This document shows, piece after piece, positions 1 to 55,955 of a stretch of 55,955 nt of DNA. The stretch is from a virus (Duplodnaviria; Caudoviricetes). The notes below the pieces were generated by a model, which worked only from the letters and a program-made list of their open reading frames with translations, ran no database searches and had not been told where the DNA came from. The position numbers and the translations under genes were made by a program. The stretch lies in IMG/VR virus record IMGVR_UViG_3300020055_002530, positions 1-55,955 of that record. One strand, 5' to 3'. Each line of letters begins with the position of its first letter. Within the stretch, counting starts at the first letter, position 1.

Positions 1-1108
1 AGGCTTTGGTAGCAGCATCTTGTGCGTCAGTTGGATCTGTAAGTCCTGTTATCCTACCTGTAACAGCAACACCATCTGTGCTTGTTGCCAGTTTTGCTGA
101 GTTCTCAAATAAAAGTGTAGCAATACCGTTTGCGGCTGATATAGCAGTATTTGCCAATGCGCCATCTTGTATTCTAACTGTGGCACCGTCTAAGATTAAA
201 GTGCCTGTGTTGTTATCGATGTTACCTGTTGTGCCACTGTGATATATTCTCATATCATTATCAGTGCCAAACCTAACTTCCTCATTATCGTCAAGGTCAA
301 TAGGTTTAGTAAGTGCTGATGAGTTTAGTGTGCCATTTGAACTGTCTACTAATAGTGTAGAGTCAGCGGCAACAATATCTATTGACTGCGATGAACCGCT
401 TGGGATAACAATACTAGAAGTTGCATTTGTAATAGCAGTATCAACTTGTGTTTGTGTGTAAGCATCTGTTATGCCATAACCTGATAGTGTAGTTGGTGTT
501 CCTGTTAAATCACTAAATGCACTTGCAACACCAGTTAGAGCACTACCATCTATTGCTGGCAAAGCGCCTGTTAAGTTTGCTGCTGGGATTGTTCCACTAA
601 CACCATCTACTAACAGTGTTGAATCATCTGCAAACACGCTACCTGTCATATCACCATCTAAACTTGATGCAACACCTGCTGTGATACCAGTAAGAGCACT
701 ACCATCTATAGCAGGTAAACTACCTGTAAGCACACTAGCATCAATAGCACCTGCACCACCTGATCCTAATTCTACTTTAAGGTCATCTATTTCGCTGGCA
801 ATCTGTGCATCTGTTTGTGCAATGTTGTAAAGATCTAATATACCAGATGCTGCTACACTTGTAGGCTTGCCACCCAAATTATCCCAGGTAGCAACACCTG
901 CTGGAACTGTGCCAGTTAATGCATTTGCATTTACGCTGTTTGCACTGATATCAACAAGTGTTGTTCCGTTTTCGCCTACAATGGTTTGTACAACAATACC
1001 TTCATACAGTTCTGTAAAGTTGGCATTGATTTTGATCATTGCATCACGCAATGGGTCTCCTCTACCATCACCTGCTGTTGTTCCTACGTTGATAACCTGC
1101 TTAGCCAT
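1..1108 (-). CDS. Tail fibre/baseplate structural protein, partial (runs off window start); not in ORF track
   Basis: ATG at 1108 overlaps the TAA of the upstream giant ORF (TAATG). Manual translation MAKQVINVGTTAGDGRGDPLRDAMIKINANFTELY resembles the T4 gp9/gp10 N-terminal motif. G/T/S/A-rich, with internal repeat LTG(S/A)LPAIDGSALTG and a DPTDAQDAATK fibre motif; frame open to position 1. Confidence 0.8.
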   Translation of the reverse strand, partial: MAKQVINVGTTAGDGRGDPLRDAMIKINANFTELYEGIVVQTIVGENGTTLVDISANSVNANALTGTVPAGVATWDNLGGKPTSVAASGILDLYNIAQTDAQIASEIDDLKVELGSGGAGAIDASVLTGSLPAIDGSALTGITAGVASSLDGDMTGSVFADDSTLLVDGVSGTIPAANLTGALPAIDGSALTGVASAFSDLTGTPTTLSGYGITDAYTQTQVDTAITNATSSIVIPSGSSQSIDIVAADSTLLVDSSNGTLNSSALTKPIDLDDNEEVRFGTDNDMRIYHSGTTGNIDNNTGTLILDGATVRIQDGALANTAISAANGIATLLFENSAKLATSTDGVAVTGRITGLTDPTDAQDAATKA

Positions 1109-4100
1109 TATACTCTCCCTACCACAATCTCAACAACACCTCTATCTTCGGTGTCTTTTGTACCAACTGCTTTACCAAGCACTTCACCTACGCCTGGGGA
1201 GTTATTCACTATCGCATAACCTGGTACGGCACTTGTAACCAGCATATCACCTTTCTTTACAGTGCCAATAACTTTACAAGGCACTCTACCTTGTAATGCT
1301 AGTCCTACAACGTGATCACCTTCTAATGCGCTGTTCATCAAGTGTGCTGGATTAGTTGTTACAACACCTGCTACACTTGTTTGTCCTTTAGCAGTACACA
1401 CTGTAACTTCGGCATCACCACCAAACACAACCACTGTACCTGGTTCATAGTCTGCATCACCCAAATAGTTTTCTGCCAAGTCAGCGTATAGTGCTTCTGT
1501 TGCAGTACCATGGAATGTAGTTGCCCATACAGCATTATATTTGTTGCCTGTTGCACCAATACTTACACCGTTGTCAGCACCACTATTTGTTGGGCCTAAT
1601 ATATTACCAGTGTGATCTATTGTACCCACATTACTAAAGTTACCAGTTGCTGTCCAGTTTGCTGTGCCACTTATAGCACCACTTGAGAATGCAATACCTG
1701 TCATACCTGCAAGTGTGGTGCTAGTGCCGCCTAGTGCAATAGTTGTTGAACCAATTGTAATATCATCATTTGTGAGTTTACCGTTAGCAATACCACCTGT
1801 TGCTAATGATATCCATCCACCAGTTGCAGTAAATTCTGCACTGTCAAAACTTGCAAGTCCTAAATCTGCTTGTGTAATACCAGTAGCATTTGCTCTAGTA
1901 GTTGCAGCATTCATATCTAACTTGCTTTGTTCAATCGCAGCAGTCGGACTAATGTCATCATTTGTAATACTTTCTGATGCAAAACCGATTGTAATTTCGC
2001 CAGGTGTAAGTGGATCATAGGTTACTTCAATATCGCCTGTAACTGTACAGTTCTCACTTTCTTGATCAGTTCCTGTGAATACAAGTAAGTCACCTCTAAC
2101 TGCTGTTCCGGTTCCTGTAATAGTTACGTCACCAATGTCATTGATTTCGTCAGTGTTATCTTCAAAGTATTGAATGTTGACAGCATCGGTTGGCTGTGCA
2201 GGATCAGGTGCTGCTAATCCAGTCAATGTGTTTAGACCCATGTTCAGCGTACCAGCCATTGTGTCGCCTAGTTTGAAAATATAACCACCGCCAGTTGGAA
2301 TAATGCCTGTGGTTAATGCAGTACCATTTCTATCTCTACCTAAACGTGCATTAATATATCCTTCAACTGCTGTTTGTGTAGGAACTGCATCACCTTTAGC
2401 ATCTGTAAACGTTGCATCGTTGCTAAACTCATTAACACGAACACCACGTTTAAAACCAATACCGTCAATGTTTGTAAGAACAAGTGCAGCATTAAATGTA
2501 ACACTACCTGTACCTTGGTCAACTGTAAAGAATCTACCAACACGGAAGAAACCATCTTGGTCTGTCATAACAGTAAACACACGCCCTTTTGTTCTTTCTT
2601 GGACTTGTGCAGCACTGTTAAAGCCTTCACTGTCGATAGCATCGTTTGTACTAATTGCACTAGTACCAAATGGCTGACCATAAATGCGTTCTGGATAGTT
2701 TGCAGTGTTAAACCCACCAACACCAATATCCAACATATCGTGTCCTGTTGCACGACAGGTTGAAATATTAACTGTGATTTCACCTGCTTCGCCATCTGCA
2801 AGTCCGGCTTTCAAAACCAATCCATCTGTAATTAATGTGCTTAATCCTAATCCTCCATATGCACTACCACTTAGTGCAGGTCTATTGATATCTCTATTTG
2901 CAACATCAGATATTTGAATAACACCAACTTCTCTGGTGCCACCACCACCAGCTGGATAATCATATACTGCATAGCCGTCAATTTGATGTAGTTTACCTCC
3001 CCAGGTAAAAATCATATCTGCATTTAACAATCTATCTTCATCAGTGGCATCAACTGGACTGATTGCAATAAATCTACTACCATCTGTACTTGTTGTTGCT
3101 GCTGTGGTACCCATTGTGATTGTACCACTTGTTGTCACTGCACCAACTATATCGGTGTAATTTGGATTCACAGTAGCATCAGTATCAAATTGAGTTTCTG
3201 TAGCGAGTAAAGCATCTCCACCTCGATCAACTGTAATGTCGATATATCTAAAGTTGCTATCAAAAGTAACCATACGTTGATCTGTGCCAACAGTTACACC
3301 ATCTGTGATTGTGTTACTAAATGAAATAGTTCTATATACATAATCAGTAGTATCAGCAGTGAATTGGAATGCTGTACTTGGACGTACTGGTAAATCTTCT
3401 GCAGGGAAGTTGTCGAGCAAAAAGTTTTGTTTATGTCTTACAACCAACCTAGTATCGTGTGGTGTATCCTGTTGTAAACCATTTGATGCAGTACCTTCTA
3501 GTCCAGTACCAAAGTTAAATCTCCAAACGATACCACTCAAACCTGGTGTGCTTGAATCAATTCTTGGTATACCAGAAGTTACACTGGCTGCTGTAATTAT
3601 GCCGCCGTCTGCATCATCAATAGTTACTGTACAATCTTGTGCTGGAGTTGCACCGCCTAACAGATCTCCTGGAATTTGTATAGTTTCAAGAGCTGCATAG
3701 GTACCACCTGTTCCTGGGCTTACAATTTTTACTTGGTAAGTAGGAGTTGGATAAGCAATTTTACTTATTTCAAGCACAGCACCGGTACCTGTACCAGCAT
3801 AAGTAATACCTACGGCTGTATCTAGATCAATTTCATATCCATTGAATGTAAACCCTGCATCTGTAGCATTTGTTATTTCATATGGTTGATATAAGTTTAC
3901 ATCGTGGTATACTTCTACTTCACTGACATTGTTTGGGAATCCATTTAGATCATATGCGTACATAAACAATGAATCCTCTGGTGCATCTAATGTCACTGTT
4001 TCAACACTTGCAGGAATACCTACATCAGTAGAAGTTGGTGTTGTGCAAGTATTTGTTGTATTAAATGTACCTGTAGTTGTATGCACATATATTCTTCTGG

Positions 4101-7100
4101 GATCACCAGTTACTACATCTTCTTCACCTAAAATACTGATAATACCTGTAGCGTTTGCAGCTCTTGTAGCTTCACCTCCACTTGTATATGCTGTGTAAGC
4201 TGTGCTGTCAACAGTAGTTGTTAAACCTGAATCTGTATAAAGAGCAAAAGTAGTTGGACTTAAAACATCTACATAAAAGTTATTTTCATTTACTTCAGTC
4301 ATACCAAGTACATCAGTTATTGTAATCAAATCGCTGTCAGACAATGTATGGGCAGAGCTGGTTGTAACCACAGCAGGATCTGCTTGGGTAATACCTGTGA
4401 TTGTTTTATTAATGAAACCTTGTGTTAATAACTGTCCTTCTGAAATTGTACCTGTGATAGGAATATCAGGACCAGCAAAATTTAAGTATCCATCTGCTCT
4501 AAACGTTTTAGCAGGGAATACCATATCTGCTCCTAAGTTTACACTAGTTGCAATCTCATCTGGGTCAGCACCTTCTGCAACCAGTCCAAAGAAACCATAA
4601 CTGTTGTTACCAGCAATACTACGAATCTGTGAACCATCTGCTGCAAGATAACCTGTATGACAGTAGTATGTAAACATACTAACAAGTTCTGATAACGCAT
4701 TGTTTATAGCAATACAACCATAACCTAAGTCGTTGATTTGTGTAAAGTCGTTAGCAAGCATTGATCTGTTACCACCACTTTGTACAAAAATATCAATGCC
4801 TGTGCCACTGGTCCAACCTTGTCCTTCTGCAACTGTTGCAACATTACCACCACCTGTGTAAGTTGAAAATCCCGATGTTGTGTCTAATGCAACTGTTAAT
4901 GAAAGGTTTGTGTACAATTCAACTTTGGTTGGTTGTCCACTTACAGTTTTAACATAGTAATCATTGCCGTTGATTTCAGTCATACCATTGACGTTGCTGA
5001 ACTGTATTCTATCACCATCACTGAATGGATGGTTAGTTGTAAATGTAACCACAGCAGGACTTGCCTGTGTAATATCGTCAATTTCTCTAGTAATTCTGTC
5101 TGCAACATTACTGGTTTCATCTAGTACAAACGTTGCTGTACCTGTAGCCTTATCATAGTTTGTAATAGTATTAACCTGATATCTAGCACCGTTGTAAAAG
5201 AATGGAAACGGAGTAGGAGGTTTTCTAACAAACAAGCCTTCGCCTGTTGGAGAGCTTACAGTAATGTTAAATGCACTAGTTACAGTGTCTACAGTTACAG
5301 GCATATTACCTGCATATCCATCAATAAACAATCCACCTGCAAAGTTCCTACGTGTACCTTTTGATTGTGAGAAACTTGAACCTGTTTGACAGTAAGGTGA
5401 TCTAGTTAGGATCTGTCCTTCTGGATCGAGCACCATCATAAAGCCGCCGTGTCTTTGCACTGTTAGGTTTCTAACAATAGTACCATCGTTACAAAGCAAC
5501 ACATCCATTTCGCTGTTGTTTAATGGTGGGTTGTAACTTGCGTCAAATGCAAAAACAACACAATCAACCAGTGCATCAGAATTGGTTTGCGCATCTGTCT
5601 CTGCTGTATAATCTGCGTCAGTTACCTGTGCAACAGAACCTAAAGTAGTATAACTGCTGGTTCCACCGTTGATTAAAACGTGAGCCATGATTGTTTTTAG
5701 GTTTGTAAGTGCTGCTGCTGTTTGTTGTTCTTGACCTGATACAGATCCTTCGTAGTATGCACCTTGATTTGTAAGTGTAACTTCTCTGCCACCTGTCCTC
5801 AAATCGCTGATAAAGCCATCAACAATCAAACCAGTATCACGTCTACATTTTGTTTCATTGTAAACAAAACCACTCCAAATGCCTGCGCCACCTGCTACTT
5901 GTGCATCTATATATTCGATAGTTTCTTCAATAATATAATCTTTGTTTAGTTCGATTAATCTTGCTGCTTGATCAAAATCACCTGGATTTGATGCTGCATC
6001 TGTTCCTACTTCTACCGGAATGCTTGGATCTGCAAGATAGTGATAACCATACTTACCATTCTTTCCACTAATTGGGTGTACAAAGGTTGTACCACCGCCA
6101 GTTGCAGTCACATTAAAAGTAACATTAGCAGCACCACCGCTACCTAGTTGTGTATCAGCAATTGTAATTGTTTCGCCAACAATAAATCCATCACCGTTAT
6201 TTGTAACAGTAATGGTTGTATTTCCAACTCCATCTACAACTACACTAAATTCAGCATCAATACCATCTCCGTTGCTGTCCCATTGATCGTTTAGGATAGT
6301 ATATGTTCCAGCAGCTCTTGATCCATCTGCTGCTGCTGTGCTTATTGTGCTAATAGGCGAATATGCACCAGGCAAATCATCTACCACTGCATCTCTATAG
6401 AAATATGTGTTAGCCCACACACTCTGTGATACACCTGGTTTTGGTCTTAGAACAACTCGTCTAAATTCGTCACCTTTGATACTAACATTTTCTGGAAGTT
6501 TAATGGGAAGGTGTTCATAGTAAATACCAGATTCTACACGGACTGTAACTTGGTTATCTCTAGTTAAATTACCGTACTCGAGTTCTTCGCCAACTATAAA
6601 TTCAATTGGTTCTACAAGATCCACTGTTATTCTATCAGTAGTACCTGTTGCAGTTCTAGTATAGTCGGTTATAATGCCCTTTGCACCACTAAGTCTACCA
6701 ACAATAATTTTACCTTCAATAAGATCACTGTTTCCTTCTAGACCTTGATCTACACTGTCGTATGTGCCATTTAAGAAATCAAATGTGTAACCTGTACCAG
6801 TACCTGCTAGTGCAACGGTTGTGCCACCTATGATAGATATAACTTCTTGGAAACGATCAGCATATGAATCATATACTGCATCTCCAGCATTCAATCCTAG
6901 TTCACTTGTTAGCAGTGCAAGCACTCTTGATCTAGCCAAAGCAATACTTTGTGTTGTAGCATCACCTTGTGTTGTTTTTGCTTTAACTGCACTAGGGTTG
7001 GCATTGTATCTTAGCCCAGACCATCTTGAAAGATAGTTGACATTTTGTCCTGCTAAAACGTCTAAACGCACACTGTTAATGATTAACTTAATGTCTCTTT

Positions 7101-8289
7101 TACAAGTATCAACATCATAAATTAAATCTGGAAAGGTTAATGCAACATATTCTGCCACATCTTCTTGCACTGTTTCGATATAATCCTCAACAATAGGACT
7201 TGCTGTTGCTGCTACGCCGCCGCCCCAAGCTGTGAAACCTGTAATAGAATCAATTTGTGTATTAAGTGTTTGTTGTTCGTAAGTAATAATCTGAACATAG
7301 GGACCTGGTTCAAATGGAGTTGATTCAATAATCTCACTTGCCCTGGTCATTGCTGCATTTATACTTGAATATGCATATTGAGGAGAACGTCCTTCTTGAC
7401 CTGGAGGCGTACTTCCTTGATTATCATCACCTGTAGTAGCAACATATATATTTGTAGCACTGCTGAAACCTTGTGTATCTACATATAGTTTTGTTACAGC
7501 CTGTAAATCATCTTTGCCATTTGGAGTACCGAAGCCTTCTAATGGATTAGGATGGTCTGACAAATATAGCGTGTCAAGCATACGTCTGTTTTCTTCGCTG
7601 CCTGCTCTTGTAATTACTTCTTCTGTACGTGGAACTTGTGCGCCACTTGCACCTGCTGGTACTTCTAATGCACCAGTCATAGTATCGCCAGCAATGTTTA
7701 CATAGGTATCATTGTTATAACCTATGCTTGGAATAATATTATCTGCGTTGATTGGAGATTTTGCAGAATGTGTTGTGTTCCAAGCGGTAACTAGAGTGTT
7801 GATATCATCGCCTGTACCACTTGTGTTTCTTAATGGAGTGTTTGTATTGTCATCGTATGCTGCAATGCCTTGGAATGCTGATGGTGCTGATAGGGTAGGA
7901 TCAGGATCTCTTTCAATATGAGGATCATGAATAACAGCTTTTAGTGTACCACTTTGATCTGGGGTTGCTGGATCAACATCATCAAATTCAAATCTTATAC
8001 TGTTGTTATTTCTACCAGCTTCTTTTGTATCGCCGTTATCAAGAGCATCACTAATAAATTTATAAAAACCAATACCTGTTTCTGTTTGATTTACTGCTAC
8101 AACGCCTCCTGCGTTACCAAGATAACTATCAGGTGTGTCGTCAATATTCTTAAAAGAAATACTGCCTCCTAATCCAAACACAGCATACAGTTCTTGGAAG
8201 TTGTCGTTTACCTTACGAAAACTTTCACGTATACTATCACCTGTACCGTCGTTACCCTCAATGCCGATATCAATTTCTTTTCTTGCCAT
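1108..8289 (-). CDS. Giant virion structural protein (2393 aa; baseplate/tail fibre-like)
   Basis: gp9/gp10-like N-terminus (IDIGIEGNDGTGDSIRESFRKVNDNFQELY); CxRD repeats; two IT(Q)AxPAVVT..H..SDxD.I.. repeats (E1-FCCH-like beta modules seen in phage tail proteins); C-terminal YADLAENY..GVVTTNP..GRVPCKV..GDMLV, like a peptidase G2/intramolecular chaperone domain. Confidence 0.8.
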   Translation of the reverse strand: MARKEIDIGIEGNDGTGDSIRESFRKVNDNFQELYAVFGLGGSISFKNIDDTPDSYLGNAGGVVAVNQTETGIGFYKFISDALDNGDTKEAGRNNNSIRFEFDDVDPATPDQSGTLKAVIHDPHIERDPDPTLSAPSAFQGIAAYDDNTNTPLRNTSGTGDDINTLVTAWNTTHSAKSPINADNIIPSIGYNNDTYVNIAGDTMTGALEVPAGASGAQVPRTEEVITRAGSEENRRMLDTLYLSDHPNPLEGFGTPNGKDDLQAVTKLYVDTQGFSSATNIYVATTGDDNQGSTPPGQEGRSPQYAYSSINAAMTRASEIIESTPFEPGPYVQIITYEQQTLNTQIDSITGFTAWGGGVAATASPIVEDYIETVQEDVAEYVALTFPDLIYDVDTCKRDIKLIINSVRLDVLAGQNVNYLSRWSGLRYNANPSAVKAKTTQGDATTQSIALARSRVLALLTSELGLNAGDAVYDSYADRFQEVISIIGGTTVALAGTGTGYTFDFLNGTYDSVDQGLEGNSDLIEGKIIVGRLSGAKGIITDYTRTATGTTDRITVDLVEPIEFIVGEELEYGNLTRDNQVTVRVESGIYYEHLPIKLPENVSIKGDEFRRVVLRPKPGVSQSVWANTYFYRDAVVDDLPGAYSPISTISTAAADGSRAAGTYTILNDQWDSNGDGIDAEFSVVVDGVGNTTITVTNNGDGFIVGETITIADTQLGSGGAANVTFNVTATGGGTTFVHPISGKNGKYGYHYLADPSIPVEVGTDAASNPGDFDQAARLIELNKDYIIEETIEYIDAQVAGGAGIWSGFVYNETKCRRDTGLIVDGFISDLRTGGREVTLTNQGAYYEGSVSGQEQQTAAALTNLKTIMAHVLINGGTSSYTTLGSVAQVTDADYTAETDAQTNSDALVDCVVFAFDASYNPPLNNSEMDVLLCNDGTIVRNLTVQRHGGFMMVLDPEGQILTRSPYCQTGSSFSQSKGTRRNFAGGLFIDGYAGNMPVTVDTVTSAFNITVSSPTGEGLFVRKPPTPFPFFYNGARYQVNTITNYDKATGTATFVLDETSNVADRITREIDDITQASPAVVTFTTNHPFSDGDRIQFSNVNGMTEINGNDYYVKTVSGQPTKVELYTNLSLTVALDTTSGFSTYTGGGNVATVAEGQGWTSGTGIDIFVQSGGNRSMLANDFTQINDLGYGCIAINNALSELVSMFTYYCHTGYLAADGSQIRSIAGNNSYGFFGLVAEGADPDEIATSVNLGADMVFPAKTFRADGYLNFAGPDIPITGTISEGQLLTQGFINKTITGITQADPAVVTTSSAHTLSDSDLITITDVLGMTEVNENNFYVDVLSPTTFALYTDSGLTTTVDSTAYTAYTSGGEATRAANATGIISILGEEDVVTGDPRRIYVHTTTGTFNTTNTCTTPTSTDVGIPASVETVTLDAPEDSLFMYAYDLNGFPNNVSEVEVYHDVNLYQPYEITNATDAGFTFNGYEIDLDTAVGITYAGTGTGAVLEISKIAYPTPTYQVKIVSPGTGGTYAALETIQIPGDLLGGATPAQDCTVTIDDADGGIITAASVTSGIPRIDSSTPGLSGIVWRFNFGTGLEGTASNGLQQDTPHDTRLVVRHKQNFLLDNFPAEDLPVRPSTAFQFTADTTDYVYRTISFSNTITDGVTVGTDQRMVTFDSNFRYIDITVDRGGDALLATETQFDTDATVNPNYTDIVGAVTTSGTITMGTTAATTSTDGSRFIAISPVDATDEDRLLNADMIFTWGGKLHQIDGYAVYDYPAGGGGTREVGVIQISDVANRDINRPALSGSAYGGLGLSTLITDGLVLKAGLADGEAGEITVNISTCRATGHDMLDIGVGGFNTANYPERIYGQPFGTSAISTNDAIDSEGFNSAAQVQERTKGRVFTVMTDQDGFFRVGRFFTVDQGTGSVTFNAALVLTNIDGIGFKRGVRVNEFSNDATFTDAKGDAVPTQTAVEGYINARLGRDRNGTALTTGIIPTGGGYIFKLGDTMAGTLNMGLNTLTGLAAPDPAQPTDAVNIQYFEDNTDEINDIGDVTITGTGTAVRGDLLVFTGTDQESENCTVTGDIEVTYDPLTPGEITIGFASESITNDDISPTAAIEQSKLDMNAATTRANATGITQADLGLASFDSAEFTATGGWISLATGGIANGKLTNDDITIGSTTIALGGTSTTLAGMTGIAFSSGAISGTANWTATGNFSNVGTIDHTGNILGPTNSGADNGVSIGATGNKYNAVWATTFHGTATEALYADLAENYLGDADYEPGTVVVFGGDAEVTVCTAKGQTSVAGVVTTNPAHLMNSALEGDHVVGLALQGRVPCKVIGTVKKGDMLVTSAVPGYAIVNNSPGVGEVLGKAVGTKDTEDRGVVEIVVGRV

Positions 8290-8300
8290 TTAATTTTTCC

Positions 8301-8663
8301 TTAAAACTGTGGTACTAAACTGTCCATATCAAAATTTACACTTACTCCACAACCACACGAACTGTGTGCATTTGGATTGCGTATTTCAAAGTTTGCTCCA
8401 ACTAAACTTTTTACATAATCTACTTCTGTTCCAATTAGGAACATTAAACTATGAGCTCCTACCACAAACGCACATCCGTTTGCTGTTTTTACTACTTCGT
8501 CACCTTCTTCTAAGTCTGTTGGACACGCAATAGTTCCCCATTCGTATTCAAAACCTGCACAACCACCGCCTTTGATGTTAAGAGTAATGCCATAGCATTC
8601 ATTCTCCTCGCTCAAAAGGTCTATTTGTTTCTCTGCTGCTGGTGTTAAAGTTAGTATGCTCAT
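8301..8663 (-). CDS. iscA: Fe-S cluster assembly accessory protein (IscA/SufA/HesB family)
   Basis: GGGCAGFEY and C-terminal NPNAHSSCGCGVS motifs. Confidence 0.93.
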   Translation of the reverse strand: MSILTLTPAAEKQIDLLSEENECYGITLNIKGGGCAGFEYEWGTIACPTDLEEGDEVVKTANGCAFVVGAHSLMFLIGTEVDYVKSLVGANFEIRNPNAHSSCGCGVSVNFDMDSLVPQF

Positions 8664-8719
8664 AGTGTTCCTTTCTAGTATTTATCGGTGTATTTTATAA
8701 TCTTAATGTAAATATAGTT

Positions 8720-9007
8720 ATGTTTATAAAAGAATATTTAATTGATACTTGGCATATGCGCCGTAGTAAACTAGGAAAGCAACACACATATAATCGTAAA
8801 AAAACTATGGTTATACTCAAATGTGATGCTTGTGATACAGAATTTACTCGTCCAAGAGGTAGTATGGATCCAAAAAGACTAAGCAACAATTACTTCCACG
8901 TATGTGAAAACTGTGATGCAAAACGTTTTGCTCAAAAACGAGGTGTAAGTGCTAAAAAAGTTTGGACTTTAAAAGCAAGTAGCGATATACCAATTAACAA
9001 ATTATAA
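8720..9007 (+). CDS. Hypothetical basic protein with CxxC..CxxC (possible Zn-binding)
   Basis: CDAC and CENC motifs; TAAATA at 8709-8714 just upstream. Confidence 0.65.
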   Translation: MFIKEYLIDTWHMRRSKLGKQHTYNRKKTMVILKCDACDTEFTRPRGSMDPKRLSNNYFHVCENCDAKRFAQKRGVSAKKVWTLKASSDIPINKL

Positions 9008-9631
9008 ATTCCATCCGTAGTCATACTTCTGTGCAAAGTAGTACATTTTTCTATGGATATTGTTGTATGCATTTTTTGTTACATAAATTACGTTATCTCT
9101 TTGGATTTTAGGATCTTGTTTGCAAAATTCTACTTCGAAGTCAAATGATTTATTGTGATGGTCTATGCTACCAATATTTTCATAGTATGTTTCTTGCATC
9201 CATTTTTCTAATTTTTCTAATTCTTCTAACTTGAAAACTTTTACCTTGTCACCTATGTGCATATCTGGTGTTATACCACAATGCCACCAGTAATCCGCCC
9301 AATCGACACGATTTGTTAATTCGTTGTTTATTATAGAAAAAGGATTATTAATTACTTGGCAATGTTTTTCAAAATCAAATGGCAATCCAAAATGATATTT
9401 AAACATTTTGTATCCACTTAGTACCCAAGATAAAGGACTGCGGACTGTAGCAAAGGCAGTGTAACCTTCTGGTATATCAGTTGTTAATTTAGGAAAATAT
9501 TCCCAATCTTCGTCAACTTTGAATAACCATTGGGTGACACTGTTTCCTCCGCATTTAGGTGTGAATATGTGTATTAATTTTTTCTTATGATTTATTTTAG
9601 AATCAAATATTATTGACGCCAAATAGTCCAC
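9002..9631 (-). CDS. Sulfotransferase family 2-like protein
   Basis: IHIFTPKCGGNSV (5'-PSB-like) and VRSPLSWVLSGY (3'-PB-like) motifs; start codon uncertain. Confidence 0.65.
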   Translation of the reverse strand: MDYLASIIFDSKINHKKKLIHIFTPKCGGNSVTQWLFKVDEDWEYFPKLTTDIPEGYTAFATVRSPLSWVLSGYKMFKYHFGLPFDFEKHCQVINNPFSIINNELTNRVDWADYWWHCGITPDMHIGDKVKVFKLEELEKLEKWMQETYYENIGSIDHHNKSFDFEVEFCKQDPKIQRDNVIYVTKNAYNNIHRKMYYFAQKYDYGWNL

Positions 9632-9771
9632 GCTCCATATGCAATAGCTGCATATGCAATAAGTGTTGTTAATGGTGAAAAGATAATGATAGCTGCACCT
9701 GCTGCCACCATTAGTACTCCGTCAACAGTTGAACGTTGTTTAATACGACTGTCTATCCATTTTTTGATCAT
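9610..9771 (-). CDS. Small two-TM membrane protein
   Basis: MIKKWIDSRIKQRSTVDG followed by two hydrophobic segments; ATG at 9771 has GGAG upstream. Confidence 0.65.
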   Translation of the reverse strand: MIKKWIDSRIKQRSTVDGVLMVAAGAAIIIFSPLTTLIAYAAIAYGAWTIWRQ

Positions 9772-10009
9772 TACGTATTCTCCTAATGTGTTTGTCTTGC
9801 TCAAGCACGGTTTGTTCTAGTCGCTTGAGTTTTTCTTCCAATGCTTGTACATAAGCATAAGTTGGAATCTGTTTTTCAGTTTCATCTTCGCCAAGCATAG
9901 TGAAACTGTTTACACCAGCACCTTTGAGTCCGCCTAGCACACGGTTAGGATTTTTATCTCTTGTGATCGCTTGTGGAGCCTTTGCTCCATACATTCTTGC
10001 TAAATTCAT
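9740..10009 (-). CDS. Hypothetical protein with C-terminal coiled coil
   Basis: Fits operon spacing; TAAATA at 10014-10019 upstream. Confidence 0.6.
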   Translation of the reverse strand: MNLARMYGAKAPQAITRDKNPNRVLGGLKGAGVNSFTMLGEDETEKQIPTYAYVQALEEKLKRLEQTVLEQDKHIRRIRNDQKMDRQSY

Positions 10010-10016
10010 ATTGTAT

Positions 10017-11096
10017 TTATGCTGCCATACGTTTTGACTCTTCAGTTATACTGAAAAGTTGTCCACTTGCTAAATTTTTCATCTTTGCTTCTACCATAAT
10101 GTCTGCCCACTCCCAATGTGACAAAGCCCATTCGTTGCAAGCATTATTCCAACAGTAATCACTGTGTGCTCTTAGTTTTTGTTTTTTATGTCCGGATTCA
10201 AGTAGTATGTCTAAGTTTGGTCGTACACTTGGGTCAGCATCTTGGAGGTTAGATTCACGGCAAAGGCTGTAATGCATAGCAGGACGCTCACCCCGCCAAC
10301 TATCGATAATACGGTATATACGGTCATCATCTGGTTCAATGTATTCTCCTGTTTTCACCCAATGGTGATGTATGTCTAGCACCAAAGCGAGATCGTCTGC
10401 AAGTTCGAGGCTTGCATCGAGTCCCCATGATACCTCGTCATTCTCGATCGTGATTGTATTCCGTGCTTCTGGGGATAGTCTTGGCAGCACGTCTTTGATG
10501 CCTTGCGGACCTTTTCGACCCGATATGTGGACGTTGTTCTTGAAGTCTTGGAACTTCTTGCCGAAGCCCATCCACCGTATGAGAGTGGCGTGATATTCAA
10601 ATTCTTCTATGCTCCTTTCGACGATTTCTGGATTGTCACTTGCAAGTACTGTGAATTGACCGGGGTGCATCGAGAGTCTAACATCCAAGCGTCTGGCTGC
10701 TTCACCGACCATTGCGTAGTGCTTTTCTCCGTACGCCACCACGTCAGGAAGAGACCAAAAATAGCGCCAGCTAGGCTCGGTAGCACAAGGAAGCTGATTG
10801 CTACCCAGTCGGACCATACGAAGTTCTGGAGGAAGGCTTCCCACATACTCTACTAACCTTTTTGCTGCTGCTGCATTATGCACCATGATATCCCATAGTC
10901 GTTGTTCTGCAACATCCTTTGTTTGTCTATTTAGCCATGCAACTGTAGTGCATTTTTCTGTAAGCGGACGTTGTAGTTCTTCTAGCACCTTAGGCTTTTG
11001 ATTCTGATTGTAATGCAGATACTTGCAAGCAAAGCCTATACGCTTTTGCTGAGATTTCAAGAAGTCACCTGCGTTTGTAAATATTAAGTCTTGCAT
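10017..11096 (-). CDS. uvsE: UV damage endonuclease UvsE/UvdE
   Basis: RIGFAC, RLSMHPGQF, ITIENDE, LVLDIHHH, HSDY and IMVEAKMK motifs. Confidence 0.95.
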   Translation of the reverse strand: MQDLIFTNAGDFLKSQQKRIGFACKYLHYNQNQKPKVLEELQRPLTEKCTTVAWLNRQTKDVAEQRLWDIMVHNAAAAKRLVEYVGSLPPELRMVRLGSNQLPCATEPSWRYFWSLPDVVAYGEKHYAMVGEAARRLDVRLSMHPGQFTVLASDNPEIVERSIEEFEYHATLIRWMGFGKKFQDFKNNVHISGRKGPQGIKDVLPRLSPEARNTITIENDEVSWGLDASLELADDLALVLDIHHHWVKTGEYIEPDDDRIYRIIDSWRGERPAMHYSLCRESNLQDADPSVRPNLDILLESGHKKQKLRAHSDYCWNNACNEWALSHWEWADIMVEAKMKNLASGQLFSITEESKRMAA

Positions 11097-11102
11097 AGTT
11101 TC

Positions 11103-11131
11103 ATACTACTTTCTATATGTGTGTTTGTCAA
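11103..11131 (-). promoter_or_regulatory. Sigma70-type promoter for uvsE
   Basis: TTGACA-17 nt-TAGTAT, ending 6 nt before the ATG. Confidence 0.65.
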
Positions 11132-11922
11132 CCCCAATGTTTTTTAACCCAACTATCATTTGCATCTGCAGGATTGGGATCTCCGTGGAACACTGCAATG
11201 CTTGTGTGTCTGTTAATACGTGGTGGAGCATCTATTACAAAATTACGTTTTCTTGTGTGAGTATCTATTTTCAAATCTCGCCTATCACGCATTTCCCATT
11301 TGTAACTCATTATCCATTCATCAGGCCAAAATTTATGATCTTTGATATTTGCAAACATCCAATCTTGGTCTCCTCTATGCCTACCCATTTCTCCTCCAGT
11401 GTTGTTGTAAAACCGTCTCCATTTGTCATCATACTTACCTATTGGTATTCTAAAAACACTGCTGTTCATTCTATCCCAACGTTGTCTAATACTCCTGTTA
11501 AAATCTCGACAAATTACAAATTCACCAGTTTCATACTCAAATAGTTTATCAATATTTTTAAAAATAATAACATCTAGGTCTACAAATAATAGTGTACCTC
11601 TAATAGGCAAATCTCCTCCTAAAAACATCGGTTTATACCACCACCCCTGGGCTTGAAGTTTTGGTAAGCCAAATGTTTGTATATTAGGATCTAATCCTGA
11701 TTTATTTTCAGTGAAACAAACAAACTCGTGATCAATTGTGCAAAATTTTTGTGTTTGTTTATAGAGCTTATTGACATACTCTGCTGAGTATTTGTCTCCC
11801 CATTTTAAGCAAGCAATGTAATTTTTTTTCGTGCTATCTTTAATTAACTTTGCTTGCTTTTCTTTTGCTTTTCGTGCTTTACGTTCTGCTTTAGTTTCAC
11901 CTGGAATTATATTTTTAGGCAT
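11128..11922 (-). CDS. Glycosyltransferase-like protein (GT-A/GT8-like)
   Basis: CLKWGDKY, FVDLDVII (DxD), NSSVF, GDQDW, FHGDPNP; likely start MPKNII at 11922, overlapping the end of queD. Confidence 0.7.
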   Translation of the reverse strand: MPKNIIPGETKAERKARKAKEKQAKLIKDSTKKNYIACLKWGDKYSAEYVNKLYKQTQKFCTIDHEFVCFTENKSGLDPNIQTFGLPKLQAQGWWYKPMFLGGDLPIRGTLLFVDLDVIIFKNIDKLFEYETGEFVICRDFNRSIRQRWDRMNSSVFRIPIGKYDDKWRRFYNNTGGEMGRHRGDQDWMFANIKDHKFWPDEWIMSYKWEMRDRRDLKIDTHTRKRNFVIDAPPRINRHTSIAVFHGDPNPADANDSWVKKHWG

Positions 11923-12364
11923 CGTGTTTATATATTGCGCTGTTTGCTCCGTGTTCTGCACACTCTACTTCAACGCAACTACAACGTCCGTTTGTCATTT
12001 CTTGCACAAGTTCATTTGCTTGTTTCCACGCATGATATGCAAACTTTTCTACACCTACACCATCAAGTACTGTAAGTTCAGCAAGACCTTTTTCTTGTAA
12101 ATCTTCAAATGTTGCCATTTCAGGATCTTCTTTGTCTAATACAACCTTGTGATCAAATGTATCTTCGAGCCAGGCTTTTAGTGGTTTTAGTCCACCAAAA
12201 TCAACTACCCAGTTCTTTTCATCTAATTCGCTTGCTGCAAATGTAAATTTAAATTGCAGACTATATCCGTGTAAAAATCTGCAATGGCTATGTGCTTTAG
12301 GTTGTCTAAAGCAGGCGCTTAGTCCGATGTTGTGCCCATATGTTTTTGTGCTATAGTAACTCAT
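11915..12364 (-). CDS. queD: 6-carboxytetrahydropterin synthase (QueD/PTPS family)
   Basis: HCRFLHGY, WVVDFGGLK, FDHK and VECAEH motifs; AGGAG SD. Confidence 0.9.
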   Translation of the reverse strand: MSYYSTKTYGHNIGLSACFRQPKAHSHCRFLHGYSLQFKFTFAASELDEKNWVVDFGGLKPLKAWLEDTFDHKVVLDKEDPEMATFEDLQEKGLAELTVLDGVGVEKFAYHAWKQANELVQEMTNGRCSCVEVECAEHGANSAIYKHDA

Positions 12365-12430
12365 ATTATACTCCTTGGCTACTGGAGTGTGCGGAATGTT
12401 TATAGTGGGTCGAACACCTAGTCCACTGTA
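12365..12430 (-). ncRNA. Putative structured cis-regulatory 5' leader of queD (preQ1-I-like pseudoknot plus SD-sequestering hairpin)
   Basis: RNA: AGUGG-ACUAGGUGUUCGAC-CCACU-AUAAACAUUCCGCAC-ACUCC-AGUAGCCAA-GGAGU-AUAAU-AUG; lies between a sigma70 promoter and the start codon. Confidence 0.5.
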
Positions 12431-12435
12431 TTATT

Positions 12436-12464
12436 AATATACTACTTATCTTGGAAGTTGTCAA
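12436..12464 (-). promoter_or_regulatory. Sigma70-type promoter for queD
   Basis: TTGACA-17 nt-TATATT. Confidence 0.7.
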
Positions 12465-12747
12465 CAGTTAGTTCTTCTCGAATTGCTCGTAGTTCTTCGG
12501 CTACTTCAATTACACCTTGTTGTGTTCCTGTGAGTGTTTTTACCAACAGGCGTATACTGGTCATAGTCCACCACCACCAAATAACTGCGGTAAAGAAATA
12601 CAATCCGCAAGCAATAAAAAACAGTGTTTGTGCGCTACAAAAATTTAGTAGCCAAGCAACCATTAACAGGCCAGTAAAAAAAATAGGTGCTAGTATGGCA
12701 GCTCTGTTCCACAACAACACCTGTCGTTCAAGTTTCTCTAATGTCAT
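12442..12747 (-). CDS. Two-TM membrane protein with C-terminal coiled coil
   Basis: Two hydrophobic helices; TAAATA at 12752-12757. Confidence 0.65.
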   Translation of the reverse strand: MTLEKLERQVLLWNRAAILAPIFFTGLLMVAWLLNFCSAQTLFFIACGLYFFTAVIWWWWTMTSIRLLVKTLTGTQQGVIEVAEELRAIREELTVDNFQDK

Positions 12748-12754
12748 ATTATAT

Positions 12755-13933
12755 TTATTTTACACATTTTAGAATAATAGTATCAGAATTTAGACGTCCG
12801 TTTAGTTTAATATCTGTTGTTTTAATATCATCCATAAACTTGCGAAGTGCAACCTTACCTGCTTTCTTAAACTCTTTGAGTGTATCAGCAGGTTTGCGTA
12901 GTGTTTTTTGTACACTGGCTTTTTCATCATAAAATTGTAGCCCGGCGCCTTTTACTTGTAGTGTAGCGTGATCTGCTGCAACATATTTTCCAAGTTTACG
13001 AGTTTTTGTATTGTACACCCAAACTTCTTTAGCATCTATAATTTCAAGTGGATTAACACTAACAAGTTGTAGTTTATCATCACGTTCAAGATATTTTAGT
13101 TTTGCAATCAGTTTCTCTTTACTTGGTGCTTTCTTTGCACGAGGCTTACGACTTGCTTTTGCAGCGTCTATAACAACATCACAAGCACCGTGCAGTGTCT
13201 CTAATGCTGTGAGATAATTCTTAGCATCTTGTTTTGTAAGATGCCCGTATGCTTCTCTAAGTTGTAACATCATATCTGCTTCACGTTCATCTTTACAACG
13301 ATTAATTTCACCTGGTGTTGGTAACTTTTGTATTAATCTTGCTTCTTCAAGTTCTCCTGAGTACAAGCCTTTAATTTTTCTTGCGTGAGCCTGACTTACT
13401 TTATATTTTGCAAAATGACTTGTAAAATCAAATCCTTTAGGATCAAAATCTTTCTTGTTTGTAATAAATCCATCTAGCCATTCTTCAATAGCATCACAGG
13501 CTTCGATTGCTTGATCACGAATACGTTCTTGAATGCTAGGAACATATATATTCTTTTTTGATTTTTCTTCTGCTTTCTTTTCTTCTACAACTTTAGCACC
13601 TTCTTCTGCCAAGCCCATTACCCATTTATCAAATTTACCTACATAACAATCTGGAATCAAATGCGGGTGATGTTCTTCACAATAAGCAGCAAGTGCATAA
13701 TGGCTCTTCCCACCAACCTTCCAGTCTGGTAGCTTGTTAATTGCAGCAACAACTTTCTTGTCGTATTTCTTTTTAATATATGTTTTGCAGACATTCAACC
13801 AATCCTTTGATTCAATTTCATAGTGAACAAAGTAATGAGCACCTAGCCAGGTTTTGGTCGGCATAAGTTCCCAAGGACTGCCTCGACGTTTAGCTCGTGC
13901 TGATTTCTTTTTAACCTTGGTTGCTCTTGCCAT
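12755..13933 (-). CDS. Hypothetical basic phage protein (392 aa)
   Basis: Long ORF with AAGGAG SD and own promoter; no motif recognised. Confidence 0.8.
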   Translation of the reverse strand: MARATKVKKKSARAKRRGSPWELMPTKTWLGAHYFVHYEIESKDWLNVCKTYIKKKYDKKVVAAINKLPDWKVGGKSHYALAAYCEEHHPHLIPDCYVGKFDKWVMGLAEEGAKVVEEKKAEEKSKKNIYVPSIQERIRDQAIEACDAIEEWLDGFITNKKDFDPKGFDFTSHFAKYKVSQAHARKIKGLYSGELEEARLIQKLPTPGEINRCKDEREADMMLQLREAYGHLTKQDAKNYLTALETLHGACDVVIDAAKASRKPRAKKAPSKEKLIAKLKYLERDDKLQLVSVNPLEIIDAKEVWVYNTKTRKLGKYVAADHATLQVKGAGLQFYDEKASVQKTLRKPADTLKEFKKAGKVALRKFMDDIKTTDIKLNGRLNSDTIILKCVK

Positions 13934-13952
13934 ACTTTACTCCTTTATTTTA

Positions 13953-13981
13953 ACTATATATGATGGAAGTGTAAAAGTCAA
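13953..13981 (-). promoter_or_regulatory. Sigma70-type promoter
   Basis: TTGACT-17 nt-TATAGT. Confidence 0.65.
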
Positions 13982-14298
13982 GTTAATTTGGGCTTTTTTC
14001 GAACCGTTCCGCTTTTTGTAAAGTACGCTTGTCGCAAACTTTTCAGTCCACCTTCTACACGACTTGGATACTTTCCTAAAAAAGTGCCTGCTTCCAAATC
14101 GCCTTTGGTGATGTATTCTTTGTGGAAGTGTTCAATATCATCCCAACAGGCCAACATTGTTTTGCCCATGTCGTCAAAGAAGCCATCTGAGAAGATAGCA
14201 TCATCTTCTTCGTAGTATGCGTATGATGCCATGAGATACCATGGCACCATCATGTTTATGTTTTTAGCAAATAGTTTTGCTGCGTGATCATCAAGCAT
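13978..14298 (-). CDS. Small protein resembling the N-terminal Ia subdomain of NAD-dependent DNA ligase
   Basis: ASYAYYEEDDAIFSDGFFDD matches the YY..d.p.isD..yD pattern of LigA Ia; no adenylation domain. Confidence 0.5.
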   Translation of the reverse strand: MLDDHAAKLFAKNINMMVPWYLMASYAYYEEDDAIFSDGFFDDMGKTMLACWDDIEHFHKEYITKGDLEAGTFLGKYPSRVEGGLKSLRQAYFTKSGTVRKKPKLT

Positions 14299-14809
14299 TT
14301 TTTAATTCATCCAAGTTTACTGGTTTGTAATCAGTTTGCTCAACACATACACATTTGTATGGACCTTCGGGTGAAGGATTGCTGTGTATGTGTCCATGCA
14401 CGTTAAGAACTTTGCCGTCACCAAATCTATGTGACTCGTCTAATGTACTTGGATGTAAAGGAGTATGACTAAGGATCAAACCGTTCATATCCTTCCATAA
14501 CATTATTTGCTTAAAAAACATTCCCATAAACTTTGGGTTGTCGTGATTACCAAGTATAAGATACTTCTTGCCAGGCAACTTCTTGAAGTTCTCTAACATC
14601 CAGTCTAACTTGTTTTCACCAAACAACACATCACCCAAGTGATAGATAGTGTCTTCTGGCTTAACTGTTTCGTTCCAGTTGTCCATCATGCATTCATCCA
14701 TTTGCTCTACGCTGTCAAACGTTCTAGGCGGTTTGCCTGCATAGTCCTTGAATGTCAAGATTGCTGCGTGTCTAAAATGTGTGTCGCTTATAACCCAAGT
14801 ATTTGCCAT
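14291..14809 (-). CDS. Calcineurin-like metallophosphoesterase
   Basis: SDTHF, HLGD, LGNHD, SHTP and VHGHIH motifs. Confidence 0.9.
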   Translation of the reverse strand: MANTWVISDTHFRHAAILTFKDYAGKPPRTFDSVEQMDECMMDNWNETVKPEDTIYHLGDVLFGENKLDWMLENFKKLPGKKYLILGNHDNPKFMGMFFKQIMLWKDMNGLILSHTPLHPSTLDESHRFGDGKVLNVHGHIHSNPSPEGPYKCVCVEQTDYKPVNLDELKNA

Positions 14810-14827
14810 CTTGCCCTCCTATAGTTT

Positions 14828-14856
14828 GTTATAGCAAATAGTTTTAAGGCTGTCAA
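14828..14856 (-). promoter_or_regulatory. Sigma70-type promoter
   Basis: TTGACA-17 nt-TATAAC, followed by AGGAGG SD. Confidence 0.7.
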
Positions 14857-15671
14857 CCTAAATTATAGTCACGAGCTAATTGTCTTACCCACATCTGATG
14901 TGCTTGATGCAAAGGATGTAAGCCTGGACCTAATGGATGACCTCCTTTTGCCCATTCATAAAATCCTTCTTGTGGAAACTTGTCTACGTAGTAAATTTTG
15001 TACTCATCAATTCTTTCTAGAATATTATCAGTATAAAAATCTCTTTCATAAGGGTCATTTGTATTTTTGTAATAAAAATGGTCTCCAAAACCAAAACATT
15101 GTATACTTTTAATATCGTGTAATTTCAAAAATAAATTAACATATTCAATTTGTGTTAAACTATCAAAAGTATAATTAATAGGATGATTTAGATGGCCATA
15201 CATTGTATTACTCAAAGCAAATAAATTATTTTTTTCCAAAAATGTTTTTCTAGTATTGTTATTTGCAATAGCGCCAGTTGGTGATTTTTTTAAATTTGAT
15301 TTTGTGTCAGTAGGAAGTAAAGTGATAAAATTATTTTCCAAACTGTTTTTATGTATATTTGGATTATATTCTTGTGTTACCCTAATATCTCTACGATACA
15401 TACTAGTCCACATTATACATACAATTATGTTTTTTGCATTGTTAGTCTTTAACAAATCAGTTACATTTTTTACAACACGTCTTGCAATGCTATAATTACT
15501 ACTTCCTGTTGTAGCTCTGCTCATAAACGTGTAATCTTGAAAAAAATTTTTGTGTAATATTGCACTCCAAACAGTGTCGCATTCTTCATACCCTGTATCA
15601 GGATTTATTCTCCAAGAGTTGTGTTCTGCTCCTGCCATTAAACTGCATCCATCACTATATAAAATTTTCAT
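14853..15671 (-). CDS. SGNH/GDSL-hydrolase-like protein
   Basis: N-terminal DGCSLMAG, GSSN, IMWTS and C-terminal HP...AH. Confidence 0.6.
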   Translation of the reverse strand: MKILYSDGCSLMAGAEHNSWRINPDTGYEECDTVWSAILHKNFFQDYTFMSRATTGSSNYSIARRVVKNVTDLLKTNNAKNIIVCIMWTSMYRRDIRVTQEYNPNIHKNSLENNFITLLPTDTKSNLKKSPTGAIANNNTRKTFLEKNNLFALSNTMYGHLNHPINYTFDSLTQIEYVNLFLKLHDIKSIQCFGFGDHFYYKNTNDPYERDFYTDNILERIDEYKIYYVDKFPQEGFYEWAKGGHPLGPGLHPLHQAHQMWVRQLARDYNLG

Positions 15672-16657
15672 TTAAATTTCCTAAAGATTAACAGAGAATC
15701 ATCATTGTTTGTATTTGTAAAAGCAGCCCATTTTACAATTTGCTTTTTGTATTTGGCCTTTAGATATGAATTCATACTTTTTACTTTTACTTCGGCAACA
15801 TTTGGATCAACATCAAAATTAAATTTAAAATATAATTTATCGTTATCTAAAAGTATTTCCCCATCTATATTAAATCTATCAGGAATATAACTAAGTGTTT
15901 TTTCAATGTTTATACCTTTTGTACTTTTAGATTCACACACTCCGTTGTCATAACTCATAATTTTTACTTTTTGTAAATCAACACCTCTATCTTGACAACT
16001 AATCCTAAAATATTCCACTGATTTTAATGTAGGTAAAAACACACAATTAATATCATATTTTTGCACCACGTGAGAAATTTTATCAATTCCTAATTTCATA
16101 TCATTGTATCCCAATGAAAAGTGTGCCTGAACAGGAGTGCATAAAGATGGAAAAAGAAATTTACACAATAAAGGCCTATTAGTGTAACGGGTATGTAAAA
16201 CATTGCCATGAATATTCATTTTCTCAAAATTATTCGTTAATGGCTCGTCAAAAATTAAACTTGTGCCTTTTTGTTTGTATTCATAGTTTTTACTGAATTT
16301 TAAATCAGCCAAATCAAAATAGTTATAATTTTTAATTTGGTGAAATCCAAAAACATCTAGTTCACTATCTGCTAACGTGTGTATAATTAATTCTGGATCT
16401 TTATCCACTATGTTAAAGTCACATTCTATTGCGGCAAAACACACTGCAATAGTGTCTAGGCTGGTTTGATTAAAATGCAATTGTATATTTGCGTTAGGTT
16501 GTAATTTACAATACCCTAAGAAAATATTCTTCCAATGATCAATCCTGTTAAACAGGGTTTGTTTTTTTACGCCTGTTTCTTCCATAAATCCACTGCGGAA
16601 GTTAAATTCATTTGTTTTGTAAAGAAAGTCGTCTCTTATAATATTTCTATTCAACAT
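15668..16657 (-). CDS. Hypothetical protein (possibly degenerate adenylate-forming-enzyme-like)
   Basis: Long ORF coupled to neighbours; only weak resemblance to ANL N-terminal region. Confidence 0.55.
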   Translation of the reverse strand: MLNRNIIRDDFLYKTNEFNFRSGFMEETGVKKQTLFNRIDHWKNIFLGYCKLQPNANIQLHFNQTSLDTIAVCFAAIECDFNIVDKDPELIIHTLADSELDVFGFHQIKNYNYFDLADLKFSKNYEYKQKGTSLIFDEPLTNNFEKMNIHGNVLHTRYTNRPLLCKFLFPSLCTPVQAHFSLGYNDMKLGIDKISHVVQKYDINCVFLPTLKSVEYFRISCQDRGVDLQKVKIMSYDNGVCESKSTKGINIEKTLSYIPDRFNIDGEILLDNDKLYFKFNFDVDPNVAEVKVKSMNSYLKAKYKKQIVKWAAFTNTNNDDSLLIFRKFK

Positions 16658-17375
16658 AATTTAATTTCCTTAGATAACCTTCTAAACGATTTGCCCACGC
16701 TTGATGACCATCAGCTAAAAAATGCCAGCATTCCGTTTTTTCATAACCCCAGTGCATGAGATACTGTATCATCACAAAATCTAAATCAAAAGGTTCTATG
16801 TATTTGTCTAAATTGAGTTTATCTATAATTTTTTTGTTAATGTCTAATCTAGGCATTGGTTCACAAGTATTACTCATCAAATAAGGTATATTATAATTTT
16901 CAAAAGTGCATTGTAATGCATAAGCCCAAGTTGCCCACCTTAAAGATTCTAGTTCTAAGTCTATTAGGTAAGGTGTATAATCTAACATTTTGGATATTCT
17001 TTTATCAGCAAATAAATTTGGGTTTGTACCTACAGTGAATGGTACACTTTTTAAATCAATATAATCGCCAAGTGTTTTATGTGTGAAACTACTGTTTTCA
17101 GTATAACGAAATTCACAACGTAATCTACTAGTCCAATTTACCAAAAACAAATACTCGTTGTTTTTGTCATAATGATTAGTAATATATTCTATTGCACTAC
17201 GTTGTATGTATTGGTTACTGCCTCCTGGTTTGCTTATGTTTACAAGTTGATATCCAAATTTATTTGCAAGCATTGCAGGAAAACCATTCCTAACATTATA
17301 TTCACTACTGCCATTTATACCATCAATCATACTACCGTTTGTATGACTACAACCTAATGCAACTAATATTTTCAT
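16647..17375 (-). CDS. SGNH/GDSL-hydrolase-like protein
   Basis: LGCSHTNG, GGSN, VNWTS and WHFLADGH. Confidence 0.6.
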   Translation of the reverse strand: MKILVALGCSHTNGSMIDGINGSSEYNVRNGFPAMLANKFGYQLVNISKPGGSNQYIQRSAIEYITNHYDKNNEYLFLVNWTSRLRCEFRYTENSSFTHKTLGDYIDLKSVPFTVGTNPNLFADKRISKMLDYTPYLIDLELESLRWATWAYALQCTFENYNIPYLMSNTCEPMPRLDINKKIIDKLNLDKYIEPFDLDFVMIQYLMHWGYEKTECWHFLADGHQAWANRLEGYLRKLNYVE

Positions 17376-17992
17376 AGAACAAAACCTGCTGTAATTTTTT
17401 GTTCTAAAAACTCACTCCATCTTATATGAGCAGATTCATCTAAAGTAGAATACTTTTCTTTTTCTAAAAAGTATTTCATACTAGAATCTTTGTTCAAAGG
17501 ATTGTGGTATTTTCTTGCATTTATTGCTTTTAACACACCTAGTGTTTTATCATTAAACAAAATACAATCTTGTGTATTATACATATAATATTTGATATTG
17601 GCTTTTTTTAAAACTTGTTGTACCAAAAATGCTTCTGTTGCCCAATGTTGAGACAACAATAAATCATTAAAAATTACATCATCAAAATTGTGTAAACTGT
17701 TAATACCATTATCATTGTATTCTCGTAATTCAGGACGATAGGTAAAAATTTTATCTTTCCACCAAACTTCTCTACGCTTAGTGTTTGTCCAACCTATAAG
17801 AAAAAAATTGTTGATATTATCTTCTAGTGAATATTCTATAACTTTTCGGAATATTTGATTATTACAAGTATCAATTTCTGCAACATCGCAAAAATTATAA
17901 CCTAAACTTTCAGCGAGGTATTTTGGTGCAGCATCTCCTTTCACTAACTCGTCGCCAAAACTTATTAGATTCAAAAATAATCTCCTATCCAA
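17372..17992 (-). CDS. Degenerate SGNH-like paralog
   Basis: SFGDEL (no catalytic Ser), IGWTN and ESAH; TTG start. Confidence 0.5.
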   Translation of the reverse strand: MDRRLFLNLISFGDELVKGDAAPKYLAESLGYNFCDVAEIDTCNNQIFRKVIEYSLEDNINNFFLIGWTNTKRREVWWKDKIFTYRPELREYNDNGINSLHNFDDVIFNDLLLSQHWATEAFLVQQVLKKANIKYYMYNTQDCILFNDKTLGVLKAINARKYHNPLNKDSSMKYFLEKEKYSTLDESAHIRWSEFLEQKITAGFVL

Positions 17993-19308
17993 GGTATATA
18001 ATCGTGTATACTAATTTTTCTAAATTTATCGCTGGCATTTGTATTATCAATAAAAACTTGCCAGTCTCCTTCGTCAGGTTCTTGATTAAGAACATTTTTT
18101 AAATTAATAATGTTTTCAACTGCCCACTGTTCCCAATCTGGAAGTTCAGCTGCTTTAAATCTTGCATACTGTTCTTCCAACATGGTATTCATTAAATCTT
18201 TGCGCTCTTGTGGTAAGTTTCTTATATTTAAATATCGAGGTTGTTCTACTATATTAAAGTGAGGTAAGCAATTTTGATATCCAAAATTTCCCCACGCCCA
18301 TGTATAATGCCATTCATCATACTGTTTCTTACACCAGTCTAGCAAGTTAGGCAAGTCGTGCATATTCAACAAGCTCAGTGTGACGTGTGTATGTACAAGA
18401 ACACCTTTACGTGTAGCACTAAACTCTTTTAGTTTTTGTACATTACGTTCTACAATCTTCCACTTGCTAGGATGCCTTACATAGTATGCTAGGTCGCCTA
18501 CAGCATCAATACTAAGGCTAAGTATTACACCACGGAACTTGTCCCAAATGTTTAGCAGTCTGTCTGGTATGGTTGTAGCATTTGTGTTGTAATGTAGCTC
18601 AATGTTTTTGCTCCAACCTTTGTCAATAATGTGTTCAAGCCAAGCATAGTGTTCTTCAACAACTAACGGTTCACCTCCAATAAAGTTTATCACACGTACA
18701 TTGGGCAACACATCATCATAGAAGCCTTCTGCAAATGCACGTACAAACCAAGGATTTTCACTGCTTAGTTTTGCAATATGATATGCAGTTTTATCCCAAT
18801 CAGTGTGCGGAACTGTTGGTCCTTCTTCAATCCATCTATGACTTGCCCAAGGATTGCAACTACGACATTTTAAATTACACACATTACCTAAACTAATATC
18901 CAAGTATGTAATTGCTTCTGGATTAATGCTACCATCTTCATTTAAATTTTTTAATGTTTCGTCAATATGATCTTCGTATATTTCATTCCACGTTTGTCTA
19001 AAACTACGTATTCCTTGCTCTTCAAGTCCGAAACAACCTTTACATCCATCAGGCACATCGTCACTCATAAGCTGTTTACGTACTTTCATTATTTCAGGAT
19101 CGTTTATAAAATCAAACAAATTTTCTGCATTTTTATTCCCGTGATGTTTCCATTCGAAAATATTGTTTATTTGCACACCAGGCATATAAGTATTGGTATT
19201 CATTCTACTAAAGCAACAAGGTCTTGTTCTACCATGACCGTGTGTGCTAAATCCTTGATTTGCAAGATAACAATAATTTTTTGGTAATTTATCTAATTTT
19301 TTCTGCAT
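17971..19308 (-). CDS. Radical SAM protein with N-terminal Twitch/SPASM-like domain
   Basis: CNLKCRSC, GGEP, YNTN and SIDA; N-terminal C..RPCC..CKGC; likely start MQKKLD at 19308. Confidence 0.9.
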   Translation of the reverse strand: MQKKLDKLPKNYCYLANQGFSTHGHGRTRPCCFSRMNTNTYMPGVQINNIFEWKHHGNKNAENLFDFINDPEIMKVRKQLMSDDVPDGCKGCFGLEEQGIRSFRQTWNEIYEDHIDETLKNLNEDGSINPEAITYLDISLGNVCNLKCRSCNPWASHRWIEEGPTVPHTDWDKTAYHIAKLSSENPWFVRAFAEGFYDDVLPNVRVINFIGGEPLVVEEHYAWLEHIIDKGWSKNIELHYNTNATTIPDRLLNIWDKFRGVILSLSIDAVGDLAYYVRHPSKWKIVERNVQKLKEFSATRKGVLVHTHVTLSLLNMHDLPNLLDWCKKQYDEWHYTWAWGNFGYQNCLPHFNIVEQPRYLNIRNLPQERKDLMNTMLEEQYARFKAAELPDWEQWAVENIINLKNVLNQEPDEGDWQVFIDNTNASDKFRKISIHDYIPWIGDYF

Positions 19309-20281
19309 ACTCTGGCCTTGCTTTACTAATGTTAAAATCTGCTGCACAGTGACAATGTGACTTTGGACACCAAACACCGTCACTCATTGTTGTATTAAAC
19401 TCGCCTTGTACAATATTGCCTACAATAGGACCTACACCACAACTTGCTTGCTGTATGCGTCCGTTAGGGTGTATATGCAAACTTTCGTGTATATTGCACA
19501 GCCAACCTTGGAAGAAGTTTTTGCCTTCTGTAATAATACTATTGGTGTTAATAGGTTCAATAGTATCATCTTCAAACCAAGTTTTTGCCCACGCATAACT
19601 TGGGTCCTTTTGCACAGGAATAGATTGCTGCTGCACAGTGCTGTTGGTTTTAAAGAAGTCCATTTGCCATTGTTCATTATAATGATACGGATCTGTGCTA
19701 GGACGTAATTCGTCATATACAGGTGCATATTCTATCATATAGTTGTCACATTCTTCTCTAATTCTATCTCCAAAATCAATACATTGTTGGAAATACTCGT
19801 GATGCATCATTATACGTGAACACAAATAGTTTTTCTTATCTTGCAAAAATTTATACACTTCTATGTATTTGTCATCTTTACTCCATTCTGCATGATAGCT
19901 TGCAACAATATCCTCAAACAAATGATGATTTTCTTTCCACCAACTCAACGGTTTACTAAAATTAGTATTAATACCCACACAACTTCCTGGCCATTTTGCG
20001 TGTTCTCTAAACTTCTCTACAACAGGAATTAATGCTTTCCAAAAGGTCGGTTCGCCTCCACTAAGATATAATTTAAAATATTCATATCCTTTATCTTTAT
20101 AATGCAACATAATTTTTTCTAGTGTATCTACTATCAAAGGAATATCATGATCGTTTCGGTTTCTGCCTGCCCAATTCCATTCACTACAATATGTGCAACG
20201 GAAGTTGCACCAATCGTTGACTTGCCAAACTATACTTACCCATTTATCTTTTGCTGGGATAATTGCTTTTATGTCTTGCAT
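19289..20281 (-). CDS. Radical SAM protein with C-terminal Cys-rich auxiliary cluster domain
   Basis: CNFRCTYC, SGGEPT, INTN; C-terminal WLC..SC..CPKSHCHC. Confidence 0.9.
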   Translation of the reverse strand: MQDIKAIIPAKDKWVSIVWQVNDWCNFRCTYCSEWNWAGRNRNDHDIPLIVDTLEKIMLHYKDKGYEYFKLYLSGGEPTFWKALIPVVEKFREHAKWPGSCVGINTNFSKPLSWWKENHHLFEDIVASYHAEWSKDDKYIEVYKFLQDKKNYLCSRIMMHHEYFQQCIDFGDRIREECDNYMIEYAPVYDELRPSTDPYHYNEQWQMDFFKTNSTVQQQSIPVQKDPSYAWAKTWFEDDTIEPINTNSIITEGKNFFQGWLCNIHESLHIHPNGRIQQASCGVGPIVGNIVQGEFNTTMSDGVWCPKSHCHCAADFNISKARPEYAEKIR

Positions 20282-21477
20282 ACGTCTTCCAATATGTAAT
20301 TAAGTGTAGGAAATATATCTGCAAAATTGTATCTTCTATACTTGTCGTTGATTGCAATAAATTGTTTCATACGTGTAATGTTTTCTGCAGAATATTTATT
20401 AGTATTCTGTGTGTAGTTAATGATTCTTTGAACAGCGTCTGCGTGTAATTTTGTTTCTAGTGTAAACAACTTGCCTATTACTTTGTGTTGTATTTCTCTT
20501 GGCCATACGCAACTGTGCAGTTGATCAGGGTGTTCGAGAAAAATAGGCACAAAGTCTACACGTCTAGTTTGACGTTTTTCAAGCCAACGAATTAATCTGT
20601 CTACATCAAACACATTCCACGCTTGATAGACAAAGTAAATTTTTAGTTGTACTTTTTCAGGCAACCGCATTGCTTTATCAAAGTTTTCTTCTACTTTGTT
20701 CCAATCTGTAGGATAACGTATATACATATTATGATCACCGTATCCATCAATGCTCATCTGCACTTCGCTTGAATCAAAGAAGTCTAGTTTATCATAGAAT
20801 CCTTCTGGCCATGTTGTCATATTAGTAGTCCAAGCTACATGACATTTAGTATTACCTACTTCAACAAGTTTATCTAATACATATTGATTTGCTTGTATTA
20901 GTGTAGGCTCACCACCTGTCATATACAAACGTTCTAATGTTGGTGCCACTGTATCTACAAAGTCACGGAACTCTTGTGTTTCATACCATTGCCAATCGTG
21001 TGCTTCTACACTACGTATTTCGTGTTGCCATTGATCATTCAACCAGTCTGGCACAGTTTCATTTGCTAGTATTTTCTTACGTTCTTTGTATATGTTGTCG
21101 CTGCTTACACTCCAACAACTGTTACACTTTAAGTTGCAGTGATTTCCGAGACGTAATTCCAGGTGAGTAGGATTGCTATGCAGTAATGGTTGTTTATAGT
21201 TTTTATTAGCCCATTGCCTACTACTTTCAAGACCTTTTTCTTCGTGCTCGTAGCAGCGACTACATTCTTTAACAGGCTTGCCTGCTAACATATTGGCACG
21301 AACATTTAACATATATTCACCGTTCCAAATATTTTCCCACTTGTCTTTACCAAGTATAGCATCGTGTCCGTCTGCTTGTATGTAATCTTCACTGTAAACA
21401 TGGCAGCACAACTTACATCTGCCGTCTGTATTTGTATGCACATTTATAAATGGGTATATACAAAAGGTATTACTCAT
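20269..21477 (-). CDS. Radical SAM protein with N-terminal Twitch/SPASM-like domain
   Basis: FCIYPF..CKLCC..CSRC; CNLKCNSC; TGGEPT; likely start MSNTFC at 21477. Confidence 0.9.
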   Translation of the reverse strand: MSNTFCIYPFINVHTNTDGRCKLCCHVYSEDYIQADGHDAILGKDKWENIWNGEYMLNVRANMLAGKPVKECSRCYEHEEKGLESSRQWANKNYKQPLLHSNPTHLELRLGNHCNLKCNSCWSVSSDNIYKERKKILANETVPDWLNDQWQHEIRSVEAHDWQWYETQEFRDFVDTVAPTLERLYMTGGEPTLIQANQYVLDKLVEVGNTKCHVAWTTNMTTWPEGFYDKLDFFDSSEVQMSIDGYGDHNMYIRYPTDWNKVEENFDKAMRLPEKVQLKIYFVYQAWNVFDVDRLIRWLEKRQTRRVDFVPIFLEHPDQLHSCVWPREIQHKVIGKLFTLETKLHADAVQRIINYTQNTNKYSAENITRMKQFIAINDKYRRYNFADIFPTLNYILEDVCKT

Positions 21478-23633
21478 ACTGTCCACTTGCCTTTGCCTTT
21501 CCAATCATACTCGAAACTAAAATCTAAATTTCTAGTAACTAAAAAATCTTTTTCGTGTTGTGTGAATGTATCAACATCATAAGCATTGTAAGGATCTCTT
21601 TTTGCTTTATCAGTACCTTTCCACGCTAACTTACGTGCTCTAATAACACTGTTGCTGTTATCTCTTGTGAAATCCATAATACTCCATACTGGGCTCCAAG
21701 GGTCTGGACTCATTTTCATAGCACCGTTTTCTATCCAGTATTTGTCATTCCAATCTGTGTATTCGTCTTGTTCATAGTTCCACCAAAAGTCAGCAGTCCA
21801 ATTTCCATCATCGTCTATTTCAAAATCGTATTCTGCATTCAGTGGAGCAGCATTACGCTCACCCCATTCTTCGTATTCCCATTCTTTTTTGAATTTAAGA
21901 TTGAGTTTATATCCACCACGTGTTCTCCATACAACACGTAAGAACGGCCATATTTCGTTTACAAGACTATCTGCAAAATTACTAATGCCCGGTTTAATAA
22001 TCTCATAATCAAAGTCGTCATAATCATAACGTGCTTCTAGTTCTTTGTCAGGATCATTGAACTCAATATCATAATGAAACTTTGCTAAATTATGTCTAGT
22101 AGGTTTGCTACAAATTTTTTCAGTGTTTAAGAAATCTGTAAAAATACTAAAACATTTCATTCTTATAAGTTTGTGGACAATGCTAAGTTTATGATCTTTT
22201 GTAATCCAATGGTCATAATAGTAAAAAGGAGACAAATTAAATTTGTCGAAGTTTTGTCCTACAATAGTATCAACACCAACACTGAATCCTGTGCCTTGAC
22301 TTATAGCAATTAATCCTTGATCTTTAATACGATATAAAAATGTAAGAGTATCTTCTAATTCTTTTGGCCCTTCATTAGGAAAGCCTACAATCCAATTGGT
22401 CATTGCATCGATGCCCACTGCATAACCATCACTAAAGTTGGCTTCCATTTCTTCAACAGTAACTTTCTTGTCCATTAAGTCTAGCACAACTTGACTACCT
22501 GACTCGATACCATAATTAAGAACTTCACAGCCACCTGCTTTTAAATCTTTGTAATAATCCAAGTCCATACGTCCATCACAACGACAATAACCTGTCCAAT
22601 GTATATCTAGTCCTTTTTCTGCGACACCATTTACAAATGCACGTAACTCATTAAGATTACCATTAACTAAACTATCAATAAACCAGTAAACATTGGTTCC
22701 GTGTTCATAATACATATGTTCTATTTCTTGTACAGTGCTAAGTGCATTACGCTGTCTATATTTCCAAAAGTGTGTTTCTTCACAAAACGTACATTTAGCA
22801 ATACAACCACGTGATATTTCACACAAGGCACCGTTAGGAAATAGATAGTTACTAAAATCAAAATCGCTATAATCTGGCAAAGGCAACGTGCTGAGATTAT
22901 ATCTTTGATTTTCAGGTTGTCTAATAATTTTACTTTTTTCTTCTTCTGTGTAATCTATACCTTTTTTATTTTCTATACTTGCTAACGCTACTAGTAATGG
23001 TTGTTCGCCTTCACCATTAACAACGTAATCAAAAAGATTATCTCCTTTGTAATAACTGCTGTGTGTGCTAGGACCACCTACCATTGTTACTACATTTGGT
23101 AAACGCTTTTTTATCTCCATTGCCATATATTTTGTTGGTGCTGTGTTACAGTAATATAAAGTAAATCCTACAACATCTGGCTTGAAGTCTACTATTTGTT
23201 GAATTTTTTCTTGTAATAAAGGTTCTAGATGCGGATGAATATCATCGTAATAATGTTCTTCTAACCAATGCCAATCACGTAGAGGATCCCACGGATTAAA
23301 ATTAATAGGCCATTTTTCTTCATGATATATTCTGTACGATTCAACATTGATATCAAAACTTTTGACTGCATAACCTGCACGTTTAGCTGCACTAGCTAAT
23401 TTAGCTGTATTATAAGGAGGAAAGCTAGGATCCCATTCAGGCAATAGACAAAGACAAAGTCTAGTTTTCCTGTTGACTTTGTATTCTATTTCTAAATTAT
23501 CTAATCCTTTTTGTACAGGTTTGCTGTATTTTGCAATTGCTGCAAGAGTGGCTACGTGTTTATCTTCAGCTAAAGTTCCTGTAGGTCTTTCAGGAATTTT
23601 CCTGTTTTTATCTTTTTGGTCAAAAAATCCCAT
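21474..23633 (-). CDS. Cobalamin-binding (class B-type) radical SAM protein
   Basis: PDVVGFT..VGGP..GEGE B12-binding region; SRGCIAKCTFC; GIESGS; IVGFPNE. Confidence 0.9.
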   Translation of the reverse strand: MGFFDQKDKNRKIPERPTGTLAEDKHVATLAAIAKYSKPVQKGLDNLEIEYKVNRKTRLCLCLLPEWDPSFPPYNTAKLASAAKRAGYAVKSFDINVESYRIYHEEKWPINFNPWDPLRDWHWLEEHYYDDIHPHLEPLLQEKIQQIVDFKPDVVGFTLYYCNTAPTKYMAMEIKKRLPNVVTMVGGPSTHSSYYKGDNLFDYVVNGEGEQPLLVALASIENKKGIDYTEEEKSKIIRQPENQRYNLSTLPLPDYSDFDFSNYLFPNGALCEISRGCIAKCTFCEETHFWKYRQRNALSTVQEIEHMYYEHGTNVYWFIDSLVNGNLNELRAFVNGVAEKGLDIHWTGYCRCDGRMDLDYYKDLKAGGCEVLNYGIESGSQVVLDLMDKKVTVEEMEANFSDGYAVGIDAMTNWIVGFPNEGPKELEDTLTFLYRIKDQGLIAISQGTGFSVGVDTIVGQNFDKFNLSPFYYYDHWITKDHKLSIVHKLIRMKCFSIFTDFLNTEKICSKPTRHNLAKFHYDIEFNDPDKELEARYDYDDFDYEIIKPGISNFADSLVNEIWPFLRVVWRTRGGYKLNLKFKKEWEYEEWGERNAAPLNAEYDFEIDDDGNWTADFWWNYEQDEYTDWNDKYWIENGAMKMSPDPWSPVWSIMDFTRDNSNSVIRARKLAWKGTDKAKRDPYNAYDVDTFTQHEKDFLVTRNLDFSFEYDWKGKGKWTV

Positions 23634-24868
23634 TACATTATTCCTTGTAATTCTGGGAATATTTCATACACATTTTCGTTACGCATACCATCCATTTTGT
23701 TTGTTTTCCAGTACCACATTTTTAATTCAGATGTTCTATCTTGTTCCATAAATTGCAAAATGTTTTTGTAGTCCTGTATCACACTATCTATATTTTTTAA
23801 TTTTTCGTTTTTATTATTATCAAACTGTTTCAAATAGTTAATATGTTCTTCATATCTTTTATGCACTTGTTCTTTTATCCAAGGAGGTAATATGCTTAAA
23901 CGCATATAAGTTGGATCCAATAGTATGTTAATTCTAATATTAGCAGGTTCTAATAATCCTTCTTCAATCCATTCTTTGTGGAAATCGCAAATGTTTAGCA
24001 CATTGTAAACACTTACAGTAGGAGTTAATTCAAAGTAAACGTGCGGACATTGCTCAATCATATCACGTCTATTTTGCACAACCTGTGTCCAATCCATATT
24101 TTTACGCAGATATTCTCCTCGCTTATGATTTGCATCTAAACTTGCTGCTACTCTTACATTATCAAACGCATTCCAATACTCAAATGCTGTTTTACGCTTG
24201 TAACGCATTTGTGTAAAGTTTGTGGTGTAGTCCATTGCTACATTACGTTTGCCCATTTCAATCCATTTGTCAAGTATACGGTAATGTTCATCTGTGATAA
24301 GTGGTTCGCCGCCAGCCCAATACACACGTTCAACGCTGCCTAACAATGGTTCAAGTTCGTCCATAAAGTTTAACATATCATCACGTACTTTGAGTATCTT
24401 ATTGTGTCCAGGATCTCCGTATGCTGCTTTGTGATCTTCAAACCAACTACTGCTGAACTGGGGTCCACAACTGCGACACTTTAGATTGCACAAGTTGCTA
24501 AAACGTATGTCTAGGTAAGCCATATTAACATCACCAGCACTGCCGTCATCGCTTGTAGCATCAACTTTGTCCCAATGGTTTTTGCCAAAATTGTTTATGC
24601 TACCTTGACGTAGTGTGCCCATTCCGTTTTCTTCTAGTTCGTAACAACGTCTACATTCTTTACTTGGTTTATCTTGCAACATATTCATTCGCAGTTCACG
24701 TATTTCAGGACCGTTCCAAATATCCTGTAAACTTTGTGTTTGTGTATCTCCCACAGGGTGAGCAGGATCGCTCATACAACAAGGATATGTAGTGCCAGCT
24801 GGCCACATATGTAAATGTATCCAAGGCATCATACAAAAATGTTTACTGTTTTTTAATTTATCAGACAT
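23633..24868 (-). CDS. Radical SAM protein with N-terminal Twitch/SPASM-like domain
   Basis: FCMMPW..YPCC..CRRC; CNLKCRSC; AGGEP. Confidence 0.9.
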   Translation of the reverse strand: MSDKLKNSKHFCMMPWIHLHMWPAGTTYPCCMSDPAHPVGDTQTQSLQDIWNGPEIRELRMNMLQDKPSKECRRCYELEENGMGTLRQGSINNFGKNHWDKVDATSDDGSAGDVNMAYLDIRFSNLCNLKCRSCGPQFSSSWFEDHKAAYGDPGHNKILKVRDDMLNFMDELEPLLGSVERVYWAGGEPLITDEHYRILDKWIEMGKRNVAMDYTTNFTQMRYKRKTAFEYWNAFDNVRVAASLDANHKRGEYLRKNMDWTQVVQNRRDMIEQCPHVYFELTPTVSVYNVLNICDFHKEWIEEGLLEPANIRINILLDPTYMRLSILPPWIKEQVHKRYEEHINYLKQFDNNKNEKLKNIDSVIQDYKNILQFMEQDRTSELKMWYWKTNKMDGMRNENVYEIFPELQGIM

Positions 24869-26081
24869 ACAAATCCTTTAGTTCTGGGAATACACGTAAA
24901 AAGTTTTCTCCACGCTTCAAATCTAACTTTTGCATTTCTTCTCTAAACTTTGGAATAAAATGACTGTCATCTTTACTATACATAAAATTTATAATATTGT
25001 CTATACCATCTTGCAAAAATTGTTTACGAGTAGGATAAATTATTTTTTGTTCATATAAAGATTCTACATCTTGTTTAAACAATTCTAAACTTTGCTTTGC
25101 TTTGTCTTTAATATGTTCTGGTAATATTGTTATACTCAACCATTCTGGCCCAACCAATATATTACTGAAGTTAATATCATAATCTGTAGGAATTTTGTGT
25201 TCATACAAAAACTTTACAATATCAGCCAAATCTAAAATATTAAGGACACTAATAGTAGGATTAGGTTGTATAATTACGCCTTTATCATAACTGTGATCAA
25301 AATTATCACGTATATAACAAAGATTGTTAAACACAGTTTCCCATGATTGTCCATTACGTGTGTATTCTGCTTTTGCACCCATTTGATCTAAACTAACACA
25401 ATAAAAGATTTTATCAAAGTGTTTCCAGTAATCAGTAATATGTTTTCCTTTAAGGCTTAGGCGTGTTGCGTTGCTGTTGTATGTCAGTCTCGGTTTGAGT
25501 CCACGCTCTATGAGCATATCTAGCAATCTATAATGCTGTGGCATAAACAAACTTTCGCCGCCTGTAAAATATACTTCTTCTATTGTAGGCAGTATTTCTT
25601 CTATTTCTTCCCACATCTCAGGATGGTTGATTTCTACTATTTCAGGTTTACCAACAATATCTTCAGCCCACTTGCTGCTGAAGTGCGGTCCACAACTACG
25701 ACACTTCATATTACAAAGGTTACTAAAACGTACATCAAAATATGCCAAGTTCATTTGTTCTACGCTACCGTCATCACTGGTGGTTTGTACCAAATCATAA
25801 TGATGATTGTATTCTGTGTTAAATTTGTGTCTATAACTTATAACACCTTGTTCTTCATATTTGATACACTTTTCACATCCTTGACTACTTACGTTGTTTA
25901 ACATTCGTAGCCTAAGCTCACGCATTTTTTCACTGTTCCATACTCCTTTGAAACCAGCTTCATTGATATTACCAACTGGCATATCCCAATGATAAATGCA
26001 GCAAGGATATGCATCTCCGTTTTGCCATACGCTCATATGTGTCCACGGAGCCATACAAAAATGTTTTTTAAATTCTGTCAA
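24861..26081 (-). CDS. Radical SAM protein with N-terminal Twitch/SPASM-like domain
   Basis: FCMAPW..YPCC..CEKC; CNMKCRSC; TGGES; probable TTG start at 26081 overlapping the upstream TGA. Confidence 0.88.
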   Translation of the reverse strand: MTEFKKHFCMAPWTHMSVWQNGDAYPCCIYHWDMPVGNINEAGFKGVWNSEKMRELRLRMLNNVSSQGCEKCIKYEEQGVISYRHKFNTEYNHHYDLVQTTSDDGSVEQMNLAYFDVRFSNLCNMKCRSCGPHFSSKWAEDIVGKPEIVEINHPEMWEEIEEILPTIEEVYFTGGESLFMPQHYRLLDMLIERGLKPRLTYNSNATRLSLKGKHITDYWKHFDKIFYCVSLDQMGAKAEYTRNGQSWETVFNNLCYIRDNFDHSYDKGVIIQPNPTISVLNILDLADIVKFLYEHKIPTDYDINFSNILVGPEWLSITILPEHIKDKAKQSLELFKQDVESLYEQKIIYPTRKQFLQDGIDNIINFMYSKDDSHFIPKFREEMQKLDLKRGENFLRVFPELKDLYV

Positions 26082-27259
26082 TTTACTAACTCTACTATAC
26101 TGTCTACAATAGTATTCCAACTTATCTTACGAGATAAGAACAGTTTTTGGTTATGTATTAATTTATCAAAATATTCATTTTTGATTTTTGTTTTTAATAA
26201 GTCAATACGTGTGTTTTTTATATTGTGCCAAAGTTTCATTGCTTGTGTATAATCGCTGACTACACTAACTCCAAATAATTCTTCAAATGTTTCGTATCCT
26301 CTTGCTCTTAACAAACTATGTTGTTCAGGGTTGCCTACAATAAAAAACGGATGAAGATTCATTATTGCTTTATATGTCTTTTCTGTAATAAAGTTTTTAT
26401 GACTATCACTTTCTGTAATCACACTTAATATACTGTCATTGTAATAAGATTTTATACTATTTCCATAATTAATTACTTCTACCTTGTTTAAAACATCCAA
26501 TTTTCTATTGTACATTTCACGTACAAGGGCCATTTTAAAATCACTGTGTAACTCTTCAGGAATACGTTTTAATGTATGATGTGACTTTGCACAAGCATCG
26601 TGTTCCGTGCTGTCAACTTCGGGTAGGTTATAACTTACATATCCTTCATTGATAATATTACTTCTAAGTATACTATACATAAGCCATATTCTATGTGGTT
26701 TAATATTGCGGTTTAAACACAGAAATTTCTTAGATGCTTTATCAACATCAAATTCATCTGGATGAGTCAAAGATACATGAGGAAGTGTTTTGTGTTGATG
26801 CCTACTTAAACTTTCCCAAAAATTAATGCTGATATATTTTATTCCTTCTAAAGTTTTATTATGTGCTTCTAAATCACAACATAGAACTATAACTTTGTCT
26901 ATAGGTATTTTGTGCTTGTCAATTTCTCTACGCAATTCTTTTGGTTTAATAATACATTCAGTGACACTCACTAAACAATAAAATACATTTGGATCATTTC
27001 TTAACAATTTTAAAGTTTTTTTAGATGGTTGTAGGGTGACCCATTCCGGCATATGTACGATGTTTAAAATAAACTTTTTTGTATCTTTATCTAAAAAATT
27101 CAAATGATTTATATGGTAGAAATTACTATAGGTAAAATCATCATAGTGTCCAAACATATAATCAAAGGGCCTGTGATTTTTATCACCAGGTAAATCAAAA
27201 GTCAAACCACTGTAAGGAGTTTGTAGAATATTATCTACAAGGAAATAGCAATTGCTCAT
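26078..27259 (-). CDS. Hypothetical protein, possibly GT-B glycosyltransferase-like
   Basis: KKFLCLNR..HR and ITES...FITEKTYKAI...HPF motif, reminiscent of the YITEK motif of GT10-type enzymes. Confidence 0.5.
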   Translation of the reverse strand: MSNCYFLVDNILQTPYSGLTFDLPGDKNHRPFDYMFGHYDDFTYSNFYHINHLNFLDKDTKKFILNIVHMPEWVTLQPSKKTLKLLRNDPNVFYCLVSVTECIIKPKELRREIDKHKIPIDKVIVLCCDLEAHNKTLEGIKYISINFWESLSRHQHKTLPHVSLTHPDEFDVDKASKKFLCLNRNIKPHRIWLMYSILRSNIINEGYVSYNLPEVDSTEHDACAKSHHTLKRIPEELHSDFKMALVREMYNRKLDVLNKVEVINYGNSIKSYYNDSILSVITESDSHKNFITEKTYKAIMNLHPFFIVGNPEQHSLLRARGYETFEELFGVSVVSDYTQAMKLWHNIKNTRIDLLKTKIKNEYFDKLIHNQKLFLSRKISWNTIVDSIVELVN

Positions 27260-27272
27260 ACTTTATTATACG

Positions 27273-27866
27273 TTATTTTTTAGATTTTGCAAGAAGTTTT
27301 TCTCTATGTGGTTCCAAGTATTTTGCAACCATATCAAAGAATGTGATGTTTTCGCCTGGTACATCTATTACAGTGTCAGCTGGTACACCTGCTGCATCTT
27401 CAAACTCTTCTGGACTGTTATCTAATACTGCTTTGCGCAATGCTGTTGCACTGCTCAATCTCGGTGTAGGTTTTGTTTCTATGTTTTTAAATGCATAAGT
27501 TCCGTGTGGGCCTTCTTTGCCATTATACTGTTGGATTGTTTTTGGTACCCATGCTTCGTCTGTGAATAACACAAGTGTGGCATCAGGGTGTTTTGCATAT
27601 AGTTCACTTGCTAGTGTTAACCAACTTTGACTGAATACAATATGGTCTTTGACTTCAGGCATTATTGTTTCCATTGCAAGAACTTTGACTTGTGCAGGTA
27701 ATGGATCCTTAGGACCTACTGTGCTTTCATTTGTGCCTACATACCAATGTGTTTCTTTTGCAGCCATTTCCCATGCTGCTTTGTGTCCTTTGTGTGGAGG
27801 ATTAAATCTACCAAATATTAGTCCTACTGTTTCGCCCGGTGCTTCAAATAGTTCTCTTAGTCTCAT
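27273..27866 (-). CDS. Cytidylyltransferase-like (HxGH) nucleotidyltransferase
   Basis: FGRFNPPHKGH, KDPL and SSATALR motifs; start MRLRELFE at 27866. Confidence 0.8.
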   Translation of the reverse strand: MRLRELFEAPGETVGLIFGRFNPPHKGHKAAWEMAAKETHWYVGTNESTVGPKDPLPAQVKVLAMETIMPEVKDHIVFSQSWLTLASELYAKHPDATLVLFTDEAWVPKTIQQYNGKEGPHGTYAFKNIETKPTPRLSSATALRKAVLDNSPEEFEDAAGVPADTVIDVPGENITFFDMVAKYLEPHREKLLAKSKK

Positions 27867-28993
27867 GAGGGTGTCCACCTTTTTCTTGGAACAAGTTTTA
27901 CGTTTCCAAACTGTTTTGTAGATGTATCTGCATAACGTACTCGACCTTCACCATTTGTGTCCCAAATGTCTCCTTGTTCGCCTTCTAGTTGATCAATAAC
28001 TTCATCCTTCATACGTTGAATCATTTTTACAAGTTCAAATATAGCACCTGTCGCGCCTTTGAATTTTGTATTTAAATCAGCAATTTTGGCTTGTTTAGGT
28101 TTGCTTACTTTGCTACGCTCTAACCATTGAAAGAAATCTTGATCGCTTAAATTATCTAGTCTTTTTGCTTTTGCTGTTTGATTTACATATGTATATATGA
28201 TATTTTTTAAATCTGAAAGTCCAGGCACTCCTGCTAAGAAACCGTCGATTTGATCTTTGTGTTTTTGCACAAAGCCTTCAACTGTTTCAATAGCGCCTAA
28301 ATTTACTTGTATTTTTTGCTTATTATAAACAGGTCCTAAAACTATAAGATTATGGTTATTGTTAAACACACTAAAATCTTGCATAGGTTGTTGTGAGCTG
28401 TCTGGCATACCAAAGTCAGGAAAATATGCGTGACCTACTACCATAATGTTGGCTTTGCGAATTTGTCGGCCAAGATCACTTTCTGCTCTTACGTGATAAC
28501 AAGTTTTAGATTTTGGATTTGGACAGAATGTATAAACACCGTTTTCTTGTTTAGGTGGATCTAAAAACAAGCCATCTGCATACACAAAGCCAACAAAGTC
28601 TTTTGGTGTTGCACGATCAAAATCTTCGTATAAACTGGCAAATTTATTGCCAAACTCTTTACGTGCTTCTACTTCTTCTGGTGTTTTAGGATTGCCTGAT
28701 TTGTTTATGATAAAATCTGCAACTTCTTCTGGACTAGTAGCAGCAACACCTTTGGCCCAGGCATTGTGTCCTGCAAGTACAAGTGGTCCACCTTTTTCTG
28801 CACGACCCCAATAAATTTGTGGATTTCCGTCCCATTTCATACGTATGCTTTGCGCACCACTTTCTTGTGCCATATCTTCTAAATGTTCTAGTGCTTCTAG
28901 TGTGCCTGCACTGCCGTAGAAAAACACCAAGTCTTCTAGGTGATTAAATGCCCTACCTAATTGTTTTGCTTCAATCAGTTCTTGGTATCTCAT
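27863..28993 (-). CDS. Hypothetical protein with ligase-like KxDG motif (DUF6267-like)
   Basis: HLEDL, MKWDGNP, EGRV and VKLV resemble motifs I, IV and V of covalent nucleotidyltransferases. Confidence 0.55.
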   Translation of the reverse strand: MRYQELIEAKQLGRAFNHLEDLVFFYGSAGTLEALEHLEDMAQESGAQSIRMKWDGNPQIYWGRAEKGGPLVLAGHNAWAKGVAATSPEEVADFIINKSGNPKTPEEVEARKEFGNKFASLYEDFDRATPKDFVGFVYADGLFLDPPKQENGVYTFCPNPKSKTCYHVRAESDLGRQIRKANIMVVGHAYFPDFGMPDSSQQPMQDFSVFNNNHNLIVLGPVYNKQKIQVNLGAIETVEGFVQKHKDQIDGFLAGVPGLSDLKNIIYTYVNQTAKAKRLDNLSDQDFFQWLERSKVSKPKQAKIADLNTKFKGATGAIFELVKMIQRMKDEVIDQLEGEQGDIWDTNGEGRVRYADTSTKQFGNVKLVPRKRWTPS

Positions 28994-29796
28994 CTGCTGT
29001 CAGCCAATCTATTGATAAGTTCTACGATTCTATTGTGATTTTTATCTGCTAGAGTAATAACACTTTCTGGTAGTTGCTTACCATCTTTGGCAAACTCATC
29101 TGCTGCTTTTGCTGTAAGCGTATCAAAATCTGGATCACCTCTAAGTGCTGTAATAATAGTTTCTACTGTATGAGTGTCCGACTCTTTAGCATTATTTCCT
29201 AACAATAACTGTGCTATTTCATTCCAGTCATCAGAAACAAATTCATTTGTTTCAGGATTTTGTAATCCAAACTTAGGACTAAATTTATATCCTCGTGCTC
29301 TAGCAATACTTGAAAGTAAGATAGCTCTATCTTTACCACTAAATGCTGCTGTACCTCCACGCTTTGCACCACGTTGAAAATCTGGATTGGTTGTGAACAT
29401 AAAGTCTGTTTGCACATACCCAACACCGCTTTGTATAGGAGTACGAAAATGTACTTGGTCACCTGCGTTATGAATCCAGCCAGCTGTAAATTTACGTCCT
29501 TGATTCATTATTTGATCTTCAGGTACACCATTACTTTTAAGCCATGCCGAAAGTTTAGCAATTAAATCTTCTTTGCTAACTTTATTTGCATCTGTGTTTA
29601 GATCTAAGTCTCCGGAACTGTTCTTTTCAAAAGACCCATCCGGATGATTTTTCTTACCAGTAGTTCCTAGCCAGTCTTCTTCGTCAAATGTTAAACCTGT
29701 GATTTTTTCTATGAACTGAATAGTTGGATGTACATCAGCAGTAGCAATACGCTGTGTAAGTGGTCCTTCATCTGTCTTAAAAACGTTTCCGCCCAT
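28990..29796 (-). CDS. Pol-beta-superfamily nucleotidyltransferase-like protein
   Basis: LGTTG...SSGDLDL and VQTDFM; MGGNVF N-terminus; TAAATA at 29815-29820. Confidence 0.55.
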   Translation of the reverse strand: MGGNVFKTDEGPLTQRIATADVHPTIQFIEKITGLTFDEEDWLGTTGKKNHPDGSFEKNSSGDLDLNTDANKVSKEDLIAKLSAWLKSNGVPEDQIMNQGRKFTAGWIHNAGDQVHFRTPIQSGVGYVQTDFMFTTNPDFQRGAKRGGTAAFSGKDRAILLSSIARARGYKFSPKFGLQNPETNEFVSDDWNEIAQLLLGNNAKESDTHTVETIITALRGDPDFDTLTAKAADEFAKDGKQLPESVITLADKNHNRIVELINRLADSR

Positions 29797-29797
29797 G

Positions 29798-30277
29798 CTA
29801 ACTCCTTGATATAGTATTTATTATCTTTTGCTTAACTATATCAAAACCCTCATCTTTGACACTTAACTTAAACAGTATACGGTCTTTTGGCGATTTGTCA
29901 ACCGAATGTGTGCGGGTTGTGTTTAATAATGCTGTTTTATAGTAGTATTCGTTGTCACCAAAACGCACCGGAGCAGCACCATCACTGAGTAAAAAGTTAA
30001 TACTGCACGTTGTATCTTGATCCGTGTGGGGAAACAATATTGTGTTTGCTTGTAGCACATAAAACTTTGGTATAGCATCAATGTCAAAGTGTTTGCACAT
30101 TGCATCTGCATATTCTAGTTCTATGTCTTTGAGTATGCGCCAGTTGTTCATTACAAACCTACCGAAACGCCGATCGCTGTAGGGCTGGGTATTATCTTGA
30201 TTTTGATTCCAAAAATCAAGCAGTGTGCTTTTATCAAAATCAAAATCGAAGACTAATATATCTTCGTTATTGATCAT
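29798..30277 (-). CDS. Cupin/2OG-Fe(II) oxygenase-like protein
   Basis: PHTD...THSV...RILF (HxD..H..R). Confidence 0.6.
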   Translation of the reverse strand: MINNEDILVFDFDFDKSTLLDFWNQNQDNTQPYSDRRFGRFVMNNWRILKDIELEYADAMCKHFDIDAIPKFYVLQANTILFPHTDQDTTCSINFLLSDGAAPVRFGDNEYYYKTALLNTTRTHSVDKSPKDRILFKLSVKDEGFDIVKQKIINTISRS

Positions 30278-30425
30278 CTCGTTTTGCGTTTCCTTTTGAT
30301 CCACAATGCGGACAGTGGAATGTGTATCTTTCTATTTGCATTTTTTCCATTGTTGCATAGGTGAACCAGTTTTTGCATTTAGTGCAGGTAAGATGCCATA
30401 TCACTTCTTTTGTTGCTTTAAACAC
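30267..30425 (-). CDS. Small zinc-ribbon protein (52 aa); not in ORF track
   Basis: Manual translation MFKATKEVIWHLTCTKCKNWF..FHCPHCGSKGNAKRDDQ (GTG start); fills the gap between neighbours. Confidence 0.7.
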   Translation of the reverse strand: MFKATKEVIWHLTCTKCKNWFTYATMEKMQIERYTFHCPHCGSKGNAKRDDQ

Positions 30426-30648
30426 TTTTTACCCTTCGAAAAAAACCTTCCGGCGATTGTATCGCAGCAATAAGTTCTTCCCACATTCCAGGATTCATTT
30501 CTAAAACAAACTCTACATCAAGTTCTTCGTCATCTTGTGTGATGTACACGATGTCATCATAAGCACGAACTTTGACGTCACCGTGTACACCTGTATCATC
30601 CATTACAGTAATGCATATTTCGTCGTGATCAAACTCTACTGTGTACAT
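30418..30648 (-). CDS. Hypothetical acidic protein
   Basis: Fits spacing; TAAATA at 30654-30659. Confidence 0.65.
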   Translation of the reverse strand: MYTVEFDHDEICITVMDDTGVHGDVKVRAYDDIVYITQDDEELDVEFVLEMNPGMWEELIAAIQSPEGFFRRVKSV

Positions 30649-30656
30649 AAAGATAT

Positions 30657-32144
30657 TTAGTTGCTGCTTTTACTCACAGAACTCAATACGATCAATAACA
30701 CACTGCTCACGATAAGACCTGGCACAATAGGTTCTACAAAGTTGTAAACACCCAAATCATATGTAATGCCTGTGAACAGTTTTGACTCTTTGAAGTGTAC
30801 GAACAAGATCCACGCAATACTTGTAGCAGCACCACCTAAGAAACTGATCAGCGCATTTGTACCGTTTGTTGCACCACGTGCCATAGCAATAACGTTGGGC
30901 AGCATAGCAGCACCAATAACACCAAAATACAATGCTGTGGCTCTTGCAATAATAGCAGCCTGTCCGTTGAACGCCACTGTCATATACAATGCTAGTATGA
31001 TAACCAAAATCATTGAACCATATGCAACTGTGAGTTTAGGTTGCTCTGTGCTGATAATATCATTGCTGATAGTTGTGCTTAACAAGTGCATCAAACTGTT
31101 CAGTGTTGTAAATGCTGCTGCAAGTACAGTTAGAAACAATGCACTAGACACCCAAGCAGGAAAGCCTGTTTTAATCCAGTATGGCACAATGTTTGCTGTA
31201 CCGCCTGCTGCTTGCATCACTGTTACACCTTCTGTAGCAAATGTATAACTGTTTGCTGTAATAGCTGCTAACATAAACGAAATGATTGCCAGTGCCGGAA
31301 TAACAATACCCCAACGTGCAATACTAGGAAAACTCTCTGCATCTTTGGCTAACATCCAACGTGTTTGTAGTTGTGGCAATGCAATAAGTCCTACTGGAAT
31401 AGTGAATACCAACAGTGTGGTAATCATCAACCAGCCTCTGCTCCAAAACTCAGGCCAAGAATCAAATCCTGTGAAGCCCAGTTTATACAAGCCATCGTCT
31501 GCAGGAACTGCTGTCCAAGCACCTACAAGGTTGTTCCAAAAGTCTGGCGTTTGCATATGCGAAAAGAATGTAATCCCAAGCACAATAAGAGAACCTGCTA
31601 CAACAACAAGTCCTTGCACCATATCATTTTTAATAACACTGTTGATACCGCCATATGCGATCGTAGCAAACACAAGCACACTGAATCCTACAACTGCTAG
31701 TGTGAAGTCAATGCCTGTGAATGTTGTAATAAACTTGCCTACGCCAATCAATACTGCCACACAATAAAATGGAATAAGCCCTACTGTGATTAGGGCCAGC
31801 AGTTTTGATAGTGCTGGTGAGTTGTAGTATTTGCCAATCAACTCAATATAGGTTTTAGCACCAATACGTTGATTTGCTTGCCACACTTTAGGACCTATAT
31901 ACACTGTGGCAAAATAGATTAGCCCTACAAATGGTATTACCATTGTGAGAGGTACTGAGAATCCAATCCAGCCCGCGAGGCCGCCGAAGCCTATAATAGC
32001 ACTTGTAGAGATAAGTGTTGCACCATAGGAAAGTCCTAGGTTTAGGTTGCTGTCTGAAGTTGTCATAAAGTAGTCATCACCTTTTGACCTGTAGGCAACA
32101 TAACCTACAACTGCTACAAACAACAGCATTAAAATAATATTCAT
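30657..32144 (-). CDS. Sodium:solute symporter (SSS family)
   Basis: About 13 hydrophobic segments; ATLISTSAIIG, YGGINSVIKNDMVQG, LPQLQTRW and LAAAFTTLNS; start at 32144 after AAGGAG. Confidence 0.9.
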   Translation of the reverse strand: MNIILMLLFVAVVGYVAYRSKGDDYFMTTSDSNLNLGLSYGATLISTSAIIGFGGLAGWIGFSVPLTMVIPFVGLIYFATVYIGPKVWQANQRIGAKTYIELIGKYYNSPALSKLLALITVGLIPFYCVAVLIGVGKFITTFTGIDFTLAVVGFSVLVFATIAYGGINSVIKNDMVQGLVVVAGSLIVLGITFFSHMQTPDFWNNLVGAWTAVPADDGLYKLGFTGFDSWPEFWSRGWLMITTLLVFTIPVGLIALPQLQTRWMLAKDAESFPSIARWGIVIPALAIISFMLAAITANSYTFATEGVTVMQAAGGTANIVPYWIKTGFPAWVSSALFLTVLAAAFTTLNSLMHLLSTTISNDIISTEQPKLTVAYGSMILVIILALYMTVAFNGQAAIIARATALYFGVIGAAMLPNVIAMARGATNGTNALISFLGGAATSIAWILFVHFKESKLFTGITYDLGVYNFVEPIVPGLIVSSVLLIVLSSVSKSSN

Positions 32145-32166
32145 AAAATTTCTCCTTAAAAATATT

Positions 32167-32241
32167 TGGCATAGGTGCAAGGAATCGAACCCTGTCTTTC
32201 GGATTTGGAATCCGACGTGCAACCATTAACACTTCACCCAT
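32167..32241 (-). tRNA. tRNA-Trp (CCA)
   Basis: Anticodon arm TCGGA-TTCCAAA-TCCGA; GGTTCGATTCC T-arm; encoded CCA. Confidence 0.93.
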
Positions 32242-32244
32242 ACA

Positions 32245-32330
32245 TGGTGCCTCCATCCAGACTCGAACTGGAACGACCTAAGGTCGAGAGATTTTAAGTC
32301 TCTTGTGTCTACCTATTCCACCATGGAGGC
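32245..32330 (-). tRNA. tRNA-Leu (TAA)
   Basis: AGAGA-CTTAAAA-TCTCT; long variable arm; GCCTCCA/TGGAGGC acceptor stem; encoded CCA. Confidence 0.95.
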
Positions 32331-32332
32331 GG

Positions 32333-32422
32333 TGGCGGAGCGTGAGGGATTCGAACCCTCGAGACGCTTTCACGTCTGCACCCTTAGCAGGGGTGTGGTT
32401 TCGACCGCTCACCCAACGCTCC
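32333..32422 (-). tRNA. tRNA-Ser (GCT)
   Basis: CACCC-CTGCTAA-GGGTG; long variable arm; encoded CCA. Confidence 0.95.
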
Positions 32423-32431
32423 TTATTTTTT

Positions 32432-32460
32432 ATTATACTATTCTAGTTATCAGAAGTCAA
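32432..32460 (-). promoter_or_regulatory. Sigma70-type promoter for the tRNA cluster (and probably the symporter)
   Basis: TTGACT-17 nt-TATAAT. Confidence 0.8.
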
Positions 32461-32492
32461 CAATAAACTGCGTGTTTTTTGTAAATAATGTT

Positions 32493-33491
32493 ATGATATG
32501 GACAGAATGGGATCCGCTCAAAGAAATCATTGTTGGGCGTGTGTATGATCCAAACGATATAGCACACATTGAAGACGTGGAGTTCCGCAATGGCTTGCAA
32601 AGAATCTTTGAAGAGTCAGAAGAAGATTTCTTTGATCTAGCAGAACTATTTGAGAGCTATGGTGTTGTAGTACACAGGCCCAAGTGTGAATACAGAGGCG
32701 ACTTTCGTTATCCTGCTGTGTGTCCACGTGATATGCATCTTGTGTATGGTGATCAAATCATAGGAACTATTGGTGGCGATCCAAACAGATTTTATGAACG
32801 TCAGCATTATAACGATATTATTTTTTCACTAGATAGAAAGTATGACGGAATGCCTACACCCACACTAGGAGGCTTCTATCAACCATATCGTGCTATGGAA
32901 GGTACACCATTGTATCACGCTGCTAACATACTCAAGTGCGGTGATACGCTGCTGTATACGGAACCATACAACGACAGCACGTATCCAATGACCAGACAGT
33001 TTGGTAGAGGCACATACACAGGTTTAGAATGGATACAGGAACGAGTTGATGCAAAATGGATAGGTTTGCACGAAAGCGGACACGCAGATGGCAAGATTGC
33101 ATTAATCAAGCCAGGACTGCTAATGTGTTGGTTGCCTGAGATGATACCAGACGAACTTAAATCGTGGGACTATATACAAGTACCCAAGCAACCTGTGCCA
33201 GAACAGTTTTGGCAAAGTAAAATGCAACCATTACGTGCCAAAAATGTAGCAACCTGGTTAGACAGTTGGATAGGACACGTAGACGAAACCATATTTGATG
33301 TTAATGTTGTAAGTGTATCGCCTGAACTAGTAATCACAAACGGCTATGACAAAGACATTGCTGCACAACTAAAACGCTATGGTGTAGAAATGGTGCCATT
33401 TAACTTTAGACACAAGTTTTTTTGGGACGGAGGACTGCACTGTGTTACGTTGGATTTAACAAGAGAAGGGACTTGCGAAAGTTATGTATAA
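32493..33491 (+). CDS. Amidinotransferase (glycine/inosamine-phosphate amidinotransferase-like, pentein fold)
   Basis: EWDPLKEIIVG, CPRD, HADG and C-terminal GGLHC catalytic Cys; ATG at 32493 (GTG at 32472 also possible). Confidence 0.85.
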   Translation: MIWTEWDPLKEIIVGRVYDPNDIAHIEDVEFRNGLQRIFEESEEDFFDLAELFESYGVVVHRPKCEYRGDFRYPAVCPRDMHLVYGDQIIGTIGGDPNRFYERQHYNDIIFSLDRKYDGMPTPTLGGFYQPYRAMEGTPLYHAANILKCGDTLLYTEPYNDSTYPMTRQFGRGTYTGLEWIQERVDAKWIGLHESGHADGKIALIKPGLLMCWLPEMIPDELKSWDYIQVPKQPVPEQFWQSKMQPLRAKNVATWLDSWIGHVDETIFDVNVVSVSPELVITNGYDKDIAAQLKRYGVEMVPFNFRHKFFWDGGLHCVTLDLTREGTCESYV

Positions 33492-34194
33492 TGTTGTATT
33501 AAAAACACCTGAAGTATTAGTAGTAGATGATTTTTTATCGAAAGTGTATTGGGATAGATTGTACAACCAAGTGCAGTTGGATGAATGGACACAAAGCCAA
33601 ACAGACGACAAGTATTGGCACATCACCGATGGACCTAACTATAAAGCCAGCAAACGTTTTCTAAAAGATACACCATTTAACGACAACTATGACATATGGG
33701 CTGAGTGCATAAAAGCATTTGCAGATTACTGTGAAGAAGCACAAGACTTTGTTAAAGGATACACAGACATTGCAATGCGCTGCCATGGATATCCTGTGGG
33801 CAGCAAAAATCCTTGGCACATGGACATGGGTTTTGTTACATATTCATATTATTTGCACAGGCATTGGCAAATCAATTGGGACAGCACATTACTAGTTTTG
33901 CCAAAAGGTTCAGTAGAATATAGACAAATGCTGCTTAAACTAGAAGGCACAAAACAACAGGATACATACGCTGGCACTGGTGCATTGGAAATGTTTGAAC
34001 AAGCAGAAAAAACCAAAAACTTGATGGACTACGGTATGGGTACATTCATATCTCCAAAGCCAAATAGATTGGTGCTTATCAACAAAAATGTTGTACACGG
34101 TATAACTAGGGTAGACAAGGATGCAGGAGAAAACGTGAGACTTACGCTCACAGGCTTTTTTAACTTTTTTGACAAGCAGGTAGTAGATGTTTAG
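33484..34194 (+). CDS. 2OG-Fe(II) dioxygenase (prolyl-4-hydroxylase-like)
   Basis: WHMD, PKPNRLVL, HGITRV and RLTLTGF. Confidence 0.85.
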   Translation: MYNVVLKTPEVLVVDDFLSKVYWDRLYNQVQLDEWTQSQTDDKYWHITDGPNYKASKRFLKDTPFNDNYDIWAECIKAFADYCEEAQDFVKGYTDIAMRCHGYPVGSKNPWHMDMGFVTYSYYLHRHWQINWDSTLLVLPKGSVEYRQMLLKLEGTKQQDTYAGTGALEMFEQAEKTKNLMDYGMGTFISPKPNRLVLINKNVVHGITRVDKDAGENVRLTLTGFFNFFDKQVVDV

Positions 34195-34960
34195 TAGTAA
34201 AGCTCTGCAGATGAATGATGCAGACGTAAAAGAATTTATAGAAAAATTTGAGTGGAATAGTAACAGTGTTCATAATCCAATTAACTTTGTAAAAAAACAT
34301 AGGAAATGGTTAAAAAATAATACATTTTATTTAAAAGGATTAGACAAATTTGAACATGGATATGTAACAGCAGGTTGCACTGAAGCGTTCCATGAAGTAT
34401 ACAAAGAACATTGTTATGTACTCAACAATGAATACACCTATCATAGAGACAGCGGTATGGCTGCTGTTTGTGATATTGACAGTATACCTCCATTAAGCCG
34501 TTTGATAATAAGTTTTCCTTTTGCTGATACAGGCGAAGTACATAGGCATTGGGATCATATACTTGATGTATGTGAACGCAAAATGATAAGGATTTTTGTT
34601 GACGCTTGTTTGTCTGGTGTAAGTTTGGGTAATTTAGATTTAACTCATCAACGTATTACTCATGTTGCTTTTAGTTTTAGCAAGGCATTTGGCACAGGAT
34701 TTCAACGCACAGGTGTGGTCTATACCAACATGGAAAAAACACCAGCAAGTGTTAGAAATGCACATTTGTATTTGAACCATATGAACATTGATTTACATAT
34801 GAATCTAATGCAACATTTTACTAGTGATTATATATTCAAAAAATATAGAATGAAGCAAATAGACATATGTAAAAAACACAGCCTAATACAATCAGACTGT
34901 GTTTTATTTGGTTTAGAAGATTTTAAAAGAAAGTGTATTACTCGGGCATTGGAAGTTTAA
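34187..34960 (+). CDS. PLP-dependent enzyme (fold type I-like)
   Basis: GCTEAF, FVDAC, FSFSKAFG..RTG (Schiff-base Lys context). Confidence 0.7.
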   Translation: MFSSKALQMNDADVKEFIEKFEWNSNSVHNPINFVKKHRKWLKNNTFYLKGLDKFEHGYVTAGCTEAFHEVYKEHCYVLNNEYTYHRDSGMAAVCDIDSIPPLSRLIISFPFADTGEVHRHWDHILDVCERKMIRIFVDACLSGVSLGNLDLTHQRITHVAFSFSKAFGTGFQRTGVVYTNMEKTPASVRNAHLYLNHMNIDLHMNLMQHFTSDYIFKKYRMKQIDICKKHSLIQSDCVLFGLEDFKRKCITRALEV

Positions 34961-35132
34961 TCACGTTATCTTCTACTTCAACTTTTTCATCGCTTACAAC
35001 AGAAAATTTTACACCGCCATCTAAATCAGTAGCTTCTTCCACATCATCATAGAGTGCTTTTTCAATGCGTGTTACTCTGTCAAGAACTTCATAAAGAAGC
35101 TGAGTAATTTCATAAAGTGAATTATTAGACAT
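34938..35132 (-). CDS. Hypothetical protein
   Basis: TAATG coupling to the upstream gene. Confidence 0.55.
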   Translation of the reverse strand: MSNNSLYEITQLLYEVLDRVTRIEKALYDDVEEATDLDGGVKFSVVSDEKVEVEDNVIKLPMPE

Positions 35133-35635
35133 TACTTGGCTCTCAAACGCACTTCAACTGGAATACGTTGTCCTAGTTGATAGTTGTTGTATGTGTATGC
35201 TGATCCATACACTCCATTCCATTCAAAGGTAATATGATAATCTTTGATTGTGCTAATTTGCTGCCGTGTTATTACTTCAGAACACTGTCTTTGGATTTCG
35301 TATCCAATAATAACTTTTTTGTTGTTTTGGCCTTTATCTGCTGCGATAACACCACCAATAACAGCACCAGCTGCTGCACCTTTGTCATTGCCGCTAACAC
35401 CTTTACCAAGCAAACCGCCTATGATCATACCAGTGAGCACATCGCCTCCTGATGCACCATTGCCTTGTTGTGTTCCGTAAATAGGAACTTCTACATCTTG
35501 ACATTGTGTTGTTGGAACGTTTTGATAACCTGTTGTGTAACGTGGTTCAATTTTAGTAATTCTTGCATATTCAGTAGCAAATGCACTGGTTGCAGTTGCA
35601 AAAAGAACAGCAGTTGTAATCAATAGTTTTTTCAT
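35132..35635 (-). CDS. Secreted glycine-zipper 2TM protein (YcfJ-like)
   Basis: Signal peptide; GMIIGGLLG..GAAAGAVIGG; flanking Cys pair. Confidence 0.8.
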   Translation of the reverse strand: MKKLLITTAVLFATATSAFATEYARITKIEPRYTTGYQNVPTTQCQDVEVPIYGTQQGNGASGGDVLTGMIIGGLLGKGVSGNDKGAAAGAVIGGVIAADKGQNNKKVIIGYEIQRQCSEVITRQQISTIKDYHITFEWNGVYGSAYTYNNYQLGQRIPVEVRLRAK

Positions 35636-35661
35636 AATAGCCTCTCCGTGTGTGCCTATAT

Positions 35662-36231
35662 TTATACTATAAAGTCTAAATATCTTTTGTCAACCTCTTT
35701 ATTATAAAAACCAGATATTTGTAGTGTGTATTTGTTGTTCATACCTGCATTGGCACTAAGGTGTAGTGGACCACTATCCCAAATAAAACCTTGTCCTGCT
35801 TCCCAATGGGTATGACTTGCCCAGCCACCTTGCAATTGATATTGCAACATATGTCCAACTTTCCAATCTTCTAAGAAAATATTTGCACGTATTTTTTGTC
35901 TCTTGTCATCTGGAAAACGTTGCTTTATTTGATAGAATGTATCTCTATGTATTGGAATAACGTGGCCCGGAGGTTGTAGAATACTGCTAATTGTAACTAC
36001 TTCCATACTCAATTGTTTGCCTATTGATTTAAAATCAACTTGTGTATCATCCCACCACAATTGGCGTATCATTGTGTTTCCAATATCATAGCTATCAGGA
36101 AAGCCGCCATAACTTTCGTGTATGTCTTGCAGTTCGTTTACTTGATGTGTAATACAACTACCGCTATGAACTTGATAGTCTGCTTTTAGAAAAATATCAA
36201 AATCAAGATTGAGCTTTACAGGATAAATCAA
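35662..36231 (-). CDS. 2OG-Fe(II)/beta-hydroxylase-like protein
   Basis: QPPGHVIPIHRD...HLSANAG...YTLQISG. Confidence 0.7.
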   Translation of the reverse strand: MIYPVKLNLDFDIFLKADYQVHSGSCITHQVNELQDIHESYGGFPDSYDIGNTMIRQLWWDDTQVDFKSIGKQLSMEVVTISSILQPPGHVIPIHRDTFYQIKQRFPDDKRQKIRANIFLEDWKVGHMLQYQLQGGWASHTHWEAGQGFIWDSGPLHLSANAGMNNKYTLQISGFYNKEVDKRYLDFIV

Positions 36232-36587
36232 TAGTTTGCTGTGTCCTCTGTTCCGTTGCCATAGTACTTATCAACTTCAACCTTTTTTACTCTATCATAG
36301 CGGAAACTACGCCAAGCACTAGGTTCAATATCAATTGCCCATACAACCAACGTTTTATCTTCTAAGTTGCGTATTTTAGTTTGGCTAAGTTTATCATCAC
36401 GTTGTGCTGGTGGCAGCATACTTGGAATAAGTGTGCATTTCATTTTACGATCATCACCACTGAGCTTTTGGAATGTAACGTCCACAATCTCATTACCTAG
36501 CATTTCTACTAGTTCTTGTTTAGTAGGAATACCTTTGAGTGTTGCTACTGTATCAGCGACTTTCGATGACTTTGTCTGCGAGTCCAT
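36228..36587 (-). CDS. SH3/Sm-like (WYL_2/DUF2693-type) phage protein
   Basis: [17 protein letters not shown]...WRSFRYDRV; likely start MDSQ at 36587. Confidence 0.65.
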
Positions 36588-37170
36588 TATCCACTGCCTC
36601 CTGTGCTGATAAGAATGTATCAAACTTCATTGTCTCAAACAATTCTTCATAGGTTTTACCTGCTGTGTTGTGTTTTACATATAACTCAGTGAGACGTTGG
36701 TTCAAACGTTTGCTTTCTTCAAAATGTCTTTTAGCATCTTCAAATTCTAGTTCTTGCACATGAACACTGCCGCTTGTGCCTCGTGTGCCACTTGACACTC
36801 TATGTATCATTGTTCGTGATTCTGGCAATACAAAACGTTTGCCTGGTGCACCTGCTTGTGCTAAGAAACTACCCATGCTTGCTGCTTGACCCATTACAAT
36901 AGTTTTTACGTCTGGTTTAATAAACTGCATTGTATCATAGATAGCAAGTCCTGATGTCACACTACCACCTGGTGAATTGATATACAAATTAATATCTTTG
37001 TCAGGATTCTCTGCTTCTAGAAACAGCATTTGAGCTACGATCAAATTTGCCATATTATCTTCAACAACACTGTTGAGCATGATAATACGATCTTTTAGCA
37101 GCCGACTATAAATGTCATAACTGCGTTCGCCTTTGGCTTCTGATTCAACCACGATCGGGACTAGGGGCAT
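36553..37170 (-). CDS. clpP: ATP-dependent Clp protease proteolytic subunit
   Basis: [25 protein letters not shown] (Ser), MIH (His), DTFLSAQEA (Asp). Confidence 0.95.
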
Positions 37171-37435
37171 TCTTTAACCTTTCTTCTCCAAGTTTAGTAT
37201 TCAGTACAAAATTTTCAACTAATAATTTTACCATTGTTGCCATTGCAACACCTTGTCGATGTTCCTCAGGCAAACTATACATTTGATCAACAACACTGTT
37301 GCCCATCATTTCATAAACTTCTGCTTCTGTAACTTTCAATTGAGTCCAATCGATTTTGTCACGTATTTCAACTTCTTTGGCAAGTGCAATAAGTTTTCCA
37401 ACTGCCTCTGTTTTTGTTAAATTTTCTTCTGTCAT
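37145..37435 (-). CDS. Hypothetical protein
   Basis: Coupled ORF in operon. Confidence 0.65.
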
Positions 37436-37662
37436 TGGTCTGCAAATTCTCCCATTGCAATTTTAAATTTTCTAGCACTTTCTTCATATTCAAAATGAAA
37501 GGTATGCTCGTACGGACCTGTCCAAATACTTACACTCCATTGATGTTTTTGGCAGTTGCGTTTGGCAAACGTTTTGCCACGATCGACAACGTCACTGTGT
37601 AATCGCACAGTATAGCCTGGCTTCCAACGCTGTTTATATTCAAAAATTTCTACAGGTGTCAA
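37432..37662 (-). CDS. Hypothetical protein
   Basis: 4-nt overlaps with neighbours. Confidence 0.65.
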   Translation of the reverse strand: MTPVEIFEYKQRWKPGYTVRLHSDVVDRGKTFAKRNCQKHQWSVSIWTGPYEHTFHFEYEESARKFKIAMGEFADQ

Positions 37663-37862
37663 TGTAAATATCCGTAGTTTGAATCGTCATTTACATCAAT
37701 CCCCCATTTTTCTTTTAGCAAAATTACAATAGGTTCAGGCACATCTTCGTCTTCGTGACCTTGTGGTACCCAAATGCCTTTTAAGTTGCCTTCTTTATCC
37801 AAGATAAAACCATAGTCATCGTCTTCTAAAGTTTTATCAAAGCCTAAGTAATCATGTGACAT
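37659..37862 (-). CDS. Hypothetical acidic protein
   Basis: TAATG-coupled start MSHDY at 37862. Confidence 0.6.
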   Translation of the reverse strand: MSHDYLGFDKTLEDDDYGFILDKEGNLKGIWVPQGHEDEDVPEPIVILLKEKWGIDVNDDSNYGYLH

Positions 37863-38068
37863 TATTTTTCCCAATGTTTTAAAAGTTCTAGTTTCTCACC
37901 TTCGCCTTTAGTTTTAATATAACCGTCTTTAATTAAACTGTCAATGGTTGCTTCTACCACATCCATTAAATGATCTTTGTATGACATCCAACGTCCAACA
38001 AAAGTAAACACAATTGCTGTTCCTAGCAACCAATAAGTCATTTCATTTGTAAATATTTGTTCTAACAT
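37862..38068 (-). CDS. Small single-TM protein
   Basis: Hydrophobic N-terminal helix; GAGG SD. Confidence 0.6.
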   Translation of the reverse strand: MLEQIFTNEMTYWLLGTAIVFTFVGRWMSYKDHLMDVVEATIDSLIKDGYIKTKGEGEKLELLKHWEK

Positions 38069-38238
38069 TTCACCGCCTCAAAATTATCTAATCCCCATCC
38101 ACTGTATTTACTCGCTGAGCCAAACTTGTTATATACTTGCTGTTTGGCACTTGATTCGCTTAGTGCGGCAACCATATCAATATGCTTGATACGATTACCG
38201 TCACCATCAACTAAAAAAACGTTGTAGTAGAAAAACAT
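38062..38238 (-). CDS. Hypothetical protein (58 aa); not in ORF track
   Basis: Manual translation MFFYYNVFLVDGDGNRIKH..DNFEAVKC; TAATG-coupled and fills the gap exactly. Confidence 0.6.
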   Translation of the reverse strand: MFFYYNVFLVDGDGNRIKHIDMVAALSESSAKQQVYNKFGSASKYSGWGLDNFEAVKC

Positions 38239-38483
38239 TATGAGTCCTTTAGCGTTCTCATCATAATTTCGTTTTCTTGTTCTACTTCACGTTTGGCTTG
38301 CTGCCAAGTTTCATAAAACATATACACAACAATTGGAACCAACACTAACAATCCTACCAAAGCAATGCTGTGTATAGGATCATCAAGTAGTTTAGCCAGT
38401 TCAAAAGCTGCTAGAACATAAACAATACCAATAAATGGTGGTGCTATTTTATGTAAGAATTTTTTTAGTACTCGTGTTTGCAT
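38238..38483 (-). CDS. Small two-TM membrane protein
   Basis: Two hydrophobic segments; AGGAG SD. Confidence 0.6.
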   Translation of the reverse strand: MQTRVLKKFLHKIAPPFIGIVYVLAAFELAKLLDDPIHSIALVGLLVLVPIVVYMFYETWQQAKREVEQENEIMMRTLKDS

Positions 38484-38484
38484 T

Positions 38485-39180
38485 TTAGATCTCCTGTTTA
38501 CGCAATTTTACATAGTTCAAACGTGTCATTGGTGTCTTTGTATCACGCTCGAGATCCTCCCTTTTGATACGTGCAACGATGTCATACGTATCCCCAACAG
38601 CATACATTTGTTTCAGTGTAAAGCACACCAAGTCTTTACCAATAGCACCAAAGTGCATATATGCTGGCTCCGATATCCAGTCATTGTTTAGTGGAATGAC
38701 CTTCAATATTTCTACCTCACTAGGTTCAATCTTGTCTCCTACAAGATGTTTACTGTCTACAAATTCTGTTTTAATACGTTGTTTATAGACTTTGTCTTTT
38801 ACTTGACGTTCGATAAAAGCAGGCAAGTATGCTAGTATACCGATACGTCCGATAGGCATTTCGTCACTGCTGTATGCTGCAAACAAGTCTGCTTCAAACT
38901 GTGGCAAATCACCCATTGCAAGCATTGTGTAACGGCGCATATGCTTCTTGCCTTCTGCCACTGCTGCACGATCTGCTTCTGTTACTTGCAGTGGAGTAAA
39001 GTCTTCTGGAATAAAAGGACTTTGCTCGTTGTGTGCGCTTGCTGTGTACGCAACCAGTTCTTTGTTGCTATATGTAGGCGGATTTTCTGTGTGCCTACGT
39101 GTATGCTTTTCATAGCCGTTGTTAACACGATATGCAGCATACGCCAGTTCGATAAGATATTCTGTCTTGTAAGTAGTCAT
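38485..39180 (-). CDS. Hypothetical protein
   Basis: Long ORF; likely start MTTYKT at 39180. Confidence 0.7.
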   Translation of the reverse strand: MTTYKTEYLIELAYAAYRVNNGYEKHTRRHTENPPTYSNKELVAYTASAHNEQSPFIPEDFTPLQVTEADRAAVAEGKKHMRRYTMLAMGDLPQFEADLFAAYSSDEMPIGRIGILAYLPAFIERQVKDKVYKQRIKTEFVDSKHLVGDKIEPSEVEILKVIPLNNDWISEPAYMHFGAIGKDLVCFTLKQMYAVGDTYDIVARIKREDLERDTKTPMTRLNYVKLRKQEI

Positions 39181-39244
39181 TTGTTTAACCAGTGCCTTTA
39201 TTGTGCCTAACCATTTCTTATAACTTACAATAGCAGGATATTCA

Positions 39245-40969
39245 TCAGGTGTCAAGCATAATTTCCTTTTCTTTTTCGCTTTTAAATTTGCGTAAGACAG
39301 GCGTCAAAAGTTCATTTTGTAGCACATCTAATTGCAAACTACTTTGTTTGGTTACTGCTGTGAAAGTATCGTCGTCAAACCAATCAGTGTTTTTTTGACT
39401 TTTTGCAAAAATAATTTTTGCACCAACTTTAACCTTTAGCAATTCACAGGCTTCTTGTCTTACTGCGCTAATTATATCTGGATGTGCATCATCTTCAAAT
39501 ACGATTTTGTTAAAAAGTTGATCAACTGATTTATGTAAAGGATTGTAGTAAATTATATCCTTGCTACCGAAACCATTATCGAAATAATTTACAAAAAAAT
39601 TCCCTGCAATATCAGCATTTTCTACAAACTCTGGAGTAGATACTGTCACTGGACCTGCTTTCCTATTTGGATTTGGACGTGGACGCAATTTTGAACTTGT
39701 TTTCTTGCTTTGTTTATTTTTAGATAGTGATCTTGTTTCTGATGTTCCATTAAGTTTATTACTCGCAACACCGTCAAAACTATAATCTCCATAATGTTCT
39801 TCCATAAACTGTTTTATGCGCTCACCGATATCTTCTGTACGTCTAGTTGCATTATGTTCTCTAATTTTTTCTACCCACTCGTCTGGCATATTATTTTTTA
39901 TAAGCAACAAGAAGTCTTTGTACTCAACAGGGGTGTTTTCTCCATATGCATCAATTGGTAGTAAATTGTCTCTATAAGTTGTAGATTTATATTTCTGGTA
40001 AGGTAATATGACATCTACTTTGAAACACTTGTGATCAACAAGAATGCCTAGCTGAGTTGCAAATCGTTGCCACTTTTTCATATCAACCAAACTATAGCAT
40101 TCTCTTTCGTTTACTTTACCCCATACAAGATAAGATTTTGAAACGCTTTCACAATACGGAGATATGTATCCATAACTTGCAGGCTGATTATCTGTATCTT
40201 TTTTAGGATCATAATAATACACTAATTCTGTACCATCTTCTAAAGAAACTTTTTTTGAAAATGCATTTGGATATTTTTGTATTACTTTGTTGTTAAATTC
40301 AATATCATATGTACTTAACTTTACACCACTAGGATATGTTTTTCCTTTACTATGCACAGGGTATTGTCTAGTTTCAAATAAAATTTCAATACCTTCAGGA
40401 ATATCGTAAAATCTATCAAATGCTTGTCTAATTAAATGCACATTAGATTCTTGCTTATTTAGATCAGTGCCATAAGGGTGCTTAAATGTATCCTGTTTAT
40501 CTTCCTTGCCATAAAGTATAACTTCAGTCCAATCATGATCAAGATCATATCCTCTAGATTCAGCATTTTCTTTAACCCAATCTGTACATTCTATAATGTC
40601 GCCTAGTCTTGTAGGTGATCCGTTCTCAATGGCCAGCATTGCTGTTGATGCAATTCCATTTTTATAAGTGATAAAAATAGTTTGTCCAAAACCCAAAGTC
40701 ATTAGTTTTGCACCAACTCCATAATTATCGCTATCACTTTGAGTCTTTCCTACACTACTGTAAAAATCAGTTGCAGTTCTAAGCTCGCCACCTGACATTC
40801 CTCCATAATTGAGAAAACATACTTTATATCCGCTGTATGTACCTGGACCAAAGAAGTCATTTAATTTAAGAGCTCTAATTTTGATAGGCGTTGGAATATC
40901 TATTGTATGTGATTTTTTATAACTTATGGTTGCTTCTATGCAGTTTCGAAGTAACTCACGCACCCACAT
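39245..40969 (-). CDS. GHKL (Hsp90/MORC-like) ATPase domain protein; N-terminus cut off by an in-frame TAA (upstream ATG at 41047)
   Basis: WVRELLRNCIEA (Bergerat motif I), NYGGMS (motif II-like), DNYGVGAK (motif III). Confidence 0.7.
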   Translation of the reverse strand: MWVRELLRNCIEATISYKKSHTIDIPTPIKIRALKLNDFFGPGTYSGYKVCFLNYGGMSGGELRTATDFYSSVGKTQSDSDNYGVGAKLMTLGFGQTIFITYKNGIASTAMLAIENGSPTRLGDIIECTDWVKENAESRGYDLDHDWTEVILYGKEDKQDTFKHPYGTDLNKQESNVHLIRQAFDRFYDIPEGIEILFETRQYPVHSKGKTYPSGVKLSTYDIEFNNKVIQKYPNAFSKKVSLEDGTELVYYYDPKKDTDNQPASYGYISPYCESVSKSYLVWGKVNERECYSLVDMKKWQRFATQLGILVDHKCFKVDVILPYQKYKSTTYRDNLLPIDAYGENTPVEYKDFLLLIKNNMPDEWVEKIREHNATRRTEDIGERIKQFMEEHYGDYSFDGVASNKLNGTSETRSLSKNKQSKKTSSKLRPRPNPNRKAGPVTVSTPEFVENADIAGNFFVNYFDNGFGSKDIIYYNPLHKSVDQLFNKIVFEDDAHPDIISAVRQEACELLKVKVGAKIIFAKSQKNTDWFDDDTFTAVTKQSSLQLDVLQNELLTPVLRKFKSEKEKEIMLDT

Positions 40970-41138
40970 TTTTTAAATGGGTGCTTCATTTATTTGTCTT
41001 AAAATCGCGAAATCTGGATTCGCGATACGTATCTTAGTATCGTTCATATTTTTCTCCTGTTTTTGGGCAACACACTGGATGCCACTCGATATGAATTTTT
41101 TTATGTTGTTATGACACACTGGTCATTAAGAAATATAT

Positions 41139-42077
41139 TTATTCAACTGCGAACAATGCACTATCAAATTCGGATTTATCTTCAATGTTATCTAACATTT
41201 TTTTATACATATCATTATCACGTTCAATCAAGATAGCATTACGACCACTTTCATTACACGCAATACCTGTGCTTCCGCTGCCTGCAAATGTATCTAATAC
41301 AGTGTCGCCTTTATTTGTCAAAAGCTCAACAAAGTATTTTAGAACTTCTACTGGCTTTTGTGTAGGATGTATTTTTCCTCCAAGTCCGCCGCTGAATGTA
41401 ATTGTATTTGGAACAACTGCCTGTATTTTGCCATTTTCAAATTTTCTATTAGCAATCATTTTTTCTGCTTCTTTTTTAGCAGCCGCAAAAATATTATCTA
41501 AAGAGTCTGTGTGTACATTGTCTTTTACCATTCGATAAACTATATTGCTTACTTTGTCAGCAACACAATATCTATCTACAATATTGCCCCAATCGGTTGC
41601 TGCATTAAATGTTCGTTTACCTTTTGGCTTTATACCCCATAGTATAAATTCACAACCGCTTACAGGATTCACTGCACGGTTAAAAGGAACTGCTGCTGGC
41701 TTTTTCCAAGTAATAATACGCTTCGGTTCAAAGCCATTTGCCTCCATTATTTTCCACAAATAAGAAATATATTGATCACTAATAAAAACTGCAAACGCTG
41801 AACCTTTGCGCATTTTTTGGAACCATAGTTTGCTCCATTCATCTAACTGCTGCAAAAATTCTTCGTGTGTAACTGCATCCCAGTTTTCATCAAATGTTTC
41901 GCTAAACTGTTGACTGTGAATACTGTTTTTATTTTCTCCTGTTTCTTTATCAACCCAAACAGGCTTTGCACCTTTTTCACTGATATTGTAAGGAGGATCT
42001 GTAAGTAACAAATCAATGCTGCCATTTTCTACATTATCCAATTGCTCTTGCATTGATCCATTAAACGTTTTAATCAT
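41139..42077 (-). CDS. N6-adenine/N4-cytosine DNA methyltransferase (beta-class motif order)
   Basis: TDPPYN (motif IV) near the N-terminus; HPTQKP and LDTFAGSGSTG (motif I) near the C-terminus. Confidence 0.92.
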   Translation of the reverse strand: MIKTFNGSMQEQLDNVENGSIDLLLTDPPYNISEKGAKPVWVDKETGENKNSIHSQQFSETFDENWDAVTHEEFLQQLDEWSKLWFQKMRKGSAFAVFISDQYISYLWKIMEANGFEPKRIITWKKPAAVPFNRAVNPVSGCEFILWGIKPKGKRTFNAATDWGNIVDRYCVADKVSNIVYRMVKDNVHTDSLDNIFAAAKKEAEKMIANRKFENGKIQAVVPNTITFSGGLGGKIHPTQKPVEVLKYFVELLTNKGDTVLDTFAGSGSTGIACNESGRNAILIERDNDMYKKMLDNIEDKSEFDSALFAVE

Positions 42078-43276
42078 TATAATCCTTTCACAGGCTCTAC
42101 ACCTAACCAGTTATGCCACGCTTTTGTAGCACGACTCCAGTACACTGTTTTCCAATGTGCAACATCACTGAAATTTGTTTCTTTAATTATACATTGATTG
42201 TTTTCGATGTCAAGTACAACAAACATCGGCTCGTTTAAAAATTCTGTGACAATCTTACTGATTTCTGCAACTGCATTTTCGCCCCAAAGTCTACTTACCA
42301 ATGTATTTATTGTAAAGTCAATAGGATCTAAACTGCCTTGATTCCATAATGCTTCTGGTCTGCCTCCGTTGTCTGGCATTCCAAGTCCTTTGTGTTCTGG
42401 TGCATTTTGGATATAAGTGTAGAATTCATTGTAGGTTGTATTGGCAACAAACTTTTGTAATGCATTTCTATCTGTGCCTCCTGCCCAATCTGTAATAGCT
42501 TTAACTTCAGATGATAGTTCTGACGCATACTTAACAAAATCATTTCTGTTGTGTGTCGCAACACTGTATAAAAATTTACCAGCTGTAGTTTCTGTGTTGA
42601 TATATTCAGCAAAGCCACTCAAATTTACTTTACCGCCTGTACCTCTACCTTTTGCACTAACACCTTGGCCGTCAACATAGAAATCTGCAATTTTATGATT
42701 ACTGCCTTTAGGAAAAAATACTGTATGTCCTTTTAACACGAATGTATATGCACAAAGAACTTCGCCATAATCGCTTGTAATTCTGTTAACATCTGCTTCA
42801 CGGATTGCTTCTAATCCTACAATATGAGCACCTGTTTCCACATTATCAAGCATACTTACAAGGAAATCAAAGAATTCACTATCCTCAATACCTTTTAATA
42901 CTGCTGCTCTAAAAACATCTTTATTGTCAAATGTAAGTCCATTTAAATTTAACGCATCAGGTGTAAACTGCTTACGTGACATATTACCATCTTTTGGAAC
43001 ATTGAACTGCACACCTACAGACTCACCATTAAAATTAACAATCAATCCTTGATCTCCATAATCTGGACTTCTACTAAAATGCTTGTATGGAACAGTTTTA
43101 TAATTCAAACCTAACGCATCCAAACTTTCTTTTAGTTGATCAAATGTAGTAAATCCACAATTGCTTTTGAACCGTAAATGAACTGGAGTTTCTCCGTTGT
43201 GTCTTGTTACACGTTCTTTGTTCAACGGCAACCGTTCCACTAAAAACTTTTTTAGTTGTGTTTCAGGATACATCAT
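42077..43276 (-). CDS. Putative PD-(D/E)xK-like nuclease
   Basis: DYGEVL...FFP...IADFYVDGQGVSAKG pattern; TAATG-coupled to the MTase. Confidence 0.45.
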   Translation of the reverse strand: MMYPETQLKKFLVERLPLNKERVTRHNGETPVHLRFKSNCGFTTFDQLKESLDALGLNYKTVPYKHFSRSPDYGDQGLIVNFNGESVGVQFNVPKDGNMSRKQFTPDALNLNGLTFDNKDVFRAAVLKGIEDSEFFDFLVSMLDNVETGAHIVGLEAIREADVNRITSDYGEVLCAYTFVLKGHTVFFPKGSNHKIADFYVDGQGVSAKGRGTGGKVNLSGFAEYINTETTAGKFLYSVATHNRNDFVKYASELSSEVKAITDWAGGTDRNALQKFVANTTYNEFYTYIQNAPEHKGLGMPDNGGRPEALWNQGSLDPIDFTINTLVSRLWGENAVAEISKIVTEFLNEPMFVVLDIENNQCIIKETNFSDVAHWKTVYWSRATKAWHNWLGVEPVKGL

Positions 43277-43671
43277 TCTTGTGTCCACTTCTTATGTGCT
43301 AGTTTGTTTTGTTCTGCCCAAGTAATAAACAATCCTACTTCTCTACCATGTGCTTCGATTTCACTAGGCTTGTCCCAATAGTCAAATTCTTCTTCTGCAC
43401 AATGATTTAGTTGACCTAGTTCATATTGTTTAACGTGAACCAGTTCGTGTGCAAGTGTAATCAGCATTTCACGTAAACGCAAACTACGCTTAATATCTAT
43501 TTCATATTCATTTGAATCAACACGAATGCAACCGCCTAAACTTCTATCATTAGTCATTCTACGGAAACTAATTTCAACATCTGGATTAATGTTAAACTTA
43601 TTGCAAACAAAATCTGCCATACTGTAAGCGTATTTGCGTTGTGCTTTGCTGCCGCCTTCTACGTAAATCAT
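43273..43671 (-). CDS. Zincin-like HExxH metallopeptidase
   Basis: TLAHELVHVKQ...PSEIEA. Confidence 0.75.
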   Translation of the reverse strand: MIYVEGGSKAQRKYAYSMADFVCNKFNINPDVEISFRRMTNDRSLGGCIRVDSNEYEIDIKRSLRLREMLITLAHELVHVKQYELGQLNHCAEEEFDYWDKPSEIEAHGREVGLFITWAEQNKLAHKKWTQE

Positions 43672-43955
43672 AATTGCTCCGGTGCTGTTCCAGTTAAGAA
43701 GTACATTTTCTTTATAATAGTATCAACATCGGCTTCTGTCAACCAACCCTTTACTGTGTCGTGCTCTTCTGTGATGCCTGGCAAATTGACCATTGTATTA
43801 CCATTAAACACTCCAATTTCATAAAGGCCCTTGTTGCCACCATAGCTGCCGCTATGACTAACAATACTAAGTTCGTAGTCACCAAAAAACAGTACAACTT
43901 GTGTACCATCTAAAACTTGTTTAGGTTTGAAACTTTTATATGCTAATACAGTCAT
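43668..43955 (-). CDS. Hypothetical phage protein
   Basis: SYGG..GLYEIGV; AGGAGG SD. Confidence 0.7.
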   Translation of the reverse strand: MTVLAYKSFKPKQVLDGTQVVLFFGDYELSIVSHSGSYGGNKGLYEIGVFNGNTMVNLPGITEEHDTVKGWLTEADVDTIIKKMYFLTGTAPEQL

Positions 43956-43974
43956 ATTGCCCTCCTATACTTAT

Positions 43975-44003
43975 TTTATAGCATAGGATGCATTTGCTGT
44001 CAA
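43975..44003 (-). promoter_or_regulatory. Sigma70-type promoter
   Basis: TTGACA-17 nt-TATAAA. Confidence 0.65.
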
Positions 44004-44222
44004 CTATAATCTGCGAGTTATACGACCTTTTTCTAAATCATATGGCGTCATTTCTATACGCACTCTATCGCCTGCTACTAGTCTGATCTTAAACTGGCGC
44101 ATCTTTCCGCCTGTATAACATACGACTATGTGATCATTATCTAACTTTACCTTAAACATTTGATTAGGCAGCACGTCTATAATGCTGCCTTCTACTTCTA
44201 TAATATCATTGTTTTTCGGCAT
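44004..44222 (-). CDS. infA: Translation initiation factor IF-1
   Basis: IEVEG..LPNQMFKVKLDNDH..GKMR..IRLVAGDRVRIEMTPYDLEKGRITRR; 72 aa. Confidence 0.95.
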   Translation of the reverse strand: MPKNNDIIEVEGSIIDVLPNQMFKVKLDNDHIVVCYTGGKMRQFKIRLVAGDRVRIEMTPYDLEKGRITRRL

Positions 44223-44388
44223 TATCCACTTTCGTAATGGACATGATTTTGTTTTCAGTTTTTATTTTCAAAACATCTCCTGGTTTCCATCCCATTTGCT
44301 CTGCAATTTCGTCTGGGATCTTCATTAGCACATTATCAGGATTGTCCGGATCATCCTCGAAAATGTCTTCTACTTTGTATTCAATCAT
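44206..44388 (-). CDS. AbrB/MazE/SpoVT-like small protein
   Basis: LMKIPDEIAEQMGWKPGDVLKI. Confidence 0.6.
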   Translation of the reverse strand: MIEYKVEDIFEDDPDNPDNVLMKIPDEIAEQMGWKPGDVLKIKTENKIMSITKVDNAEKQ

Positions 44389-44396
44389 ATTTACCA

Positions 44397-44588
44397 TCAA
44401 TCCACCAAAAAGTTAAGGTCTTCTAAGTCTTCGCGCAACACAAAGTCATCTGGTAGTTTTACACCTTGACCTTCACGGATATGCTCAAGCATATGTTTAA
44501 TATCTGTGATGCTAAATGCTGTATGTTTTTTTAAAACATTGTGTGCTTCTGTAAAATTAGCATTTGGTTTGTACCCAATAACCATCAT
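44397..44588 (-). CDS. Small protein with weak resemblance to the ribosomal bL12 C-terminal domain
   Basis: ANFTEAHNVLKKHTAFSITDIKHMLE..LEDLNFLV aligns loosely, by eye, to the bL12 CTD. Confidence 0.4.
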   Translation of the reverse strand: MMVIGYKPNANFTEAHNVLKKHTAFSITDIKHMLEHIREGQGVKLPDDFVLREDLEDLNFLVD

Positions 44589-44770
44589 TTGGTCTTTACT
44601 CCAATATCATTAAGCATACGTTCTGCAAGTGCTGTTGTGCGAAGTTGACTTTCAAGTTCCGCCATTTCATCGCAAATGCTTGCTGTTTCGATTGCTTCCC
44701 ATAACAGCCCTGTTGTCCTATAAGGCTGTCTAAACATACCAGTAATGGTATATGCTTTCATTGAACTCAT
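44585..44770 (-). CDS. Hypothetical protein
   Basis: ATGA overlaps on both sides. Confidence 0.55.
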   Translation of the reverse strand: MSSMKAYTITGMFRQPYRTTGLLWEAIETASICDEMAELESQLRTTALAERMLNDIGVKTK

Positions 44771-45258
44771 TCTTCGTATGGTTCCAACTTGTTTTCTGTA
44801 ACTTCAACATAAGTGCCGTTTACAATCATCCAGTTACAACCCCAACTGTCATAACCTCGTTCTTCTAAGAACTCATAACGGCTTTGCCAATTGTCACTTT
44901 CAAGTTGTGCTTCATACTCTTCGTTAAGAGCTTCCTGTTCTTCTTCTGTAAAATGATTACCATAAAAGATAAAGTCCTCCCAGCAACCATCAAACGTTGA
45001 ATCCATTTCAATATTCGAATAGTCTTCAAAGTCCCATTCGTCACCGTCTTCGCCGATAGAGTTTTCTAAACTTTCTTTTTCATCTTCGTTTTCAACACGG
45101 ACAATAAACGTGCCATTACGCCAGCCTATTTCAGTATTAAGCATTTTACCAGTTTCTTCATTTTTAAACTGTTCGATTTCAATCATAGACTTTTTTGTAT
45201 ATGCACTTACTGCATATGTTTCGCCAATTTTTATTTCTGTAACACCATCATAATCCAT
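44767..45258 (-). CDS. Hypothetical highly acidic protein
   Basis: D/E-rich; AAGGAGGA SD. Confidence 0.75.
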   Translation of the reverse strand: MDYDGVTEIKIGETYAVSAYTKKSMIEIEQFKNEETGKMLNTEIGWRNGTFIVRVENEDEKESLENSIGEDGDEWDFEDYSNIEMDSTFDGCWEDFIFYGNHFTEEEQEALNEEYEAQLESDNWQSRYEFLEERGYDSWGCNWMIVNGTYVEVTENKLEPYEE

Positions 45259-45282
45259 AGACGATCCTCCTTTATGTTAAAT

Positions 45283-45311
45283 AGTTTACTAGATAGGAAA
45301 GATAATGTCAA
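45283..45311 (-). promoter_or_regulatory. Sigma70-type promoter
   Basis: TTGACA-17 nt-TAAACT; the -35 box overlaps the start of the divergent ORF. Confidence 0.55.
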
Positions 45312-46213
45312 CCAGAAAACGCAGTCTTGTTATTGTAACTTGCCTTAAAGACAAATATAAATTAGAAATGTTGTGTAGAAGTATTTTTGCTTTTTTAGAA
45401 CCGTGTGACATAGTAATAATTTATAATGAAAGTTCTGAAAAATATACTGAATGGCTTGAATGGTTTAATTTGCTCAAAGAAAAAATATTAAAAAAGTTTT
45501 CTGTAAGAACATATTCTGGTCCTGATCTTGTTGGTATAGATAATTTTATTTATTGCAAAGATGATGGCTGGGTAAGACAACAAGCATTAAAATTACTTGC
45601 GTATAGTTTAGTAAACACGCTTGAATTTGTTACAATGGATAGTAAAAACTTTTTTATGGCTCCTTGTTCTTTAGATGACATTCAATACAGTCATCCACAT
45701 AATTATTGGAGACGCCCACGTTTAGAAAAATATGTAGAACACTGTTGCAAATTACTAGATTATCCATACGGTGGCGAAGAAATGAGATTGCGACCAAACA
45801 TTACTCCATATATTATAAAGACAAGATTCTGCAAAAGATTAGTAAAAAAATGGAATAACAATATAGACTTTTATAAATTTATTGTTGATACTGCAATGAT
45901 TCCAGAACTTGCTCCTGCTGAATTTTTATTGTATGAAATTTTTGAATTAAAATCTGGAGTTAGAGATGATCTATTGCAAGATATAAAACATCCAAAAGTA
46001 AATTATTGTACAATATGGTTCCATACACTTAAACACTCACACACACCAAAAGGACTTTCAGAAATTGTGGCCAAAAAACGAAACGATGGTATTCTGGTAA
46101 GTGGTATACATAAAAAGGTAGATGATTTCCTAACACTTCAAGATGTAGAAATATTATTAAAACATTTAGGTATAGATTTTATTTTACCCCAAACAGTTTC
46201 GAGTCCGTTTTAA
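45305..46213 (+). CDS. Glycosyltransferase-like protein (DUF6492-type)
   Basis: GWVRQQALKL, MDSKNFF, TPYI and EFLLY motifs. Confidence 0.55.
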   Translation: MSTRKRSLVIVTCLKDKYKLEMLCRSIFAFLEPCDIVIIYNESSEKYTEWLEWFNLLKEKILKKFSVRTYSGPDLVGIDNFIYCKDDGWVRQQALKLLAYSLVNTLEFVTMDSKNFFMAPCSLDDIQYSHPHNYWRRPRLEKYVEHCCKLLDYPYGGEEMRLRPNITPYIIKTRFCKRLVKKWNNNIDFYKFIVDTAMIPELAPAEFLLYEIFELKSGVRDDLLQDIKHPKVNYCTIWFHTLKHSHTPKGLSEIVAKKRNDGILVSGIHKKVDDFLTLQDVEILLKHLGIDFILPQTVSSPF

Positions 46214-46247
46214 TAAATACCTATAGAATAAAGGAGCGTGAGGGCGC

Positions 46248-46526
46248 ATGGATTTTTTAACTCTAGTAGGAGATGTAGGTTTTCCAATAGCAGGGGCATT
46301 AGCAGCTGGAGGTTTTGTATTTCTTACTCTCAAATTTATACTTGCAGGTGTTACAGGCTCGGTAACTACATTAAAGAATATTATTGGACAGTTAGATAAT
46401 CGAGTACAAACAATGAATAATGATCTTGTTAAAATTGATGCTTTATTAAGTTATACACTTAATATAAGGCCAAACGTAGACAGGATTGCAGCTAATGAAG
46501 GAAAAGAAGATGCCAGACGCGACTGA
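46248..46526 (+). CDS. Small membrane protein with GFPI motif and coiled coil
   Basis: LVGDVGFPIAGALAAGGF; TAAATA at 46214-46219; AAGGAG. Confidence 0.7.
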   Translation: MDFLTLVGDVGFPIAGALAAGGFVFLTLKFILAGVTGSVTTLKNIIGQLDNRVQTMNNDLVKIDALLSYTLNIRPNVDRIAANEGKEDARRD

Positions 46527-46704
46527 TGATAAAGGTAAATTAGAAGTAAGTGTAAGAATACTAGGAAACGAACTAGTTGCACTTAGAATGGACGTAGACG
46601 ATTTCAAAATGAAATGGTTAGTAGTAGGTGTAATTGCAATTGTAGCATTAGGATGGGCTGCTGGAGAATTTGGTCCACAATTAATGAGTATGTTCGGAGA
46701 ATAA
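46510..46704 (+). CDS. Small single-TM protein
   Basis: Start MPDATDD; C-terminal TM helix. Confidence 0.6.
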   Translation: MPDATDDKGKLEVSVRILGNELVALRMDVDDFKMKWLVVGVIAIVALGWAAGEFGPQLMSMFGE

Positions 46705-47070
46705 ATGGAATTTGATCTAGCACAAGCGGTTAGCGAATACGGTTTTCCTATTATTGCTGCTATGGGCTTAGGATATTTTATCTATTTTATATGGAAATGG
46801 GTTACCGAAACCATAGATCCTGTGATTGGTGAAACAATGGGTACGCTGATCAAACTTGTTGATCGTGTGCGTATGCTTGATAATGATATGATTAGATTAA
46901 ATCAAAAGCTATCAATGGTGCTAGAATATAGATCAAAATTAAATCCACAAAGACAAGATGAATTACAAAGGCTTGTGGATGAATATAAATCTACACAAAA
47001 GGCATTTGATAGCACGGGTGAAAAAGAAGCAACTAAACCCCAACCACTAAAGAAAAGGACAAGTAGATGA
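46705..47070 (+). CDS. Small membrane protein with GFPI motif (paralog of 46248-46526)
   Basis: AVSEYGFPIIAAMGLGYF..LVDRVRMLDNDMIRL. Confidence 0.7.
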   Translation: MEFDLAQAVSEYGFPIIAAMGLGYFIYFIWKWVTETIDPVIGETMGTLIKLVDRVRMLDNDMIRLNQKLSMVLEYRSKLNPQRQDELQRLVDEYKSTQKAFDSTGEKEATKPQPLKKRTSR

Positions 47071-47168
47071 AATGTGAAAATTGTAAATGTGATAGTCACT
47101 GTGATTGTGAATGTCCAAACTGTAGAAATGATGTATGTCAAAACTGCAAATGTGAGAAGTGCAGTTAA
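47067..47168 (+). CDS. Metallothionein-like Cys-rich micro-protein (33 aa, 11 Cys); not in ORF track
   Basis: MKCENCKCDSHCDCECPNCRNDVCQNCKCEKCS; ATGA overlap with the upstream stop; AAGGA upstream. Confidence 0.7.
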   Translation: MKCENCKCDSHCDCECPNCRNDVCQNCKCEKCS

Positions 47169-47180
47169 ATAAGTATCTAC

Positions 47181-47453
47181 ATGAGATACTTCTTAGGACA
47201 ATGCGAATACAAATGGTCGCATACTGCCGAGCAAGGCAACGAGCGTATGGAACAGATTTGGATACGCAGAGAACTAGGCGAAGAGCTTTACCGAGAAATT
47301 AATGAAGAAGATTACAAACTTGTGTTATTACGTAGCAATGGTATTGTAGAAAATATATATTGTCGTTGCGATATATATGTAGATATTGACAATGCTGATA
47401 AAGCATTGTTATTTGAAATTAAATATGGAAAGCAAAGGATAGAATTAGCATGA
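47181..47453 (+). CDS. Hypothetical protein
   Basis: TAAATA at 47166-47171; coupled to the next ORF. Confidence 0.65.
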   Translation: MRYFLGQCEYKWSHTAEQGNERMEQIWIRRELGEELYREINEEDYKLVLLRSNGIVENIYCRCDIYVDIDNADKALLFEIKYGKQRIELA

Positions 47454-47671
47454 TGTGGATGGATTACACAATAAATCAAGCAGGTCCTCACTTCAAAGTC
47501 ATGGGAGACTGGGAAGGCGAAGTTATGGGCGTAGCTCAAGACGGCACACAAAAAGATCATTACCTGTATAAACCTGGAGATGTATTCATTGTAAATGAGA
47601 ACGGTTGGCTTGTAAAATCGGATGAAGTTAATGCGCTTTTGTTAAAGCACGAGAGTAACAAGTCTGAATAA
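47450..47671 (+). CDS. Hypothetical protein
   Basis: ATGA overlap. Confidence 0.65.
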   Translation: MMWMDYTINQAGPHFKVMGDWEGEVMGVAQDGTQKDHYLYKPGDVFIVNENGWLVKSDEVNALLLKHESNKSE

Positions 47672-48287
47672 CTTCAGCAACCTTATCACTTACCATAGTT
47701 TCATAATGTGTATGAGCAACTTCAATGTGTTCCATATCTGTTCTATGACGCATTGATTCAATAGTACAAACACCATCATTAGGTCCGTTGTGATAAGGCA
47801 CTGACCCTGCTGTGCTTACTATTTGTGTCCATGGTATGTCTAATTCAATTTCATTTGCTTCACGTATAGGATCACTGCGTCTGCCAATATCTTTAAATAA
47901 TGGATAACTTGGTACAATATACTTTGCCCAGTCTGCTGTACTGCTACCACGGAATGGAGTGCTAATGCTGACGCCTCCAATAACACGCACATATTTTGTA
48001 AGATGTAGTGCATACAAACCACCCATGCTATGTCCTATTACAAAGTGTGGTCCTTTGCCTTTACAGTTGTCAGCAATCATTTCCAAGTTGTCATAGAAAC
48101 GATTCATACTAGAATAGTTTACCATTATCTCATTTGGAAACTGTGTTTTTGTTTGCAAATATTTAAAACTAAGGCTTGTCTGATTAGCACCATGACACCA
48201 GATGACGTTGATGTCATCTGTTGTGCGCTTTTCTTCTGTTTTATATAAACCAAACCAGTTGGCAACATATTCTCTAAGTGGTTGCAT
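47628..48287 (-). CDS. Alpha/beta hydrolase (lipase/esterase-like)
   Basis: HGAN, GHSMGG nucleophile elbow, STPFRGS, NDGV and THYE; likely start MQPL at 48287. Confidence 0.85.
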   Translation of the reverse strand: MQPLREYVANWFGLYKTEEKRTTDDINVIWCHGANQTSLSFKYLQTKTQFPNEIMVNYSSMNRFYDNLEMIADNCKGKGPHFVIGHSMGGLYALHLTKYVRVIGGVSISTPFRGSSTADWAKYIVPSYPLFKDIGRRSDPIREANEIELDIPWTQIVSTAGSVPYHNGPNDGVCTIESMRHRTDMEHIEVAHTHYETMVSDKVAEVIQTCYSRALTKAH

Positions 48288-48291
48288 ACAC

Positions 48292-50337
48292 TTATTTACT
48301 TGTTGCGATAAACACACCATTCCAGTCTGATGGTAAATCTTGTGTTTTCATATACTCACAACGTTCAATCCACATATCATAGTAGCCTTCCATCTTGTGA
48401 TCAAAATGATCGTGTAGCAAACGACATTTATCTATAGCATCATCAAATCTTTGCGCACGATAATCTTCGTGCATTTGTTCGTGTTTCTTTTGTGCAGATA
48501 CCCAGGCAGGTCCTATGTCATCTAGCACAGTGTAAATACTCAATCCTACTGATTTACCTTTTACTTGTAAGTCATCTACTTTGAGCCAAAAGAAGTCGTC
48601 TTTGATTGCTTCGTATGTGCTTTCTCCCACAAGTAATAAGCATCCGTATTCTTTACATTTGGATTCAACTCGTGCTGCTGTGCTGACAGCATCCCCGAGA
48701 ACATCATAACTATGGCGCTTAGTGCTACCCATTTCACCAATATAGCCAAGCCCAGTATTGATCCCAGCGCCCATACCAACAGGCGGCCTTCCTTCTGGTA
48801 TAATAATGTCTTCATTAAACTTCTCCACTGCTTTTAACATATCTAATCCACACTGTACTGCTGTGCGAGCGTGATTAGGATCGTCTACGGGTGCATTATG
48901 TATGTGCATACTAGCATCACCAATATACTTGATTATCATTCCGTCTGCGTCTAGCACAGGTTGTGTAATGGCATCCATATAGCCGTTCATTATTCTTGTG
49001 AGTCCTTGCACGTCATCGCCAAATGATTCACCCAATGGAGTAAAGCCACGCAAGTCTGAGAATACAATACTGACTTCTCTTTTGGTGCCTTGTTTGATAA
49101 GTGCAGGATTTTCTTGCAATATTTTTACAACTGCTGGTGATGCATAACCTTCGAATTGTTTCTTTATTGCTTGTTTTTGCAAGAACTCATCTATGAACTT
49201 GAGCACATAGCGTTTTAATCCTACTAAAATTAAAAATGCTGCTGGTATAAACCCGTCGACGAGCAATCCGTACTGTGCAAATATATAGTAACTACCATAT
49301 AGGCCACCGCCAACTGCCAACACAAAAAAGGCTATGCCGAAATACGTCCATCGTGCGATTAAAATAAGTATTATACCTGCTGCTACAAAGGCGGCTAACT
49401 CTGCCCATTGTTCTGCATCTGGTTGTCTTGCAATGTTTGATTCATTAAAAACTGTACCTAACATTGCTGCTTGGATTTCATGTGGAAACACTGAACCTGC
49501 TGCTGTTGCAAGTGGCTGTGTTACACCTGCTGCTGTAGGTCCTACAAACACTATACCTCCAGCAAAATCATCTGGTAAATCTACTGCGCTGTAAGACTTT
49601 GACTTTTGACTCCAGTCTATCCATACTTCGCCTGTTGGTGATGTTTGTATAATACCAAACTGTGGTATACGCAACTTGTCTACACCCATAGGAGATAGTT
49701 TGATTTGGAAACTTGGATCACCTGCTAATACACGAAGCACTTCCATAGTAACATTTGGATACAATGTGCCTCCGGATTCAACCACTAATGGTATGCGTCT
49801 AGTTACACCATCTATTTCTGGCCAGCTGTTTGTAATGCCTGACCCAACTGCTGAATTTTCGATATCGGGGACATTTGCAATGATTCCTGGCACACTAGGA
49901 ATAGTGTAAAGATAATCACTGTTAACGATAGTAGCACCAGGATTGATTGGTTCATTTTTATTTTCCTCTGCCCCCAGCATTGTGATAATAACTGGAAGTT
50001 GTGACATAGTCAAGGCAAGATCGATATCCTCGCCTTGACGGTCTGTTTCGCTCATCAACACGTTAAACACAACTAGTCCAGCGCCTCTGGCATACAACTC
50101 CTCTATGAGGCTACCATAATCACCTCTTGGCCAAGGCCATTGCCCGTATTCCTCTAAACTTGATTCGTCAATGTTAACAGTGTAGATGTTGTTTTCTACG
50201 GCTTGCTGATTCACTATCAGTGTATCAAAGTATCGTAGTTTAAGACTTTCTAAGAACGGTGGATTGCTGTACATCACCCACGCAAGAATGCCCAAAACTA
50301 TAATGCTCCAAATAGGGGAAAATATTATCTTTTTCAT
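48292..50337 (-). CDS. CHASE2-domain membrane class III adenylate cyclase
   Basis: N-terminal TM; CHASE2 motifs VNIDESSL..GQWPWPR, DGVTRRIPL; three TMs; cyclase motifs FSDLRGFT, KYIGDA, GINTG, YDVLGDAVSTAARVE and VKGK. Confidence 0.92.
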   Translation of the reverse strand: MKKIIFSPIWSIIVLGILAWVMYSNPPFLESLKLRYFDTLIVNQQAVENNIYTVNIDESSLEEYGQWPWPRGDYGSLIEELYARGAGLVVFNVLMSETDRQGEDIDLALTMSQLPVIITMLGAEENKNEPINPGATIVNSDYLYTIPSVPGIIANVPDIENSAVGSGITNSWPEIDGVTRRIPLVVESGGTLYPNVTMEVLRVLAGDPSFQIKLSPMGVDKLRIPQFGIIQTSPTGEVWIDWSQKSKSYSAVDLPDDFAGGIVFVGPTAAGVTQPLATAAGSVFPHEIQAAMLGTVFNESNIARQPDAEQWAELAAFVAAGIILILIARWTYFGIAFFVLAVGGGLYGSYYIFAQYGLLVDGFIPAAFLILVGLKRYVLKFIDEFLQKQAIKKQFEGYASPAVVKILQENPALIKQGTKREVSIVFSDLRGFTPLGESFGDDVQGLTRIMNGYMDAITQPVLDADGMIIKYIGDASMHIHNAPVDDPNHARTAVQCGLDMLKAVEKFNEDIIIPEGRPPVGMGAGINTGLGYIGEMGSTKRHSYDVLGDAVSTAARVESKCKEYGCLLLVGESTYEAIKDDFFWLKVDDLQVKGKSVGLSIYTVLDDIGPAWVSAQKKHEQMHEDYRAQRFDDAIDKCRLLHDHFDHKMEGYYDMWIERCEYMKTQDLPSDWNGVFIATSK

Positions 50338-50504
50338 TTATTCACATTAATCCATACACAATCTACTGTCTGATTTTTGTCTGTAACAAGCACACTTGCT
50401 GCGCTCATAGCTGTGACACAAGTATCTTTATCTGGATAGTTGCCTAAATGATATGTTTCCATTTGTTGTGTGCTAGTTAAAGCTAACCATATTAATGCCC
50501 ACAT
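50334..50504 (-). CDS. Small secreted/membrane protein (56 aa); not in ORF track
   Basis: MWALIWLALTS..YPDKDTCV..VDCVWINVNK; ATGA overlap with the cyclase start. Confidence 0.6.
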   Translation of the reverse strand: MWALIWLALTSTQQMETYHLGNYPDKDTCVTAMSAASVLVTDKNQTVDCVWINVNK

Positions 50505-50668
50505 AAAACTTTCTCCAATAATTCTTTTTTCAAATGCTGGCCATTTTTGTTGAGAAAATCTCTAATATGGTCGTTGTTTTCTTTAGTATCCAATGGCATT
50601 GCTTCTCCGATCATTTCTGTGTCTGCAGGTAACTGATCAGCCACAGGTATTGTTTTTTCAAATTTCAT
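50492..50668 (-). CDS. Hypothetical protein (58 aa); not in ORF track
   Basis: MKFEKTIPVADQLP..EKVLCGH; GAGGAG SD; TAAATA at 50686-50691. Confidence 0.55.
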   Translation of the reverse strand: MKFEKTIPVADQLPADTEMIGEAMPLDTKENNDHIRDFLNKNGQHLKKELLEKVLCGH

Positions 50669-50688
50669 TGCCCTCTCCTCACTGGTAT

Positions 50689-51000
50689 TTATTCTTCTTC
50701 TTCCAGTACGTCAAAAAACATTTCAAATAATATAAGGAATATCATTACTACAAGTGCTGCAACGATCGTAAGTGGGATTAATATTGCTTTTACCCAGCGT
50801 GGTTTCTTTTCAATCCAGTGTATAACACGTTTTATATATTTTTTTATACTTTCAGCAAAAAAGTTACTTAGAGTAAAACGCACTAGTCGCATAACAATCA
50901 GTATAGGAGATGTGAGTACATCAAACAGTATCAAGAATAGGTCTACGGATAAGTCCACAATGTGATCCACATTGAACCATTTTTTTATCCGTTGCCACAT
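50689..51000 (-). CDS. Membrane protein
   Basis: Hydrophobic segments and acidic tail. Confidence 0.65.
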   Translation of the reverse strand: MWQRIKKWFNVDHIVDLSVDLFLILFDVLTSPILIVMRLVRFTLSNFFAESIKKYIKRVIHWIEKKPRWVKAILIPLTIVAALVVMIFLILFEMFFDVLEEEE

Positions 51001-51381
51001 TTACTTCTTCCAATTGTTTTTAGCCGTTAACTTTTTCTTAAGGGCATCCATTTCTTCTCGTTTTTTTCTTGCTTTCTCAACTTCTTTCATAGTATCTTCA
51101 TACCAGTTGCTGTTGTCTACCTTCTTATCATTCTTCTTGCGTACTGGAGGTTTTTCAGGTCCGGATACCTCCAATACACTACTGGGCTCTTCCTCTCTCT
51201 TGGTTTCAGTTTGAACCCTAGGTGTCGGTGGAGAAAAACTTTCTCGGAGTCGTTTGATTCGTTCTTGGAGGTTTTGTTGTTTTGACTCATAATACCTTTC
51301 ATACATTTTCTCCTTAAATCTTTGGTCCACTAGTTCCTCAACGTATGGCTTTAACATACTCATCAATAATTTTCGCAGCAT
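51001..51381 (-). CDS. Hypothetical charged coiled-coil protein
   Basis: TAATG-coupled start MLRKLL at 51381. Confidence 0.6.
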   Translation of the reverse strand: MLRKLLMSMLKPYVEELVDQRFKEKMYERYYESKQQNLQERIKRLRESFSPPTPRVQTETKREEEPSSVLEVSGPEKPPVRKKNDKKVDNSNWYEDTMKEVEKARKKREEMDALKKKLTAKNNWKK

Positions 51382-51863
51382 TACCAATTTCCGTTAAAAG
51401 CACCAATCACATAAATTATAACTCCTAATACTAACGCACCGGTTAGAGCAGCAAGTGTACCTACAACGAATTCTAATATTGCTTGCTTACGTTCTTCTGC
51501 TGCATAAATTGCTTCTTTGCGTTCTTTGCGCATTTTTGCTTCAATAGCAACTATTTCATCCCAAGCACTAGGACCATAGAAGAAACTGATGTAACCTTTG
51601 AGTTCATCACGCATTTCTTTTGCTTTTTGCTTGTGTCCCCAGACTTCCAATGCATTTTGTTCTATTTGGCTTTGACCAAATATCTTTTTAAACATTGGTG
51701 GATTTTCTGCCTGTCTATGTGCAAAATCTAAATCACTGATAGATGTTGCCCATTGGTTAAGTGTGCCAGCCATATCGCTAAGTTCTTTACCTGTGTCAAT
51801 AGCTGATTTTATTCCTCGGTATGCTGCCGTGGCCATACCAAGTGCTGATACTGGATCAATCAT
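51381..51863 (-). CDS. Phage membrane-anchored protein
   Basis: MIDPVSALGMATAAY N-terminus, coiled coil and C-terminal TM. Confidence 0.7.
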   Translation of the reverse strand: MIDPVSALGMATAAYRGIKSAIDTGKELSDMAGTLNQWATSISDLDFAHRQAENPPMFKKIFGQSQIEQNALEVWGHKQKAKEMRDELKGYISFFYGPSAWDEIVAIEAKMRKERKEAIYAAEERKQAILEFVVGTLAALTGALVLGVIIYVIGAFNGNW

Positions 51864-51902
51864 TCACCCTCTCTTTTCTAGCAGTTTGCCCTCTGCTATT
51901 GA

Positions 51903-51910
51903 TATTTATA
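51903..51910 (-). promoter_or_regulatory. T4-type late promoter
   Basis: Exact TATAAATA (T4 gp55 consensus) in an intergenic region; the TAAATA core recurs upstream of many genes. Confidence 0.65.
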
Positions 51911-51928
51911 TAAAAAAGAGGTTATGTA

Positions 51929-52285
51929 TTAGTTTATTATATATTCTATTCCAAAAACCAATCCTACATTTACTGTGTCATCGTGCCAAGTTTCATATGA
52001 TGGTGCTACGAATGCTCTTACAGAACCATAATCATATGTGCCTCTTACATAAGGTGCAATTGGACCAAATGCTGGATACCCTGTAACGCCTGCCAGTTCT
52101 ATACCTATGTTGTCCGTGATTTCCATCCTATGTCCTACATACACACTAAGCCTATCAACGCTGTTGTAGTATGCTCCTGCTATAGCGCCATCCTCTATAT
52201 ACCTTACGTGTGGATGAACATTGTTATAACTATCTGCTAGTCCTACGTGTGCGCTTAACGCTAGAGAGAATATTATCGGTTCCAT
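51929..52285 (-). CDS. Small outer-membrane beta-barrel-like protein
   Basis: Alternating hydrophobic beta-strands, C-terminal LVFGIEY; H..AYYNS..S.Y loosely PagP-like; start MEPII overlaps the curlin stop. Confidence 0.55.
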   Translation of the reverse strand: MEPIIFSLALSAHVGLADSYNNVHPHVRYIEDGAIAGAYYNSVDRLSVYVGHRMEITDNIGIELAGVTGYPAFGPIAPYVRGTYDYGSVRAFVAPSYETWHDDTVNVGLVFGIEYIIN

Positions 52286-53343
52286 TAGTTTTGACTCACT
52301 GTTACGTTGCAACCATTACCATTAGTGCAAATACCTGTCAGGCTGTAAGTCTTGTTTGTGTTTGTGTTATTAGTAGTCTGATTGCTAGTCACTGAATAAG
52401 CACCGCCGCTGTTTGTGAGATCAACTTCAAATGAATGTGCCATAGTGCCACGTTGACTGGCATCTACACTGTGATCATCACCTGTAAGCACTATGTCTGC
52501 CCATTGTTGTCCACCATTGCCTCTTTGATATAGTTCTACTGTGTTGCTGTCGCCTTGTATTTCTATAAAACCATCGTGTCCTGCTTTGCCTTTTTGTGTA
52601 TGTGTAACTGAATTGTCATCACCATTTACAACATTTGCTATATGATGTCCGGCACCACCACCACTGGCTCTGTTGGTGTCTGTTTGATAACTGTCTAGCA
52701 TATTATTATCGCCTGTAACAGTCCAGTATACTTCGTGATCACCAGTTTCGTCACCGTCTACAGTGTTATCTGAATGCTTGCCTTGCCAAGCATTGACAGC
52801 ATTATAATTACCCGATACTACAACACGGCTAAAGTTATTGTCTGATCCTTGATAACTATCTAAGTCATTGCTGTCTCCGTCGGCTTCTGCATACGATTCG
52901 TTGTAATCACCGTTTTGATATATTACGATTGTATTGCCATCATCACTGTAACTACTGCCAGTTTCGGCGTGAGCATCATTGTTGTCACCTAGTTGTGTAA
53001 CGCTCATTGTGCAGTCTTCACCGTGACAATCTATCACAGCCGCATTATTATCGCCAGTCTGTGTTAGAGTGCTACTACTATCTCCTATATCAGCATTGTA
53101 AAATCCAAGCGTATTGTTGTTGCCTGTTTGTGAATAAGTGTATGTTGAAGGACCATAACTTCCTAACAAACCTTTGTTTGATAGATTATTCAAATCACCA
53201 ATCTTGTTATTTTCTCCATCCTGAGTGATAGTCACAGTGACATCGTCACCTATCTGATTAATATAGATTTCATTACTAGAAGTTACGTTGGGTAATAGTA
53301 ATACTATTCCCGCCGCCCACGCCAACACGGTAGCCGTATTCAT
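52285..53343 (-). CDS. Curlin-repeat (CsgA/CsgB-like) secreted protein
   Basis: Signal peptide, then more than 10 imperfect Q-x-G-x-x-N repeats (QDGENN, QTGNNN, QTGDNN, QLGDNN, QNGDYN). Confidence 0.75.
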   Translation of the reverse strand: MNTATVLAWAAGIVLLLPNVTSSNEIYINQIGDDVTVTITQDGENNKIGDLNNLSNKGLLGSYGPSTYTYSQTGNNNTLGFYNADIGDSSSTLTQTGDNNAAVIDCHGEDCTMSVTQLGDNNDAHAETGSSYSDDGNTIVIYQNGDYNESYAEADGDSNDLDSYQGSDNNFSRVVVSGNYNAVNAWQGKHSDNTVDGDETGDHEVYWTVTGDNNMLDSYQTDTNRASGGGAGHHIANVVNGDDNSVTHTQKGKAGHDGFIEIQGDSNTVELYQRGNGGQQWADIVLTGDDHSVDASQRGTMAHSFEVDLTNSGGAYSVTSNQTTNNTNTNKTYSLTGICTNGNGCNVTVSQN

Positions 53344-54385
53344 AAAAACTCTCCTGTTCCATATCTATAGTGTATCCATAACCTTGATCCAATGTAAGTT
53401 GGAATATGTGCTGATCACCTTCTTGTCTACGCACGACAAAATTAGGAAATGGTTCATCATAAAAAATATTTGTTTCTGGATCAAGTCCTAAAAACTTTAC
53501 ATCTAATAATTCTTGGTTTTGCACTGTAAGTTCATCAATCCACTGTGCTAATATCTCCTGTAGTTGACGTTCCATTTCGTCTACCCACACAGGATTCAAG
53601 TAGGTCATATTGTCTAAGTCTGTTACCCAAATGTTTTTGATGCCTTCTATCAATGGATCTTTATCCAGTTCATCAAACTTTAGGAAATCAATGTCCAACA
53701 GATTGGTCTCTGGATAGCGTTTTACTATTTCTTCTGTGTATGGGTCTACTTTTCTTATTATTAACATTGATGTAAGCATATTTTCAGGCAAGTCTAATAT
53801 CACTGTAGGACCAGGTATCGCTCCGCTGTGTGGCACCACTGTGGTTTGATATGCTTGGTTCATTATAACCTGTCCAACATCTGATTCAACTGATATTTCG
53901 CCCACAATACATTGTCCTGATGCATCACAACTTGGTAACAATGTTATCATTGATCCACCTACTTCATCTATAATCATTATAAAGTCTGTGCCTCGCACGT
54001 TGATTGTAGCACTTGGTGTTCTTATATTCACACGTTGTCTGCTGTTCTTTGCTATTTGTCCTGACGCATAACGCACTGCTCCTAATGTGGCTTTCATACT
54101 TAGTGCGCCAGTTTTTGTGTTTGGGTCATAGATAAATTCGTCTATGGTCATACGTGAATGTTCTGTAACATCAACACGGGTCTCATCCACAAAGTCCATA
54201 CGTAAACTGCCTTTGCCTGTGATGATCCTATCGTTCATCTCAAGCCCAAGTCCTACTTCGCCGTCATACTTGAGTTGTTCACGTTCAACAACACTGCTGC
54301 CTTTATGCTGTGCTATTTCCCCAATGCTTGCGTATACAGGTGTGGTTAAAATTAATAGACTAATCAGACTGCGTAATATCAACAT
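53276..54385 (-). CDS. Secreted FecR-domain protein
   Basis: Signal peptide; DRIITG..FVDETRV..EHS..G.VR..TPSATINVRGTDF FecR signature. Confidence 0.85.
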   Translation of the reverse strand: MLILRSLISLLILTTPVYASIGEIAQHKGSSVVEREQLKYDGEVGLGLEMNDRIITGKGSLRMDFVDETRVDVTEHSRMTIDEFIYDPNTKTGALSMKATLGAVRYASGQIAKNSRQRVNIRTPSATINVRGTDFIMIIDEVGGSMITLLPSCDASGQCIVGEISVESDVGQVIMNQAYQTTVVPHSGAIPGPTVILDLPENMLTSMLIIRKVDPYTEEIVKRYPETNLLDIDFLKFDELDKDPLIEGIKNIWVTDLDNMTYLNPVWVDEMERQLQEILAQWIDELTVQNQELLDVKFLGLDPETNIFYDEPFPNFVVRRQEGDQHIFQLTLDQGYGYTIDMEQESFYEYGYRVGVGGGNSITITQRNF

Positions 54386-55097
54386 CATGCTCGTCACCTG
54401 AGAATGTAGCATCTACTGTGTTGTCTTTAACACCGCTTTGTTTAATGTAGTAGTTACTGCCGCCGCCGGTGATGTCAAGGGTAACGCTGTGTCCTGCACT
54501 GTCGCCATCTCCATCTTGATCTATCTCGATTACCGTACCACCTTGTCCTGATGTGTATGTTGATGTTGAATCTGATGTTGTTGCTGTGCTTATGGTGTTA
54601 CTGTTATCTAATGTAATGTTTACTACTGCGCTTGTTCCATCTACTTCAGTGATCAATATGTTTCCGTCACCGTCTACTTCAAAGTCTACCTGTGCTCCGT
54701 CAGCATCTGCTGTTTCACCAATTTCTAGATAGTACTTGTTGGTATCGCCTTGTGTTGCAATATTCAGCGTAACGTTTTCACAGTTTACACCTGATGTATC
54801 ATCACAGACCAAATCAACAAAATTGTTGTTGCCTGTAAAAGTCCAAGTACCAGTATATGAATTACCTTTTATTTTAGCATCAATAATATTGCTGTTACCT
54901 GTTTGTGTTATGCTGAACGTCATATCATCACCGTCCAGAGTTACATCGGTGGTTGAATCACCAAACTCGTTATCTGTTCCATCTTGGGTAATATCCAAGT
55001 CTAATGTGTCACCAATTTGTGTGATGTAAATCTCGTTTGCATACGCTGCACTTGCGAGAACCAATGACAGGATAGCCCCGTATAGTATTGCCCTCAT
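54360..55097 (-). CDS. Curlin-repeat-like secreted protein
   Basis: Signal peptide (AYA|NEIYITQIGD); QDGTDN, QTGNSN, QGDTN and QSGVKDN repeats; very acidic. Confidence 0.7.
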   Translation of the reverse strand: MRAILYGAILSLVLASAAYANEIYITQIGDTLDLDITQDGTDNEFGDSTTDVTLDGDDMTFSITQTGNSNIIDAKIKGNSYTGTWTFTGNNNFVDLVCDDTSGVNCENVTLNIATQGDTNKYYLEIGETADADGAQVDFEVDGDGNILITEVDGTSAVVNITLDNSNTISTATTSDSTSTYTSGQGGTVIEIDQDGDGDSAGHSVTLDITGGGSNYYIKQSGVKDNTVDATFSGDEHDVDITQSD

Positions 55098-55171
55098 TTT
55101 ATATCATCCTCCGGCTTACGCCAAACATATTTATCCGTCCCTCACAGCCACATAAATACAAAGATATTTAG

Positions 55172-55187
55172 TGTAAATATTTTTACA
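55172..55187. promoter_or_regulatory. Palindromic operator TGTAA-N6-TTACA
   Basis: Inverted repeat in the divergent intergenic region between the curlin-like and Fis-like genes. Confidence 0.5.
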
Positions 55188-55203
55188 GTAAAGTAGGTGT
55201 TTA

Positions 55204-55476
55204 ATGAATATAAATACAGTTATGAGCGCATTAGAAAAAGCAGAAAAAATACACAAAGAACAACAAGAATTTTGGGATACATTCGACGAAATTTGGCCTG
55301 TGCAAGACCGTCACTATGACGATAAATGCTTACACGACGAAGTAGATGATTTTATAATAGATAGGATTTCATCAGCTCTAAAAGAGTGCAATCACAATCG
55401 CACACACACTGCTGATAAATTAGGAATAAAAAGGGAAACGCTTTTGGCTAAGATGAAGAAGTATTGTCTTCTTTAA
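55204..55476 (+). CDS. Fis-type helix-turn-helix regulator
   Basis: ISSALKECNHNRTHTADKLGIKRETLLAKMKKY matches the Fis/HTH_8 pattern. Confidence 0.85.
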   Translation: MNINTVMSALEKAEKIHKEQQEFWDTFDEIWPVQDRHYDDKCLHDEVDDFIIDRISSALKECNHNRTHTADKLGIKRETLLAKMKKYCLL

Positions 55477-55955
55477 ACTTCCACAGTTTTTGTTCAGCGC
55501 CTTGATAAATTAATTCTATAATTGCTGCTTCTATGGCTTGACGCACTGCATAGTTTGTTGGTTCATTTACTGAATATCCAGTTTCTATTTCCAATGCTTC
55601 TGTGCCTAAATCAAAAAACTTAAATGCGCTCGCACCTTGTCTGTAACTTGCTATTGATTTTTCTGCTGCTACACTTACTAGTACACGCCCTGTGCTAACA
55701 CTTACAAGACGCATAGCAACTGTTACAGTGTCAACTCTGTATTCAACTGCTGTACCTACCCCCAAATACATAGCACCATTACCGCCAGTTTGAATATTGC
55801 TATCATAACCTACGATGCCGCCTTCGACTAACACACCTGCAAACTTCATTGCTGCTAATGGTGTAGGATTGTCTTTTTCATAGTTTTCTCTTGTGTTACG
55901 TATAAGTTGACGTTCTTTAATAACGTGATCCATTCCGCCACGTTCTACAACTTCA
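55448..55955 (-). CDS. csgG: Curli secretion channel CsgG, partial (5' end beyond window)
   Basis: EVVERGGMDHVIKERQLIR, EGGIVGYDSNIQTGG.GA.YLGVG, YRVDTVTVAMRLVSVSTG and E.GYSVNEP; frame open to window end. Confidence 0.9.
   Translation of the reverse strand, partial: EVVERGGMDHVIKERQLIRNTRENYEKDNPTPLAAMKFAGVLVEGGIVGYDSNIQTGGNGAMYLGVGTAVEYRVDTVTVAMRLVSVSTGRVLVSVAAEKSIASYRQGASAFKFFDLGTEALEIETGYSVNEPTNYAVRQAIEAAIIELIYQGAEQKLWKFKEDNTSSS

Follow-up and report, generated by a model that had tools for sequence, protein, structure and literature searches.

The window, that is, the whole 55,955-nucleotide stretch of viral DNA analysed here (record IMGVR_UViG_3300020055_002530), contains near its end a block of genes lying on one strand. 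Pfam and PHROG searches for each open reading frame (ORF) confirmed the original prediction that csgG, curlin 1, FecR, curlin 2, small ORFs, a CHASE2 cyclase and a hydrolase follow one another there. The features are as follows.

55448-55955, minus strand: csgG, 3' two-thirds, with the 5' end beyond the window (PF03783, E 3.2e-38; phrog_20175, 4e-51)
55204-55476, plus strand: antisense Fis-type HTH protein, 90 aa (Pfam HTH_8, E 9.4e-10)
54360-55097, minus strand: curlin-repeat protein 1 (curlin 1), 245 aa, predicted exported (Curlin_rpt, 7.9e-7, 29.4 bits against a cut-off of 20.7)
53276-54412, minus strand: long-form FecR protein (FecR-long), 378 aa (PF04773, 2.3e-7; phrog_37870, 4e-92)
52285-53343, minus strand: curlin-repeat protein 2 (curlin 2), 352 aa, predicted exported (Curlin_rpt, 4.5e-16, five stretches)
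51929-52312, minus strand: conserved protein of 118-127 aa (only phrog_3600, PagP-like, 5.4e-7)
50334-51863, minus strand: five small variable ORFs of 160, 128, 103, 58 and 56 aa (phrog_32327 for the 160-aa protein)
48292-50337, minus strand: CHASE2 receptor class III cyclase, 681 aa (CHASE2, 9.9e-36; Guanylate_cyc, 1e-18)
47628-48320, minus strand: alpha/beta hydrolase, 230 aa (Abhydrolase_6, 6.9e-6, 27.3 bits against a cut-off of 26.3; GHSMG nucleophile elbow)

The overlaps predicted for the curlin, FecR, curlin and following genes were present in the ORF coordinates: 53 nt between curlin 1 and FecR, 68 nt between FecR and curlin 2, and, for the ORF that follows curlin 2, 28 nt if it starts at TTG or 1 nt if it starts at ATG. 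Six small ORFs span 50334-52312 on the minus strand between curlin 2 and the cyclase. The last of them, p56, overlaps the cyclase by 4 nt, and the hydrolase starts within the cyclase end (29 nt).

A search for csgF upstream of csgG had been proposed, and its position falls outside the window. In the near-identical contig L127, whose CsgG C-terminal part, curlin 1 and FecR are all 100% identical to those of the window, csgF was found directly upstream of csgG (CsgF Pfam, 1.9e-10). The full-length csgG of this contig carries the lipobox LAITGC. CsgG and CsgF probably form an outer-membrane channel. The antisense HTH ORF, which had been missed in the original prediction, sits between csgG and curlin 1 and overlaps the csgG 3' end. 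Its HTH_8 match reached 38.5 bits (cut-off 22), and that to NCBIfam Fis was below the cut-off (1.8e-4). Among related loci, 35 homologous HTH ORFs were located either at this site or immediately upstream of csgF in antisense orientation.

Curlin 1 has a signal-peptide-like N-terminus and ends in VDITQSD, and its AF2 model (pLDDT 79.6, pTM 0.79) was all-beta, the strands being long and paired. Curlin 2 ends in VTVSQN; its matches to NCBIfam CsgA (8e-8) and CsgB (1.6e-5) fell well short of the cut-offs. The reference for an N-terminal targeting segment is N22 of E. coli CsgA. Both phage curlins open straight with a repeat and have no long unstructured segment of this kind. The repeat structure and the termini were kept across all lineages. 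Judging from their sequences, both curlins and the FecR protein are probably Sec-exported. A role of the repeat proteins as virion fibres was also considered and was ruled out by their Sec-type N-termini, which point to export.

FecR-long consists of a signal peptide, a FecR/PupR-type domain (~30-217), an acidic linker (~210-300) and a C-terminal domain (~305-375). The linker had low confidence in the AF2 model, the pLDDT of the whole model being 83.7. Residues 58-217 of the model resembled the C-terminal signalling domain of PupR (6ovk_R; Z 15.4, rmsd 2.8 over 137 residues), and the N-domain also matched 4m0n (Z 14.2). Because the start is signal-peptide-like and the FecR domain begins at about residue 30, FecR-long has no anti-sigma domain. 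Neither an ECF sigma factor nor a TonB-dependent transducer appeared among the Pfam matches of the neighbourhood. In a quick tree of FecR N-domains (81 rows), the cassette FecRs grouped into a single clade (15 rows, SH-aLRT 99), and the two bacterial rows lay to one side of it.

The C-terminal domain of FecR-long was modelled as a small six-strand unit ending in GGGNSITITQRNF. Its end strand has the form h-x-h-x-Q, which is common to both curlins. This C-terminal motif was found in 57 of 58 distinct FecR-long tails and 70 of 101 curlin-like ORFs, against 34 of 1510 control ORFs. Profile-profile comparison of FecR-long with curlin 1 gave a sole match, joining the last ~41 columns end to end (E 0.016, hhalign probability 2.8%), and Pfam Curlin_rpt, even with the threshold relaxed to E 1, matched none of the 37 FecR-long proteins. 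We regard the likeness between tail and curlins as one at the motif level only. In a genome scan, the long-form FecR loci all lay in curli cassettes wherever flanks exist (14/14), and neither csgG nor csgF was found near any of 66 short bacterial FecR proteins. The confinement of the C-terminal module to curli cassettes argues for functional coupling over mere co-location.

The cyclase comprises a first transmembrane segment (TM1), a periplasmic CHASE2 region (~25-320), three further TM segments, a catalytic domain (418-596) and a conserved C-terminal extension; it is probably a periplasmic CHASE2 sensor joined to a cytoplasmic catalytic domain. Its best solved relatives were the adenylate cyclases 6fht, 2w01 and 3r5g. 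D428, D474, K470 and R556 were invariant, and D545 was noted alongside. The window's clade, to which 42 of the 85 cyclases from cassettes or related to these belong, carries Ser at the position where class III cyclases have the catalytic Asn. The same replacement strongly lowers kcat in mammalian cyclase. No cNMP_binding (CAP-type) domain was found in the window, the complete genomes of the phages Melnitz and HTVC008M or three large related contigs, nor in one incomplete 0.9-Mb Pelagibacter MAG.

Among the small ORFs, the 160-aa protein has a C-terminal TM segment, the 128-aa protein is charged and the 103-aa protein has two TM segments. The five variable ORFs differ among related loci and are missing in Melnitz and HTVC008M, where the cyclase directly follows curlin 2. 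The protein at 51929-52312 had been called a beta-barrel, and the searches did not bear this out: it had no Pfam, NCBIfam or PDB match, the sole support being PagP-like phrog_3600 (5.4e-7), and no clear signal peptide was seen in it. It is conserved in relatives at varying positions, for example upstream of csgF in four loci. The hydrolase follows the cyclase only in the window's clade (ten loci, and also three further ones) and is not present in the Melnitz or HTVC008M cassettes.

The conservation of the cassette was then surveyed from csgG, using the best 80 of at least 578 viral stretches. Among these 80, CsgF was found in all loci. FecR-long was present in 70/70 loci whose sequence runs on for at least 1 kb past csgG, the remaining 10 stopping within 810 bp, and the cyclase in 37/37 loci with at least 6 kb downstream and 39/40 with at least 5 kb. 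FecR and the cyclase were thus present in the related curli phages of this best 80 wherever the DNA reached far enough, as the predicted coupling demanded. In the same best 80 of at least 578, the FecR-cyclase gap had a median of 952 bp (range -75 to 4178 bp), and the cyclase was relocated in 3 of 51 loci; in the window it follows FecR at a distance of 2.9 kb and seven genes. A FecR-anchored survey found the cyclase in all 13 loci that extend at least 7.8 kb beyond FecR, the other 10 ending within 3.2 kb.

The whole cassette also occurs in two Caulobacteraceae chromosomes (GC 54-57%), where the FecR and cyclase genes overlap. The flanks encode methylmalonyl-CoA mutase, acyl-CoA dehydrogenase and amidohydrolase, and viral homologues were found for none of their 35 and 40 ORFs. 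Hence, six core genes co-occur strictly across diverged phages and two Caulobacteraceae chromosomes, tightly packed and co-directional. Since the arrangement is found again in dozens of diverged loci, it is not due to chance. Near-identical short contigs from four salt-marsh RNA libraries covered 25, 20, 13 and 6 of 30 locus bins with the strand not shown; this is weak evidence because DNA carry-over is possible and the contigs show no strand.

By summarizing these results, we conclude that the region holds most of the type VIII secretion (T8SS, curli) module known from aquatic phages, with csgF just beyond the window. We give this reading as a whole, including the model below, a probability of roughly 0.55. 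Whether curli, FecR and cyclase are truly coupled we put at about even odds. In the proposed model, FecR-long would be a periplasmic adaptor rather than an iron regulator. Its FecR/PupR-type N-domain would talk to the CHASE2 sensor; in FecA-FecR and PupB-PupR, domains of this type connect a partner in the outer membrane with a signalling protein in the inner membrane. The curli-specific C-terminal domain of FecR-long, with the curlin-like h-x-h-x-Q end, would contact curlin subunits, the fibre or the CsgG/F channel. The secretion or assembly state of curlin could then set cyclase output. Comparable three-part layouts occur elsewhere: in Sulfurovum-type loci, a TPR and beta-barrel protein is followed by FecR and then a CHASE2 cyclase, and in S. 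meliloti the outer-membrane protein NsrA feeds CHASE2 cyclases (PMC13001267). CHASE2 cyclases had been said to adjoin FecR genes commonly; the pairing does recur in bacteria, also as a LysM-FecR/CHASE2 kinase operon in Burkholderia (PMC5192318), but as a minority pattern, CHASE2 lying beside FecR in 7 of 66 short FecR loci and FecR beside CHASE2 in 4 of 30 alphaproteobacterial CHASE2 loci, as counted with HMMs built in this analysis. The amyloid-coupled signalling originally predicted fared unevenly: co-occurrence and the curli-only FecR module favour it, and the replaced catalytic Asn and the lack of a CAP-type domain in Melnitz and HTVC008M count against it. Sensing of the fibre into cAMP, drawn from sequence features, is a tentative suggestion that we consider less likely than not.

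One alternative, which we consider unlikely, is that FecR and the CHASE2 cyclase form an envelope-signal unit of their own, comparable to the bacterial pairs of short FecR and CHASE2, which was captured with the curli genes and is passed on with them but responds to a signal that has nothing to do with curli, for example envelope stress, a host cue or superinfection. Short FecR and CHASE2 cyclase pairs indeed exist without curli genes, in seven loci. The inserts of up to 4.2 kb between FecR and cyclase and the three relocated cyclases (best 80 of at least 578) fit capture as well, and unrelated morons are reported to gather in phage hypervariable regions (PMC7029224). However, the FecR gene lies between the two curlin genes and its reading frame overlaps both of theirs, the long form occurs only in curli cassettes in both the genome scan (14/14) and the viral survey (70/70, best 80 of at least 578), its tail motif is common to curlins, and the six-gene set is kept in phages as in two bacterial chromosomes.

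Somewhat less probable still, FecR-long may mainly be a periplasmic secretion adaptor or chaperone for curlins in place of CsgE/CsgC, with the cyclase as a separate regulator not reading FecR. The reported absence of CsgE, CsgC and CsgD from these modules (PMC9599517) is consistent with this, as are curlins that begin with a repeat rather than a long targeting segment and a common C-terminal strand that could serve as a recognition element. Such a role leaves unexplained both the choice of a FecR/PupR-type signalling fold and the constant presence of a CHASE2 receptor. We consider it improbable that no fibres are made and that CsgG/F has been repurposed, as in Buchholz et al. 2022 and Zaragoza-Solas et al. 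2020, into a gated pore that times lysis or serves uptake, with FecR and cyclase timing or gating it. Melnitz-infected cells showed no clumping, extra CsgF domains were modelled, and synteny with thyX, ssrA and lysis genes was argued (PMC9004378), but the premise of missing csgA/csgB fails, since two predicted exported Curlin_rpt proteins exist here and are annotated in the Melnitz GenBank record too, with repeats and termini conserved in all lineages. The reading of FecR as a classical iron (ferric citrate) regulator, with the cyclase controlling the transcription of curli genes through cAMP-CRP as it does in E. coli, has the family name and the discussion in PMC9599517 on its side and is scarcely credible given the missing cytoplasmic anti-sigma domain, sigma factor and transducer described above and the lack of a CAP-type domain in the phage genomes searched.

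The preferred reading, a curli module with an attached FecR adaptor and cyclase, can be compared with known systems. The phage FecR N-domain has the cell-surface-signalling fold of the PupR C-terminus, as in FecA-FecR-FecI and PupB-PupR. Unlike these, it comes without a transmembrane anti-sigma half, sigma factor or TonB-dependent transducer, and a C-terminal domain is added. The 'BiofilmReg' operon of Burkholderia and P. aeruginosa likewise has an exported FecR-domain protein with a CHASE2 receptor gene directly downstream, whereas its output is a histidine kinase and response regulator and the FecR partner domain is LysM, which is not curli-linked (PMC5192318). In S. meliloti, the outer-membrane beta-barrel NsrA relays a plant protein signal to the CHASE2 cyclases CyaD1, CyaD2 and CyaK, so that an outer-membrane component is again encoded beside a CHASE2 adenylate cyclase and the envelope signal ends in cAMP (PMC13001267). 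There, cAMP is read by the CRP-type Clr, whereas no CAP-type reader was found in the Melnitz and HTVC008M genomes. With the curli of E. coli and Salmonella (csgBAC, csgDEFG), the phage module shares the CsgG lipoprotein channel, CsgF and exported curlin-repeat subunits. In contrast, the phage curlins are longer (245 and 352 aa), far below the CsgA/CsgB equivalog cut-offs and without an obvious N-terminal targeting segment; the phage module has no reported CsgD, CsgE or CsgC (PMC9599517) and has FecR-long and the CHASE2 cyclase in addition.

The closest system is the pelagiphage T8SS cluster of CsgF, CsgG, CsgA/B, FecR, a second CsgA/B and adenylate cyclase, reported in Myoviridae and Podoviridae pelagiphages with expression in metatranscriptomes (Wittmers et al. 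2022, PMC9599517). FecR and cyclase were called putative T8SS regulators there, and CsgE, CsgC and CsgD were reported absent from viral and alphaproteobacterial modules alike. The co-location of csgG, FecR and cyclase had thus already been described, and the window locus is one more copy of this module. Its phage is an uncultivated relative of Melnitz (a Methylophilales phage) and HTVC008M (a Pelagibacter phage), which have the same gene order, csgF-csgG-curlin-FecR-curlin-cyclase, with matching GenBank annotation (identity to the window: cyclase 51% and 34%, FecR 44% and 47%, respectively). Compared with the pelagiphage cluster, the window's lineage has added the block of six small, partly membrane ORFs between curlin 2 and the cyclase, the hydrolase after the cyclase and the antisense Fis-like gene between csgG and curlin 1. 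The available text of PMC9599517 mentions CHASE2 0 times and places FecR and cyclase outside bacterial T8SS operons. The present analysis adds the CHASE2 nature of the cyclase, a FecR without an anti-sigma domain but with a curli-only C-terminal domain and a curlin-shared end motif, the absent CAP-type domain in phage genomes, the Ser-for-Asn clade, the antisense Fis-type HTH gene and the bacterial cassettes.

ORF calling combined with Pfam and PHROGs searches identified twelve co-directional, nearly gap-free ORFs on the minus strand at 47628-55955 of the window. A Fis-type HTH ORF, absent from the gene list of the original prediction, was found on the opposite strand.

Curli cassette genes of the window
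Window end, minus strand: csgG, 3' part (PF03783, 3e-38)
54360-55097, minus strand: curlin 1, 245 aa (Curlin_rpt, 8e-7)
53276-54412, minus strand: FecR-domain protein, 378 aa, between both curlins (PF04773, 2e-7; phrog_37870, 4e-92)
52285-53343, minus strand: curlin 2, 352 aa (Curlin_rpt, 4.5e-16)
Between curlin 2 and the cyclase, minus strand: six small ORFs
48292-50337, minus strand: CHASE2 and Guanylate_cyc protein (cyclase), 681 aa (Pfam, 1e-35 and 1e-18; phrog_35576, 5e-173)
After the cyclase, minus strand: alpha/beta hydrolase, 230 aa
55204-55476, plus strand: Fis-type HTH ORF, 90 aa, antisense between csgG and curlin 1 (HTH_8, 9.4e-10)

The gene overlaps read from the sequence were confirmed, with lengths of 53 nt, 68 nt, and 28 or 1 nt, and further overlaps of 4 nt and 29 nt were present downstream. 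The protein at 51929-52312 (minus strand; 118 aa) had been called a beta-barrel; this assignment was not upheld, as the one match found for it was a PagP-like PHROG (5e-7), with zero matches in Pfam, NCBIfam or PDB. The N-termini of both curlins and of the FecR protein resembled signal peptides. Curlin_rpt scored above the Pfam cut-off in both curlins; their CsgA/CsgB equivalog scores in NCBIfam were 32 and 25 bits, where the cut-offs are 160 and 165. Comparison of the curlin 1 model with PDB gave nothing at E 1e-3 or better and no CsgA entry among the 50 matches listed; its weak matches were beta-helix or solenoid proteins. Homologues of the Fis-type HTH protein were identified in related loci (35 ORF matches), at the same place or antisense just upstream of csgF, and the protein is a candidate local transcription factor of the module. 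A promoter scan of the locus was at chance level (32 observed versus 29.7 expected), and terminator-like sites were uninformative.

The csgF gene, sought upstream of csgG, was found in L127, a near-identical viral contig that agrees with the window at 100% identity in curlin 1, FecR and the C-terminal part of CsgG. There, csgG is full-length with a lipobox and is immediately preceded by csgF (Pfam, 1.9e-10); a 356-aa ORF beside csgF had no Pfam match. Judged by eye, the genes upstream of csgF (L127 5756-9537) presumably encode proteins resembling ribosomal protein S21, Hsp20 and ClpS, together with what we take to be haem oxygenase-like and bilin-reductase-like proteins.

The association of these genes was surveyed with HMM and phmmer scans in the best 80 of at least 578 viral stretches encoding a CsgG relative. 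FecR-long denotes the window FecR-domain protein and its long-form relatives in curli cassettes.

Co-occurrence in the CsgG-anchored survey
CsgF: 80/80 loci
Curlin 1-like ORF: 77/80 loci
FecR-long: 70/70 loci with at least 1 kb after csgG (the other 10 of the 80 end within 810 bp past csgG, where FecR is not scorable)
Cyclase: 37/37 loci with at least 6 kb after csgG; 39/40 loci with at least 5 kb

The co-location of FecR and a cyclase with curli genes, on which the original prediction was built, therefore held in every scorable locus (70/70 and 37/37) among the best 80 of at least 578. The order curlin, FecR, (second curlin), cyclase was kept in 48 of the 51 loci showing both FecR and cyclase, and in 3 loci the cyclase lay elsewhere in the neighbourhood. 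The gap from the FecR end to the cyclase ORF ranged from -75 to 4178 bp (median 952). FecR and cyclase were adjacent or overlapping in 6/48 viral loci and in Caulobacteraceae loci; seven genes lie between them in the window. A FecR-anchored survey of 23 loci, which shares some contigs with the CsgG-anchored one and is not independent of it, recovered the cyclase in 13/13 loci with at least 7.8 kb after FecR, the other 10 loci ending within 3.2 kb. In one viral locus (L032 4825-6663), the cyclase occupies two ORFs of 257 and 355 aa, split at about residue 250; the cause is a frameshift or stop codon, or else faulty assembly.

This association has been described previously. According to its main text, Zaragoza-Solas et al. 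[quoted passage not shown] Buchholz et al. 2022 (PMC9004378), in the main text, made the case for a pore that times lysis and described csgA and csgB as missing. The words FecR, cyclase and CHASE2 are absent from these two main texts. Pelagiphages of Podoviridae and Myoviridae with CsgF, CsgG, CsgA/B, FecR, a second CsgA/B and adenylate cyclase are described by Wittmers et al. 2022 (PMC9599517, main text). FecR and cyclase are termed 'putatively regulatory' there and are not present in every module; CsgE, CsgC or CsgH, and CsgD are given as absent from viral modules. The same text infers an alphaproteobacterial origin, reports global distribution and expression, and places curli-carrying myophages and podophages at all 65 GOV2.0 ocean stations. 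'CHASE' is absent from that main text; the supplements and figures of the three papers may already give the cyclase domains, or bacterial loci with FecR and cyclase. A full-text literature search on CHASE2 with curli, or on type VIII secretion (T8SS) with FecR and adenylate cyclase, retrieved only PMC9599517 and an unrelated S. meliloti paper. The observation behind the original prediction is thus correct and the association strong, yet already published, and the window locus adds no new kind of system.

The window is an IMG/VR viral contig of 55,955 bp with a tail-fibre protein and further phage genes.

Other genes of the window
1108-8289, minus strand: tail-fibre protein, 2393 aa (PHROG match)
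17971-19383 and 24861-26120, minus strand: two radical-SAM-like proteins in a long minus-strand block (phrog_14086)
30657-32222, minus strand: sodium:solute symporter family protein, 521 aa (SSF, 8.3e-19)
41139-42077, minus strand: DNA methyltransferase (phrog_67, 9e-49)
44004-44222, minus strand: translation initiation factor IF-1 homologue, 72 aa (Pfam eIF-1a, 1.1e-21)
44206-44400, minus strand: 64-aa ORF, weakly similar to MazE/AbrB (9e-5, below cut-off)
45305-46213, plus strand: DUF6492 protein (2.3e-9)

A Megablast search of the phage collection with the locus gave zero matches. The relatives are Kyanoviridae isolates. By tblastn, homologues of the window proteins were found in Methylophilales phage Melnitz (cyclase 51%, FecR 44% identity) and Pelagibacter phage HTVC008M (cyclase 34%, FecR 47% identity). 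Both isolates have the annotated order csgF, csgG, curlin, FecR/hypothetical, curlin/hypothetical, adenylate cyclase, and after the cassette, tail and baseplate genes follow on the opposite strand. CheckV put completeness at 15% for the 56-kb window contig and at 37% for a 133-kb relative (the contig of L022), which corresponds to an expected genome of about 360 kb; the genomes of Melnitz and HTVC008M have 141-147 kb. Either this estimate is inaccurate, or the window lineage is much larger than these two phages.

Each of 14 DNA runs contained at least half of the sampled words of the locus. In addition, four salt-marsh RNA libraries, from one year, one habitat and maybe one campaign, contained near-identical short contigs over 25, 20, 13 and 6 of 30 locus bins; these contigs give no strand or level and may reflect DNA carry-over. 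Zero cover in all four libraries was seen for bins 50408-50963 and 53188-53465, which is uninformative. At window position 48331, 39 nt before the cyclase stop, contigs of RNA libraries X15, X16 and X18 diverge into the same foreign sequence; strains that occur together seem to vary beyond the cyclase, where the hydrolase lies.

The AF2 model of FecR-long (pLDDT 83.7) consisted of three parts.

Parts of the FecR-long model
Residues 31-205: beta domain (confident)
Residues ~210-300: acidic, partly helical linker (low confidence)
Residues 305-375: C-terminal domain of six strands (confident)

PF04773 was detected in 37/37 members of the FecR-long family. The N-domain had the C-terminal cell-surface-signalling fold of PupR (6ovk_R; Z 15.4, rmsd 2.8, 137 residues aligned) and also matched the Parabacteroides anti-sigma factor 4m0n (Z 14.2). 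The MpIBP periplasmic anchor domain 5ix9 aligned to model residues 27-121 (Z 7.5). A Foldseek match to 5ix9 (E 3.7e-3) had raised the C-domain as an RTX-adhesin plug; this candidate was dropped, as VIA-align puts 5ix9 on the N-domain (27-121). About 30 signal-peptide-like residues precede the FecR domain, with no cytoplasmic anti-sigma half, and no sigma factor was among the neighbourhood Pfam hits. The FecR-long profile found nothing below E 0.97 among PDB sequences, and an ESM Atlas search with residues 300-378 gave zero usable matches for the C-terminal domain.

The 66 non-curli bacterial relatives, mostly about 150-340 aa with a few of 370-450, match the N-terminal FecR domain only; therefore, the C-terminal domain is the part specific to curli cassettes. 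At its very end, G-x-x-N-x-I-x-I-x-Q with 0-4 further residues was near-invariant in proteins that share only 27-46% identity. Distinct tails were then scored for the motif [ILVMFYA]-x-[ILVMFYA]-x-Q-x(0-4)-end.

Distinct tails carrying the motif
FecR-long: 57/58
Curlin-like ORFs (some cut by contig ends): 70/101
Remaining ORFs of these loci, 100 aa or longer: 34/1510

When the FecR-long and curlin 1 profiles were compared using hhalign, only the last ~41 columns aligned, end to end (E 0.016, probability 2.8%), and Pfam Curlin_rpt was found in 0/37 FecR-long proteins. The tail common to FecR-long and curlins is real, at the level of a sequence motif only. FecR-long, with its curli-specific tail, is a predicted exported adaptor.

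Pfam placed CHASE2 at residues 17-323 and Guanylate_cyc at 418-596 of the window cyclase. One N-terminal hydrophobic segment (3-24) and a cluster within 308-382, after CHASE2, suggested that CHASE2 is periplasmic and the catalytic domain cytoplasmic. The closest solved relatives were bacterial class III adenylate cyclases (6fht, 5e-24; 2w01; 3r5g). The full catalytic set of class III enzymes comprises two metal-binding Asp, a substrate-binding Lys and Asp/Thr, and a transition-state Asn and Arg. D428, D474, K470, D545 and R556 are present in the window cyclase, and D428, D474, K470 and R556 were invariant in a 19-sequence alignment; the full set is incomplete, with Ser at the transition-state Asn position (GDAVSTAAR). 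Active-site types were scored in 85 cassette or related cyclases, 9 of which are truncated.

Active-site types (substrate position + catalytic Asn position)
Asp + Ser: 42/85, including the window and Melnitz
Thr/Ser + Asn: 33/85, including HTVC008M, Caulobacteraceae and free-living bacterial CHASE2 cyclases
Asp + Asn: 1/85

Ser at the Asn position was always paired with Asp at the substrate position (42 sequences). That the two residues change together and are conserved speaks for a functioning enzyme with altered properties rather than a decayed one, and the change from Thr/Asn to Asp/Ser in the clade of the window might affect the kinetics or the nucleotide that is made. As for potential readers of such a product, no cNMP_binding domain was detected in the window, the complete Melnitz and HTVC008M genomes, three large related contigs, or one incomplete 0.9-Mb Pelagibacter MAG; the two Caulobacteraceae genomes discussed below contained 7 and 6.

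Of 181 relatives retrieved by a genome scan with the FecR alignment, 80 were kept: 14 of long form and 66 short. All 14 long forms lay in curli cassettes wherever flanks exist. Twelve of them had a GC content of 32-41% and, wherever flanks exist, flank genes common to viral contigs; the MAG holding one of the loci (L034) has a T4 portal gene on contig 1, probably the contig of that locus. These 12 are phage DNA mis-binned into MAGs. The remaining two, L035 and L036, are from Caulobacteraceae MAGs, with a GC content of 54-57% and flanks encoding methylmalonyl-CoA mutase, acyl-CoA dehydrogenase, amidohydrolase and TetR; 0/35 and 0/40 flank ORFs, respectively, had a viral homologue. The full cassette (L035 7137-13103; L036 7148-13136) has metabolic genes on both sides and the order csgF, csgG, curlin, curlin, FecR-long, CHASE2 cyclase, the final two overlapping. 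Both cassettes are chromosomal. Bacteria rarely carry the long form: 2 of the 301 sampled Caulobacteraceae genomes had it, and among 401 Alphaproteobacteria it was present only in the query genome, plus one partial match within a 1694-aa ORF. In a quick tree of the FecR N-domain (81 rows; rows with X or shorter than 140 aa dropped), cassette FecRs grouped in a single clade (SH-aLRT 99), the two bacterial sequences lying on one side of it; the sister group of the clade was not settled by this tree.

CHASE2 cyclases had also been said to commonly neighbour FecR genes in bacteria. The adjacency does recur, but not commonly: a CHASE2 ORF lay within 600 bp of a short bacterial FecR in 7/66 loci, and among 151 Alphaproteobacteria, 63 of which have CHASE2, a FecR N-domain ORF lay within 1.5 kb in 4 of the 30 best loci (own HMMs in both cases, which may undercount). 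Other short FecR genes adjoin MCP, PAS kinase, TPR proteins or housekeeping genes. In Sulfurovum and Sulfurimonadaceae (L052 2-4161; also L048, L050 and L054), genes for a TPR plus beta-barrel protein (SlipAM/BBP2-like), a short FecR and a CHASE2 cyclase are consecutive, possibly an outer-membrane-to-cyclase relay without curli.

Aggregation, superinfection exclusion, lysis timing and uptake are candidate roles of the phage curli module. A signalling link between fibre and cyclase, as originally proposed, is reasonable as a hypothesis only. It is sharpened by the CHASE2 receptor cyclase, the PupR-like fold and curli-specific tail of FecR-long, and the six-gene unit in bacterial chromosomes; with these results, what was a vaguely 'regulatory' gene pair yields specific hypotheses testable in E. 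coli. In one reading, FecR-long would sense amyloid assembly: its curli-specific C-domain would dock by strand addition on curlin subunits or on a fibre emerging at the CsgG/F channel, and its PupR-like domain would then switch the CHASE2 cyclase. We consider this doubtful, at a probability of roughly one in five. Complex prediction with CHASE2 (25-320) and FecR-long (30-378) as alignments returned 0.00 in two runs ('no answer'), which is evidence neither way. If true, the state of an extracellular fibre would be converted into a cytoplasmic cyclic-nucleotide signal in the infected cell or in the rare cassette-owning Caulobacteraceae.

Compared with known systems, the window has the adjacent csgF/csgG (csgF via L127) and the curlin, FecR, curlin, cyclase order of the viral T8SS module of PMC9599517. 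Its curlins have the repeats and Sec-like signal of the canonical curli system, but not CsgA/CsgB equivalog scores. FecR-long shares the periplasmic FecR fold with the FecR/PupR anti-sigma regulators, without their anti-sigma domain and TM helix or an ECF sigma partner. The window cyclase has the architecture of CHASE2 class III adenylate cyclases, namely an N-terminal TM segment, a periplasmic CHASE2, more TM segments and a cyclase domain. In the Sulfurovum-type loci, an outer-membrane protein, FecR and CHASE2 form the same three-part array without curli. Finally, the text of PMC9599517 states that FecR and cyclase were not within bacterial T8SS operons, whereas the chromosomal cassettes of the two Caulobacteraceae MAGs include both FecR-long and the cyclase.
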